A stretch of 64,000 nt of DNA from Cystobasidiomycetes sp. EMM_F5 (Eukaryota): assembly GCA_051047955.1 (NCBI GenBank), contig JBPGPT010000008.1, forward strand, positions 434,001-498,000. Direction: 5' to 3'. The position numbers and the translations under genes are program-made. Within the stretch, counting starts at the first letter, position 1; every line of letters starts with the position of its first letter. The notes beneath the pieces are model-generated. The model ran no database searches, was not told where the DNA came from, and was given only the letters and a program-made list of their open reading frames with translations. Below are positions 1 to 64,000 of the stretch, one piece after another.

Positions 1-1717
1 GGAGTGAGCAGCTTGTGCGATGATCCTTCGGAGACGTACTATCTCTTTTGTAAGGAATGCTCAACGAGTGAGTGCAGTGGTGTCCCTTCGAATATTGCCA
101 GAACTGTTCAACATAAAACACGAGATTAGCATAGTCAAACAAGCTGACCTACAATGACGGAACTTACATTTAAAGAATGGCGGTAGCAGGAGAAAGAGGA
201 GCATTAGGGCAACAGGTGGCAAGATGCCTTGTATTACGCCATTCAGAGGTGAAGGGAGCTGGCAAAGCCAAGCTAAGAAGTGCACCTTCGTGCACAGGTT
301 GGACACGTTTGAAATTGAAGTCACGAAAGCGACGGGAAAGGAGAAGAACAGACATGTGGCAAGGGTGATTGCCCAAGAGATCAATTGTCTCGCTTTTGCC
401 GCATAAGGATTGATAGAAAGCGTATGATTCCAGATAACGTCCTCCGGGTCCACATTGATGTATCGTCCAGACATGCGCAACGGCAAATCGTGAGCAAGAC
501 ACTGCGCAAACATGTGTGCGGCAATCTGGTCGTTGAAGAGAATGAAGGCTGACGACTTTGGCTTGAATGAGTTTCGGATATCAGATCGTTGACGATTGAT
601 TTCTTCGTTTGTCGCGGCGAGCTCCTCGGTCGCCCAGTCGATGGTGTCCACCTTCTTGCCTGTGATGTAAGGAATCTTCCCACCCACTCGAGTAGTAGGG
701 CGCTGTTTCTCCGTAATGTACTTCATGAGTATTGGAGAATTGGACGTGTGCGACGCTGCTTTTTCGGCATCCGGGCCATCACAGGACGACTGTGGATCCG
801 GAAGAGGCTTCTTCTTTCTGACGAGCTTGTTTGCCAATTTGATGAGACTGTTGTTTGCGCTCTCTAGCTTTTTGGCAGCCTTGATGCGCCTGTCGTACAC
901 ATCCTGCAGGTCGCCCACGTCCCTTGCCAACCATATCTTTCTGACCCCGCCGGGAAGGTAGTCTGTGAGTTCTTGCAGCCTTTCCATTGTACAGTAGTCA
1001 TCGGGAATTCCAGTCAACAATACCGTACGAGATTGCGGACGGGTCGACCAGTCTTTGGAAGTCAGAAAATCCTGTCGTCGTTTGACAAACTCGCCATACT
1101 CTCGTCTGATCATGTAGAGGATATAGAATGTGCAAGTCCAGGATAGGAGCAGCGGTGCCCACAGACGCGCTTGCTGGTCTGTCCCGACCATTCCGAATGT
1201 GAAGATATTCATTCCCATATTGTTGGCAGTGGAAGTGCCATAGACTGGAAGCAGAATGACCCATGTAAGACACTGCGGTTGTTGAAGCATTTCAGCCAGA
1301 TTTTCACTCCCACACAACGAAACTGACTGCAATGGGCAAAAAGATCTTGACCAGTAACTTGAGGAAGCGGACAAAGAGGTAAGCGTCGAGCCCATTAACG
1401 CGAACGATATCCTCATCATCTGCTGTGAGGACTGCTGGCAGAAATCTGAATGGACTGCGGGGCAAGGGTGGCTGCCGCTTCTCTTCGATTGGCAGATCCA
1501 CCCTGGGCTGATATATCCTCGGGAAGCCATTGCGGATGATTAGGAATGCTGCGAGTTCAATACCGGCGATGGCTGCGTTCAGTACGAGTGCACTGAGAAA
1601 GGTCTGTTGGTTTACGAGTGAGTCAGTGCACGTGCCCCTGCATCCAGCCATCCACAACAAGCTCACCTCTGTCGACTTTGACGTTGCTTCCTGTGCGTTT
1701 GTCGTGTCGGTCGACAT
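1..1717 (-). CDS. OSCA/TMEM63 (CSC1/RSN1/PHM7-like) calcium-permeable stress-gated channel, copy 1; 3' part runs off the window
   Basis: Spliced MSTDTTNAQEATSKSTE|TFLSALVLNAAIAGIELAAFLIIR...RIYQPR...NGLDAYLFVRFLKL; SRTVLLTGIP; GKKVDTIDWA; SAFILFNDQIAAH; PVAFVTSISNV; GILPPVAL are RSN1_TM/PHM7_cyt/RSN1_7TM motifs. Confidence 0.93.
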
Positions 1718-2387
1718 GTTGTCCTGCGACCAGTATATGATACTAACGCGCCAGTCTAGAATATCAACAATCTCGATGCCGTCTTTTTGTCTGACCGACG
1801 TCAATGTCGCCGTACAGAGCTTTTGACAGCGGTCCGACCAGATGACGGGGATGGATGTCGAATATGGATGGTGTACCCTCGTCAAGGCCAATATCTCGTG
1901 CTCAGCTTCCGGGCGTACAGTGTTTACGCCGTGTAAACAAGGTCTGGCCTCGCCATGAAAGTCTACGGCAGGAATGCAATAAACTGCGACATGCCAGCGC
2001 CAAAGTATCGACTCGGGATGCTGGATAGGACTCCAAGAGTGCAGCCAGCTGTGACGGTGTCAATGATGTTGCTGGTCTCAGATTGTCAAAGCTCAGAAAC
2101 GGCAACTTGTTTGTATGCGGAAAATACAGCAAGCCATCGTCTTCCAATAGCAAAGACATCAATGTCCAATATGCAGAGTATGCATGCATGCATTGCAGAT
2201 GGATGATAAGCTAACGCTCGTGTATAAGTGCTACTAGAAATATAACGACACGATTATGAAAATGTAAAGTGCGGGTCATAGTGACGCGTAAAGGGCAGGC
2301 GGGCCGTGGCATAGGCTACGCTAGCGTTGCACTGAATCTGCAGGGTATAGCATCGGAGTTTCACGTCGTGTCAGTCGTGGGCGAAGA

Positions 2388-5300
2388 CTACTCGAAGCCC
2401 TGGCCGGGCAGGGTGTTGCGAGTCACGTCAATCTTGCCCTTCTCGTTGATAGTAGCATCCTCGTCCGTCATGTCGACTCCTCCAGCTTTGGCATTCGCGA
2501 CAGCCTCCTGTGAGAGACCAAGAGAGTCGTGCGGAAGCCACTTTACACACACGCATTATGATCAGCGTGTGCTCTACAACCTGTCATACACCGAAATATG
2601 ACTCACAAGCATCGGCTGTGGTTTCCAGAGAGCAGGATGGTGGAAAGCATGATCGTGCATGTCGCTCAGCTCCTCGTAGTCCTCTCCCGTTCTAGCGCGC
2701 TCGGCATGTCCATCTAATCGCGTAGTGTCCGAGTCTGATCTGCCCAAATCCTGAGACTGCGGCGCAGCAAGCTGGTCGCCAACAGGCAGTGCAGCTGAGA
2801 ATCCCGCATTGTTTGCATCGAAAGCGCTGCCGGCAGTAGCGGCGTGCGTTGCCGAGTGATGAGCAGTGTTGTTCGAGTCTGTAGGATGCAGCATGCTCGA
2901 ATGTCCAGGTCCGTCAGCTGCCTTGCCATCGTCGAGGGTGCGTACGACCGCTTGGGGATTCTCCTTGCCCGCACCGACGACACCGTTCTGGAACCCAGCC
3001 TGTCGCTCAGCAGCCATCTCCTGTGCATATCGCTTCTCATTTGCATTCATCTCGTCGGCCATCGAGTCGGGAAGGTACTCTACATGTCGGCCATACTTGA
3101 AGTGCAGGAAGATTTGGAATGCAATGGTAAACAAGAGGAGGACGACAGAGAGGACGCCCTGTGGAATAGCAGACAGGCCATTTCCAGTGTTTCTAGCTAG
3201 GAAAAAGAGGCCAGTCCTGCGCAAACATGTGCGTCAGTCAAGGGTCTACCCGGGAGTGGACAATATACGCACAAACACAGCAGCTGAATATAGATACCCG
3301 CAAACATCTGGTTGAGCGCAGTCTTGAAATGCAGACCAGCCGTCTCGCGTGATGCGGGCTGGTCAAATATCCAGAGGAAGCCATACTTAAACATGAACTA
3401 CAGTTCATCGTTCTTCAGTATCAGTATAGAGGTCGGTTCACCTGGGCATGGAACACTCACATAGTAGAGTCCAAAGGTAAGAGACTGCATTTCAGGACAG
3501 CCACTGATTTCAGCGTCTCTTGGGTCTCATATTGTTAAACGACAGGAGACGTACCGCAAAGCCAGCGACAAGGGGGGCAATAGTGCTATACGATATAGCA
3601 ATAACAACTAGCAGTAATTGGGCAGGGTATGCCTGTCCAAATTTGACATCTGGCATCGTGTACTTGATCTTCCATAACGCTCTTGGTGAACCGCCAAGGA
3701 GGATGACCTTGACGTAGTAGATGACGAGCTTTGCAATCTGTCATTGTCACAGAGCCAAAGTATGGCATCAGACATCGTCTGATCAACTCAATGTATCAGC
3801 TACTGTAGCATACCTGTAGTATACCACCAGCGGCGCCAGAGAGACCACTCGTAACAATAAGTGTCAAGAAGAAGATGGACGCTTTTGGCAAGTTTTGAGC
3901 TAGGAGCGACACAGTCGAACCTGGATCATTTGTGATTTGCGTAATGCCAGCCATGATGCCTGAGGCAAGCGTAGCGACGATAAATCCCTGCACAAAGAGG
4001 AATGCAAAGCTGTAAATAGCGGTGGAGGAAGAGGCACAATTTAATCTTAAGACAGGGATATGGCAAAAAGCGGGGAAAATGTCTTCAAGACCTACTATCG
4101 TTTCTGAAGGGACAGCTCAACCCGGGAGTGGAGTGGAGTACCTTGGAAGACAGCAAGAACTGAATGTGCGAGGTCTGTCAGTCTGGAATCGTAAGATCTC
4201 GACTATAAATACTCACATCTGAAGAAGGGCGGAAGGAGCATAAAGAGAAGGGCAAGCACGACTGGCGGGAGTACGCCTTGCAAAATTCCATTCACAGGTG
4301 TAGGGAGCTGACACAGCCATGACAACCAAGACACCTTTGTGCAAAGGTTAGAGACGTTGGAAATGCTTGTAACAAAGGCGGTAATGATAGACTGGATGAA
4401 ACAGAATGGATGAGTGACCAGCGCCAACCGCCAGCATGACGAGACTCACCCAAAACACAATAACCGCGACGGTAATGGAGATGGAAATGATTTTGCGAAC
4501 CTTTGCTGCATACCCGTTGATGGACAGTGTACGATTCCAAATGACATCATCCGGGTTGACGTCTGTAAACCTTGCCGCGAGTCTGAGTGGTAGATCCTTT
4601 GGCGATTTACCCTTTCCGAGCGTTCTCGCAAACATGTGTGCAGTAATCTGGTCGTTAAACAGGATAAAAGCTGCCGACTTTGGCTGGAATGAGCCTTGGA
4701 TATCAGATCGTCGTGTTTCCAACTCTTCAGTCGTCTTGGAAATCTCTTCCGTCGCCCAATCAATCGTATCGACCTTTTTACCGGTAATGAATGGAATCTT
4801 TCCGCCGACTCTAGCTGTCGGTCGCTTCTTTTCCGCCACATACTTCATCAGCGTCGGAGCGGTGGAAGCGTGGGATGATCCTGCCTTTTCGGTGTCGGCA
4901 GATTCAGTACCTGGCAGAGGTTTATTCTTTCTGACGAGTTTTGCAGCCAGCTTGATGAGCTTGACGTGTGCCTTTTCTAGCTTCTTTCCGGCCTTTATAC
5001 GGCGATCATAGACGTCTTGTAGGTCGCCTACGTCCCTCGCTAGCCATATCTTGCGTACTCCGCCGGGAAGATGTGCGGTGAGCTCGTGCAGCTTGTCCAT
5101 CGAGCAGTATCCGTTGGGTATGCCAGTGACGAGGACTGTGCGCGACTGTGGCCGGGTAGACCAGTCTTTCGACGTGAGAAACTCGCGTCTGTGGCCGATG
5201 AATCGGCCATACTCGCGGTAAATCATAAAGAGGGCGTAGAGTGTGCAGGCCCACGACAGGATGAGGGGAGCCCACAGCCTCGCCTGCTGATCTGTGCCGA

Positions 5301-5807
5301 CATTTCCAAACACAAATATATTCATCCCCTCGTTTCTGCCAGTCGAGGTGCCATAGACGGGGAGGAGGACAATCCACGTCACGATTGCAATGGGGAGGAA
5401 AATTTCGATGAGGAGCTTGATGAAGCGGACAAAGAGGTAGGCGTCTAGGCCATTCACCCGGACGATATCCCTCGGGTCTGCGCGTATGACTGCGGGTATG
5501 ATGTCGAATGTCCTGCGGGGCAGAGGCTCCTGACGCTTCCCCTCGCTCGGGAGGTCGACACGAGGTTGATAGATGCGAGGGAACCCATTGCGGATGGCGA
5601 GGAATGCTGCGAGCTCGATGCCAGCAATGGCTGCGTTGAGTACGAGGGCGCTGATGAAGGTCTGTGCATTGTAATGGTGAGTAGTATGTGTTGTAGTAAT
5701 ACTGTCAGTATACGTTGTAACAACATTGTGCTGTGTTTATTGTAAATTGCACCCACCTGCGTCGACTTGGAAGATGCCTCCTGCGCGTTGGTGGTGTTTG
5801 TCGACAT
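2388..5807 (-). CDS. OSCA/TMEM63 (CSC1/RSN1/PHM7-like) channel, copy 2, complete multi-exon gene
   Basis: Same motifs as copy 1 plus LAQNLPKASIFFLT, ETAGLHFKTALNQMFAGIY and C-terminal HPALWKPQPML|WLPHDSLGLSQEAV...LPGQGFE* (stop at 2388-2390). Confidence 0.93.
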
Positions 5808-6179
5808 GTCTGGTGATGTCTGATTATGTCAGCCTCCCTGTCGCAGTAGTCTGCGCAGAGCCAACCTCTGTCCTGTCCTGTATTCCAATTTGCACACTCC
5901 CCCTGACGCCCCCGGTTCAACTGACGCGTGCCTGGAATGACGTCTACGGTGACGGCGGGTCTGTGCGTCGAGGAGGTCTGTGCGCTGACTGCTCTATATA
6001 CTCTGCAAGTACAACTATAACGTCCACTTCAATCCCCCTTGCACTCCCCTCTCCTCCCCTTCCATATTCACACTCCTCGTGTTGATGTTTACTCGTCAGG
6101 CACGGCGCGTACATGGAATGAAAACTGAAATAGACGTGCAGAGTCATGACATGTTACAACACTGCACTCGTACATGCAA

Positions 6180-6199
6180 TACATACACACACACACACA
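6180..6199. repeat. Short (CA)n microsatellite
   Basis: acatacacacacacacaca. Confidence 0.6.
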
Positions 6200-6206
6200 T
6201 CCTCCA

Positions 6207-9087
6207 TCACCACGTCCGACGACGCTTGCACGTCGGAGCAGACAAATCACACATGCTCTGCATAAACTCATCCACCCTCACATGCTCACTCACATCGCCC
6301 TCCTCGCAGCCATACCCCGAATCATGACCGTACGAGTAGTCCTCGTTGTCGACCACACCGGCCTTGCGCTTGCTCGACAGACAAGGCACGGCAATGTCAA
6401 CCCCGCTCTCCTCATCCCCGTTCGCCATGGCTTCGTCGGTAAGGTACTGGAAAATGTCAATGTCGGCGTCCGTGTTGGCGTCGACATCGGCGGCGCAAGG
6501 TGAGGGCATCGCAGTATCCACCCCTTGATCTGTAGCATTCTCGTCCTCCTCTGTAACGGCAGCGAGGATACTCTGCGACGCAGAGGGATAGTCTGATGGG
6601 CGGAAAGGAGAGACATTCTTGTCCTCCTCTGTGACGGCAGCGAGAATACTCTGCGATGCAGAAGGATACACCGTCTTATTCAAGACACTCGAGACATAGC
6701 CATCCCCGATCTTGTTCATATACCGCGACGGCAGACGCGCAACAGGTAATTGCCGATCGTTCTCCGTCGGCGCAGAGACACGGCCTGGATAGTGTCCCCT
6801 TAGCGGATATGAATACTTGGATGACGAGGTCGCCAATGTTGGGGCACTGCTGCCAGGAGGGCGAAGAAGCGTCTGTGATGGATCAATAGTATATGGGGTA
6901 GCCTTCTTTGCCATTACAAGACGTGCCGACGACTTGGGAAACACATGCACGCCAGGTCTTCTGCGTGCAGGTGTACGAACCATAGGCACTGCACTTGGGA
7001 CAGCAGTGAGTGGAGCGGGAGGAGTCTGCGAAATAGACAAATCATCGGTGTACGCGTACGGCGACGTCGGAGTAAAGGATGACGACGAAAATGAGACTGT
7101 CGATTCTGACTCCGTTGCCTTGTTGGACACACGAACGACTGTCAGCAGAGACGCTTCGACATCAATATCTTGGAGATTGCCATCCTGCGAAAAGATGGTC
7201 GGACTTTCCGACCGATAGCTTGACGTATACGCATATTCTGACTCGAGATGGTTGCGAGCCCACTCTGCTTCGAGTTCATCTGCACTTGGCCTTGGGAACC
7301 GCCTCGCGCACCGCAAGATGGCGTCAAATGCTAGAAGCTTGTAGCGCCGGCTTGTCGCGTAAATTGGATACGTAGGATCAAAGAATTTCTCTCGACGGGG
7401 ATAGACTTTCCGAATTTTATCCTCGAAAATGAGTGTACGATAGCGAACAGAGCCGCAATTGATTGTTGTATGCCGACGCATGAGGTCTGCATGTTCCCGC
7501 CGCGCGTAGCCCGTGGACCGCCTCGATACCCTGTTCGATAACCCTATCATCACCAGACGTCAGCAAGACGTCGAGCAACCAGCTTGAATGCTCAACTCAC
7601 TTGATGCACGAGAGCGCCATATCAAGGTCCTCGAGCTGCTCCTCAACACGATCACTGACCTCGTCAGATAGGATGATACCACGAGCATCAAGGGAAGGAG
7701 GACGAAGGAAATCGTCCAAATCGCCCGTCGACATGTCGTGGAGTATGTCAATCTGCATATCCTCGTCTTCACCTTCATCCTCATCGCAGACCTCGTCCAT
7801 GTCGACGGAACCCTCTCGGCTGGTGTCGGGCGTCACCTCCTGTGAGCTGGGTTGCGAATCGGTCTCATCGGGTGGAGAGTCGACAGACTGTGATTCATTG
7901 ACTGTAGTGTCCACGATCCTCTCGGATTGGACCTCACTAGCAATGCTGAAGGCATCACTTACAGTCACCGCAGGGTTGGATACGAAATCTCCTGCAGAAA
8001 TTGGGACGCGACTCAGGGGCGAGCTCTTGAAGACCTTGAACTTGGGCTTGACAGGAAGAACGTCGTCTTCAGCGGTATTCGATGCTAGACGAGCCTTGTC
8101 AGCATTGCTGATACGAGCTCTAGAGAGTAGCGAGCCAATGGTCGCGGCATCGATACCAACGAAGGGCATGGACCATTCTCCCAGCTGTGGTCGAGACACA
8201 TGTCAGCTGCTGGCTGTGCTTGTAGCGGATAAGAAGATACTCACCTCGGGATCGAGGGTCTTCGACTCGCGGCATATAAGCTCTGCAACCTCCTTTGAGC
8301 AGCCGAGAGCGTCACGAATCATGCTCTCGTGGCGTTCATACATGCCATAGAGGACGGAAGTTGCGGGAAATACATTGGCCGCTTGAAGGTGGGGAACGAC
8401 GACTCGGCCGAAGAGCTGTTGCATCAAGCCGAGGATGCCTTTCTCCAGCCGTATTCCAGGGGTGACGATGCCGTCCCGGGTGTATCGATTGATAGTAGCG
8501 GCAATCCTATACGTAAGGGGCATAGAGTGGAGCGTGAGAAAGTGGAGGTGAGCCTGTATACACGACATACAAGACGGAGAGAAATGAGACGCACTTGGAC
8601 AGGATATAGGGAGGGGCGTGGAGGACGTGAGCTGGTTCCTCGGTGTGCATAACGCGGTGTACAGTAACCTTGCCAGTCGTGTAGTTGAGCGTGATATTGT
8701 CTACGACAAAATGATGCCATATGGCTCTGAGGTGCGCACATTGGTGTGAAAAGGGACGACGAGGGAGGGTACATGCGTCAGTAAGTGTAAGCCGGAGTCA
8801 AAAGCCACCCAGAGTTGGCGAGGCACTATTTCGTACCTGTCGTGGCGAAGGGTAGACCCGTTCCATTTCTGAAGGTGGATCCATTTGTCGAGCACCCTGT
8901 CTTCTCTTCCTGCGTGTTCCACGACACACATATGCGGAACGTCGCCCTTCCTACGAATAATCTGCTTCTCTGCCATCGGAAACTCGATACCTCCTTCCCA
9001 CACCTGGATGTCGTCGCCGTCGACGATGATGTACTTGATGATGGGTCGTCGTAGTGCATTATGAGGTAGGTGAACGAGCTTGTCCAT
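6207..9087 (-). CDS. Large hypothetical (orphan) multi-exon protein with an acidic, Ser-rich C-terminal half and a basic C-terminal tail (CKRRRTW); 5' end uncertain
   Basis: ORFs 8701-9087, 8203-8568, 7597-8199 and 6207-7553 can be joined in frame by GT-AG introns with branch-like sites; internal repeat diverged mainly at synonymous sites; no recognisable domain. Confidence 0.6.
6536..6668. repeat. Two-copy direct repeat (about 55-bp unit, 78-bp period) encoding YPSASQSILAAVTEED[K/E]N
   Basis: Units 6536-6590 and 6614-6668 differ at 5 positions. Confidence 0.92.
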
Positions 9088-9685
9088 GTTGGAGTGGAAA
9101 GCGTCGACTCTTGCAGGGCGCGTTCAGGGGTGATTCTGAAGGGGTAACACCAGAAAAATGAGACTCAACACTGAACGAAGACAGCTGCACGTACACTGAT
9201 GTACCACTTGCTGATGATGTAGTGCTGCTACTGCTGCTTGCCTGTGTTTTGCAAGATGTTGGGTGTCGAAGTTGGATGGGAGTGGAGCAGAAACGGTCAG
9301 ATCAGTTTGGGGGCGGAAAGTGGGAGTCGGAAACAACAAAGTCGCGACAACGCGACGCGATCGGAGAGAAGCACGTAAGGAGCACAGAGAACCATCAGCA
9401 GACGGTGAAGAGGTGTGAACAAGCTGGCAGCTGGCTGGATTTCCATCAGCTGCGATCTGGAAGGACGGGATGGCATCGATGTTCTCGCGAGGCCAAGTCT
9501 GGGACGGCGCATATCGGATACACGCGCATTGACATGACCTGTAGAGACTGATACACTAGACTGCCTTGCAGATTACCATTGGAAGGCTGATCCGCCTTTT
9601 CCAGTACTGGCCGGCCGCTGATTCTATGGACTACCACGATGGGCATTTTGATCCGTATGAGATGCGGAATATCATGAAAATTACT

Positions 9686-11249
9686 CTAGAGCTCCTCGAT
9701 GGGTGGAGTAGGACCGACCTGCACGCACAAATCCCCCTCAGTCCCCACTCCGCACAGCGGACGTCTGCAACTCACAGGAACGATGCGGGTCGGATTAATC
9801 TGCGGATGACTGGTGTAATAGTGAATCTGATGACGTTGAAGCACATTAGACACTGCATCTGCCAATTTTTCCCCGCAATCGAACGGCAATGCGACGCACC
9901 TTGATGTGGTGGAAATCGGTATCATCCTTGAAGGCCGCATCCTTCCAATACAGCTGCTTGAGCCATCGATTAAGCTCTGGATAATCGTGGCGGATGCTGC
10001 CAGTGCACTTGAAGTGAGACGCGTAAACTGGATCGTAACGAACGATTGTCGTATACAAGCGGATATCGGCTTCGGTCAGCGTATCGCCAACGAGGTAGTC
10101 TTTGCCTTTCAGCACCCCTTCAAGGCGTTGGAGAGACTCGTGAAGTGGGCTAAAAGCGCCTTCGTAAGCTTCTTGGGTGCTGGCGAAACCGCACCGGTAT
10201 ACGCCTAGAAGCATCAGTCAAGCCGTGCTCAGCATTCGATACCGACAAGACGGAAGATGCAAAGAATGTCTACTGACCATTATTGACTGTCGGGTAGACC
10301 CAGTCGTTGAGTTCATCAATTTCCTTGCGCAGCTTCTCGGGATAAAATGTGAGTCCCTTGTACTTTTCCTCAATCAGATCATCAAAGGCTGTATTGAACA
10401 TTCTGATGATTTCCGAGCTCTCGTTGTTGACAATGAATTCAGTCTTGTTGTCCCATAGGACTGGAACAGTGAATCGACCGCTGTAATCGGACTCTGCCTT
10501 GAAGTAAATGTCTCGCAATCTTTCCACGCCGTAGGGCGCTTCTTTGGGTGGAGTCCAGTTTGGCATACCGCTCTTGGGCTCTCCTTGGCCTTCATAAAAC
10601 TCGCCTGTATGTAAGGAGTCAACGACTGAGTGTCAGAACAGCCGATCTCTCCGCAAAATGAGACTTTGTGCTTACCAGAAAAAGTCCACCCATTTTTTGC
10701 CATATGGGGATGAACGGTGAAGACATCTGTGACATGTGTACGTTGTTCAGCAGTTGTAACAGTCTTGGAAGCCAAACGAACTGACCGATGAGCTTTTCGA
10801 GACCTTTGAGCTTTCGGACGATCAGTGTACGATGAGCCCATGGACACGCCAGCGATACAATGAGGGAGTAACGACCCTTCTCTGGAGGATACTCGCCGCC
10901 CTTCTTGATTTCCTTTCTGAATGTGCTGGGTTGTCTCTTGAACTCGCCTCCTGCATGGCCACGCCATTCCAGGGGCAATTCATGCATGAATCTCTGTCAG
11001 CCGTGTGCAGGATTGCTGTGTTGCCCTTCCTCACCATCCTTGTTTTTATGTGACCAGCCAGTGATGTCGCTCTGAGCATCCTGTAGGCGACACCTCGGTC
11101 AGCCAATTCTGCGCGACAACCTTGATGATCCTGCTGACCTTGCCCGACATGGTTGCTCGACTTGTCGATATTGGTCTGATAATTGCAGGAATATGGGCAA
11201 GTCTACGATGGCCAGACAGTGGGCGAAACGCAGAAGGACAGATGCGCAT
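9686..11249 (-). CDS. ECM4: Glutathionyl-hydroquinone reductase / omega-like (Xi-class) glutathione transferase; second in-frame ATG at 11150
   Basis: GEFKRQPSTFR, ACPWAHRTLIVRKLKGLE (CPWA active site), YSGRFTVPVLWD, IVNNESSEIIRMFN, LTEADIRLYTTIVRYDPVY, HYYTSHPQINPTRIVP|VGP. Confidence 0.93.
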
Positions 11250-11348
11250 CACACATCAAAGAGCCGCATCTTTTGTGAATGATGACACTGACCACAGACC
11301 TCCCAGAAATTACCATACATGGTAAGCTAATTCACAGGGTTTAAACTC

Positions 11349-12739
11349 TCAATGATGCCCAGAGATCGCATGCGGAAGATACGCTTCCTCAAGGTACTTC
11401 TCCTCGTCCGCACTGAGCGTGACCTTTTGCGCTTCCAGCGCCTCCATCATCCTCTCCACACTCGAAAAGCCGACTATCGGGCTGGAGACGCGCTTGTTGA
11501 TCCACGCCAGAGCAACCTGCCCCATCGTGCAGTTGTGCTTCTTGGCAAGCTCCTCTACTCGCCCGATGATCACATCCTCCGCCTTGTGATTGTGCTCAGA
11601 GCCTCCACTAATGTGTTGCTTGTCTTTCGTTTCACCCCGGGCGGTCTTGCTGAGATCGGACGCAGGACGCGCCAGACTACCGGCTGCTAGTGGGCCCTGG
11701 AATACACGTAAATTGCCCGATGTAAACAGCCAGTCTGTACATTGATGCTCACCCAGGGAATTAATCCGACGCCGGTGTAATTGCAATAGGCATTGACTTC
11801 CCGCTCTTCTTCGCGGTATAGAAGACTGTCTGTAGACGGGTGACCACTTTAGCTCGACTGGATGCTGCCAATATCTTACTGTCTCACAATGGTTCTGCAT
11901 CGAGATGAACTTGGTCCATCCGTTCTTCTCCGCACAGTTTTGCATCATCTCAAACTAGATGAGGAAAGTCAACTCACTCATCGAGGAATCATTGGAATAG
12001 CATTTTGTCTCACCTGCCACGCGAAGCACGAGGACATGCCTGCAAGGAGAATTGTCAGCTGTCACCCGTCAAATGTGCATCGATACGGCATACCAATGTA
12101 CCGAACCTTGCCGCTCCGTACAAGGTCATTAAGAGCTGACATTGTCTCTTCAATTGGCGTCGTTGGGTCGAATCGGTGGCACTGCGATGTTGTATCAGTG
12201 AGAATTAGTCTGTAGCAGCTCGAGCTTCGATGCACACCTGGAGGAGGTCAATATACTTCATGTCTAGTCTTTCAAGACTGGCTTCCACAGCATTGAAGAT
12301 GGCAGCCCGAGATAGACCGTGCTGGTTGACGTAGTCTTTGTTTGTGTCATCGCGGATGGTATCTGCTTTGATCTCGAGGGTTTCTCCGATGGGATTGAAA
12401 CATTTTGTCATAATGATGAGCTTGTGTCGGGGGAGATTGTACTTCTTGACTGCCTTGCCAATGATCTTTTCAGACTCTCCGTTGCTGTAAATGTTAGCAG
12501 TATCCCAGCTAGTGATCCCGAGATCATAGGCGGCTTTGAGGAGCGGGAGTGCTCTGTTGAGGGGAGTTGGCGTCAGCGATTCTACCCTCCCTCGGATGCC
12601 ATTAATGCACACACTCTTCCTCTTCTATACACCAGGGAATGCTCTTCTTGGATCCTATCGACATGGCACCCAGGATTGGCACCGACACTCGGAGACCACT
12701 CTTCCCGAGCTGGCGATACTGGGCTTTCGAAGAAGACAT
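11349..12739 (-). CDS. Aldo-keto reductase (aryl-alcohol dehydrogenase-like)
   Basis: [83 protein letters not shown]. Confidence 0.93.
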
Positions 12740-13051
12740 GGCTATAAGGAAGGTGTCAAATGTTGGTTGGAGATAGAACAGCAGGTCAATTGCACAGAAG
12801 ATGCGAGCCAAGTGGATGCTAGTCCGTCTTCATATGCCGACGCCACCGACGTCCTCCGAAAATGAGCGGGGACTTTTACGAGGTCAAGCCTCACAAAGCC
12901 TCCAGGTCGCTTTGCTTTCCAAGCGAACAACGACGTCAAGTAAGTCTCTACATACAGGCAAGTGAACAAAGGTAGGTAGCCCTACAGAAAGACGAAAGAT
13001 AGTGTATTTATACACACGCCGGGCGCTGTCCATTTTCATTTCATAGCTTCG

Positions 13052-15235
13052 TTAAAATCCGTCGGTGTCTATGCTGACTCGCAGTCCTCTGGCTCCTTCT
13101 CCAGTCATTCGACGCGCTTCCAGGCGCGTGGGTCGGGAAGGGAATTCAAAACTTGAAAGTGCGCTTGCGCTACTCTGTCTTCGGGCATAGTCCACAGACG
13201 AGTCTCGGGTCGTTGTCACTTGTGGATGAAGATGTGATACAGGCGCAAAAGAAGCCTTTCGCGCAAGTGTCTCTCGTTGAGTGCGCTTCTGTGTTGTATC
13301 TGAGTGCAGCTGCGTCTGCGAGAGTCTGGCAAGGAAAGGGTTGTGGAAAGCCGGAACTGGACTATCTTGGGTCTCTGCAAACAGCTCTTCTACTGTCTTC
13401 GAGGATCCTTCGCACTGTGCAGCATTCGCTGTTTGAATGTCAAGGTGTTCAGTCTGACGCTCCCGCTCATCAGCATCGGAGGAGATTCTCGAGGATTCTG
13501 TGGATGTTGTACTAACGGAAGTCGTGGCCCGGTGTTGAGCTGATGCAGCTTGCAAAGTTGCGCTAGCCCCTGAGAACGGATTCCGAAGTGCGACTTTGCC
13601 TGGGGTCGTCAGAAATATCTCAGCAGGGCGTGGAGAAGGCTCCTGCGAGATCGACAGTCGTTGCCGTATACTGTGCGCGGGAGTGTCAGCATGCGTTGTC
13701 GCGGGCGAGAAATCCTGTAAGGATGTTTGTGCCGATCGGACAGACGGCGAAAGGTGCAAGAAGTTTGGCAACTGCTCCACCTCAGCGATACGTAGTGACG
13801 GTAGTCGCCGCGGTGACGATGCAGCGGTCTCAGTCTCAATTGCCAGTTGTTCTGGATACGCAGTAAGCCTAGAGTGGGCTTGTTCGACAAGGATGCTCTG
13901 CTTGTACAGGCTAGCGTCCGTATGTGACACCTGGCGTGTATGTTGTTTTGAGCGAACAGACTCTCCTGGAGATATGGGAATGCTTGAGACAAACGACGCC
14001 GAAGGCTGGTAGGTCCGTGCCCACGGGTTCACGTAGTCAACGTCAAAGACCCCGGCGGATAGTGGCGCCATGATTGGTACAGGCGAGTTGGAAGTGGAGT
14101 ACGATCTCGTACTGACAGGGGAAGCCTTAGCCGGACCAAAACTCGATGAGAATGCCACACGGTCCGCAGGTGCTGTTTGCGGACGCGCGACTCTGGGCGA
14201 AGTGGCTACATTTCGTGTGACAGAAACGCTCGGTGCCGACGGACGGTGTTTGGACACCGTGCTACGGACAGAAGGAGCCTGACGATTTCCCGATGCTCTG
14301 GTTGACGGACTGGAGCGACCGGAATCCAGGCGAGGAGTTTGCTGGCGGCCCAGAGGTATGATCGGGGATCTTACGGGTGCGGGTACTTGCTTAGATGTGA
14401 CGCCTTGTATCGAAGCAGCAGAATTCTTGCGTGACGCAGAGATCGAACTACGTATCGATCGCACTATAGACGAAAAGGAGGATCGCGGAGTCTTGGCATC
14501 ATTCACCTTACTCAGACTGTCCTTACGACTAGCCTGTGAATCGGTAATGGCTGGTGTGGAAACAGCTACAGCACTTTTGGTCGAGTTATCGGCAAGCACT
14601 ATGTGGTGCACCGGAACAGGTGTTTGTGGCAGCTGAGAACATGATACAAATGTCAGTTGAGAACGATACGACATTTTTACAGGAGAGTGAATCCGCCTTA
14701 CTGGCAACGGCGGTGGGATGAGCACCTCCTTTTTACGACCACCCAGACTTTTCATCATGGAATGTGCTGTTTTCGACAGCCGACGTTGTAAAGGGCCAGG
14801 GGTTGCCATGACCGAAGGAGAAGGAGGTACTGGTGCGCGCCGCGAGGCTACTAGGAAGTTGTCAGGCTCGACTGGAAGGATATGTTGACCAGCGTCCGCG
14901 GAAGGCAGATCATTAGGAGTCAGAGGTCCAAGACTGATTTGAGAATCATCAGAGCCGCGACCGTACTTCAGGTTCTTGTAGGACGGCTGCAATTGTGCGA
15001 TGTGGTCGGTCGTATTCGTCTGAACATTGAGATCGAGACAATCTGGTGTTTGTCGGCCAGCGGTCGAAGTCCGCGAATCAGGCTGAGATGATAGGGTTTT
15101 GCTACTGTGCAAAGCACTGGACACGGCGGAGGTTCTCGTACTGTCCGACCAACGCGATTGTGTGCGAAGTTGGTGGCTAATGGACGACTTTTCCGACAGG
15201 CTCTGTTGGCAGTATGAGTCCCTGGCTGACTGCAA
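13052..15235 (-). CDS. Hypothetical low-complexity Ser/Pro/Arg-rich, probably disordered protein; true start not determined
   Basis: 727-codon open frame, probable in-frame intron near 14634-14701, no recognisable domain. Confidence 0.55.
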   Translation of the reverse strand: MQSARDSYCQQSLSEKSSISHQLRTQSRWSDSTRTSAVSSALHSSKTLSSQPDSRTSTAGRQTPDCLDLNVQTNTTDHIAQLQPSYKNLKYGRGSDDSQISLGPLTPNDLPSADAGQHILPVEPDNFLVASRRAPVPPSPSVMATPGPLQRRLSKTAHSMMKSLGGRKKEVLIPPPLPVRRIHSPVKMSYRSQLTFVSCSQLPQTPVPVHHIVLADNSTKSAVAVSTPAITDSQASRKDSLSKVNDAKTPRSSFSSIVRSIRSSISASRKNSAASIQGVTSKQVPAPVRSPIIPLGRQQTPRLDSGRSSPSTRASGNRQAPSVRSTVSKHRPSAPSVSVTRNVATSPRVARPQTAPADRVAFSSSFGPAKASPVSTRSYSTSNSPVPIMAPLSAGVFDVDYVNPWARTYQPSASFVSSIPISPGESVRSKQHTRQVSHTDASLYKQSILVEQAHSRLTAYPEQLAIETETAASSPRRLPSLRIAEVEQLPNFLHLSPSVRSAQTSLQDFSPATTHADTPAHSIRQRLSISQEPSPRPAEIFLTTPGKVALRNPFSGASATLQAASAQHRATTSVSTTSTESSRISSDADERERQTEHLDIQTANAAQCEGSSKTVEELFAETQDSPVPAFHNPFLARLSQTQLHSDTTQKRTQRETLARKASFAPVSHLHPQVTTTRDSSVDYARRQSSASALSSFEFPSRPTRLEARRMTGEGARGLRVSIDTDGF

Positions 15236-16167
15236 CGGACATACGCGTAAGACGCCGGAACGCTAACGAAGATCAGTGCACGCGCTGATGTATACGATGA
15301 CAATGCCTGTACGCACTTCGTCCCAAAGTCCCCTTTCGTAAGTGCGGCCTTGAAAGCTGATACCGAGGCCCGACATCGTTTCGGATGCGCTGGATGTACC
15401 AGATACGACGATGTAGGATGGTGTCGGGACAGATGATATTGCCCGAGAAGAGGCTTGGGAGTGGAGACGCAGAGTGTCGCCGATAATGAAGCTGAGAAAG
15501 GCGGTCGCAAAGGACAGCCGCTACAGCTTCTTGCGGGAAAGGGAGAGAAGCTGAGAACAGTGCAGTTGTGCCAGCTAGGTCGCCCAGCAGACCGAAATCA
15601 TGAGGCTTTATCAGGGTCAGTCCGCTTCTCCGGGATCCGACCTCAGGTATCTCAGAGTTCCTTGCGAGACGGATGGTGCGACGGCAGACGGGAGTACCAC
15701 ATTACTGGAATTGATTGGCTGCGAAAGTCTTAGCGTTTTAGCGGACCTTTCCAGGTCATCACTGGCACCCGCCGGAAAAGGCAGCAGGTGTTGATTTGAA
15801 CCCTCAATTAAGCCAGCAGGCGGGCATTTGGGGCGCTGGTTTCACAGTCAGTAAGCACGCCGCCGCTGACCCTGGGCTAGCTGTCCATTATCCATATGGT
15901 CTGGTCGCATCTGGTCTCGCAGCATCATGGCAAAAGCTGTCGCAAATTTCGGCACAACTCGAGTGAAATGCTGAGGTTTTGAGCATACGGCACATGCGCA
16001 TGGTGTGCTCTGTTGCAGAAGTATCCGTAGCCCGACATGGCTCGGGTGCTTGTTGAAGGTCCGGAGTTGAGACGGAACAGAAAACGGCCAATCTTTTGGA
16101 ATACAACGACAAAATTTGCCAGACAGGCAGACGCTCAAATGCCTTCCACTGCACTCTCACTTCACTC

Positions 16168-19100
16168 TTAAGCCAACGCTTTCGCCCTTCTCCGCTGGTC
16201 CAAGATGTACCGTAGCGAAAAGGTATTCTCGTCACATCTGCGGGGATCATAGTCAGTCCGCAATCAGCAGGTGTAAAAGATGTCGACTCACATTCTAGCC
16301 ACATGCCCTTCAGCGTCCTTCAATGCTCGTTGCGCTTCACGCAAAGCGCTCGCGCACTCTGCATGGTTGCCGCGAAGGTATTTGCCGTGTTCAACAAGAA
16401 TGACTTCAATCCAGCGCAGTCCGAGCTCGACGTGCGGCGTCTCAGCCATAGACTTGGCTACGAAGCGCAAGAGTCGCTCGATGTATATCGGAGGGATACT
16501 CCGCACTAGCAATCTCAAGTCGACCGCAGGTATCGCTTGCCAAACTTGGCGTATCAGCGAAACTTCGCTCAGCCTGAATGCCATGACGAGAGCTTTGAGA
16601 TAATCTTGATCATGAAGCGTCTCGAGTATTGTTTCTGGCGTGATGTCCATGTCCAGCTCGAATGGGTCGAACGTGACACTATTGTCCAGCGAGTAAATGA
16701 GCAGACCATCTGTGGTCGCAGCTGCCCACGATTGGCCTGTCGGAGAGAAGCGTATGCATTTTGTCCGAGCTGATGGACGGTACTTGCGCTTGGACATGTC
16801 ACCGTTACGTACACCAGGAAGCGATTTGTCGATGCGGTCTTCCAAATCTTCCAAGTCTCCACGCTCGTCAATTCCTTCTCGCGGTCCAGCATCCGTCAAA
16901 TCCCGACTGTCAAGAAAGTCGAGAGTGCCTTCGAGCGAAAGGTTCTGACTTATTTCCCATCGCTTGAGCAACACCCCCTCCTTTACGTCGTACAAGCAGA
17001 CGTGCCGGCTGTTCCCGCCAGCGATGATGCACGATCCGTCGGCAGTGTACGTGACGCTCGTGAAGTAGTTGCCGCTCGTCGCATTCCGCGCAGCCATTCG
17101 GTCATCGGTCCTCCTTCCGGCGCTCATATCCTTGCGACCGTCAATGAGACCGCTCTGTCGTCCCTCTTTGACATCCCAAAAGATGACTTGACCAGCGAGG
17201 GTAGCAACCGCAACTTCTGTGGCATCCGGTCGATACGCAATAGCCAACCCGTCAGAAGTCAGGTTGAATGGCTCTACGCTAGTACTTCTGCCGTAAATAT
17301 CCCATATACGCGCGGTGCCATCCCATGATGCCGAAGCGATGCGTTCGCCTTGCGGAGAAAAGGCAATACTGGATATTGGCCCTTCGTGTCCGGGCAAGAT
17401 GTCGATGAGTCGGCCAGTCTGTACAGACCATGTGTAGAGTTCGAAAGCCTCGCCAGAACCTCCTGCAGCTACAATCTCGCCTGATGGGTCTACCGCCAGA
17501 CACGTGAATTGCACGGGTTTTGGAGAAGTAAATGTCCGGAAGTTTCGATACCGTATCAAGTCGAATGCGCGCACTGTACCGTCTAGTGACGCGGAAAATA
17601 GGACTTGACCCTGTTTTGCAACTTCTACAGCAGAGATAGCTGACGTGTGGTCTGTGAATGTGACGTGGCAGAATCCACTAGCCGTCGACCAGACTTTGAG
17701 CTTGCCGTCGTCTCCGCCAGTCGCGACTGTCTGTCCATCCGCACTAAAAGCTAAACTATTCATATCGTAATAGTGCCCTTGCTGTTTCAAAACGTAGGAC
17801 TCGCTCTGCCATTCCCACACCAATAGCTGTCCGAGCTGTTGTGCACCGAAAGCCAGCCATTCGCCAGATGGGCTGATGGCGACAGACGAAATCTTCTCTT
17901 GGCTGATTGAAAGCGTGTGAATGTTTGTGAAGGAGGGTAATTCATACAAGCCGAATATGCCAGTAGAGAAGCCGACAACCAAGAGTGAAGAAGCTTGGTG
18001 GAAAGCGACGGACGATACTTTGGTCGATGTTTGGTTGAAGTAGTGCCTTTCGGAAATACCCCATGTGATACTGATAGCTGGCGTGAGCGACGATGTTGAT
18101 GGTGCACTCGGCTCGAACGCGTCTTCATCATCATCGTCGTCGTCATCTTCCTCAAGACGCTTTTTGCGCCAGACGAACAGCGCGCCGTCCTTGCTGACCG
18201 TGTATATCTGAAACGGAGCGATGAGCGGTTTTAGGCCCATTACACCTGTACACCAACTCACCGTATGCTGATCTTTGCCAAAGTATGCGCCGAGAACCTG
18301 ATCTCTGTGCCCTGCAAAGGTCTTTGGCCTAAACCCTTCTACGGGGTGCAGGGTAAACAGGCGTGCTGTCGAGTCTTTGGATGTAGACAAGAAACATCTG
18401 GGATAGGTTTGAAGTCAGTTTTGTAGTTGTACAGCATCGCACAAGAGCGTACTGGCTGTCTGGCGACCATGTTAACGACAGTGCATCGTCATAATGACCG
18501 GTATACACGCGATGCAGCACAAACGGCGCAAACTCGCGGACAAGGGTAGATGGCGTCTTCCAGACTTGAACATGTGTAGCGTGCGTAGCAGCGATGTATC
18601 TACGAAGGACCACTATGTTCAGTTCTGCAAATGTACTCGTCTTTATGGGACAAGACATACTTTCCGTCTGGCGAAAATTGTACATCTCGTACGGGCGCCT
18701 TGAAGTTGAAATGAACAGACACGAAACCCCTTCGGAAATCAACTAGCAATGCTCGTCCATCTGTAAATTTCAAAATATCAGATTTTGCCGTATGGACCAG
18801 TAAGTAGCCAGAGGAAAAGACGGACCTTCGTCCACGCTAATAAGAGTGAGGTTGTCTGGGGAGAGAGCTATCCGTGCGATATTCTTGCGGTTCTCAAAGG
18901 GCAGTACCCGGTTCTTGTTGCTGGAAAGCAGGTTAGTTGCCACAATAATTATCAACGGTGTTCAGCTCCCAGCCAACTATGCGATGCCAACGACCAGCTC
19001 ACTTGACGAGGTCGAATACGCCGACTCGGTTTCCAATGGGCGACACTACGGCGTTGCCGTCTTTCGTAAACAGGACGTTGCCCTAGACACCACTCCAATT

Positions 19101-19211
19101 TCATCAGCATCATGGATTTCCCCGACAATGATTGCTCTCGATGCCAGTCGCCCGCACCTGCTTGTAGACTGTCCCGCAGAGATTGGCGAGCTGAAAGTTA
19201 CTCTTGACCAT
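16168..19211 (-). CDS. PWP2: U3 snoRNP / SSU processome WD40 protein Pwp2 (Utp1)
   Basis: N-terminal MVKSNFQLANLCGTVYKQ; LGQLLVWEWQSESYVLKQQGH; RAFDLIRYRNFRTFTSP; FDPFELDMDITP; C-terminal Utp12-like region ending CDENTFSLRY. Confidence 0.97.
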
Positions 19212-19465
19212 GGCTTGCAGTGGGTTCTGTCGGAGTTCATGCAAGAGCTGGCGAGGATAATGATGGCGAGGATAACGATGGCAACTGACAAGGAATACAA
19301 CGACGAAAGGCAGAATCTGTTGACAAAATGTATATTTTAATTGACTATTATGCTGATGGAGCTACATAAGCGACGTTCGAATAAACGATTAGTCAACAAG
19401 GTCTAATCATGTCTGGATCGAAGTATCACCTCCTCGGAAACGCAAACGCCTCCTTTTCTTCTCCC

Positions 19466-20320
19466 CTACGAAGGCTTCTTGTACCCCTCAACATCGGTAC
19501 TGTTGCTGAGCTGCTCAAAGCGCTTCACATTCTCCTTGTAGGTATCGAGCTTCTTGAGGATGCGCTCGTAGGCGTCTGTTCCGACGATGCAGCGGAGTGG
19601 AGGGTTGTCGATGACTGCCAGCTCATAGAAGACTGCCGCTCCCTTCTTTGGGTCTCCAGCTTGTGTACCGTTTCGTTCTCCCATGGTCTTCTTGGCATCG
19701 AGGTGGTCGTAAGCTGGATTCTTGTTTTCCCCGAAATCCATACTCCTTCCTGCCCAGTCTGTTCGGAACCCACCTGGCTCGATGCAGGTGAGCGAGATGT
19801 TCCATTCCTTCTTGAGCTCCTGCTGCAGTGCCTCGGTGAAACCTTCCACTGCCCATTTGGAAGCGCAGTAGATGGAGAAGAGGGGAACGCCAGTTTGTCC
19901 ACCGATGCTTGTGACTTGCTGGATCCGCCCACCCGTTTTCTGCTCGCGCATCACTTCCAATGCTTTGCGAGTGACGTCGATGAGACCGAAAAAGTTGATT
20001 TCCATCTGGGTGCGAATCTGCTTTTCGCTAAGACTTTCAAACTCTCCTCCGAGCCCATATCCTGCATTGTTGCACACGACGTCGATGTGCTTGAATTTGG
20101 CAATCCCAGCTTTGAAGGCTTTATCGATGGATGACTTGTCGGTGACGTCCAAGTCTACTGCTAGGAAGTTTTCTTCGGTTGCTCCCTCAGACGTAAAGTC
20201 GAGCTTGCTGCTGTTTCTCGCAGTCGCAACGACATGGTCTCCCTTGGCGAGGATGATCTTTACATACTCGTTGCCGAAGCCAGTGCTGGTGCCGGTGATG
20301 AGGAATACACGGGGTGCCAT
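19466..20320 (-). CDS. Classical short-chain dehydrogenase/reductase, intronless (284 aa)
   Basis: TGTSTGFG, NNAG, YCASK catalytic motif and EPGGFRTDW in one uninterrupted ORF. Confidence 0.93.
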   Translation of the reverse strand: MAPRVFLITGTSTGFGNEYVKIILAKGDHVVATARNSSKLDFTSEGATEENFLAVDLDVTDKSSIDKAFKAGIAKFKHIDVVCNNAGYGLGGEFESLSEKQIRTQMEINFFGLIDVTRKALEVMREQKTGGRIQQVTSIGGQTGVPLFSIYCASKWAVEGFTEALQQELKKEWNISLTCIEPGGFRTDWAGRSMDFGENKNPAYDHLDAKKTMGERNGTQAGDPKKGAAVFYELAVIDNPPLRCIVGTDAYERILKKLDTYKENVKRFEQLSNSTDVEGYKKPS

Positions 20321-20624
20321 GGTGTTTAAACTCAGGAAAATGGTAAGGAGGCAACCTGCGAAGGCGTAAACACTGCTCTTTGGATGCTGTCGCAGTATGT
20401 CGTCACCAGAAAGTCGCCGAGGAGTAAATGGACGCAGTTGACGCACCCGCGGGAGGACTGGATATCCAAAAATATTATTGTAGATATAGATGGACTATAT
20501 GGTGTACTGCAGCAAATGAAGCTTCAACTTGCTTTGCTACTGTTTATTGTAAACTGAAGCCCTACATGCAAGATTATCCTGAAACTGCCCTTTGACTCCT
20601 GACCCACTCGAGCTGCACTCCACC

Positions 20625-23081
20625 ATGGTCACCGCCAGTACGTCGTCTGCACCACCCACTGCAAAGCGAGTACCCGTGTCCATTGAAGCACTCCTGGCGC
20701 AGCAGAGGTCCGAAAAGGATGCACAGGCTCGTCCAAAGTTTCTGACAAGGGCACAGCGGGAAGCACTGGCGAGAGAGAAGGAGGACGAGGTCAAGAAGAG
20801 GCAGACGGGAAAGGTCGAGGAGTCGCAGCGGAGGAGGGAGGAGTTTGAAGCGAGCGTAAAGGCCGTCTCGTCGTCGGGACAGCGAGACAACCGATACGAC
20901 GACAGGCGGAGGGGAAACTACAATGGACAGTCGAATACATCCTCGAGCAATGCCCCGACTGGCCCTCGAGCTATGCGCGATGGAGGACGCAACGATGCAA
21001 ATCCGAGTCATGCCCGCCAGCACGACAATCGTCCATCATACCGCAACAATACGAATGGCAACGCCAACGGAGCATCTACCTCATCCAATGGTACTGCTCC
21101 ATCAGCGTCAACATCTGCGCTCAATGCCGGCGACTCAGCAAACACAGACATGCCCGTATACGACCTCGCAGCCGTAAAGGCTCGGTATCTAGGCGACAAG
21201 AGCGGACAAGCAAAACGAAAGATTCGCAAACAGTCCGACAAGAAGTTTGTCTTTGACTGGGACAAGGCAGAGGATACTGCTACCGCCCACGAGGTGGATC
21301 CCCTATACCGCGCCCTGAGAGCCGGAGATTCAGCAGCAGCTATTGCTCAGTACCGTAAACCTATGCAAGACACAAATGGTGGTAAAATTGCGGAAATCGA
21401 TAATGACGAAACCGACGTAGCGCTAGCAGGGCCGAAAGCGCTCACGACTGGGAAATCCCGCTTGAATGCGGTATTGGACGAACGGCACTGGACGGAAAAG
21501 ACGCTAGACGAGATGAAGGAACGAGACTGGCGCATCTTTCGTGAAGATTTCAGTATCGCTGCTCGAGGTGGAAGCATACCTTTGCCCATGCGGTACTGGC
21601 ACGAATCGGCAATCCCTGATCAACTACAGGACATCATTGCAAGTGTTGGTTACGAGCAGCCAAGTGCTATTCAGAGACAAGCCATTCCCATCGGCCTCAA
21701 TGTGCGAGATATGATTGGTATTGCCGAGACTGGCTCTGGTAAAACTGCAGCATTTGTCATTCCCATGCTTGCGTACATTTCCAGATTACCTCCGCTCAGC
21801 GATGCGAATCGTCACATGGGACCGTACGCACTCATCATTGCACCGACAAGAGAACTCGCTCAACAGATTGAGACGGAGACCAAGAAGTTCACAGATCGAC
21901 TGGGATACACTTGCGTTTCAATTGTCGGTGGCCGAAATATGGAGGAACAGTCTTTGAGCATGCGGAATGGAGCAGAAATCATCATTGCAACACCTGGTCG
22001 ACTAAAAGACTGTATCGAGCGAAGTGTCGTCGTCTTTTCTCAGTGTACGTATGTCGTCATGGATGAGGCAGACCGAATGATTAGCTTGGGCTTCGAGGAC
22101 GTCATCAATTTCATCCTCGATACTCTGCCCGTTAGCAACCTCAAGCCAGATACAGAAGAAGCAGAAGATGCTTCCAAGATGTTGCAAAAGCTTATTGGTG
22201 GGGAAGATGGTGCGCCGCTGGCGGACGTATACATGTATCGGCAAACGGTAAATACCCTGTCACCAACGATGCGCGATGCATGCTGATGTGTATTTTACGC
22301 AGATGATGTTTTCCGCCACGATGCCACCCGCGTGCGAACGGCTAGCCCGAAAGTATCTTCGGCGGCCTGCAATCGTTACCATTGGTGTGGCCGGACAAGC
22401 TGTGGATCGTGTCGAGCAACGTGTCGAATTCATCACTGGCGATGACAAGCGCAAGGCGCGAATGCTGGACATCATGGCCAACGAAGGGTTTGCTCCTCCC
22501 ATCATTGTTTTTATTCGGACAAAGAAGGAAGCCGACGTCGTTGCTCGCGATATCAGTCGAGCTGGATGGCGTGCCACTACTCTTCATTCCGGCAAGACGC
22601 AGGAACAGAGAGAAGCTGCGTTGCGCGAGTTGCGTGCAGGAGATGCCGATGTGCTTGTCGCGACAGATCTTGCTGGAAGAGGTATCGACGTGCAGGACGT
22701 ATCACTCGTCATCAACTTCCACATGGCAGGCTCTATCGAATCTTATGTTCATCGTATCGGTCGAACAGGTCGTGCAGGCAAACTCGGTGTTGCAGTCACC
22801 TTCCTCAGCGACGTGAGCAGCTGTACTACTGAAACCCAGTCGATGCTGACTGACACAGTCATTGTCTTTCCAGGCCGATGCCGATGTCATGTATGATTTG
22901 AAGCAGGAAATTAGCAAATCTCCAGTCAGCAAGGTACCGCAGGAACTGAGCAAGCACGAGGCAGCGCAGTCAAAGGTGTGTGTCTGTAACACAGTTTTCT
23001 CTTAATAAGCGCATAGCTGACTGTCGCCATCATCTGCAGATGTCGTGGGCAATGAAGCGGAAAGCCGATGATATGGATTAA
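20625..23081 (+). CDS. PRP28: Pre-mRNA splicing DEAD-box RNA helicase Prp28
   Basis: [49 protein letters not shown]; terminal exon [13 protein letters not shown]. Confidence 0.97.
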
Positions 23082-23194
23082 TGCACTGGATTCCCCTAAT
23101 GTACAATGCTAAACATATTCGAGGCACAAAAGCTCTAGGCGTGCTACAGAATGGGCATTTCTTCAAATTATACAAACGACCCAACTCTGCAACG

Positions 23195-24665
23195 CTATAA
23201 TTGCAAATCTGCGGAGGGCGGTTCAGCATGCCGTATAACAGAGCCCACTTGCGAAGGGACTCACCTAATATGCTATTCGGGCACAATTCGCTGTATTTGA
23301 GCTTACTGCGGTCGTGTGCGAAATGCACATACGCATTCTCCAACCGGGATAGGATGATTGGCCTGAAACGAGGGTCTTGCGACATTGTCCACCACACCTT
23401 GCCGAAGAGCGTCTCGAGATTATATTTAGTGGCATCCATGTTATAATGAACTGCGACAGGCAGCTCTCCAGTATATTTCTCCTGTTGTATGCATCGCGCG
23501 TCAGTGAATCGTTACTCTCAAATGCAGTTTATACGGACATATATTAAGGGCGGCAATAGCTCGGTGGGTACGGTACCGTTTACCTTGTCAAAATCGGCAG
23601 GCTGGCGAACAGGCATGATGACGCCCTCGCCTGGTCCGGCGGTAGTCCAGAACAAGCGGTACCAGTAATCGATCTTAAACGGAGGTATGGGGGTTGCAAG
23701 CATTTCGTTGAAGAATGTCTGGTCGTTCTCGTATGGTCTCTCCGCCAACGAATCGTTCAAGACATGGTAAAAGTCACGCATGTCGTCCAGTCGTCCCATG
23801 ATATCGCCCGAGTTGGCAAATTGGGGTCGGCGGCTGAAGAAGATGATTTATGTTCAGCCTGCGTATGCACCTACGTCAGCATCGACGTACTCGTCTGGAA
23901 ATACACCCAGTGGTATTGGTGATGGTGGGGCATGTGTGCACTCGTAACTGTCTTCTTTGTTTGGCCAACACCACTCGTCGGCTCCAATGACAATCTTTGC
24001 GTCTAGCTCATGAAATCGTCCTGCCAACGTTTTTGGTCCTAATTGCAGCCACAGGTCATAGCTGGACAGACGTTAGTTTCGGGGCCAGTCTGAAAGGAAG
24101 GATTTTGCCAGACCAACCTATCGGCCATCACGACGAGATCACTGGGATCAGCATCTCGAAGGTAGCTGACGAGGTAGTCGTATACTCCCGGAATCTTGGC
24201 GGCGTACAACTCGTCTTTTGTCATAATGAGGTCCCAGTTGACGATGACCGGTTCGTAGCCGTTGATGCATGCCGCCAGAAGGGACTTGCAAGAAAGCGAT
24301 CCGTGTGAACGTTTATCTAGTGGAAAGACCAGGTGCACACGTTCCGATGGGGTAGCAGACTTTGGTGATACCGTTTGGCTTGACCATAGGTATACGACCA
24401 GGAGAACGCCCGAAGAGACAATGGCGCCAATGATGATATGCCAGCGGGACGCTAATCTGCGAGCGGATCTTGAGCTGTATGAAAAGAATGGTGTCAAATT
24501 GTGATTCTTTCGTAATTTGTTTGATATCTCAACACACCTCGTTGGCTGGGTTGACCAGTTATCATCAAGACTGCTGCCATCTCCCGGCGATAGAGCGATG
24601 TACGCTGCCTGAGACGACTTTGACATTGACGACCTTGAGTACGGCTTGGTGCTGTGATGGGCCAT
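23195..24665 (-). CDS. Type II membrane glycosyltransferase-like protein with a PLOD/LH3-type GT-A domain
   Basis: N-terminal TM (WHIIIGAIVSSGVLLVVYLW); spliced VVMADS|YDLWL, KIVIGADEWCWP, FANSGDIMG, NDQTFF, TGELPVAVHYN match the DSYD / AExxCWP / NSG / DQ motifs of PLOD GT domains. Confidence 0.75.
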
Positions 24666-25176
24666 TCGACGAGAATATATATACTGCTCGAGCTTGGTTG
24701 TCTTTTTGCGATTGGGCCTGACGGCGCACTTGTCTTTCAGTCAAGCTGTGCTGTCAGGATGACCATTACGCAGAGACTGCTGTGCCAGACGCAACGACCC
24801 TGCTGGCGATAGGGTATCCTCTCGTCGGTCAACTGGAGCGAATGCAATTGTTGCCATTTCTGGACTCGAATGGCTGGACATCCCCCCAAAACCTGATCCG
24901 CCAAGCATTAACACGTAGATCACTCAAACCGGTGCACAGTATACGTGTCGTGCTAAGGAACGTCAACTTCTAAGTACCAATTGTCGGGGCAAAGGTCCCT
25001 GTCAGAAGGTATCCGTTAACGGTCATGGCTTGTTTGGACATGACTTGCGAAACGCGAAACAACGACATGGCTACAATGCAGCAGTTCGACCTGCTTGGCA
25101 TACTCCGTCCATGCGGACAGTGTGAATCACAATGCACCACTTCAACCATCGACCGGCAGCGGATCCTGAAAATAAC

Positions 25177-26747
25177 TCAGCACGAAAGTACTGCTAACGT
25201 TGACAAATCCTCGCTCACAGGAAGTATGCTCCACTGATATGGAAGCACCAGACCTCGCTGCCCGCTGCGATACTGCTCGACCGATCTGACAGCGTCTTCG
25301 ACATATCTTCTGCTAGAAAACTTCTCCACAAAGTACTTCTGGGCAGCTTTGGCTCGTTGCAAACGACCCGCAGGGTTTCTGTAAAGCCAATGATCGATCG
25401 TATGCTGAATGCGCTCGAGCGTATCGTTATGGCTGATAGGTACCACGAACTCCCGAAAAGCAGTCTGCCGATCGCTTGGGAGCGTCCCTATCATCATACA
25501 GCCGGCCGCAGCGGCTTCGCCATACTTCTGTAGCGAGTACTGCCATCTTGAGCCAGTGACTAGACAGATCTTGCTGTTCCCCAATTCAGTCGCAAAGTTC
25601 TCAAACTGCTCTTCCAACGTGTCGCTTGTGACACCGAGGCTGATACGCTGAGATGCCGCATATGCATCTGGATAGCCGGGATGCGGCCGGACACGACCTG
25701 CTCATAGGCCTGTATCCATCAGTATGCTACGGCTTCATGTCATATCTCGGACGTACCTGTGAGTCTCCCACTCGAAATTAGTTCGTGAAGTCGGGACCGG
25801 AAGGGATAGAAGGTAGCATCAACACTTCCAGCTAGAAGCACATCGTTTGAACGGGGTTTGTCGATATCGAAGACGAAACGTTCATCAATGAAGTGGGGCT
25901 GATGAACGAGTAGAGCATCGTCCATAAAGGCCTGATGCTCGTACAGCTCATTTGCATAGGACGCAAGAATGACGGAGATGTTTGCAGTCTTGTAGAGGAC
26001 GTGTCTGCGTCCATCTCTCATCTCGTGCGGGCGATCCAAGAATACGACTCCTTCTCGGCTCAATTCTGCCCAGTCTAGAAACGATTGCGTCGAGTTGATG
26101 TTGAGGTTCTTTTCTTGATCGTAATTCCCTGTCGCGATACAGATGTCAGAAAGGCTGCCTCATAACGACATTGCTCTTATGCACAATATGGTAGAACGCT
26201 GTCGAAATATGTTACGCTGCCAAATTGCCTCAGTATGTTGTCCTTCAGGCTTGACGATGAATTATAGCCGTCGAAGCCCGGTCCCCACAAGACGGCTTCT
26301 TCGATCAGATCCGAAGCCGCTGAAAAGGCAGTATGAGACCGCAGGAACCATCTGCCATTGTAATGAAAGGTGAGGTACAGATGTGCCTCAGCAATCGTGC
26401 GCTTGCCCTACATGGAACACTACTTGCGACTTGGCTCACCTGTCCATGAGGCTCTCCGAAGTCGTTCTATCTATCAAATGCAGTATCCTCATTCTAGGAG
26501 AATGAACGGGCCATGACGGTAGTCTCGCTGATGCTGAAGAATAGAGCGTGGACAGTGGCAGTCTCCCGGGAGACATCAGCACGCAATTGAACAGAATGAC
26601 CATGCCGAATAGGCTCAAGCCGAGGAAGCGGGATGGTAGCCAATTGTCGAACATTGAGGCGGTCACGGACCAAGTTGAGGAGCGTTCGAGACAACGATAC
26701 GAGTGGGAGCCCGCTCGAGATCTCTCATCATTGTTTCTTTTGTCCAT
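25177..26747 (-). CDS. Type II membrane GT-B glycosyltransferase, CgeB/Glyco_trans_1_2-like, copy 1 (3 introns)
   Basis: TM FLGLSLFGMVILFNCVLM; MRILHLID; WGPGF; LLAGSVDATFYPFRSRL; HPGYP; SKICLVTGSRWQYSLQKYGEAAAAGCMMIG. Confidence 0.7.
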
Positions 26748-27424
26748 ACTGCAGATCGTCGTAGATATGTCGTTGACGAGCGGCCGGGATCCGTCCACGA
26801 GCCCTGTCGAGCCTGAGCACGGGCGGCGAGTTGTTTACAACCAGCCATGCGAATTTGGAGGCTGTTGAGAGCCTCAGGATGAGATTGTCATCATACTTAT
26901 CTGATAGCCAAGATCCGGCTGGAAAATGCAGCGTATTCTTGGTTGTCAATTTCCTCAGGCTGCAAAGGGTCAGTTTTGGGGGATAAAAGGTGGGTAAATG
27001 AAACGAGCTACTTCTGCGGTCTGGTGCATAGGATACGAGTACGAGAGTAGCTGAGCCTCAGTATTCAGAGATATGTATAGAGCGATAGTGCCCAAGCCAG
27101 GCTGACGATAATGTACGCGTAAAAGACAGCCTGAGCGGGCAACACGACAGTCGAGCGGGCAATGGCAGCTTGTAAGGATTGTGCTGACAGGACCTTGTGT
27201 AACGCATGCACATTGTTGACTACCTGATGACCCAAAGAATCATCGAAAAGCCTGCAACATTTCCAATCGCGACGGGAATCGCCTCGGCTAATTTTGTGCA
27301 AACCTTCAATAACAACCCAGCCTCGTCTCTATATGCTACAACAACAGACTTCTTGCAAGCGGGTTCAATTTAACCGCTGCGAACTGAGGTACTCACTCTA
27401 GCGTCTCTTCGGCGAATGGGATAT

Positions 27425-29013
27425 TCAACCATCAAAAGGCAGCGGAACCTGCAAGTGAAACATTACGTCAGCTGAAAGCGAAGAATGTGGCACATCATAA
27501 CCTACGGGCAGCGCCTTCCACTCGTAGGGCAGTACGAGTCCCCTCTGACCATTGCGGAACTGGCCAATCCATCTGACCACATCCTCCGCATACTTCCTGC
27601 TTGAGAAATTCTCCACAAAGTACTTTTGTGCGGCCTTTGCACGCTTTATACGCCCCTTTGGATCGACGTGCAGCCAGTGATTGATGGTATCGCGAATGTG
27701 CAGCTCCGGATCATTCTGTTTGAGTGGGACGATGAGATCTCGCAGTACGTTCTGGCGATCACTTGGAACGGTGCCCATCATCATACATCCGGCTGCTGCC
27801 GCCTCGCCGTACTTTTGCACAGAGTACTGCCATCTTGACCCAGTCACAAAGCATATCTTGCTGTCGCCCAGCTCATTGGCAAAGTCTTGTGCCTGGTGAG
27901 CCAGACTATCGTTGTTGATGCCACGCTGTGCTCGTTCTGCTTCGGTGAATGTATCGGGATACCCAGGGTGAGCACGGACGCGGCCTGTAGAATGTCATCA
28001 GTAGTATGCTGACGATTGCGAGAACAGTAATGAACTGACCGGTAATCTTCTTGTCTCTGATGAGCTCATTTAGTCGATGTCGCAGGGGATAAAAGTCGAG
28101 ATTTAGGCCGCCCGCGAGCAGAGCATCGTTTGAGCGTGTTTTCTCTGGATCGTGTATAAAGCTGTCATCGATGAAGTGAGGTTGATGAACGAGCAGCGCG
28201 TGCTTGCCAAATTTCTGATAGTCGTACAGCTCGTTCGGGTATGGCGCAAGTACCAAGGAAACGTTGGAGTGCTCATAGAAGAAGCGCCTTCTCTCATCCC
28301 GCATCTCGTGGGGCCTGTCAATCATGACGACACCCTCCCGACTGAGCTCGGCCCACTCGAGGAAGCGATGCGTCGAATTCGCCTTGAGAAAAATCTCTTG
28401 GTCGTTGTTGACTGAGGTTTGGCTAGCGTCAGCTTAATCTCGTGGGCGTGGCTCGGTTCGGACGTACAATATGTCAGAACAGCATCAAAATACCTCGCAT
28501 CGCCGTACACATTTTTTATATTTTGTTTCAAACTCGACGAGTTTTCATACTTCGGAAAGCCTGGACCCCACATGACGGCTTCTTCGACTAGGTCAGTTGC
28601 CGCTTGAAATGCGCCATGTGAGCGCAGAAACCATCTACAGTTGGGTAAAGTCAATCATTGATTCGTGCTTTGGCGATGTCTCGGGTTTTTCTGACTCACC
28701 TATCCATCAGACTTTCCGATGTTGGCTTATCTATCAAGTGCAGCATTCGTATCTTGGGCGACTTTGTATGTGATGGCGGACGTGACGCAAATTGCGAGAT
28801 TGCCTTTGGCAATATCCCCGTCACGGCTGCACATTGCTGCGAGAGGGGCGGCAGGGCGGGTGACAAGAAGGCAATGTTGATGAGGGTGAATACTGTGCAT
28901 GTAAGGAACGCTTGAGACCGGAGTCGACGCCAGAGGTTCTGTGCAGACTGAGAAGGGCGCCGTGGGGATTTGTCGGTGTACGCCGGCAACAGGGACGTCT
29001 TGCTCGAGCTCAT
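27425..29013 (-). CDS. Type II membrane GT-B glycosyltransferase, CgeB/Glyco_trans_1_2-like, copy 2 (3 introns)
   Basis: TM AFLTCTVFTLINIAFL; IRMLHLID; WGPGF; LLAGGLNLDFYPLRHRL; HPGYP; SKICFVTGSRWQYSVQKYGEAAAAGCMMMG; same intron positions as copy 1. Confidence 0.7.
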
Positions 29014-29815
29014 GTTATATGGTCAGCAACATCAAAGTGATGGATGTAAGGCAGTCTAGCAGTCAGCGCATCAGCTCACACCGGCTCACGTCTGTCAGCA
29101 GCACTCCCTGCACATGTCAATTCGGCTGGGCTGTTGTTGCCATGTCGGGCTCTCTGAGGGAGGCTGGCAGCGATTTCGCTCAAATGGGCAACTGCCTTTC
29201 TGTAGTCAGAGGAGCGCCAAGCAGCCGTAGGACCTTCAGCGAATCAGCGATACTATGAATGGGACTGTGAGGGTGCTGTGTTGCATTATCGCAGCGGGGT
29301 AGCTCATTGTTAGGGCTGGCTGCGATATTAATCCGACGAAGGTCCATCGATGAAACCTGTACGGAAGCCGGCAGCCAGTAAAGTATAGTATCCACACCTG
29401 TATAATAAGCTGTGTGTATGCCTAGTAGACATGCTGCAAGGCCCTTCACGGCTCGCTGGCCAGTCCATATTTTGACGCCGCAGACATGGGTTGCATCCCG
29501 ACCCAAGCATGACATTCGCAAGCATTTGTAACAGACACAGATACAGCTGGTCGTCTCATGTTGTTCGCGCGCCAATTCTACGCATTCGCAGGCGAGGTTT
29601 GGTCGATAAAGTCGCAACCAGTCTACTCCGCATCGCGGTCGAGGGTGTTGTAATGTCAAAAACTATGCGGCACGGCTCAAAGACTGCGTGCATGTAATCC
29701 AATCACTAACAGTCTACTGCTGATACTTCCCGCCGCTTCCAGACGCCCGTCTGATCGCTCTGGCACGGCATCCCTCCGTACACATATATTCCCAGATGAT
29801 GCCCGACACTGATCT

Positions 29816-30525
29816 TCACCACTGGATATTAGGGTCCTTTAGACTGTCTCGGATCTTCGACACCCGCTGTTGCAACTGTTGACGACGCAGACGAGCGCGC
29901 ATGCTCGGCAGCATAGCGGCGCAGGTAATCCTAGTGACTGACATTCGTCCAGCGCCGCATCTACAATTTGCGACATTGTAGGTTTTGCCCGCTGTGACCG
30001 TTGAGTAAGATATAATGGAATCGCCTAGTGAAGGCGAGCATGATGCCAGTAATCCGTTGATGGGTCTGACCAGCTCTGTTCTGCGGGTCACATTACACAC
30101 TCGGTGAACATAGTTCGAAACTTCTGGAGCGGACGCCTGTAACAGGGCCCTTACTTGTAGTAGATTACTGGGAACGTGGTGGTGCTGCTAGTAGCCGCGT
30201 TGCCGGGATAATCTTGGAGAAGAAGGCAAAAGGCACTGTCTAGGGAAAAGAGTGCTCCTATGCAGGCTGCATAATTACGAAGGTCAGGGCTGAAGCACTT
30301 ATATAAGCCTCGGACAATCTAGGGTAACTACTGACCAACGCCGGCTGTGGTGCACGCGAGTCGACACGCACTAGGGGTTGTCGCAGTTGTGCCGCTGCCC
30401 AATGTCGTATCGTCTGGATGGGTGATATACTGTCCTGATGGGAAATTGAATGCGTCGTATACTTGCGCCTTGACGGATGTGCAGATAATCAGAGCGCTGA
30501 GCGCAATCGCTCGCCAGCAAAACAT
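29816..30525 (-). CDS. Small secreted cysteine-rich protein with PAN/apple-like motif, paralog A
   Basis: Signal peptide MFCWRAIALSALIICTSVKA|Q; introns 30335-30267 and 30154-30081 give ...SACRLACTTAGVACIGALFSLDSAFCLL...NCRCGAGRMSVTRITCAAMLPSMRARLRR...DPNIQW*. Confidence 0.8.
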
Positions 30526-31720
30526 TATCAGGAAAGGAGGAAGCAGCTTCAGCAGCAGTTTTGGACAGCAAAACTCGAAAAGTTGGAGTATTGTCAACAG
30601 AGGCCGTAAGTACGATGTCAACGGACACACGCTACTAGCGCAAACGTTTCGATGCTGCGTGCAGCCTTGTCGCGGGAAGCGGGAAGGTTTTGTAGGGCGT
30701 CCCGGAAGCTGATAATGATCTGAGACAGGGTCACCCAGATGTCGACATCCCACCGGCTGCACGGTGCCGGCTGACAGCTGTAACTGAACGCGCCGGCCTT
30801 TTCGGACTGTCAAGGTGCACCGTACAGCTCAAGTCCATATCGTTCTGATCGCTTGACGAGCTTGTAGAGCGTGCCTATCCGGTCCGAATCCAACAACGGG
30901 TGTTTTTACAGACAGTACTGTTGCTTTGCCGGCCCACTGACATCCGGATGCTATCTTGTAGCAAGCGAATCGACCGGCGACTTTCAGCTGGCAGGGATGA
31001 TCTGTGCTTCGGCAGAGAGTAAGAGTCGGCTGCGCCATTGTCGAAGTGGGCGATAGCTTAGTCCTACAAGTCGATAAGAGCCGAGTGCGCCGCCAGTCAT
31101 GTTGACGCGTTGTTGTGCTACAATAGTGTCGAACAGTGCTCGCGTCGCTGCCATCGAGTCTGTTTCGAGTCGGTCTAGCCTGGATATCGCATGCTCCCCC
31201 GACACTGATTGATGAAGCTGGTAGTACCGAATCGACACTGACAACGACGACGTGGGCTGGCCATTTGTAAGTATCCTTGCGCACATCAGCTCGCGTTGCC
31301 TATCTGTCTTTCGGCCATGAGGCATTGTCGATATCAGCTGTTTTGTGTCATTTCTGCGCACGTAAAAGGCGATTCAGAAACCGCCAGCTGGTCGAGTGTG
31401 CCGGTGCGTGCTGTAGAGCCATGCAGAGTGTCCTAAGCGTGTCCAGATATTCATGACTCCTAATACTTTCCTAGATTACTTGATTTCCGACTGGATCCCT
31501 CTGCCTCTTTGCGACATGATATGGCCATGAATGTTGGCAGAGGACACCTCCGATACTCCTGCGAATGGATCCAGTCTGCAGCTAGGACATCGCGGCGAGT
31601 CTCGAATATCGCATTGGTCAACGTCCAACCTGGGTCGCAGTCTTGTACAAATCAGTGACGCAGCCCGTCCAAGTCTCGACAATCACAACTGCCAGCTGAA
31701 GGTCCATATATCACCACACC

Positions 31721-34700
31721 ATGCGGGTCATACGAGCGTACGATGGCAGGCTGCTCCCCATTGCCATCGACGACTTTCCCCCGGATCCGAGTCTCGAGAC
31801 GGTGCTCACCATGGTCGCCGAGTGCAGCGATATCCCAGTGACGGCGCTCATCGTGATGCACCCTTCCGGGAGGCAGATGGACCGCGACTCGCTGAGGATA
31901 CTCATGGGCAGGCCAGCTGGGTCAAAGCAGGATACGGCAGAACAGGCGACCGTGTTTGCATTCGACCGCGAACTGATTGAGGCTGACCTGGCTGGGCCAG
32001 AGGGGATAGAAGTTATGCGCCAGATGGACAAAAACACCGTGCAGATGGTCGCAGATGCGCCAGGTCATCGTGGGTCGTCTAGTCTTGCAGAATAAGGTGC
32101 CGCTGACGATGTTTTGCCACTGATTTCGCAGCAAACGACCAGCTCGCTCTCACCGTCGACCTGATACAGAGCATCCGCGAACAGCGTAATGCTCTCTCTG
32201 CAGCTCTCAACAACCTAGAACGACACCGAGGAGGGCGGCAAGAAGCAATCAAAGCATACACACACTTCGCTGCTCCACAACTGAAGCAATTCAAGGACGT
32301 CCTAGCCGTCTACCCTGCAGCGATATCAATCGCTTCACAGATCAATGTCATTCCGAAACTGCAGGGCTCTTCCAGTTCCTCAAGCTCATCGGACGCCAAG
32401 TCAGCCCGAGTCAGTAGGGACCGCCCGCTGTCAGACTATGTCAATCAGGAGCGCATGGAGAATGTCCGCAAAAGCTGCCAGCGCGTATTGGACGATCTCG
32501 AAGCAAAAGATGCCGAAATGCAGTCTCTTGTTCAAGGCATTGCTGCAGAGACTGCCAGCCTCAAACAAGGTTTCAGTGAATACAAGTCAGTCGGGCCGTG
32601 CAGACGCGTCAAATAATACTCTTCGAGCTGATGAGGGTATATTCTACAGTTCTGACGATTTGGACGTGGCAGAAACCGATGCACGTGAAGCCTACACCAA
32701 ACTCCTGCACATGGTCGAGCAAGCCGAGCCATCTCAAGCTCACCCCGACCGCAATCCCGCTGTACGTGAACTGTTCGAGGAGGTCGAGGATCGCTTGGAG
32801 TATCTCGTAAAGCGCAAGGTGAGCTATCCTGACCTTTAGGTGTGAACGCATGCACTGAACTGCCTGTGTATGCAAAGCATATTGACACGCGACGTTTGTT
32901 GGTGTCTCTGCAAAGTATAGCACAACTTCAGTCACAGATCGCACAGACTCCGAAAATGACACAGGCTTTCAACGATGACCTCCGGTAGATGTTTGTGCTG
33001 CTGCCGAGGCGAACGTGCTGCTGAAACGTCAGGATATCGCAGTACCAAATGTGATGGTTTCAAACACCTCACAAGGATACGGAATTTTGCATCGTCTTAT
33101 GTCGCTACTTTAGCTGAAGCGATACGCCGACGGCTCTATCGTAAGTCGACGTATGCTTCGCGAATTTCATTTAGCTTAAGCAATCTTGTGCAGTGAACAA
33201 TATTCTGGCCTGCTCGGCAGCGCAGGCTGCGACATTCGATAAATTGGGTGCCGAGGAGAAGAAGCGTCGTGGCATCTTCCAGGCGGAATGGGCTGGAACA
33301 CTACCTTGGGCTATCCCTGGCTTCGAACAGCCTGTCGCATCCCTGGACATTCATTTAACAGGCACACGCGACTCCGCAACTGATAATGACGAAGACACGA
33401 ACGGCAACCTTAGCGTCGCTGATCTCGACAGTACGTACCATACCCTGCATATGCACGCTGGCGCTGACCCGTCAATTTTAGACCTGATTGAAGCTCTGAC
33501 TAACGTGTCGACGTCTCTTAAACCAGAAGATTATCCCGCGGGAGAGGTGCCGCACCCGGTTGACGACGCCCTCTCCCTTGCCATCAAGTACAAGAAGCAG
33601 ATCGAAGATCTTCAGCACGAATTTAATGCGCTACGAGCGAGGATTACCAGCCCGGAAGCAAGCGTGTCATCTGCTGATTCAGCTTCTAAACCATCTGCCG
33701 AGCTGCGTGATGCAGTCACGAAGGACAAGTATACACAGCTTCAAGCTGAATTGGCCGACGCTCGCGGCTCTATTGACCAACAAGCTGCAGAACACGATGC
33801 TCGCGTTGCAGCACTGCGGGAAGAAGTCGCGCATGCGGTAGCAAAGCAGACGAGCGCTGAAGAAGCTGTCTTGCTATCCGAGAACACCATCGAATCACTG
33901 AAACGCACAGCGGCCGCTGCCAGGCAGGCTGAGCAAGACAGCAATGCGGAAGCTAAGAGATTAAGGCAAGATCTTATCGCTGAACAAGCCCAGAGCACTC
34001 GAAAAATGGCCGATCAAGCAGCACTTGTGAAGATTCTGGAGCTCGAGTTGACCGAGCTCAAATCTAGACACGCCGTGATTGCGCGAGAATTGACTAATTC
34101 TGAGGAGCGATGCGAAGTCCTTCAAGAACGGTCTCGCGACCTACTCAACAACTTACGGCAGAAGGAGCAGACGATCAAAGACATGACGACAGAACGTGCT
34201 GCGATAGCAGCTGAACGCGCTGCGGATTTGGTAGCGCAGCGGGAGCGTTCCGTGCAGCACGAGCAAGCTATATCCGCTGCGTCAAACGATAAAGCCGCGC
34301 TGCACGAGCTACAAATCAGCCTGTCAACAAAGGAGAGCGAAGCAGCTGAATTGCAAGTGATGTGCAATGAGCGCAGTAAAGCTCTATCGCAAGCTCTGAG
34401 CCAGGCGACCACAATCTCGAGCGATACGCGCACTCTCCTGAATCATCTTCGCCTATTCTTTGATAGCCATATCGTCCCACTTACGCATTTCGTGAATGAA
34501 CCTACTCTAGTGGCTAAGTCTGCCGCTCCGAAAGAGATGCCTGTCATTGTCTCTCCTGTTCCGATGTTCGATGCAGCTTCCATGTCGGCAGCCATCGAAA
34601 GCCTGGCGACAATGGATTGTAGCGTTTTCGAGCACACCAAGCAGAAGATACAAGCGTCGTCACTGCAGACGCGCAAGTGGCAAAAGGAGTGCAAGAGATA

Positions 34701-36086
34701 CAAGGAGAGGACGGAGAGGGCAGTCGCTGCGTCTCGCGATAAGATTGCTTTCGGCAGGTGTGTCAACTTACGCTGAAGAACGAAGCCCGTTTGCTTAGGC
34801 AATTCGAAACGCAGCTTCGCCGTAGGTGATGTCGCTCTCTTCCTACCAACGCGAAATGCAGCTACGCAGCTTTTTGCGGCTTTCAACTATGTACGTGTCC
34901 TGGTCGCCGGTTGCAGCCCGTCTAAAATATGAATATTCGTGCAGGGAAAGCCCAACTACTTTTTGACGCCTACTGGAATACTGGTTGACCACGTCAAAAC
35001 GCGCGATTGTAAGGCATTGTTTATTGTTTATTGATAAGGCGTCCCTCAATCTCTGGCTGACTTGCCCAATCGACAGATATCATCGCACGCATCTCGAGCA
35101 TCAAGGAAGCAACAGTGACCTTGGACGACCCCGTTGGCAATCCATACTCGTTAGCACTTGGCAGCAGATACTTTCAGCTGGAAGCAGAACCATGGCGGCG
35201 GGAGAAAGACCGAGAGAAGCTCGTCAGCATGAGCAAGGAAGCTGCTGCAACCAGGGCAGGGGCCAGACGCGCTTCCGCATCTGAAGCAGTGCCGCAGTCG
35301 CAGGAGCCTTGCAATGGCGTACCGGAGCGAAGTGACACTTTGACTGCCAGCAACTTGCCGGGCCACTCGCCAGACAGCGCTTCCCCACAACGAGTCCAAG
35401 AGGCCTTTCCCCCAGATATCATCCCGCAAACTGTCGAAGGCCCGTCAAGTCCACCTCCCTTTGTTCGACGTACTGTCAGCGAGTCTCCAGCAACGGCTTT
35501 TTCGGCTTTGAGCGCACAAAGACCGGCGGTCCTCGACGTTATTGTAGAGCCAGAACCGCATCTGGAATCCACTATCCTTCGTGGTACTAGCGGAGCTGCG
35601 GTGTCTAGTCCGCCGGACCTTGTAGCCGCGACCTCTCTACCAGACTTGCAGCCGTCATCAGTGGGGAGCGTTGCAGCTGCGTTTCTGCCGATGGCCTCGC
35701 GAGACAGTCATCGACATTCTGTAAACCTATCCGCAACCCGACCACCGATGGGTACGAGTATGCCTCGGTCAGCCTCGTCAAACGAGTCGCACGGCCCTTC
35801 GTCCTGGAAGATGATGGCCGGGAGTCAGCTAATGGGCAGCATGACCACAAAGGCGCGACCGGTTTGTGCTACGACTGAGGCTTTGAGCGATGACGGAAGC
35901 AGCTGGATGGACTTGCGACGTACTCACACTGTCGGTCGGTACGTCAGTCGGTCGACTGGAGCAAGACTGGGTTCTACTCCAGACGGCGCATCCAGAATGC
36001 CTGCTAGATCTGCCTCAAATGCAGCGGACATCCTTCGGTCTTTTTCCACAAACAGCAAGAACATCCCAAACACGAGTGAGCATTGA
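31721..36086 (+). CDS. ATG11: Autophagy-related protein 11 (selective autophagy scaffold)
   Basis: Long coiled coil then KWQKECK...ASRDKIAF|SFAVGDVALFLPTRN...AAFN...IIARI...NPYSLALGSRYFQLEAEPW (ATG11 C-terminal claw domain). Confidence 0.92.
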
Positions 36087-36457
36087 CATTACGATCATAC
36101 GGCTGTATCGAAAAGAGCTTCTATGTACTTTTGGCTTGATGACACTCCCCAGACCTAGCCCACATGTAGCCAGATTCCCTCAAACCAGATAACAGACTTA
36201 CACGTTGTCGCGCACAGATTGATTGCAATGCTGGGCGATATTTCCCTGCTCTTTCTGCGCATATTATCGTTCTTTCTTAACCCCGGTCTTGCATGATTCG
36301 GCTTGTCAATTTCTTGACAGTTGCGAACCGATTTGGCCAGGAAGCACTTCAAAGCACACAACGAAATTGCTGCCCACGATCTGGGATTGCCGAATATCAA
36401 CCCTGCCAGGCTGGCTCACTTCACCTTGGTCCACATAGCAGCTGGAAGGCAGCAGAC

Positions 36458-37993
36458 ATGACAATTCTAGGCAACATCTCGGATGCTCTTCGGGGCCAGC
36501 CGACGTCGCACAAGATCAAGCGAGGTGGGCTTGTATTGCTGTGCGTCTTTGCCGGACTCCTCTGATGCCAGCTTCCCGTCTTTCAGAGTACATATTCAGC
36601 GACCATCATTCGGATATTTTAGGAACTGGTGGATACTCCCGTACGCAGCATGAGCGAACGCTCGGTAGGAAGGCATTGCGACTGACTGAGTTACCCGTAA
36701 TCTTCCACTGTGCGCTCGGCAGGCGTCGAAAGAGTCAAGAGCGTCAGAATGGACAAATATGTCGCAATGAAGATAGTCAACAAGACTGTCGTTTCAAACA
36801 GAGAAAACTACCTGAGTCTACTACAACGCGTCAAGGAAATGTACGCCGACCTGCAAACGGACGATATCAGTATGTATTTCCTTGTCGCAATACGCGTTCG
36901 CCGAGTCCCGGGGGGAAGAAGCATGGCTGATTTGGTCTATTGCGTGCAGTAAGAGGATACGAATGGTTTGAATCTATAGATCGCTACTACATCGTGTTTG
37001 AGCTCGCAGCTGGAGGAGACATGTTTGACCGGATACTTCGTTAGTCGCCCCAGATTGCGGCTATCCTGCGACTCCTGACGGCATCACCGCACTAGACTAC
37101 GGCAGATACAGCGAGAAGGTAGCAAAAGGTGTAATGCGGCGGATATTGGTAAGTCCGGCTCTTTCCGTTACGACAACTGGCTCACTATCCGAACTACTTT
37201 GTCGCAGACCGCTCTTCAATTCGTGCACAATTATGGGCTTATACACCGGGACATCAAGCCGGAAAATTTCTTTTATCGTGATCCGGAAGACCCGCTCAAC
37301 TTCGGAATGGCGGATTTCGGTCTGGCAATAGTCTGTTCTGAGAAAAACGAGTCAGACACGGAGCGGTATTATGAGATTGCGGGCACACCGGGCTATGCTG
37401 CACCAGAGATATACAGGAGGACAGGGTACGGCAAGAAGAGTGATTTATTTGGAGTCGGAGTCTTGGGTCAGTACCGATGACAGACGAAACTACGGCGCTG
37501 ATGAGCGCTACGCAAAACACAGGGTATATTGCTTTATCCTCTTGGTCACCGTGGAATTCTAGCGAACCAAAGCAGTTGATGATTGAAACTATGACACTGC
37601 CAGTCAAGTACTATCCGTCGCACTGGCAAGGAGTCAGCGAACAAGGTGAGTCTAGAAACCTTTTTTCTTTCATCACCAAAAGCCTCTTGGTCTGACTACA
37701 TCTGTTCCTTGTTGGTTGCAGCGAAAGACTTCATTACCGGACTAGTTCAGAAAGACCCAGAGCGACGCTTTACGATCAAGCAAGCATTGGCGCATGAGTG
37801 GCTTACTACAACGGCCGGTGAAGAAGCAGACGCTGCTCTACCAGTCCCGCAGAACCTGACTCGGCACAAAACGGCGAAAGCCGAGACGCTATACGAGGGC
37901 TGCGAGATTGCCCGAGCGCTCACCAAGCATGCTGCCGACGAAAATCTTCATGCGCTTCCGGAAGCAGTACCGCCGTCGCGCAAAATTCTGTAG
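36458..37993 (+). CDS. Ser/Thr protein kinase, CAMK-like, many small exons
   Basis: LGTGGYS, VAMKIV, FELAAGGDMFDRIL, IHRDIKPENF, ADFGLA, AGTPGYAAPE, DLFGVG, RFTIKQALAHEW. Confidence 0.9.
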
Positions 37994-38155
37994 ATCCTAC
38001 TATGCCGTATATAATATTTCAGGCACTGCATCCGCCTTATTGCACTGTGCTGGTTCAATGTACTAAACTGTAAGTATACCTGCATAAATTGTGCATATTT
38101 CTTGTGTTGTAGCGCTTAGAGGTCAGCGTCCCCATTCATTGAAGCTGTGTCCGTA

Positions 38156-39222
38156 CTACGGAGCTTGTAGAGCCGCAAAGTCAGAGTCTTGCCAGTCAAC
38201 AAATTCGCCGCTTCTGGCTTTGGGTGCATGCAGTGTGAGAGCCGCCAGCAGATAGCCTGGCTTGCGTGCTGGCAGGAGCTTCCCATCCGCGTGAAGATTC
38301 GTGAATTTGGCGCTGCAATACGATGTCAGCGTCCTGCTTCTGCAGCGACTGTAGATCAGTCACGTACGCGTCTGCAGGGGACATATATTGGGCCGCTGTG
38401 TGGAGTCTGATCAGACAGTCGCATTGCCGTGTCAACTTGTGACATCGCCTACCCGACGACCGCAAGAGTTCCTGCATTCCAGTATCGACTACTCCAGGCC
38501 TGACTGCGAGAAAAGTGATATCTTTCTCCTCGCTTGCTGCCGTCCGACAGAGGCTGTTTAGAGCGGCTCTGTGGAACACAGCGCCATCAGGCTGATATGT
38601 AATTAGGTAAATGAGTCATTCGGACTGACTTTGAGGCGTTGTACGCTGACCATGCAGCGTAGTTGCCGACAGCTGCTCCGGATGAGGTAAAGATGACTTT
38701 TCCTGATGTTTGTCTTAGATGCGGGATTGACAGTTTGAGCGCCGTTACGAGCGAGAAGAAGTTGACGTCAAAGTGAGCTTTGTAGGCGTTTACATCAGCG
38801 TCAACGATGCGGGAGACGGGCTCGAGTACGCCTCTTTGATGGACGGACGAATGCTCTCGTCAGATCATACTGCGTCTGAAGCGATACAACATGCTCACGC
38901 ATTGAGGAGCAGTCCATCGAGCTTGCCAAACTTGCTGACGGCCGCAGCGATTGCATTCTGCACATTGTGCTATTTCAGAAACTTTGCGCGGCTACTTGAA
39001 AGCTGGCACTCCCACCTGTTGGTCTTTTTCGTTGGCAACGTCCCCCTCAACGACTTCGAGCTTGGAGCTGTGTTGCTTTTGCAAGAACTGGAGCTCCTCA
39101 GGACACGACCGACTGAGCGCCGTGACGTTGCACTTGAATGTCCCCAGCAGGGCCTTGACTGCTTCAAGGCCAATGCCTTTCGACGCGCCCGTAACAAGTA
39201 TGGACTTTGCTAAATCCGACAT
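38156..39222 (-). CDS. Short-chain dehydrogenase/reductase (sepiapterin-reductase / yeast IRC24-like)
   Basis: ILVTGASKGIG, LDGLLLN, FDVNFFSLV, FTSSGAA, WSAYNASK, AVRPGVVDTGMQ, GEFVDW. Confidence 0.88.
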
Positions 39223-39770
39223 TGTGACAGACACAGCATGAGGCAGTCACAAGTCAAGCAAGAGCAGGCCAATGTTTGGATGGCCGATGTGCCTGGATGC
39301 TCCAGGAGGACACCGACACGAGCATCTTGAATCTTTGACCAAGTACGCAAGTCGGTAAAGCGGACTGAATTTAACATCCTACGGCTGCAGGCTGGCACTC
39401 CTGGCACGGATGAATGCATCGCTGGGCGATACATTATTGAGTCGTGTGAAGCGACAAAGACCCGCAGGTCTGGGTACCGGGACATGAGGCAGCCGTCTCT
39501 GATGTTTCATACAGATCCGCGACACCTGATCGCACTCGTTGCCGCCCGTTGCCGGATCTCCGTATTATTGACAGACCTTGCTTGTTGACGGTTTTCTCCG
39601 CATTCCAGCCCGACAGCCCTGGCATATTGAGCATGCCTTGACCTGTGATTACCGGCATTTATTTACGGACTCTCGCACAGAGAAAAGTAGTGTGCTCACA
39701 TTTTGGCGGCTCATCTTTCTTCTGCTCCTCCTACTAATCTCGACCCACTACAGCTTCCCAAACATTCACC

Positions 39771-40477
39771 ATGTACAGCTGGCTAGCCGTCCTTAGTTTC
39801 GCCCACCTTGCATTCACTGGCGTTCAGGGTCAGGAATACACTGATGTGACCACTCCGAGTGGTGGATCCATCACAATTGCCAATTATCAACAGATAAATA
39901 CGGTTCGTCTGGCTGCAAATATCGCTGGGTGCAAGGCTGCATGCTCCGACCCAGACCTCAGTGAGTGTATACCACACTACTACAGCTGGGCGTCTATCAG
40001 TGTACTGAGGTACTTTATTATAACCAGACTGCATATTCACCACCTTTATTCAAGGCGGCTGCTACTTTTTCACTGACGGAGCGACATCGAGCTCGTTCGA
40101 TTCCAGATATCAGTTCACCTTCAAGTATGTGGTACAGATGATTGAGCGATACAACAATCTGTTTGCTGAAACTGGTATTGAACTCGATTTATGTCTTCCC
40201 ATCCATCCACAGGCTGGACGATGACCCTAGGACTCTTAACGGGCGTCAAGGAGCATGCTCGGCAGCCGCTGGAGACAGATGGACGACTGCACTTGTTCCC
40301 GGCACCACCAACAACTATTTAGTCACCTGTTCATGCGGGACCGGTCGATCTCCAGTCACTACCAATGCCTGTGCTGCAATGCTGCCCTCGATGCGCGCTC
40401 GCCTACGTCAGCGTGCCATGATTGAGCCAGCCAAGAGAAACGTTGACGAGCTGCACGATGCGACAGTGCAGTGGTAA
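39771..40477 (+). CDS. Small secreted cysteine-rich protein with PAN/apple-like motif, paralog B
   Basis: Signal peptide MYSWLAVLSFAHLAFTGVQG|Q; introns 39961-40027 and 40125-40212 give ...AGCKAACSDPDLNCIFTTFIQGGCYFF...TCSCGTGRSPVTTNACAAMLPSMRARLRQ...DATVQW*. Confidence 0.8.
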
Positions 40478-40905
40478 AGGCAACCATCACGCGTCTGACG
40501 GGTGAATTTGACGGGGTGCTAGCCTGTGGAAGGACAGCTGCTACGACCCGTCGTGGGGGGCTAGATACACCACAGAAGTACGTTGGCCACGGAGAGCTGG
40601 AAGCAGCTTCGATATTCTGGATTGCTAAGTAGACGATACTTTCTTGCGCATGAGCGGCGCATTCAGTCGTTCAAACCTTTTACCGCTATGATAGCAGCAA
40701 TCTTTCTCTTGCAACCATTCCATCAATTCGAGTATTTATAAATGATCAAAGCCGACCAGCTCTCAATCGCTGTCCAAGGGATTGCTCTGCCAATGTGTAG
40801 CTGTGCCTGAATTGTCGGCCATGAAATCATGATCATTGACCAATCTTGACTCTGCGACAAGTCTTTGAAAACTGAGGCATATATATCCAACAACTACTTG
40901 CAACC

Positions 40906-42361
40906 ATGGCAGAGGTCGACACTCCGCAGCAGCCAGCAGAGAACGGCAGTGGGAGCAGCAAGTTGCCATCGTCGGTGACGAGGGTGTGAGCGATACAGGA
41001 TGAACGGGCTTCACAAGATGGCTCATATCGATATCCTTGCAGCTACAACGTCCCGCTCGTCAAGGACAGCGTAAACTACGCCGACAGCGTTTTGCGCAGC
41101 TACCCTCTATCGGCAGCCCTCTATCAGAAGACCGAAGCAGTCGCAACTGCTCTGTACAAGCGGGCTGGAGAGCCCATTCAGGACAAGCTGCAGCCTCAGG
41201 TGTGAACGGCTGATGCAACGCCTCTCAGCGTGTTCGCAATGTCTGATTTATTGTTCTTCAACGCGGTCAAATGACGTCCAGATTAACCAGCTGGACGGAC
41301 TGGCAAACAAGACGCTCGACTACGTGCAAGGCAGGGCTCCTTATGTGCGTAAACCAACGACTTTATCGAGGTTATACTCTACACTTGCTCACTCTTCCTA
41401 TTCAACCATCGTTGGCCTTCTCACCCAAAAATGAATGCGCATGAAATCCGCCGAACCCCTGAAAATACCGCGTCGGTATAAATTGCGTATGGCTTCATCT
41501 GCAGATTTTTGACGCAAAGACGGACGAGCTGGTAGCGACGGCACGCAAGCCAGCAGACCAGGCGTATGCCTCGGCAAAGGGTTATCAAGATGCAGTCTCT
41601 GCTCGGCTGCACGACACCCTCGTCGCATCGCAGCAGAGCATTGGTGGTCTGCAGGAACGCTTAGGATTGGCTGCTGCAAAGGTCCCCAAGTCAACTGCAG
41701 AGGCTCAGCAGGTCGCACAGCACCTCCTCGAGCACCTTGAGAGCTTGAAGAATGCCCTTCTCAAGCAGAGTCAGGATTTGGTGAGTACTGCGATTCCGAG
41801 ATGATGCGAGTCTGACGAACATGTTATCTCACGCGTCGTATGTGTCCTTGTGGTTATTCTTCAATCTCATCCCGTGGTCCTGCTTGCTCTACTGATTTTC
41901 ACCTGGTTATATAACACCTTCCTTTGCGACACCTTTGGCTCCCTGCACTAGCCCGCTCATGTCAGCAAGGCTGTTGAGCCCTACATTGCCAAGCTGCAAA
42001 AAGGCGCTTCCGAAGTAAAGGTCGAGGTGAGGGTGTTATTCACCTGTTCGTTTATGTGTGCTCCAGAACTGATCATGTCAAAAAACATACTCAACAGCTC
42101 GCCAAAAAGGATGTTCCAGTTCACTTACGGGCACAGCACATTATTGCTATCACTCGCGACATTACTGCCGACACGCTACACGAAGCACTCGAATCTGTCC
42201 GTTACTTCTCTCAGCAAATTACGCACAAGGCAGAGTCCGAGGCAAACAAGCCGAATGGCATCAGCGAGAATGGTCATCACGCCGTCGAGTCTACTGAGCA
42301 GTTTGTCGCTGAACATACGCCAGGCGATCATTCGTACGCCGAGGCAGTCAAGGAGAATTGA
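40906..42361 (+). CDS. Fungal perilipin-like lipid-droplet protein
   Basis: Spliced PLVKDSVNYADSVLRSYP...QPQ|INQLDGLANKTLDYVQGRAPY|IFDAKTDELVATARKPADQAY; amphipathic helical remainder typical of basidiomycete perilipins. Confidence 0.78.
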
Positions 42362-42624
42362 GCAGTCAGATCATGGAGAATGAGGACTCTGCTAGACTGT
42401 TGACCCGACCAGTTTATTACTCATATGCAATGTGTCTTCAGATAGAGTAGCTGTTTGATTCTGATTTGTTGCCATCACTTCGCTCAAGCCCGAAATACAC
42501 GACTGTACGGGATACAAGCCTGACTGTCAGCGCATCATTCCGGATTTTATCCGTTTCCTATTTCTCGGTCGTGATTCTTCTATTTTCTTTGTAGCGATCT
42601 CGCATTTCAATGAAATGAGACTGA

Positions 42625-44721
42625 TCACAGCTTGTAAGCACGACGTCTAATGTACTCAATAAGGGTACGGGTCGGACGTCCACTCATGCCGCCGCTGATA
42701 TCGTACGCTGCAGAACCTTTGCCCATTTGCATGCAGCCTGCAATATCCATATGTGCCCATGATAGGGCAGGCTTGAAGACTTCGTCGTCATCGTTGCTCG
42801 GCTCGGCTTTATCATCCGGTAACAGACCGTCAATGAATTCTTTGAGGAACACGGCTGCGATTGCACTGCCACCTGCACGGCCGCCTGCAAGGTTGAGATG
42901 TACAGAGTGTCAATTGGTCACCAATAGTAAGGCGCCGACAGGACTTGTGGACTTACCGGTATTGCAGAGATCTGCATTCGTCTTGTTGATGTATTCCTTG
43001 TATAGCGGATCCATACTGAATCGCCAAATTCGGTCATGCTCCCTCTCGCCGGCAATGTTGAGGTCATTCCAGAGCTTGTCACTACCACCCCCTCACGGCA
43101 TCAACGCTAGCACCAGCAAATATACAAAGAGCGTCAGAACTTACTCTGAGCAGAATACGCCGGAGAAGATGTCGGCAACTGTTACGACCATCGCGCCCGT
43201 CAGGGTGGCTGTATCAATAACTACGTTGGGCTTGTATTTCGAGGTGGCATAGAACAGCGCATCAGCGAGGACGAGACGGCCTTCTGCGTCTGTGTTGTCG
43301 ACCTGCAGTAGACGAGCGATCAGGACAAGAAAGCAGACCTGGATAGCCGTTGAAATTTGGCATACCTCGATGGTCTTGCCATTCATTGCCGTGACAATGT
43401 CGCCAGGGTGAGTAGCCTTGCCTGAGAGCGGGAGGATCAAGTCTGAGCAAGACAGTAAAGGAAGGTGTAGTTTTGCTCACCCGAGGGCATGTTATCGGTC
43501 AACGGCGTGCACAGAACCATGTTGATTGGCATCTTGAGCTTGGCAATCGCCCATAGTGCAGAAACGACTGTTGCGGCGCCTCCCATGTCCGCCCTCATTG
43601 CCTTCATGTCTATGAAACGACATGTATCAGTTTGCTAGACTGCAAACGCTGTGCCGGGACAGTCATGACGTACCTGCACCGGGCTTCAAGCTGATTCCGC
43701 CAGAGTCGAACGTAATGCCTTTGCCTACAATGGCGACATCCTTCTTGTCTCCGCTACCCTTATCGCCAGTGTACAGGATCTCGACGAACTTGGGAGGCTC
43801 GTCACTGCCAGCGTTGACAGATAGGAACGCTCCCATGCCTTTCTCCTGCGCCCAAGCTAAAGCATAGAGGATAGGCATCAGAGATCTATGTCCGTATCGC
43901 ACATCGGTCATGGTTCGTGTAGAACAACTTACCTTTGTCATACACATTCACGATAATGTTATCGAGACCTTTGAACTCTTCTTGAATCTTTTCGGCAAAC
44001 ATTGTCGCCGTGAGTTTGTTGTGCGGGTTCTCCATGAGCTTTCTGGCCAGGTTCTGCGCCTCGGCATAGACCTCTCCTGTCGTCCAGTCGAGGTCGGACG
44101 ACGGTGATTTAGCTTCACCTGAAGCACCCAGTTGCGTCACGGCGATTGGCTTCTTCTTTTCAGCGTCTGCGCGGGATGTCCGCCAGTCGTACTTGAAGAG
44201 TGCGAGCTTTATGGCTGTCGCTGCAGCGTGTGCGTCCAGTCCGCCGTCGCTGGCATTACCGGACCCAGTCTCAATTTCAATCTGTTTTCATGACACTATC
44301 AGCTTGCCCAGTTGTAACGCCATCTCGTCCATCTCACCTCTGACACGCCGACATCTCTGAGCGCCTTTGCTCCAAGTGCCGCGACCACTCTGGACCTCTC
44401 GAGTAGCTCATTCTCAGACAGGCCTTTCGTCTTGCCAGCACCGACCAGAGCGAGCGTCGTGTCCTTGTTGGGGCCCTGCGCATAAAAGATACGAGTCTCG
44501 CCCGGTCTTGGTTTGGCGTTGCTGCCGGTCCAGAGGGCTGCAGTGTCGAGGCCGTCGAGCACTTTGGCGGACGCTGATGACGATGCGAGGTACGGCTGAC
44601 CGTCTGGGCGTACGGGAAGGATGAGTCCGCGAGCCATGGTTGCGGTGGACGTGGTCAGTGTGCGGACGAGGTGTGAGACTGACGATAACGCTGAAGCTGA
44701 CGGGGTGCTCAGTCGTAGCAT
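42625..44721 (-). CDS. Leucyl (cytosol) aminopeptidase, peptidase family M17; second in-frame ATG at 44637
   Basis: [60 protein letters not shown]. Confidence 0.95.
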
Positions 44722-45193
44722 GTGAGGGTCAACGATGACCGCGTGCAGGCGACGAGCGGAGTGTTTTGAGATTTCGAACGATTTGTTTATTATACGGCTG
44801 ACTGCGAATACTGATGGACACTGATCTTGTTCAGATGGACCGCTCACTATAGCTAAACAGCGCAGACTTGGGTCAAGGTCGCACTTGTCCTGCAGGATAA
44901 ATCTGTGCTAAATATACGCGTGTAGCTGGCTGAGGAGTTTGCCTCCATCTCGCAACGATGGTAAAAGCATACTGTCAGGTTCCCTGCGACGGCTACCATC
45001 ACTCCAGCTGCTCCCTGGCTATCGCGATGGACGCACATAAACACATTTCAATCCGCATGGGAATGCACGTGTTTTTTTCGGCATCTAGGACATCACTGAT
45101 CCCCTGATGGACAGAAGCACAGCAAAGTGCAAATTAAAGGCTTGACTGTGCTTAGCGTCCAATCAATGACACAAACATAATCCTTCGATAACC

Positions 45194-47187
45194 ATGGGAA
45201 AGCCGACAGTCCTTGACGTCGTCTACAGTGAGCTCGGCAGGTGTCCAGACGAAGGTCTCGTCATCACCGGAGGCGATAGTACCGGATCCATTGGCGGCTT
45301 GCCCTCGTCCTCGCGAGGTGGAGGTACAAGCATCTTTGGTGGATCTGACGGGAGGAGTATCTTTAGCATCGACCGAAGCTCCGTCTTCTCCGGCATAAGC
45401 AAGATAGCAAGCGTCTTCTCGCAGCAGAGCTCTATCGGCGGAGACGGAATAGATGGACCTCGTAGGCTGCGAGCTACACACTCCTTCCTCGAAGAACACT
45501 CGGGCGAGACGGGAGACAGCGAGGAAGACGAAGACGACGATGATAGTGATGCTAGTTCGGTAGCCACAATCGGAGCGGCACCAGTCAAGCCGGTTGTCCT
45601 CGCGGACTACCAACCTCGTCCACGCAAGTCGGCACACTTCCTACACAGTTTGTCCAACGACCGCAACAAGATCACACTCGTCCTTGAGAGTATCGGTGCA
45701 AAAGATAAACCCATCTACGTCCAGGGCATATGCACAGACGTCAAGGGCAAGGTTCTTGTACGCTTACAGGAGGATGACGAGCAGGTGAAGGTGATATTAA
45801 AGGGTGGGCTATATTTTTAAAACAACATCAAGGTCTGTCGCTCACTTTAAATCTCCCCTGGACTAGGTACAACTCGCGCTGGAGTTCCGCAAGGCATAGG
45901 ATCCGGTATCGGATCATTGGCTGTAACGGAAGGTGACTCAGCCTAATCAATGACGAATAATTTGGCTGTGGTATCTCACACCTGTGCTGTTTCCAGACGA
46001 ATTTTTCAGTTCAAGCCAAGTCTTGTGGTCAAGGAAAGGAAGTGAACCTCGACCAAGTGCAGCCGGAGACTTGCGGGAATGGCTATTCAAACTACCTATC
46101 CCTGGTCAAACTCTCATCTCGAAGGCGAATCCGAAACCAGGTAGGCTGAATGTCTGTAACTAGCCATCAATTCCGCTGAATATACTCGCTTGTAGCGCAA
46201 TTACCACCTACCTTTACTCTCAACGCTGCCAAAGGAGATGTGGCTCCAGGAACTGTAGCTCTAGCATCCGTACAATAGTAAGTCAGCGCCGAACAGTAAA
46301 TCTACGGCCTCAGTACTAATCATGCCATTGTTACACTGTATCAGCTTCATCAAGGTCATAGTCACCAAAGCAAATCTGATGCGAAGTAAAGAAAGATTGA
46401 TTGCACCCATCGTCTATCTATCGCAAAACCCGCAACTCGACTGGCTTTCGCAAGAGCGACGACGAGCCATAGCTGATAACATGCCCATCGCCGGACCGCA
46501 ACGCGACTGGCATGCTCACACAGAGACGATTGTCTTCGAAAAGGCGCTCTTCAAGACTGCAAAGACAGCATATAAGCTTGAGCTGCTGGTCCCGTCACCG
46601 ATCAGGTTCGCCAGTGCGTTACAATCGCATGTCAAAATACAGCACCCGAGCTGACAAGCTCTGTTGCTACTCTGAACAGGACAAGAGATCATGCCTGTCG
46701 AAGTTAATGTTACATCCACCGACGTCACGGCGCTGGATCACCTTACGGCGGAAAACGTTGAAGTCCTGCTAATACAGCGATGTGTTGCCAGCAAGTGACC
46801 ATATCGTAGCGGACATACGCTCGCAGGAGCTGACTTTTTATCGTCTACGCAGAGGTCGGGCAGACGCACGGGCGTAAGGAGAACACGCTCGACAAGGCGC
46901 ATTTGGCATACTCGGATTCTGCCGTCTCAAATGGTGGTGGAGAATTTACGCGTAGTTTCTCTGGATCGCTCAACCTCCGGACAGCCAACGTTGTGTCTTT
47001 CAATCTCGACGCAATGCATCTGCAGGTAAGGCTTTCTGTACCTCTTGCTTCTATTAAGCTGACTTAGATACGTGTTGCATATCTACAGTATCGCATCATG
47101 GTCGGCTTAACAATCCCTGGTCAACTGACGGCATGGACCCATCTCGTCATTGGAATCGATAACATTCCCTCCCTGTATCGCGTATGA
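45194..47187 (+). CDS. Hypothetical protein, probably arrestin-like Ig fold
   Basis: Ser/acidic N-terminus, then spliced beta-rich segments (KPIYVQG..VKGKVLV, WLFKLPIP, LPPTF, IKVIVTK, LIAPIVY, SFNLDAMHLQ|YRIMV). Confidence 0.5.
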
Positions 47188-47310
47188 TGCCATATATCGA
47201 GTGCCATACTAACGTTGTTGTTTCGAGAAACCTATTTGTTGTCTATCTTCACTGATGCGGTCAAATGGCCGACTACGTGCTACTGTACTGCTCAACTAAC
47301 GAAGAGGTCA

Positions 47311-49069
47311 TCACGGATACCACGCTTTCCCACATACTGCCAAACAACCTCGCGTCCCTATGAGCGAGCTGCATAATGGTGCAGGATCCAGCTCATCACT
47401 AACGCTTATTCCGCCATCCAATTGTACAATCTGGGCATTCTGTATGACTGCAATGCGATCTAGTATTTCTCGTATGTCTTGAGCGCCGGTGAGGCTGACT
47501 CGGGCCGGCTGTAAGTCTATCAGGTCCAGATCTCTACGATGCTGCAGGTACTGAGGCTCGACAAAGTAGTAGCCGAAGTCGCTCATGTGAAAGACTTCGT
47601 GGCTGAGTCATACAAGAGCGGTGTATCAGTGTGGATTACCGAATGAAAGCGTATTGGCGATGCCTCACACTAATTGCTCGCCTCGATATTTATTGCCTGG
47701 ATGGATTACCTTGACTTTGTCGGCCATGATGACGTGTCTGCCCAATTTGCGGGCCAGATAGAGTATGACACTCATTTGTTTGCTTAGTTCGCTATATGTT
47801 CCTTCGAGGCGGGGAACAAGGAGTAATCTCGGTGCACGGCTAAAGTACTGGTTAGCGTCCGTCCACCTGTGACAATCCGAACACCCCACTTATAACTTAG
47901 ACAAGCGACAACAAACATATTGACATTAGAACTCACAAGTCCATTTGTTTGGCAACGAATGATTTTAGCCATGGCGTCTCGACACACGTCAAGTGGACCA
48001 TTGGTGGGTTACCCAGCTTCGGCAGACTAGCACCTTCATCCTCCTTTCGCATGTCATGCAGCATGTAATTGACAAAGTTGCGCTCGTCTAGGCGGTGGAC
48101 GCGGATATGCGCCGGATGGCTCTCGTGTCCAGTCTCAATGGCAGCCAGACTGTCAAAGAGTGTCGCGATTAGAATCAACAACACCGCAATGAGCATTCAT
48201 GATGTAACGACGTACTATCTATTCAGAGCTGTTTGATCCCAGTCAGGCCAGCGTCTATACTGTGCCTGCACAGTCTGCCAGAAGACCTTGTTTGCGGGTG
48301 TAGATTTGATCCAAACGAATCCAAAGTTGACAAGAGACCCATACCTCCTGTCTGGTTGTATCTGCACGTCCCAGTCGCCTTGTACAGGCAGCATGCTGTC
48401 AAACACATTCTTGTCACGCTTTAGGTAGACGTCGCCTGCGTAAATGCTCGCTTTAGAATGACTACAAGCAGCCAGAACGAAGGCTTACTGTCAATAAGCA
48501 GGAAGCTGATATCCAGTTCTAGCAAGTCGACTATAATACCCAACTACGTAATGGTTTTTGTTAAGTACGATGAAGCTAAGTCGAAACGACGGCGGACCTT
48601 TGCGGTAGCAACAGAAGAAGCTGCATATCCGTTGTATACGAGGATGTTGGTATTGCTGAATGCATCTTTGCAAGCTGCATCCAAGCACAGGACGAGTATA
48701 GGGTTGTGGTTGCCTTGCTTGTCAAGCGAGTACGCCAATTGCCGGGTCGAGTCTATGTAGTTGGCATCTCCAAGCGTGACTATTAGAGGCGTATGAAGTG
48801 AACTGTCTGGCGATATTGAAATAAGAACGTCTGCCAATTTAGCGACCTGTGGACGGCGGCTAGCCTGGATGGCGTTGCTCAGAGCCAACTAGAGCAACAC
48901 GAGCGAGTCAAAACAGCATCAATCACCGTAGGACAGCGTATGGACTGACTTGCGACGGCTGTGGAAAGAGCAATGACGGAAATCGCAGCAAGAGCAGCAG
49001 AGCAGCCAGCGAGAGCAGCGGAGTGAAGCGACCGTCCTGCAGCCTCTGCCAGACGGGACGACTGGCCAT
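47311..49069 (-). CDS. Type II membrane nucleotide-diphospho-sugar transferase (GT77-like, PF03407) with an additional C-terminal domain
   Basis: TM PLLSLAALLLLLRFP; LIVTLGDANY, LVLCLD, FLLID|GDVYL (DxD), NFGFVWIKST, WDQTALN, PMVHLTC. Confidence 0.75.
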
Positions 49070-49820
49070 CCGGGTCAGCCAGATTGGCGCATAGCAGCAG
49101 AAGCGTCAGTAGTCCATGTTCTTGAGCTGGCTAAGAAGCAGCCTGGGCCATGTTTGGTCGAATGAATCCAAAACAAGCACTACAATTGGAACAATACAAG
49201 CTGCAAGACTGATGCGCTAATCCTAATTACTGATGGGCACTGATGAATACTAACGATGCTGCTGCAGTCCTATTATCTGACGCTGCTTGCGGTCCCAAAA
49301 ACGCGTCACGGTCGCGTGGATGGAATACCCCTCATTCCAGCGGAAATGGCATGCCGAGTAAAGCACAGCAGAGCAGGCTGCTTGACTGAGTTATGTGCAG
49401 TCACTCGCAACTACGCGCATAGCACAGCCTATCATTCACTACGGCCCGATTTACCTCTACAGCTCTCCCTTGGCTGGGATTCCTTCTGAAAAGACTACGC
49501 GTCAAGAAAAGCTCATCGATTCCCTCTCTTCAGTCCAACAAGGAGTCTCTTCTACACCACCCCTACGTCCGTCAGTCCGTATTCTGCGCCGGCCAAGTCT
49601 GCAGACCCACGTCCACTTTCATTTACAGCCTGTCCCTGGCGACCCGCACAGTCCAACACACTCGCTTTGAAAACGCCCCGACGCCTTTGGCGCTCGAACC
49701 CTCCGCAGATTGCGACCAAAATCTTTTCAGTCGCCGTCGACCACAGCAACTTGGCCACCCATCGCGTCTGGCTTTCGACTTGCACCTGCTTGTTATCCGC
49801 CTTCCCGAAGAATCAGCACA

Positions 49821-51087
49821 ATGTTAAGGACATTCGCATATCTAGCTCTCTTGATGGTCAGCCTGGCCAAGGCTGACATCTCTACGATGCGAGGGACGAG
49901 TGCGTATAGCTTGTGCTGCAATGCTCTCGAGTTGTATGCACCAGACCTGACACTCCCCTATTTTATCAGTACCGGGGTCATTGCATTCGTGCGAAAACAC
50001 GACCTTTGTCTTTTTCGACACTCAAGACTCCGGGGCAAAGACCCTGCTGCTCGTATCCACTGCGGACGCCTCTAAGCTCGGAACGGGTGTCATTGCGCTC
50101 GATGACGCTCTAGCTGCCACCACTCCCTTACAGCAGGTCAAAGGCATCAGCACTCCCGACGCCGCTTCCTACAGTTTCGTCATTCAACTGGCTGCTGGAC
50201 AGTCATTCTCAACCTATGGATTCCTCAGCAATGGCCAAGGGAAGAATCTCAATCTCGATAGAAACGTGCAGACGGCTCTTCCAGGTGCTCTCAGCTGTCT
50301 TGGCTCGGCCGCCCCGCAATCGACACCCGCTGCTGCACCGGCAACCACCTCTGGCTTCGCGACGACTGTCAAGCCATCTGCTACCGTTACCTCCACAACG
50401 TAAGGCGTTCAGTTAATCCTCGACCTAATCATCAGCCTGATGTTGCCCCCTCAGAACCATTCCTACCACCCCCCCTGCTGCCGCTACAACTCCGGCAGCT
50501 CCATCGTCTGCATCGGTCGCGCCCACAGCAGCTTCCTCATCGTCCGCTTCAGCGGCCCAAGCGACCCCATCTACAGTCGTCATCGACACAACCTACCTTT
50601 TGGTGAGTTCGTTTCCGTATACGACCAATGCCTGGCTTAGGTTAAAGTTGCACGTCTGCAGACATCCTTCATCAATGTTGCAGAGGAGAAGACAACCGAC
50701 GGCAAGGTTTCTGCCAGGCAGATCCAAGGTGGCCACATCACCGGCAAAGTAAATGGGACGATCCTACCGTTCGGCAGCGCGCTGTTCCAGCCAAACCTCA
50801 CCGCAAGTACCGCATCACCTTCCGGAAACGCGTCCAACGCGTCTGCCGTAGCGCCTTCTATGCTTCTGTCCGCGACCTACTCTTTCATCACTACCGACAA
50901 TGCGGTCGTGTTCGCCATGGCCCAGACACCGCTGTCGAGGAATTACAGCACAGAAGCGCTGTTGATGGAATTTACAGCAACTGGCACGAACGCTTCCTTC
51001 TTCAGCAACCTGACCATCCTCGGCAAGGCGACCACCATCAATTCGACCTTGTTCAGGATCGATGCTTATACTGTCAATTCCATGTAA
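49821..51087 (+). CDS. Secreted protein: Cys-containing N-domain, Ser/Thr/Ala-rich linker, C-terminal DUF3237-like beta domain
   Basis: Signal peptide MLRTFAYLALLMVSLAKA; STPAAAPATT linker; IQGGHITGKVNGTILP...ATYSFITTDNAVVF; several NxS/T sites. Confidence 0.65.
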
Positions 51088-51478
51088 CATTGCCGCGAGA
51101 ACATGATGAAGAGGGAGGACGATGAGTGCAATAGAAATGGAAACTGGTTTTCCCTAGAGCGGTATTCTTGGCACTCTTCGAGCTCGTAATCCTATGTAAC
51201 CAGTGTTTGTTGTCATGAGATAGCGCAGTATCCCCTTAATAACAGACACTGTCCTGCTTTGTCAGTCTATTGAGTTTGACTTCGAGTCCTTGCTTCACGC
51301 CCGATACAATCATCCGCATGCACCCCAGCCCAACATTGCTTGCGCATGTATTGGGAACAGTATCAAGAGCAATTTATTTTACAGAAAGTCACTCGAGTCA
51401 ATCACACTGCCAACTAAGCAAGACTGCAGACGAAGAGTCAGCTGCGCCCCTTCCATACTACACCCGTCCAGGGTACAC

Positions 51479-53912
51479 TTACAGCATAAACCGCGGATCT
51501 TCGATATATTGCTTGATGCGAACCAGGAATGTGACGGCTTCTCTTCCATCGAGCAGTCGGTGATCGTATGTAAGCGCAACAATCATGATTGGTCGAATCT
51601 CAATCTTGCCGTCAATGACGACAGCGCGGTCCTTAATGGAGTGCATGCCCAATACCGCTGCTTGTGGAAGGTTGATGATGGGGGTACCGTATAGCGAGCC
51701 GAACACGCCTCCATTCGAGCTGTCGCGCCGACGATATCAGCGACTTTCTTTTTCCATCAACGTATGACACTCACATTGTAAATGTGCCGCCGGCCATATC
51801 TTCAAGAGTGAGTTTGTTATCGCGAGCCTTCTTGCCAAGATCCGCAATAGCTTGCTCAATTTCGATAAACGACAGGCCCTCTGCATTCCGTACGACCGGC
51901 GTGACAAGGCCTTTCGGTGTTGCTACAGCTACCGACAAGTCAACAAAGTCGCGGTAGACAATCTGGTCGCCTGGCCCTGGTCCTTCAATGGAAGCGTTGG
52001 CAGCGGGGATCTCCTTGAGTGCAAGGGTAGCGGCTTTGGCAAACGCAGACATGAATCCAAGTTTGATGCCGTGGGTCTTGAGTATTTGATCCTTGTACTG
52101 ACTGCGCATGCTCATGAGTTGAGACATGTCAATCTCGTTGAAGGTCGTCAGTGAAGCCGCGGCATTCTGCGACTGCTTCAAGCGCTCGGCAATACGTTTC
52201 CGCATAGCGTTCATCTTGACTCTTCGCTCGGTCCGGTTACCCGGCTGTGGTTTGGGCTCTGAGGTTGCAGGAGAGGGTTTGGAAGAGGAAGATTTGCTGG
52301 ATTCGGCTTTGGGTTGTTTAGGTTCAGACGCTTTCGGCGATGGACGCTTCGGTTCTTGCTCCTTTACAGCGACTTCAGAACTGGATTGTTTGCGGGATGA
52401 GGTGTCGTTTTCGCTGGCGGTTGGCTCGGGTTGCGCTTTATCTTTGCCGCTGTCTCGGGAAGCGGGCGCCTTCTTGGGAGGAGCGGCTGCTCACCATGTC
52501 AATCATTCAGCAGGATCTAGGGCAGGCAATTTTGTCAACTTACAGCCAGCCGGTGCTAGCTTGTACAAGTCTTGTCCGACACTGACGGTCTCCTCTTCTT
52601 GCGCCAAAATTTCGACAATGACACCAGCTTTTGGTGCGTTGATGGTTACGTCGATCTATAGTATAGCGTTATTTGCATTGGAAATGTTCACGCCGCTCAA
52701 AAGTCATTGCACGCCCACCTTGTCAGTCTCAATGGACGCAATCTCCTCATCAGCCTCAACCTGGTCGCCAACCTTCTTCATCCAGGTCTTCAGAGTGCCT
52801 TCGGATATGGACTCCGCCATCTGCGGCACTTTGATTGTCTCTGCTTCGCCGGAGGGCGCAGGTGTGCTAGACTCTCCACTTCCTTCCGAGCCTTCTGCAC
52901 TACTACCGCTGCTGCTCGACTCGGAACCTTCCGCTTCTTGTTGATCCTTCTTTGCGGGGGATGCAGCTGGTTCCTCGCTCTTGCTGTCACTCTTTGATGA
53001 GGACGACGAGGACGAGGAGTCTTTGATCAAAAGTCCATCGAAAGGCGGTGTCAGAGAATACCTGCAGGCGATGGTGCCAATGCTTGGCTTGATCACTTAC
53101 CGTCTTTGCTTGCTTCGGTATCCAGCTTGTACAAGTCTTGCCCCACAGCCACGGTATCCTCTTCTTGAGCTAGCACTTCAACTAGCTTTCCAGCCTTCGG
53201 AGCGTTGATGGCGACGTCAATCTGGTACAATTTGTGTACCCGGTCAGTTTGAGTGTTTGTATACGACACTGCTGTGTTGAGCAATCACCTTGTCTGTCTC
53301 GATGGAAGCAATCTCCTCGTCTGCTTCAACCCAGTCGCCTGGCTTCTTCAACCAGGTCTTGAGTGTCCCCTCGGAGATTGACTCTGCCATTTGCGGGACT
53401 TTTATCGTTTCCGGGGCTGACAAGGCAGTGAGACGTTTAAGAGAGCTTAGAGAGTGTTGGAGCATGTGCTTCTACCAGCTCACCATAGCGTGCTATAGAC
53501 GTATGCAGGCCTGCCAGGGCGTACGGAGTTGCGAGGTGTGGTCTGCCAACGCAAACGACGGCGCAACAAGCGAGTCAGCCTTCAGCAAGTCCAGCGTTAT
53601 ATCTCCATTGTATGCCTTTGCAGCCTGTCCCCGCCCAACATCTTTCGCGATATTGCCAGCCGGGATATTGGACTGGACCACATCACAAAAACGGAAGCTC
53701 CAAGCTGGCCGGCGGGACTGCTGATGGCTGTGGACGTGCCCACGACCGTATGCTGACCTGTTCCAAGGCTGCCCAAGCCCGTGCGACTGCTGAACACTAT
53801 ATCCTGATCTTTTCGATGACAATGCTGCCGTGCTGGTTGCCAGGGTGCGCCATGCTCCCATCCGCCTGAGCGCCATGAGCCCGCGTGGGCTACTTCGAGC
53901 AGCCTGCAGCAT
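51479..53912 (-). CDS. KGD2: Dihydrolipoamide succinyltransferase (E2 of 2-oxoglutarate dehydrogenase) with two lipoyl domains
   Basis: Mitochondrial-type presequence; two copies of [13 protein letters not shown]...IETDK|IDV; catalytic [41 protein letters not shown]. Confidence 0.97.
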
Positions 53913-54200
53913 TGTTGTCCAGGATTAAAAGTTGAGTATTCGACTGGCAACCAGTTGGAAGGAGCGGAGTCGTTCAGGTCCGACGGGCTTCATTCCGGCA
54001 GACACCGGGTGGGGCAGACATTGATCACAGCAGACATGGCCATATCTACGCTTGTGCTCTGTACAAAGATGGGAAATGCTGCCTATAGCTACACGGTTGA
54101 GTCGCAAACTGCGGGGACGGACAGAAGATTAACTTAGATATTCAGAATGTGGAGAGGGTATGGTGTATGATGGTGACGACCAAGCAAAACAAGATTCATC

Positions 54201-57200
54201 TCACCCGTCAGACGGTGATCGCACGTTCATCGTGAAAGAAGGGAGTAATCCCCGATGTCTAAGCTTGTCAATCCGCTCTTGCTCGTCTTCCGAGTCTCGT
54301 GTTGACAAAACGCCGTCTGTCTGGACAGGATGTCCGCCCTCGAGTCGGGCAGTTGCGTGCGCCCTCGCAGAAGCAATTGCAGACGGACTTGGGTCTCGTG
54401 AGGAGGCTTCCGAGTTGCTTACCACGTTGGACACCTGTTGTTGACGATGTCGCTGACGGAGACCGTCTGCTGGGTGCTCCTCCTTCTTGCTGTTGCCGTC
54501 AAAGTGGACACTCCTCGAGGTCGATGGGGAGGTGCTGCGAGAGGACAGCTGCGAGCTCATTCGAGATCCGGCGTCAGAGTGGTCATGATCTGGAAGAAGC
54601 ACCCGCTCCAGGGGAGGCGTCGACACGGGTGATGCCGCCGAAGGACTAGTAGCAACTTCTTGGCGCAACGCACTGTGCTTCTCTGGGTGTGTCAAGATAC
54701 TATTCGCAGCCTTTAGACCATGACCAGTCATAATCGGCACCGGAGCCGAATGCCGCATCTGACGAGGCCGTACCTCATCTGGTACAGCCAAGGTTTCTTG
54801 ATGATTCGACTTTTCGGCCGTGATGGTAGCATCAGAGGCGGTGGGTAACATCGAAGGGGCAGATATGCTAGCTACTTGCGAGGAAGCATTCGACTTGATG
54901 GAAGCGTTCGACGATCTCCGTAGAAAGAACGGCTTGAAGACTCCGCTGTTGACTCTGGGTACCAGTCCACCAGTGCTTGCATGGCTAGGATTGCCAGACG
55001 CAGAAGTGAGTTCAGAGCCATTTTGTGCTTGTGCTTCAGAAGCTATTCGAGCACGCTCAAGCCCTTCGTAACGTTTAGCCTTGGTGATTGACAGCTTTGT
55101 CGGCGTTGTACTCCTAAACGGCGTCGCACCACCGCCGCCAATCTCAGCCGACGGGAAGGGAAGAGAGTGATGCTTTCCAGTCACTGGCTCGGCGCCCGCT
55201 GGTATCTGAATGAGAACGGAATGGTCGTCCTCTTCTCCTTTTCGATGGTGATGATGATGATAACCTGCGTGAGGTGGTTTATTCGGATCATGATGTCGTG
55301 CAGAATCCATACGCTTCTTCGCACCGCGAGCTGTAACCAAGCGCCTGCCGTGCGCGTCTTTCGATTCCGCCAACAGACTGCCATCCAGCTCGCTGACCTT
55401 GTCTTCAAAAATGGCATCAATGAGGTCTTTGGCATCGTAGTCGGTACGATTCACACCACTCAGAGACAAGGACGCGTCAAGACGGTCCTTGTTTAAACTT
55501 CCCACGTCACCGAGACCTGTATGGGGCGACGGTGCAAAGCTACTTCTCGTGACATCGATGTCGATACCAGAACTTGCACTAGAGTGTGGTCCACGCGAGT
55601 TTCGTTTATTCGTCAGTACTGCAATGGGTTGACTATCAGAGAAGGGGAGGCAGGAATGTCGCCATACGAATATACTTACCAGAAGTCGATGACGCATTAT
55701 TGTGAAAAGTGAGACTCTTGCCGCTCGACTGCGCATGAGGTGACTTTTGAGTAGACTTCTTCCCCTTGACATCCAGTGTACCAGTCTTCAGCTGCGGTCT
55801 AACATTCGCACTGATGATTCAGCCGTATACGCGACATCCATGACACCCATACTCACGCTCTGAAGACCCTCTCTCCGCCTATCCACTCCATTCTTATTGC
55901 TATGCGCAAAAGAGCATTCGTTCTGCCGTTCTGCAACAGGTATCTGCGGTTGATCCACGTGTCTTTATTATTGTTTGATCTGCCAGACGCGACAAACTCG
56001 CTCAAATCTAGGCACAATTCGCCGAGATGCATCTCTTCATGTAGCTCCTTCTTGTTGCGCTCTAGCTTCATTTCTGTGTGAGATGACCCTGATGCAATTG
56101 ATGCAGAAGACGAATGCAAAAGCGATACCATTGACGAACTTGGTGTATCTCCTTTCGCCTTCAATGTCGATGCCAAGTCCCGGGTGGAAGCTGAAGGCGT
56201 TGTAACTCGCTGTGCTATAGCTCCTCTGGCATGCGGTAACGGAGTCACGCGGACTTTGTGCCGGATCGACAAACGGACTGGACATGCACTGAGTGCGCCC
56301 GTCTCTTTGCTGATGGGTATAGCTACCGCACAGAGTATGTGCTGATCAAAATGACAGGCATGATTCTTGAGCTCGAGGCGGCTCGTCGAGCCTTTCGGGT
56401 CTGTCAGGCGTATGGGGAGATTGGGTGGCATCTGTGGCTGATCTGGGGTACTCGGACTGTCGCGCGCGTGCAGGGTAGACCATCGCGTGAGACCTGTCCC
56501 TCCTGGACTGTTTCCTTCTGTTGCACTGTATGGATTGCCTTCGTAGCTGTCGCCCCGAGAATGGGCAGACATGCCAGACCGCGAGGTGTTGAGGGACGGT
56601 CGAAGAGAGGCAGACGTGGGCGACTCTGTGCGCCTGTACGAGCTGGAGGGAGAGAAGGACGGTGGAGGGGAGTAGACTGGGGCAGGTCGTGGGGATGTGC
56701 CTCTTGCGCTGGGGTCGGTAGAGTGGCTGGGGCTATCTCTATCGGTCAGAGTTCGCACGCTTCCGGTCAAGGAGGAGCCTGGCGTGGGTTGACTGCCTGT
56801 GAGGGAGTGCAACGGACGCAGCGGTGTCGGGGTCGTTCCAGCTCTGGCAGAGTATTCTGGGAGGGTGGAGTGGGAGGAAGTCGGAGAAGCTGTGGAAGCG
56901 TCGTTTGGGCCAGTCGAAGACGACGGGCTGAACGGGGCGGACGTTGTGCCCGAGCGTATCCTCTTTCCGACCCCACCTACCCCCTTGACCATGTCGTGCT
57001 TCATGTCCTTCATCGCATGACGTGTTTCGCGGTACATTCTCCTCGCCATCCCGCCTGGCCCGCTACCGAGTCCATCGTCTGGCTGGTCACTCCCCGCTCC
57101 GTCACCACTCTGCCAGAGGTATCCCTCGGTCCCCCTGACTGCCCGCTCGACTGCCTTTTCGCTCTGCGAGTGACCGAGGTGCATGTGGTTCTTGAAGCTC

Positions 57201-57319
57201 CACTTTACGCGGCACTCTCCCTCGTTGAGCGGGACATTGTACAGGTCTACGAGGTGGACGTGCGCTGTAAACTCGGAAAAGTGGGTTCCAAAGCGCAGAG
57301 TGCGGGCTACTGCGTCCAT
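54201..57319 (-). CDS. NT-C2 (EEIG1/EHBP1 N-terminal C2) domain protein with long disordered insertions
   Basis: HLVDLYNVPL..G..RVKWSF; STSRLELKNHACHF; LGELCLDLSEFV; RRYLLQNGRTNALLRIAIRM; later AKDLIDAIF. Confidence 0.82.
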
Positions 57320-57556
57320 GATGATGAGGCTGGATGAAGACAGTCAGCGAGTCGAATTGAGGCAGTCTCGCAGGATCATTGTATGGTAATGGACGTTGAA
57401 GAGCAGTGCGTCCCCAGCTAAATGCATGTACTTCATCCAGTCGGCAGGACTGAAGGATCAATCCAAATGCATTTCCAACTTGAACTCTCACCAAGTTCGC
57501 AACAATCAAAACAATGACGCCCCCATCTTTCAGCTAGCCCGCCTAACAGACCCGCC

Positions 57557-60500
57557 ATGGACAGCTCGCCCAACCTGCTCGAGATGCCCGCTCCAGCTTC
57601 CCACTCGGACAGCCCGTTTGACGACGAGATTCTCAAGAGATACCTCAACAGTCCCGTCGGGACGTCAAATAGTCTCTCGCCCTTGCAGCTGGACGCAGCC
57701 CAGCAGCCTGCTATGCACACCCATCCCTCTACAGCTGACTCGCTCGCAAAAGCTACACCGTCCAGCGTCTTTCCGACTGCCTCCGGAAGTCTGGCTCCGT
57801 CAACGACGAGCACCCAGGATACCCTCGTGTCCGCCATAAACGCACTCGGTGATGCCGGAAGGCAGCAACTACTCGCTATCCTCGCAATGGCGTCCACGGG
57901 CGACCCAAAGAGCCGAAAGAGCCAGAGCAGCGGGAGCAGTAGCGGCTCTCCCGCTTCCGCTCCAAGAAAGCATCGCAAGTCGCTCAGTATGACAAACGCA
58001 CCTCCTCAGGAAACGACGGGTATCTCGCCAGCCTCGGTTGCGAGCAGCGGCAGTAGCGGTAGCGGTGCCGGATCAGGACAGGGAGGGCTCAGTTCGGCTC
58101 TGCCAGTCTACTTTGCCAATGCTTTTCAGCAGTTTATTGCATCCGCACCATCCACAGCGTCGAATGGTAATCTACAGGCTGGCTTTGCGAGACCGTCCTC
58201 GTCGATGAAGATTTCGTCGTCGACAGAACATGCGCCGAATCAGTATACATCCACCAGGTCTAGCATGCCGACGCCATCCAAGTCATCCCATCCCCAAGAC
58301 GCCAGCGCACATCGTTCTCCAGCGCCGGGAACGAGCTCTTCGGCATTCTACACCGAGAGTGTTGGAGATGAGACTGATGTGGGTACAACTCGTCAAAAGT
58401 AGACCAAAGAAAATGCTAACAAATCTCCCAGCTGCTGTTTACACCCCTTCTCTCGCCCGCGTTGACTGCCTCTACCCAACCTGGTCCATCGATTGGTCCG
58501 CTGCCTGAGAGTTTTGCTAGCATGAATGCTTACCTCGGCAGCAGTCACGGTAGTAGCAGTACAAAGTCAAAATCTGGATACAACGGACAAGATGCTGTAG
58601 CTCCGATGCACATCTTTTCTCCTCTTACCAGTCCTGCTCTTGGTCCGACGCCTGATGCCTTGATCAACGGAACAACCATGAAGGGCTCTGCGACTGCCAC
58701 TCCAGTCGCATCTTCGTCCTCGGTAGCTAGACATCACCGTGGTGCCTCCAAGAATGCTCCGAAAGCTCGGCCTTCACCCATCATACGGCCTTTGACATCC
58801 GTGACAGAGAGTCAGTCAGAGCCTATGCAAAGTCATCACAAGTCTGCTTCGCGAGGCAATCACCATCACCGGCCGACTGTCAATACTTCGATGCCTACGC
58901 ATTCACGATCCGGCTCAAATGCAGCATCTCCTCAGACGGCTACATTTCAACAGTCTGGATCCGCACCGTCGAGCCAGCAGTACGAAATGTTCCGGCAGCC
59001 GCAGTACAGCAATCCGCCGAGTACGACAGCCTCCGTGGCAGGGTCGGCACCAACGTCGCCGGTATACCAGCCTATGTCCAAACTGTACGAAACAAGCAAT
59101 GCATCACTACATGAAAGCCCAAGCCCGCAACAGTTTGATCTCTCGTCGGCCACTCCTGCGACTGCCCTTGTAGGGCAGGTGGCACAGCGCGCCCAGCAAT
59201 CGCACTCGCAACAGCAAGAACCGCAGCCACAGCCACATCAGCACTATCAGCATTCTCCGACACAGGCTGGAAACAATGCGAATGCCGTATACAACCAGAG
59301 TGCTTTTACCGGACAGCCTCAGGCGAATCTGCAAAGTCATGGATTGACATCTCATCAGATGCCACAATACACCTCTCAAGCAGAACAAAACGGCATGTCG
59401 CAAAAGTACGGTACCCCTCAGGCGTATCCTCCTGCACCAGCCATGGACTTGAATACGATGCTAGCTATGCTCGGTATGCCAGCCTACCCTGCCATGCCAC
59501 AGCAGGACCTTCAGAATTACGTACAGACTCAAGCAGTCCTCCAGCAATTGATCGCTGAGCAACAGCGGAGCGACAATATGCAGATTGATGCTGAACAAGC
59601 ACGAATGCCCAGTAATGCTTGGTCAGCGCAATCGCCTTACGGGCAAGTTGGGTCGCACGAAGCACTCCGTCGCAATATCGGTCACGCAAACTCCATTCAA
59701 GCAGTGAATGACCTCTTGCGCCAGAATACAGTACTGGCAGCGAGTACAAATGGGACTTCCCCGTTGACACCGGCTGCATTCATGGGTATTGCCCCAAATC
59801 AGTACAGTATGCTGTCGGGGTTGCAAGCAGATCAGCCTCTTCCTTCTTCACCAGTTCATCCGTCGCCACTCAGCGCACAGGAAAGTCATCATCCTCTGCA
59901 AAGTTATGCGTCAGCTCCGCAGGGAGGATCTGGACAGCTTCCTCACGGCTATTCTGGTCAGTCTGCGCCCAACGGAATGCCTTCCCCTTGGGTAGCGCCT
60001 GTGGCCGAGTCTGCGCCATCCTCTAGCAGGTACGTACCTGAGGGTGCAAGTCGCAGCAACCTCACTAGCGCCACAGCCTCACCCGCTCTTAAAGCAATTG
60101 ACGCCCAACAAGTCGGTTCCAAATCGTCGCGGTCGACAGCTCGCAAACGATCAACATCCACTGCTGTACCTGCCCTTGATCTTGACGAACGGCCTACTGC
60201 GATTGCTCCTAAACGCGGACAAAAGCGGGTGTCGGCACGGGAAGCCAATGGCCAAGACCAGCGGATGGAAAGTACAGCCGGGTCCGCTGATGTATCGCCG
60301 CAACTTGCGCCTGATGCCAGAAAGTCTTCACATAAATTGGCAGAACAACGCAGACGAGACTCGCTAAAGACTTGCTTTGAGGATTTACGCTTTATCCTGC
60401 CACCCATCAATCCCGAGGAAGACGAGGATTTCAATGCAGGCAATAAGCGACCTGGCGAGAACAATGTCGGTGGTCAGCGAAGCAAGACTGGTATGATTGA

Positions 60501-61026
60501 TCCGAGGCATCCGAACAAGGGCATCTCAAAGGTCGCATTGTTGCGCAAGAGTAACGAATGTGAGTCTGTACCTCTCAGGAGAGATCAGGCGACGGACTGA
60601 CCACCATAATGTTCTGCAGATGTTACTAAATTGCACGAGCGCATCGATCGGAGAGATGCGACCATTCTCAAATTACGGCAGGAAATGCGAACATTAAGGG
60701 CAAGCCTAGGTCAAGGCAGTTTGGATGACGTCGCCGCGCTCGACGCGCTATCTACGGTAGATTGGCAGGAGTACGAAAGCGATACCGATCAACAGCAGCC
60801 TCCGTATCGCATCTACGGGATGCAAAGTGATCTGATAGGCAGCGTCTTCGGGCCGAAGGAACCGCCAATCCCTGAAGAAGATGATCAAGACGAGGAGCAG
60901 CGGATGGACGATATGGAGGAAGACGTTGACAATGAGGATGGTAGTGGTGACTACAAGCAGAAGAAGCCGAAACGCACCACTTCGTCAAGCAGCATCAGTA
61001 CGCGGAAGAGTGCAGTCAAGGGTTGA
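57557..61026 (+). CDS. bHLH transcription factor, Pho4-like
   Basis: RKSSHKLAEQRRRDSLKTCFEDLRFILP...NKGISKVALLRKSNE|Y; many SP/TP sites; LTSPALGP; architecture resembles basidiomycete Pho4 (orthology not tested). Confidence 0.85.
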
Positions 61027-61199
61027 CGGCATCCTCCATACGCTTAGAGCTTTGATGTACATACTTTCATATGCTTTGCTGGTACATGGATCAATTTCGC
61101 TTTCGAACACGAAAGATTATCTGCTACATAGACTTTATCGGAATGTCCTGTAGGCATCCTCGCCTTCGTGTCGCCTTCGTGTTGTTGCATATAGATCCT

Positions 61200-62970
61200 C
61201 TATTGCGACTCCGCGTTGCTGCTATGCCGGCTTTCCTCACTCGCATGTCGCGCCGTGTCACCCGTCTCCACATCTTGCGACTGCTGCTTCTTATGCGTCC
61301 TGACCCGCTTGCGTTGACTCCACTCTTCGCGTCCATCTCTTGTTTCTTCTGCGTCCTCCAGAAAGAATTGGCCAGAGACAAGTCTGGGGACAGTCATTGT
61401 GACGCAAAACAGCCAAAAGAGAAGAAGCAGGCAGGTGACGATGGTGTTGAGGACGCGAAAAGCAGGAGAGTCGAAATCTATGGCCAATTGACCGAGAGCG
61501 AGGGCATACACTCCCCAAGGATACAAGGCCGACCACTGCACGAAAATTCTGTGAATTAGCGTATGTCCCTCAGCGGCTATTCCACCCGGCGTACGTAGTT
61601 CATCGAAAAGGGCGCTTTTCGGATATCTGCAATCACAGTAGTCATCCCTTGCAGCATCCACCACGTTGCGAAGCCAATCAGACCGAGGGCAGCGACTACC
61701 CCGAACGCATATGCGGCCAGTCCTACCCCAGCCGTTGCCGCGTAGCCTCGACCGTACTGAGAAAAGAGATTCCTTGACGGACCAGCCAGTCGCCCCTGAC
61801 AGAAGGATTTCGAGGTTCAGTGAAAAGATGTACATGAATTCAGCTATGCATGAAGCAAGACTTACTAGGGACGTGACAGAGTATGCTGCATTGGCAATAC
61901 TTGCTATCGGTATAAAAGCCGCCATTGCTTTTTTGGGGGGCGGAGTGGATGCCGACAAGAGACGGCCCGTGTAATTCGCCAGAATGGCCAGCGCAATCAA
62001 GAATCCGAGGCCTAGGAGGGTGTAGGATATAAGGAGCACGGGCAGAGATGCTCGAACCGATATTGCGCAGTATGACAGGACAACCGACCCAGCAGAAGCA
62101 CTTGACAGAATTGCTAGGACGTATACGTTAGCTATAGCCACCATCGAATATGCCACTTGCCCACCAGTAGCGGGGTACAAAGCTGTAGGAGGTAGATTCT
62201 CGACGCTGACTTTCTCCATCCGGATCATGATCCAGTAGGGGAGAAAGGCAGCTACGAGCGAGATCGCTACGTCACAATACCAGAGGACCATGATAGCATT
62301 CCCCCACCCGTACCAGTCTTTGCCCAGAACGAGAGCGGTCATCTCGATCAGTGTGCTGATTGAGATGCTGACGGTACTGATATAGTCCGTCTGCTCGGGT
62401 TCCTCCTCGAAGTGAGCCACTGTTGATGAGGGGAACAGTGCTATTCGTACGCCGAAAGTGACGACTATTGCCGTGAAGATGAGCAGATCCAGCATCCACA
62501 CGATGATTGACAGGATGCCGAGACCGTTGAATTGGTATGGCAGAGTTTGCAGATTCACGGCGAGAATCTGAATGTCATCATCAATCGCAGGTTGTCTTCG
62601 TTTGCAGAGCCCCACTCACCCCAGTTCCCCTGTATGGATGGGAATGACATCAGTATAAAAGGAGAGAAGCGCTTCAGAACTTGGCTCGGATGCAACACCA
62701 AGGGAATTATTCGTACATGCAGAAGAGGAAGAACTGCGCGCTAAAGTTGGCGAGAGCTGTCTGTCCTGCATGGGGTTGGGACCAGTGATTGTGCATGACC
62801 GGTATCAGCCAGAACGGCGAGCAGGGAGGTCAGTCTAGAGTATTGAAGTCAGCGTGTTGGGTCAGTCGAAAGCCAGGATGGTTGTTCATTGCAACTCTTG
62901 TTAATCTGACAAGTTGAACATGGTGATTGTCATCCAGATCCAGATCGTCATTTCTTTCAATGATCGCCAT
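61200..62970 (-). CDS. TDT/SLAC1 family anion transporter (MAE1/SSU1-like C4-dicarboxylate/sulfite efflux); start uncertain
   Basis: LANFSAQFFLFCM|GTG|ILAVNLQTLPYQFNGL; multiple TM segments; WSALYPWGVYAL; FDSPAFRVL. Confidence 0.85.
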
Positions 62971-63343
62971 CTTGGATCTTGACCTTCTCAGGCGATGCGG
63001 CTTCTGCTCTTGCTTCCTCGGGCCATGTTGGGACAATTGCTGATACTCTGTGCACCATTATGCTCCATGTCTTGCCGATGTCACCGTCTGTTTCCCAACG
63101 GCTATCACTGTCAATTGCGTCAATATCGACTTATCAGTGTACGAAGGGCATAGGTTGGCATGACATCGATGCGATTTGCCAATTGAGGTCTTTCGAATGA
63201 AGAAAGCAATTAACCCGAACAACTCTAGGCATCGTGCCACAGGCATACCACCAGACATTTGCTTCGCATATCACTAACACACAACCGCTTGTCGCCTTCT
63301 TCATGGCTATACTCCGCTTAGGAACAGCTCCCGGTAACGCCTT

Positions 63344-64000
63344 TCACCATCCAAATTCTTCTGGATAGTAGTCTATCGAACCCTTATCCTTCGAGATGGC
63401 CGCTGCACACCCAGCTCGACACGCACCCATCATACCCTCCGGACCAACAGCAACGACGGCGTGATTGCCAGGGCGGCATGTCAGATCACCGATGATTCCT
63501 GTCAAATCCGGACGCGGACCATATTCGATGGAAATATGAGCCAACGGAGCATTATTTTGCTTCTTTTCGAAATTGTGCGATGACGTCGAAGACGCTTGAA
63601 GCGAAGATTGTGATGAGGCTTTGGACGACTTTCCAGTCACATGCAGTATAACGGTGACCCGTTGCTGATCTCGGCCAGCCAGGCGATTGATGTCGTCTAG
63701 TATATCATGCCATCCATCTTCTTCTCGAACTACCCACAGCATGGTGATCACTGGCGGTGGAAGGGTTTGGTTCCGCTTTGCGCCAAGCAGAAGACTCTCG
63801 AGATGAGGAACAGCTGCAGTAACGCCAATGCCGCCTACGATGAGATGGACGTTATCGTATCTATTCAGCGGCAACCCATGTCCATAGGGTCCCTCCAGCC
63901 ATATCCTCCTTTCCACGGGAGTGCCCCAGGGTTGCGTCAGCAGCCTCTCACTAAGCGCATGCGTTATACCCTTCCGTCGCTTGACATAGAAAGTGATTGT
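63344..64000 (-). CDS. Ferric/cupric reductase (FRE-like), C-terminal FAD/NAD-binding part; 5' part outside the window
   Basis: GITHAL, LEGPYG, LIVGGIGVT, LWVVR, RPDL, VGPEGM, C-terminal EEFGW. Confidence 0.88.
   Translation of the reverse strand, partial: TITFYVKRRKGITHALSERLLTQPWGTPVERRIWLEGPYGHGLPLNRYDNVHLIVGGIGVTAAVPHLESLLLGAKRNQTLPPPVITMLWVVREEDGWHDILDDINRLAGRDQQRVTVILHVTGKSSKASSQSSLQASSTSSHNFEKKQNNAPLAHISIEYGPRPDLTGIIGDLTCRPGNHAVVAVGPEGMMGACRAGCAAAISKDKGSIDYYPEEFGW

Follow-up and report, generated by a model that had tools for sequence, protein, structure and literature searches.

The wall and secreted glycans of fungi are made by fairly well-catalogued glycosyltransferase families. 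To our knowledge, neither the CgeB-like nor the PLOD-type family is among the characterized fungal glycan glycosyltransferases, and searches of one paper library for fungal members of PF13524 found nothing. The target of CgeB is Thr112 of CgeA, and that of LH3 is the hydroxylysine-galactose of collagen; the E-x7-E motif is typical of GT4-like retaining GT-B enzymes. CgeB is described as a protein of 317 aa with an N-domain, a C-domain and a helical tail, regarded as a putative UDP-sugar-dependent protein glycosyltransferase (PMC13577073). In LH3 there is a DxxD motif (Asp112, Tyr114, and Asp115) in which both Asp residues bind Mn2+ and Tyr stacks on UDP (PMC6082870).

Here we describe three adjoining genes, A, B, and C, in a window (the whole stretch of DNA that was analyzed) of 64,000 nt from Cystobasidiomycetes sp. 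EMM_F5 (GCA_051047955.1, JBPGPT010000008.1:434001-498000). They encode real, uncharacterized glycosyltransferases of known families, predicted to act in the secretory pathway.

Gene Organization and Protein Architecture

The region 23195–29013 of the minus strand contains three intact intron-bearing genes (Table 1), with the stop codon of gene A at one boundary and the A of the gene C start codon ATG at the other. All introns are of the GT..AG type, and the spliced models have no internal stops. These models and the hydropathy profiles confirm the preliminary description of three adjoining minus-strand genes, each with an N-terminal transmembrane anchor. The motifs it had listed are all found in the translations: DSYD, ADEWCWP, NSG, and DQ (as NDQ) in gene A, and WGPGF, FYP.R.RL, HPGYP, and KYGEAAAAG in both gene B and gene C. 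The splice junctions of B and C are backed by a near-gapless end-to-end alignment with a 438-aa relative, P0001, while those of gene A are predicted from splice consensus, and splice signals place its final intron and the 14-nt exon that follows.

Table 1. Genes and encoded features of the glycosyltransferase cluster (positions in the window).
Feature	Coordinates	Strand	Description
Gene A	23195..24665	-	399 aa, 5 exons: 24665-24118, 24061-23891, 23833-23584, 23481-23265, 23208-23195; anchored type II protein, probably a GT-A glycosyltransferase of the PLOD-GT type that depends on Mn2+
Gene B	25142..26747	-	449 aa, 5 exons: 26747-26440, 26351-26185, 26128-25757, 25697-25219, 25165-25142; type II membrane GT-B glycosyltransferase, CgeB-like/Glyco_trans_1_2
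Gene C	27425..29013	-	451 aa, 5 exons: 29013-28700, 28634-28468, 28411-28040, 27984-27506, 27448-27425; gene B paralogue
Gene A membrane anchor	24381..24437	-	residues 77-95; Kyte-Doolittle 19-mer mean 2.24
Gene B membrane anchor	26571..26627	-	residues 41-59; hydropathy 2.14 (best 19-residue window)
Gene C membrane anchor	28852..28908	-	residues 36-54; hydropathy 1.84 (best 19-residue window)
Gene B terminal micro-exon	25142..25165	-	24 nt; encodes C-terminal tail D-P-L-P-V-D-G
Gene C terminal micro-exon	27425..27448	-	24 nt; encodes V-P-L-P-F-D-G

An Arg-rich stretch lies N-terminal to the hydrophobic anchor in each of the three proteins. The arrangement of basic tail, single anchor, stem and catalytic domain, seen in the sequences and in the P0001 model, is that of type II Golgi/ER glycosyltransferases. 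The C-terminal tail of B and C encoded by the micro-exon is conserved in the fungal alignment. A, B, and C are genuine fungal genes that look expressed.

Tandem Duplication of Genes B and C

The products of genes B and C, already described as paralogs, are 58.5% identical over 419 aa. The genes form a tandem repeat with a spacing of 2260–2283 nt and are sisters in the phylogenetic tree (SH-aLRT 97). The sharing of intron positions that had been reported is real, but the number is four rather than three, the 24-nt terminal micro-exon having been overlooked; positions and phases (2,1,1,0) are common to both genes, and exons 2–5 are equal in length (167, 372, 479, and 24 nt). B and C arose when a gene that already had introns was duplicated in tandem, an event specific to this lineage. 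Because B adjoins C through this duplication, the sole adjacency needing explanation is that of A beside B/C, which alone is not beyond chance.

In 347 ungapped codons compared between B and C, positions 1 and 2 are 77% identical and position 3 is 38% identical. Both proteins retain 14 of the 15 near-invariant residues of the family (positions at least 90% conserved in a 45-sequence alignment), and thus neither looks inactivated; the single departure is the same Leu-to-Met change in B and C. Both copies are under constraint.

B and C as CgeB-Like GT-B Glycosyltransferases

A profile search revealed 945 relatives of B/C at E <= 1e-3, with 462 at <= 1e-10 and 85 at <= 1e-30. P0001 is 54% identical to gene B over residues 85–449 of the latter. 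When exon pieces were scanned, PF13524 matched exon 4 of gene B with 19.1 bits (E 0.0013), below the 25-bit gathering score, and did not match gene C; P0001 had no Pfam match at E <= 0.01. The same domain is recognized in seven of eight fungal-clade members at E <= 0.01. Of 55 wider relatives, 41 match it at E <= 0.001 and 30 reach 25 bits or more, and the ESM Atlas neighbors of the B/C family are PF13524 clusters, one of them a diatom cluster. In their C-terminal domain, both B and C keep conserved residues of the PF13524 group: Arg in Y-P-L-R, and Lys, Glu, and Gly in K-Y-x-E-A-x-A-A-G. Within the CgeB-like Glyco_trans_1_2 (PF13524) GT-B glycosyltransferases, to which the preliminary description had likened it, the B/C family forms a divergent branch of full-length proteins.

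The fold was modeled for the orthologue P0001, 53–54% identical to the window protein and standing in for B and C. Absence of a GT-B fold had been named beforehand as an argument against the assignment; the AF2 model predicts a two-Rossmann GT-B structure with high confidence (pLDDT 89.3, pTM 0.82), with a helix at residues 18–40, a low-confidence stem and a catalytic domain at 71–418. Foldseek searches of PDB with this model returned a list filled by GT-B enzymes, headed by GT4-type retaining enzymes with E down to 5.9e-8, and VIA gave Z scores of 21.8, 21.1, and 21.1 to ManT, MshA, and PimA over 292–300 residues. The profile of the fungal family found nothing among PDB sequences at E <= 10. 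In all libraries searched, the best structural matches were giant-virus CgeB-like models in BFVD, with one from Tupanvirus in first place (E 5.2e-16, TM by target 0.73, rmsd 4.8). In the B/C translation, E-x7-E has its second Glu but a Gln in place of the first, eight residues upstream; a retaining mechanism is therefore suggested by structural analogy only.

Named relatives belong only to rust fungi and Amoebozoa, organism names being available for 4 of 30 proteins checked, and the proteins from Amoebozoa are anchored and full-length. Rust fungi alone turned up among named fungi, which fits the earlier view that the family is known mainly from outside characterized fungal glycan pathways. Short anchor-less homologues are present on five phage and giant-virus IMG/VR contigs, including a giant-virus MAG; together with the giant-virus CgeB-like proteins as best viral structural matches, they bear out the viral likeness proposed earlier. 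A mainly bacterial and viral distribution, also proposed, does not hold, since at least 23 of 65 full-length matches, and the eight fungal-clade members, are anchored, eukaryote-style proteins. A pattern search of a prokaryote genome collection, made with narrow patterns, found no B/C relatives. The sole metagenome locus available spans 2654 nt.

Gene A as a Probable PLOD-Type Glycosyltransferase

The 72-aa piece that includes exon 2 of gene A matched GT_PLOD (PF25342) at profile positions 78–116 of 246, with E 1.2e-5 and a score of 25.1 bits, just under the cut-off of 27 bits; the other three gene A pieces had no Pfam match at E <= 1. The D-S-Y-D motif, which straddles the junction of exons 1 and 2, matches the non-canonical DxxD of LH3 with its Tyr. 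A homology search found no homologue of gene A, and there were no matches among PDB sequences. The PLOD-type assignment made earlier agrees with the presence of this central motif, the profile match being confined to exon 2 and below the cut-off. Gene A probably encodes a GT-A enzyme that is a divergent member of the PLOD-GT type. In exon 4, a His is located within V-H-Y-N; the Mn2+-binding His of LH3 is His253, and LH3 also has a Gly72-Gly87 loop.

Proposed Function and Alternatives

With a probability of about 0.6, A, B, and C are type II secretory-pathway glycosyltransferases, N-in with a lumenal catalytic domain, B and C being GT-B enzymes derived by tandem duplication and A a GT-A enzyme, and their favored role is glycosylation of glycoproteins. 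In both families the relative known best is an enzyme that glycosylates proteins, and by this analogy modification of secreted or wall glycoproteins is favored over synthesis of a polysaccharide backbone. We infer the Golgi/ER location, the donor, the acceptor, anomeric retention and the activity of both paralogues. B and C would be metal-independent GT-B enzymes, with a catalytic core of about 350 residues following the cytosolic tail, anchor and stem. The nucleotide sugar would bind in the interdomain cleft of the Rossmann pair, its diphosphate and ribose held by near-invariant residues, namely Arg in Y-P-L-R together with Lys and Glu in K-Y-x-E-A-x-A-A-G, and the sugar would be passed to a lumenal acceptor, probably with retention. 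In gene A, D-S-Y-D would bind Mn2+ and stack on UDP.

Cooperation of A with B/C has about one chance in three. It is possible, if doubtful, that A, B, and C are clustered and co-regulated and act sequentially to build a single glycan of the cell wall, capsule or exopolysaccharide that is peculiar to the lineage, in line with the module proposed in the preliminary description. Such a module accords with the co-orientation of the genes, the short intergenic gaps of 476 nt (A/B) and 677 nt (B/C) and the adjoining of two different glycosyltransferase families. Moreover, fusion with further glycosyltransferase domains, of the GT32, Galactosyl_T and GT1/GT4 types, is frequent in B/C relatives, which suggests that the family tends toward multi-step glycan assembly. 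However, a PLOD-type fusion occurs in none of the 55 relatives scanned and a PLOD-type domain in none of the four viral records searched, so adjacency is the sole link between A and B/C, and with B next to C by duplication only one adjacency is left. No common promoter motif stood out for A, B, and C, and the flanking genes named by Pfam code for a DDX23-type helicase and an ATG17-like protein, and the neighboring genes include none for the synthesis or transport of nucleotide sugars. A split of tasks between the paralogues appears unlikely, either as a hetero-oligomer with one mainly structural or regulatory copy, as in EXT1/EXT2-type pairs, or by division of acceptor specificities. The GT-B domains of EXT1/EXT2 and EXTL3 are among the structural matches, and both copies were kept after a duplication whose age is evident from the third codon positions; against this stand the equal retention of near-invariant residues, with the identical Leu-to-Met change, and the single orthologue group found for rust fungi in the searches.

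As to origin, the preliminary description envisaged an old horizontal acquisition. The ancestor of B/C, and perhaps that of A, would have entered the ancestor of the rust lineage from a giant virus, a phage-bearing bacterium or a protist, introns and anchor being gained later. The restriction of named fungal homologues to rust fungi, the homologues on the IMG/VR contigs and the Mimiviridae CgeB-like proteins among viral structural matches are compatible with this scenario, and the AU test does not reject a tree constrained to join the fungal clade with the viral/short clade (p-AU 0.28). For gene A, a GT_PLOD cluster of the ESM Atlas in which 87% is viral (score 0.83, rank 17) provides a lead only. 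On the other hand, the fungal clade lies outside the viral clade and groups weakly (85) with anchored proteins from megabase contigs. The GC and GC3 of the cluster genes resemble those of neighboring genes, and the introns, four to five in number, are short and typical. The anchored relatives in Amoebozoa imply that the type II architecture was not invented in fungi. The prokaryote search was negative, albeit with narrow patterns, and the fungal range is poorly known because so few of the proteins have organism names. A horizontal origin is neither supported nor excluded: the sister relation to viral forms stands unrejected, the tree shows no nesting within them, and we regard the transfer as improbable. 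Outside animals and Bacillus, the best-matching named relatives of both enzyme types come from giant viruses and amoeboid protists. A still more remote extension is that the cluster is a domesticated remnant of an ancient giant-virus/protist transfer now serving lumenal protein O-glycosylation, with the CgeB-like enzymes priming Ser/Thr and the PLOD-like enzyme extending a glycan of a class undescribed in fungi.

The CgeB-like family contains a large membrane-anchored eukaryote-type branch, with Amoebozoa, the diatom Atlas cluster and many other sequences, of which we know of no studied member. Rust fungi are major crop pathogens, and if the enzyme family is specific to their lineage, it could mark a lineage-specific surface glycan; its practical value is modest until the product is known.

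Comparison with Known Systems

Gene A resembles the glycosyltransferase domain of LH3/PLOD3 in the PF25342 match of exon 2 and the D-x-Y-D motif. Unlike LH3, it is a stand-alone anchored protein without lysyl-hydroxylase or accessory domain, and its score is below the cut-off. The B/C family shares the two-Rossmann fold of GT4-type retaining GT-B enzymes (ManT 7qsg, MshA 3c4q, PimA 2gej, BshA, and HepE; Z 19–22 over about 290–300 residues), while identity is 7–15% and the first Glu of E-x7-E is not conserved.

The likeness of B and C to CgeB/YkvP of Bacillus subtilis (PF13524) lies in the C-terminal Rossmann domain with a K-Y-x-E-A-x-A-A-G type motif and in a CgeB-sized catalytic core, the viral short forms having 305–340 aa; this kinship runs through PF13524 rather than through direct comparison with the CgeB sequence or model. 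Unlike CgeB, B and C have a cytosolic tail, a membrane anchor, a stem and a conserved Pro-rich C-terminal tail; they belong to a eukaryote, their genes contain introns, and they presumably work in the lumen. The closest structural likeness of the family is to the giant-virus CgeB-like models of Tupanvirus, Satyrvirus, and Hokovirus in BFVD. Although the viral forms lack the anchor, show 22–28% sequence identity and form a separate clade (SH-aLRT 100), the short phage and giant-virus forms (L001–L005) have motifs in common with the B/C family from end to end: M-D-R, W-G-x-G, H-H-E-N-D, P-H, Y-P-L-R, H-P-G-Y, and K-Y-V-E-A.

Gene Structure and Membrane Anchors

The minus-strand stop-to-stop ORFs between 23000 and 29100 fall into three groups, and GT..AG splicing of the DNA turns them into three uninterrupted coding sequences, designated A, B, and C and listed in the table together with other features of the window and of related viral loci. 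The outer limits proposed in the preliminary description (23195 and 29013) coincide exactly with these gene models, and all motifs quoted there were found in the spliced translations. The intergenic gaps are 476 nt between A and B and 677 nt between B and C. The splice sites of genes B and C are supported by a near-gapless alignment of their products (residues 85-449 and 87-451, respectively) to P0001, a 438-aa orthologue 54% identical to gene B; those of gene A were placed by consensus signals only.

Each protein carries a single strongly hydrophobic N-terminal 19-mer (residues 77-95 in A, 41-59 in B, and 36-54 in C), preceded by basic residues. Golgi/ER glycosyltransferases of type II are laid out in this way.

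Features of the window and of two viral loci carrying relatives of genes B and C
Feature	Position	Strand	Product (aa)	Introns (nt)	Description
Gene A	23195-24665	-	399	56, 57, 102, 56	Putative PLOD-type GT-A
Gene B	25142-26747	-	449	88, 56, 59, 53	CgeB-like GT-B paralogue
Gene C	27425-29013	-	451	65, 56, 55, 57	CgeB-like GT-B paralogue
Last exon of gene B	25142-25165	-			24-nt micro-exon
Last exon of gene C	27425-27448	-			24-nt micro-exon
ORFs upstream of gene C	29180-31373				No family match
ORF upstream of gene C	about 30328-30560	-			Signal-peptide-like hydrophobic start, then Thr-rich; no Pfam family
Neighbouring channel-like gene	61-2059	-			RSN1_TM + PHM7_cyt (OSCA/TMEM63-like)
Neighbouring channel-like gene	4348-5736	-			RSN1_TM + PHM7_cyt (OSCA/TMEM63-like)
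Viral locus L001	2760-5948				Three separate gene B matches (tblastn) within about 3 kb
Viral locus L005	4068-6872		929		AT-rich ORF

Fold and Relatives of the CgeB-Like Proteins

In the AlphaFold2 model of P0001, built with 45 aligned relatives (pLDDT 89.3, pTM 0.82), a helix at the N-terminus (18-40) is followed by a stem of poor order and then by the catalytic region, which is of alpha/beta type. In a Foldseek search against the PDB, the top of the list consisted of GT-B enzymes throughout, the best matches being the GT4-type retaining ManT, PimB', MshA, BshA, and HepE (E down to 5.9e-8). VIA-align gave a Z of 21.8 to ManT (rmsd 3.8 over 294 residues) and of 20-21 to MshA, PimA, T4 alpha-glucosyltransferase, and GlgM. 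The PDB entries were outscored by models of the “YkvP/CgeB-like” proteins of Tupanvirus and Satyrvirus (E 5.2e-16 and 3.6e-15; TM by target 0.73). A GT-B fold is thus predicted for B and C on the basis of their orthologue, and the objection that the preliminary description had raised against its own proposal, absence of a GT-B fold, falls away. Fourteen of the 15 positions that are at least 90% conserved in the 45-sequence alignment are kept in B and in C, the lone exception being the same Leu to Met replacement in both.

In a scan of exon pieces, the Glyco_trans_1_2 family (PF13524) matched gene B below threshold (19.1 bits) and did not match gene C. Word-based searches revealed 11 homologues, and those with named sources all belong to rust fungi: Melampsora, three Puccinia species, Cronartium, and Austropuccinia. 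A profile made from eight of these homologues and searched against 1.84 billion representatives gave 945 matches at E <= 1e-3, of which 462 reached <= 1e-10 and 85 reached <= 1e-30. A profile of the fungal family found no PDB sequence at E <= 10. PF13524 was detected in 41 of the 55 longer matches scanned (E <= 0.001), 30 of them at or above the 25-bit cut-off, and in seven of the eight fungal-clade proteins (E <= 0.01). The full catalytic length of the profile is matched by 65 stored hits, with a hydrophobic segment upstream in at least 23; in all eight fungal-clade members it lies at residues 25-50. A second group of relatives, about 305-340 aa long, is anchor-less and has motifs in common along the whole length.

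Some of the 55 scanned relatives carry fusion partners, namely GT32-type, Galactosyl_T, GT1/GT4, pyruvyl-transferase, and TTL domains. In four large proteins (P0078, P0117, P0142, and P0086; 1169-1686 aa) the CgeB-like core is fused to GT32-type domains, and some of them add a tubulin-tyrosine-ligase domain, or Galactosyl_T and a methyltransferase; these architectures look protist-like. Of 30 proteins looked up, only four could be assigned to an organism: one to Phalansterium, two to Mastigamoeba, and one to Puccinia striiformis. In the ESM Atlas, the clusters nearest to the family belong to PF13524 and come from viruses, diatoms, and Pseudomonadota. The eukaryotic distribution in these data is patchy, including rust-lineage fungi, Amoebozoa, and a diatom cluster in the Atlas.

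Narrow pattern scans of prokaryote species genomes, with fungal-type patterns or with an alignment of short forms (A4), found no relative of B and C, nor was one found in IMG/VR with the fungal-type patterns or with the related protein P0136 alone. An alignment of seven short forms did lead to five IMG/VR loci, among them one giant-virus MAG. Locus L001 is a complete virus genome of 92,947 nt with terminal repeats; its three tblastn matches suggest that related GT-B genes form a small array in this virus. In L005, classed in IMG/VR as a provirus fragment, the CgeB-like core lies mid-way in a longer multi-domain protein. A metagenome scan yielded a single intron-less locus (L006, 2654 nt), which contains no gene A relative and is too short for synteny.

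Duplication and Origin

Proteins B and C are 58.5% identical over 419 residues. Exons 2-5 are equal in length in the two genes, and each of the four introns lies at the same position and in the same phase in both; the preliminary description correctly noted shared introns and counted three, having overlooked the 24-nt last exon. This micro-exon encodes a Pro-rich tail, L-P-x-P-L-P-x-D-G, which is kept to the last residue in seven of the eight fungal-clade sequences of alignment A1 (columns about 495-505), P0009 diverging earlier. Model confidence is low in the tail, which may serve as a signal for sorting or for interaction.

At the DNA level the two genes form repeats spaced 2260-2283 nt apart with 73-76% identity. 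Over 347 ungapped codons, identity is 77% at positions 1 and 2 but no more than 38% at position 3, indicating an old duplication with constraint on both copies. A tree of 60 rows places B and C as sisters (SH-aLRT 97) inside a fungal clade (99) with P0001 and the rust-fungus group, and the duplication therefore occurred later than the split from these relatives. A single 7093-nt ENA contig, probably from an organism closely related to the source of the window, carries two fragments (P0176 and P0179) that are 60-73% identical to B and C.

A virus-related origin of the B/C family in fungi, which may have occurred, lacks support from the tree. One clade (SH-aLRT 100) unites the viral and short forms, and the fungal clade falls outside it, joining first P0013 (96) and then, weakly (85), anchored proteins from contigs of 0.56-1.38 Mb. 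Since the deep branches are weak and a forced grouping of fungal with viral/short forms, chosen post hoc, lowered the log-likelihood by just 9.5 units (p-AU 0.28), the data point neither way. GC (0.50-0.53) and GC3 (0.56-0.60) of the three genes match those of neighbouring genes, and their introns are typical of the locus.

Identity of Gene A

The only family signal in gene A is a match to GT_PLOD (PF25342) of a 72-aa piece with exon 2, which covers profile positions 78-116 at E 1.2e-5 and, at 25.1 bits, stays below the cut-off of 27. It is fairly probable that the product is a PLOD-type GT-A enzyme. Exon 1 found no homologue among longer proteins, three exon pieces found nothing relevant among PDB sequences, and exons 2 and 3 had no match in IMG/VR. 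PF25342 was not found in the four viral records searched among those carrying the GT-B (all except L003), and control genomes likewise gave no match.

A degenerate DNA pattern for D-E-W-C-W-P retrieved 23 viral loci, with a best tblastn E of 0.05; among the three ORFs checked, one matched DUF4406 only and two no family, none being PLOD-type. ESM Atlas neighbours of residues 98-182 scored only 0.83-0.86; GT34 and GT_PLOD (rank 17) are leads rather than evidence.

Genomic Surroundings and Possible Function

The Pfam-identified neighbours are ordinary housekeeping genes, coding for a DDX23-type helicase, a WD40/Utp12 protein, an SDR, and an ATG17-like protein, and include no sugar-nucleotide enzyme or transporter. 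The window seems to contain another tandem pair, formed by the two channel-like genes. The ORFs upstream of gene C matched no family and gave no confirmation of a WSC-type or other secreted acceptor. No promoter motif common to the three upstream regions of A, B, and C was found. Cooperation of gene A with B and C is a tentative proposal, rather doubtful on balance.

A literature search, largely without full text, turned up no publication dealing with CgeB-like PF13524 proteins of fungi; a term search of PMC13382579 gave no match. The available parts of PMC10481521 and PMC8092308 provide Pucciniomycotina sugar background, with no direct bearing on the function of the three genes. A, B, and C are uncharacterised genes of glycosyltransferase kinds that are themselves known.

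According to the available text of PMC13577073, the 317-aa CgeB, a putative UDP-sugar transferase, acts on Thr112 of CgeA in the Bacillus spore crust, and the GT domain of LH3 is described in the accessible part of PMC6082870 as glycosylating collagen hydroxylysine. Both are protein glycosyltransferases, and the favoured role of A, B, and C is therefore to decorate wall or secreted glycoproteins in the lumen. In human LH3 a non-canonical DxxD places Asp112 and Asp115 on Mn2+, with Tyr114 stacked on UDP, and His253 completes the metal site (PMC6082870, same part). The D-S-Y-D present in the spliced gene A protein is like this Asp112/Tyr114/Asp115 arrangement.

Follow-up and report, generated by a model that had tools for sequence, protein, structure and literature searches.

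Two paralogous genes for probably secreted, cysteine-rich proteins with a basic QW-ended tail in a Cystobasidiomycetes genome

Two diverged genes in a basidiomycete genome share a frame of cysteines, a stretch of 13 identical residues and a C-terminal QW. What kind of protein do they encode, and what might their common tail be for? Both lie in the window analysed here, a 64,000-nucleotide stretch of a contig of Cystobasidiomycetes sp. EMM_F5. In our best reading, the two genes, A and B, are anciently duplicated members of a small family whose products are secreted precursors in a basidiomycete yeast.

Genes A and B and their relatives

Gene A runs from 30525 to 29816 on the minus strand and gene B from 39771 to 40477 on the plus strand, at the coordinates given in a preliminary description of the locus. 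Its claim of two related genes with three exons each is borne out by open-frame models at both loci, with splicing as predicted (window positions):

29816..30525, minus: gene A, three exons by predicted splicing, predicted precursor of 188 residues
30336..30525, minus: A exon 1, putative signal region (codons 1-20), Gln21 and the first half of the PAN-like module with C-x3-C
30267..30335, minus: A intron 1 (predicted), 69 nt, phase 1, containing in-frame stops
30155..30266, minus: A exon 2, Cys 3 and Cys 4 of the PAN-like module
30081..30154, minus: A intron 2 (predicted), 74 nt, phase 2; an alternative acceptor 15 nt downstream also preserves the frame
29816..30080, minus: A exon 3, putative four-cysteine beta-hairpin module, basic tail and QW-stop
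29885..29923, minus: 13-residue block of A, beginning at the last cysteine (C154)
29882..29887, minus: dibasic RR of A (166-167), candidate Kex2 site at +13 from the last cysteine
39771..40477, plus: gene B, three exons by predicted splicing, predicted precursor of 183 residues
39771..39960, plus: B exon 1, putative signal region, Gln21 and C-x3-C
39961..40027, plus: B intron 1 (predicted), 67 nt, phase 1
40028..40124, plus: B exon 2 (predicted, limits less certain)
40125..40212, plus: B intron 2 (predicted), 88 nt, phase 2
40213..40477, plus: B exon 3, putative beta-hairpin module (modelled strands 22-55 of the exon product), modelled helix (58-79) and QW-stop
40370..40408, plus: 13-residue block of B, beginning at the last cysteine (C149)
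40403..40438, plus: candidate Kex2 sites of B, LxxR ending at 163 (+14 from the last cysteine) and KR at 170-171

Splice models were enumerated for each gene as open frames from ATG to stop with two GT-AG introns. In the chosen models, intron 1 follows nucleotide 190 (phase 1, codon 64) in both A and B, and intron 2 lies in phase 2 in both, at codon 101 in A and codon 96 in B; the two phases recur in the third paralog, C, described below, and the positions and phases claimed earlier for the pair hold for the predicted splicing. When the open-frame models were ordered by their similarity to the other paralogs, the chosen one came first of 206 for A, 12th of 226 for B and second of 371 for C. 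Because of its lower rank in B, the limits of B exon 2 are less certain; the six best-ranked B models among those listed have weaker donor sites than the chosen one. For C, the top-ranked model differs from the chosen one by a single codon and has the better donor.

The predicted products of A and B are identical at 59 of 182 aligned residues and follow one order: a hydrophobic N-terminus, Gln21, C-x3-C-x6-C-x9/11-C, C...CxCG-x-GR-x7-C, the 13-residue block, and D-x-x-[IV]-Q-W-stop. The best 11-residue Kyte-Doolittle mean at the N-terminus is 2.5 in A and 2.05 in B, and the hydropathy maximum within the first 25 residues ranges from 2.05 to 2.85 across A, B and C, suggesting that all three are probably secreted proteins with an N-terminal signal peptide. 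The mature part contains eight cysteines in each of A and B; the earlier label of eight-cysteine proteins is accurate for that part, A having two further cysteines in its signal region.

The genome was searched over 18.3 Mb in 253 contigs, and the family counts are lower bounds. Searches with exon 3 recovered A and B, together with one more gene on a different contig and a fourth, weak match, whereas genome searches with exon 1 and exon 2 and a profile search of the 200 kb around the known loci yielded no further member:

1480..2136 of L003 (contig G000:C197), minus: paralog C, third intact gene, with a very short predicted intron 2 of 42 nt
1490..1770 of L004 (contig G000:C90), plus: decayed copy of an exon 3 of the B type, interrupted by a stop and indels

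The family thus comprises at least three intact genes and one decayed exon. C has in common with A and B the three exons, the intron phases, a Gln after the signal region, eight mature cysteines and the QW-stop; the shared exon structure and cysteine frame make the three a paralogous family of small, probably secreted cysteine-rich proteins, as had been proposed for the pair. The next gene but one from C resembles a GH18 chitinase. No upstream exons were recognisable at the decayed copy, which is flanked by convergent genes that, by eye, resemble a ubiquitin-conjugating enzyme and a proteasome alpha subunit.

Outside this genome, seven of 1.84 billion representative proteins passed E 0.001, and two of these are family members: P0001, which is C's own exon 3, and P0006, a 97-residue frame that does not occur in this genome and represents a remote homolog from another organism. 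Three others proved on inspection to be unrelated repetitive proteins, and the remaining two are very long and repetitive. In leave-one-out profiles, each of the four exon-3 sequences was recognised by the other three at 38.8-89.2 bits, a score reached by 0 of 500 shuffles each time. A, B, C and P0006 have in common C-S-x3-G-D, C-x-C-G-x2-R, a basic stretch past the last cysteine and the QW-stop; the QW end noted earlier for the pair therefore extends to all four members, including the one from another organism.

Wider searches added nothing to this set. The 7,997 candidates scored, 171-2,000 residues long, included no full-length annotated homolog, which is weak evidence, and the 1,764 candidates of similar length contained just P0001 and P0006. 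The metagenome and viral contigs searched gave no confirmed relative, the ESM Atlas gave no usable hit for P0006 and, for A exon 1, returned solely hypothetical clusters scoring below 0.9, no Pfam family matched any exon product, and no PDB sequence hit to the family fell below E 0.6. In the literature searched, none of three family motifs and no description of the family was found. We conclude that the family is real, small, lineage-restricted and apparently undescribed, and that it is built from familiar parts.

Between A and B lie an ATG11-like gene and a kinase gene, and the surroundings consist of housekeeping genes, with a Prp28 exon in the neighbourhood; A and B therefore do not belong to an effector cluster. 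Among named sequences, the Prp28 exon is matched best by Cystobasidium minutum (59% over 95% of the query), the next reaching 48% over 98%, and some metagenomic matches are closer; we take this to indicate a yeast of the Cystobasidiomycetes. The preliminary reading of a diversifying effector family is unsupported: synonymous sites between the paralogs are saturated (pS 0.75-0.78), and only three intact genes were found.

Elsewhere on the minus strand of the window are two tandem, similar glycosyltransferase-like genes (25177-28433), one of them with a weak Glyco_trans_1_2 hit, and two adjacent RSN1/OSCA-type channel genes (61-1539 and 4348-5736). Long frames that match no Pfam family lie at 6207-7559 (450 codons), 13052-15262 (736 codons) and 54201-55787 (528 codons), also on the minus strand.

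The two cysteine modules

PAN modules have an alpha/beta fold in which C1 pairs with C4 and C2 with C3. In module 1, the cysteines are spaced C-x3-C-x4/6-C-x9/11-C in all three paralogs, in keeping with PAN spacing. Four conserved cysteines are given as the PAN hallmark in the excerpted text of PMC3338822, which also describes fungal PAN proteins that can escape Pfam, among them Ss-Sl2 of Sclerotinia, with no Pfam match. By pattern, module 1 fits a PAN assignment. Of the earlier claim that the first motif is PAN/apple-like, the four-cysteine pattern stands, and the fold is a reading of that pattern.

Pfam returned no PAN match on the separate exons or, at these loci, in a genome search with PAN_4, and intron 1 splits the motif between Cys 2 and Cys 3. 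Folded alone, exon 1 gave a low-confidence model (mean pLDDT 53.6) with a helix across the C-x3-C segment. When the three spliced modules were combined into a profile, it aligned in register with one of the genome's PAN_4-like domains, with 8 of 1,000 shuffles scoring as well; against a second PAN-like control (L053), 188 of 1,000 shuffles did as well, which is chance level. An outside PAN_4 reference set was sought, and none of 401 bacterial genomes held a match over the cut-off; ten weak bacterial PAN_4 hits turned out to be an unrelated CxxC protein, and plasmid and PDB searches with a PAN-like domain returned noise. A WSC domain was also considered and rejected, as the cysteine order is unlike the WSC consensus and there was no Pfam hit. 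Elsewhere in the genome (L052, G000:C180), a glycosyltransferase-like frame ends in a PAN_4-like domain just below the Pfam cut-off.

The closest parallel is Ss-Sl2, which, as far as the excerpts of PMC3338822 describe it, likewise combines a signal peptide and a four-cysteine PAN-type pattern with the lack of a Pfam match. It has two PAN modules, whereas the proteins described here would have one, PAN-like by pattern, followed by a different four-cysteine module and a basic tail.

EGF-like domains have six cysteines in three disulphides; module 2 has four, and in this respect departs from them. A structure search with the model of exon 3 gave 22 weak matches, most of them EGF-like domains. 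The best reached Z 2.6, within the noise range, with an rmsd of 3.3 over 48 residues, and none of 48,161 chains reached Z >= 5; Foldseek with the same model found nothing under E 1.4. These matches hint weakly that module 2 may form an EGF-like beta-hairpin.

The basic tail and its candidate Kex2-type site

Kex2 cuts after KR, RR or LxxR (PMC8528282, in excerpt), and the preliminary equation of R-x-R with a kexin site was accordingly mis-stated. The broader proposal of a kexin-type processing site in the tail fares better: all four members have a KR, RR or LxxR, at which cleavage may occur, ending +13 (A), +14 (B), +13 (C) and +14 (P0006) from the last cysteine. B lacks RR at the aligned place and has LxxR there, with KR later. 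Neither A nor B contains KR or RR before residue 166; the site common to the members is some 20 residues short of the C-terminus. Across 13 long frames of the window, a site at that distance occurs at 183 of 6,397 positions (2.9%), a background that overstates the case because A, B, C and P0006 are not independent of one another and the +13/+14 distance was picked with their sequences already in view; some such site falls within the next 34 residues at 2,312 of the 6,397 positions (36%). The position of the site therefore supports processing and does not prove it.

The 18-21 residues past the site are variable except for the last few, and 5 of 22 tail codons are identical between A and B. Such variation is more in line with a propeptide anchored by a single Trp than with a ligand for a receptor. 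In the model of exon 3 (mean pLDDT 67, pTM 0.45), strands span residues 22-55 and a helix that starts in the 13-residue block spans 58-79, the tail forming one continuous helix. A prediction of self-association for the exon-3 product scored 0.00 against a mark of 0.32, which gives no answer either way.

The account we favour, to which we would give about an even chance, is that of a secreted PAN-like and EGF-like surface-binding protein whose C-terminal propeptide is removed by Kex2. The three exons would be spliced as the open frames and shared intron phases suggest, and a 20-residue signal peptide, judged by hydropathy, would be removed ahead of Gln21. The core of about 130 residues would fold as two four-cysteine modules, one PAN-like by its pattern and one an EGF-like beta-hairpin by a weak model. 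A Kex2-type protease of the late Golgi would then cut 13-14 residues past the last cysteine. The last 18-21 residues, ending in QW, would be a C-terminal propeptide that may aid folding or sorting, or may mask the binding face until export. PAN modules elsewhere suggest that the core would act as an extracellular glycan- or protein-binding protein of the surface or matrix.

The main rival supposes that the tail stays uncut, as a basic helix that ties the protein to a membrane or to acidic polysaccharide of the cell wall or matrix, the terminal Trp stacking or touching the membrane. It holds this place because of a contrast in charge: the tails are net positive (A +6, B +2, C +4, P0006 +3), whereas the cores of A, B and C are neutral or -2. 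The single continuous helix of the model agrees with it. Acidic secreted polysaccharides have been predicted (PMC8355462, in excerpt) for lichen-associated basidiomycete yeasts, whose lifestyle this host may not share. Against an uncut anchor stand the near-equal distance of the Kex2-type site from the last cysteine in all four tails and the charge of just +2 in B, and we consider it rather unlikely.

Relation to other precursors, and the 13-residue block

How does the family with its putative propeptide relate to known secreted proteins? The PriA/CPL1/Cfl1 proteins of basidiomycetes (Pfam PF21671, InterPro IPR038955; in Cryptococcus Cfl1, Cpl1 and Dha1/2) are defined by a C-terminal CPL1-like (SIGC) domain, according to the parts available of PMC12864254, PMC3926872, PMC8654403 and bioRxiv 2021.09.02.458767. 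Of 18 candidates that PF21671 picked up in the genome, 15 matched, eight of them over the cut-off and none at A, B or C, nor was there any trace of a CPL1 domain downstream of the three stops. Because their loci lack a CPL1 match, A, B and C are not PriA/CPL1 members, and the family stands outside the group that the preliminary description had named as grounds for giving up its claim. Both have an N-terminal signal peptide (here judged by hydropathy); the difference lies at the other end, where a short helix ending in QW replaces the CPL1/SIGC domain. The design is reminiscent of PriA/CPL1/Cfl1 precursors in its front half but lacks the C-terminal domain that defines them.

Could it have arisen from such a precursor by loss of the C-terminal domain, the 13-residue block being a leftover inter-domain linker? 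The genome has the eight CPL1 matches over the cut-off, and at four of these eight loci a spacer of small residues follows the last cysteine and leads to a dibasic site, at about +8 to +12. One such gene begins with a PAN_4-like domain (E 0.006), and another has CxC-x11-C right before the linker. A profile of the last module and linker, built from four sequences, did not rank the CPL1 linkers above control loci, and the likeness is therefore a resemblance and not demonstrated descent. The absence of any domain trace past the stops also speaks against this origin, as does the intron in the PAN-like domain of L053, which sits elsewhere; we think it unlikely.

Two CPL1-domain genes, L053/L040 and L041, are adjacent on G000:C112 (about 992-997 kb), the first being one that begins with a PAN_4-like domain. 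Long cysteine-repeat arrays occur in the CPL1-type genes L037 (start of G000:C35), L046 (end of C197) and L039 (C112); the L046 array runs past its contig end and may continue into the contig of L037. The Ustilago 'Cpl1' was dismissed as a relative, being apparently a cerato-platanin-like protein that bears the same name.

With K2PP effectors and Kex2-processed repeat proteins (PMC8528282, in excerpt), the family shares a KR/RR/LxxR site in a small secreted protein, found in all four members. K2PP effectors have an N-terminal pro-domain, whereas the candidate pro-piece here is C-terminal, and A, B, C and P0006 have neither repeats nor a known plant host. More speculatively, and in our view improbably, Kex2 might free a QW-ended C-terminal peptide from a binding protein of PAN-like type. 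This peptide would either guard the binding site like a safety catch or serve as a secreted signal, and the whole would be a class-restricted type of precursor. If true, this C-terminal design would mirror that of effectors whose pro-domain is N-terminal, and none like it was found in the literature searched.

A version with two products would make the released 18-21-residue peptide itself a cell-cell signal, like the shed Cfl1 of Cryptococcus. The QW end common to all four members, the other organism included, is compatible with this; fungal peptides that Kex2 sets free form a known class (PMC8528282), and released Cfl1 is a paracrine signal (PMC3926872), both as given in the excerpted texts. 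Each precursor would yield a single peptide, with no repeats, and little is conserved beyond the last two or three residues, which makes such a signal distinctly unlikely.

What of the 13-residue block itself? It is identical in A and B, confirming the perfect conservation reported for that pair. When the columns of their alignment were shuffled 100,000 times, 3 shuffles contained a run of 13 identities. A degenerate DNA pattern for the block occurs at two places in the window against 0.05 expected, and an exact PSMRAR-type DNA pattern has 17 matches genome-wide, with family context at A and B alone. The preliminary description had called the block invariant, naming non-conservation in further members as decisive against it; C keeps 5 of the 13 residues and P0006 just PS-x-R and RR, with a longer spacer, and the claim has to be given up beyond the pair. 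A match in the window near 49,900 that looks like the block was an off-frame chance hit, and an RxLR motif was discarded, since the sequence reads R-A-R-L-R and not R-x-L-R.

The block has 11 degenerate codons, of which 7 differ synonymously between the two genes (pS 0.61), one difference being a switch of serine codon family, as do 24 of 43 elsewhere; because the block differs as the rest of the gene does, it is held at the protein level and not copied by DNA conversion. That the block is functionless, a product of gene conversion or chance, is very improbable and already largely refuted: its region is the sole DNA-level match between A and B (57 nt at 77%) and paralog C does without it, but these codon differences, the rarity of such a run in shuffles and its decay in the non-coding relic copy all contradict that view. 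The best reading is that the 13-mer combines a helix start with the context of a protease site, kept in A and B by protein-level selection, the family-wide constraint being looser.

Small orphan families of secreted cysteine-rich proteins are common in fungi, and the family by itself is therefore unremarkable. The secretomes of Cystobasidiomycetes are little studied, so that it makes a usable marker there. Should the tail prove to be a propeptide that Kex2 removes from the C-terminus, the N-terminal pro-domains known from fungal secreted proteins would gain a C-terminal counterpart, and there would be a hint of how one design of module and linker is reused in basidiomycete yeasts, with the CPL1 domain or without it.
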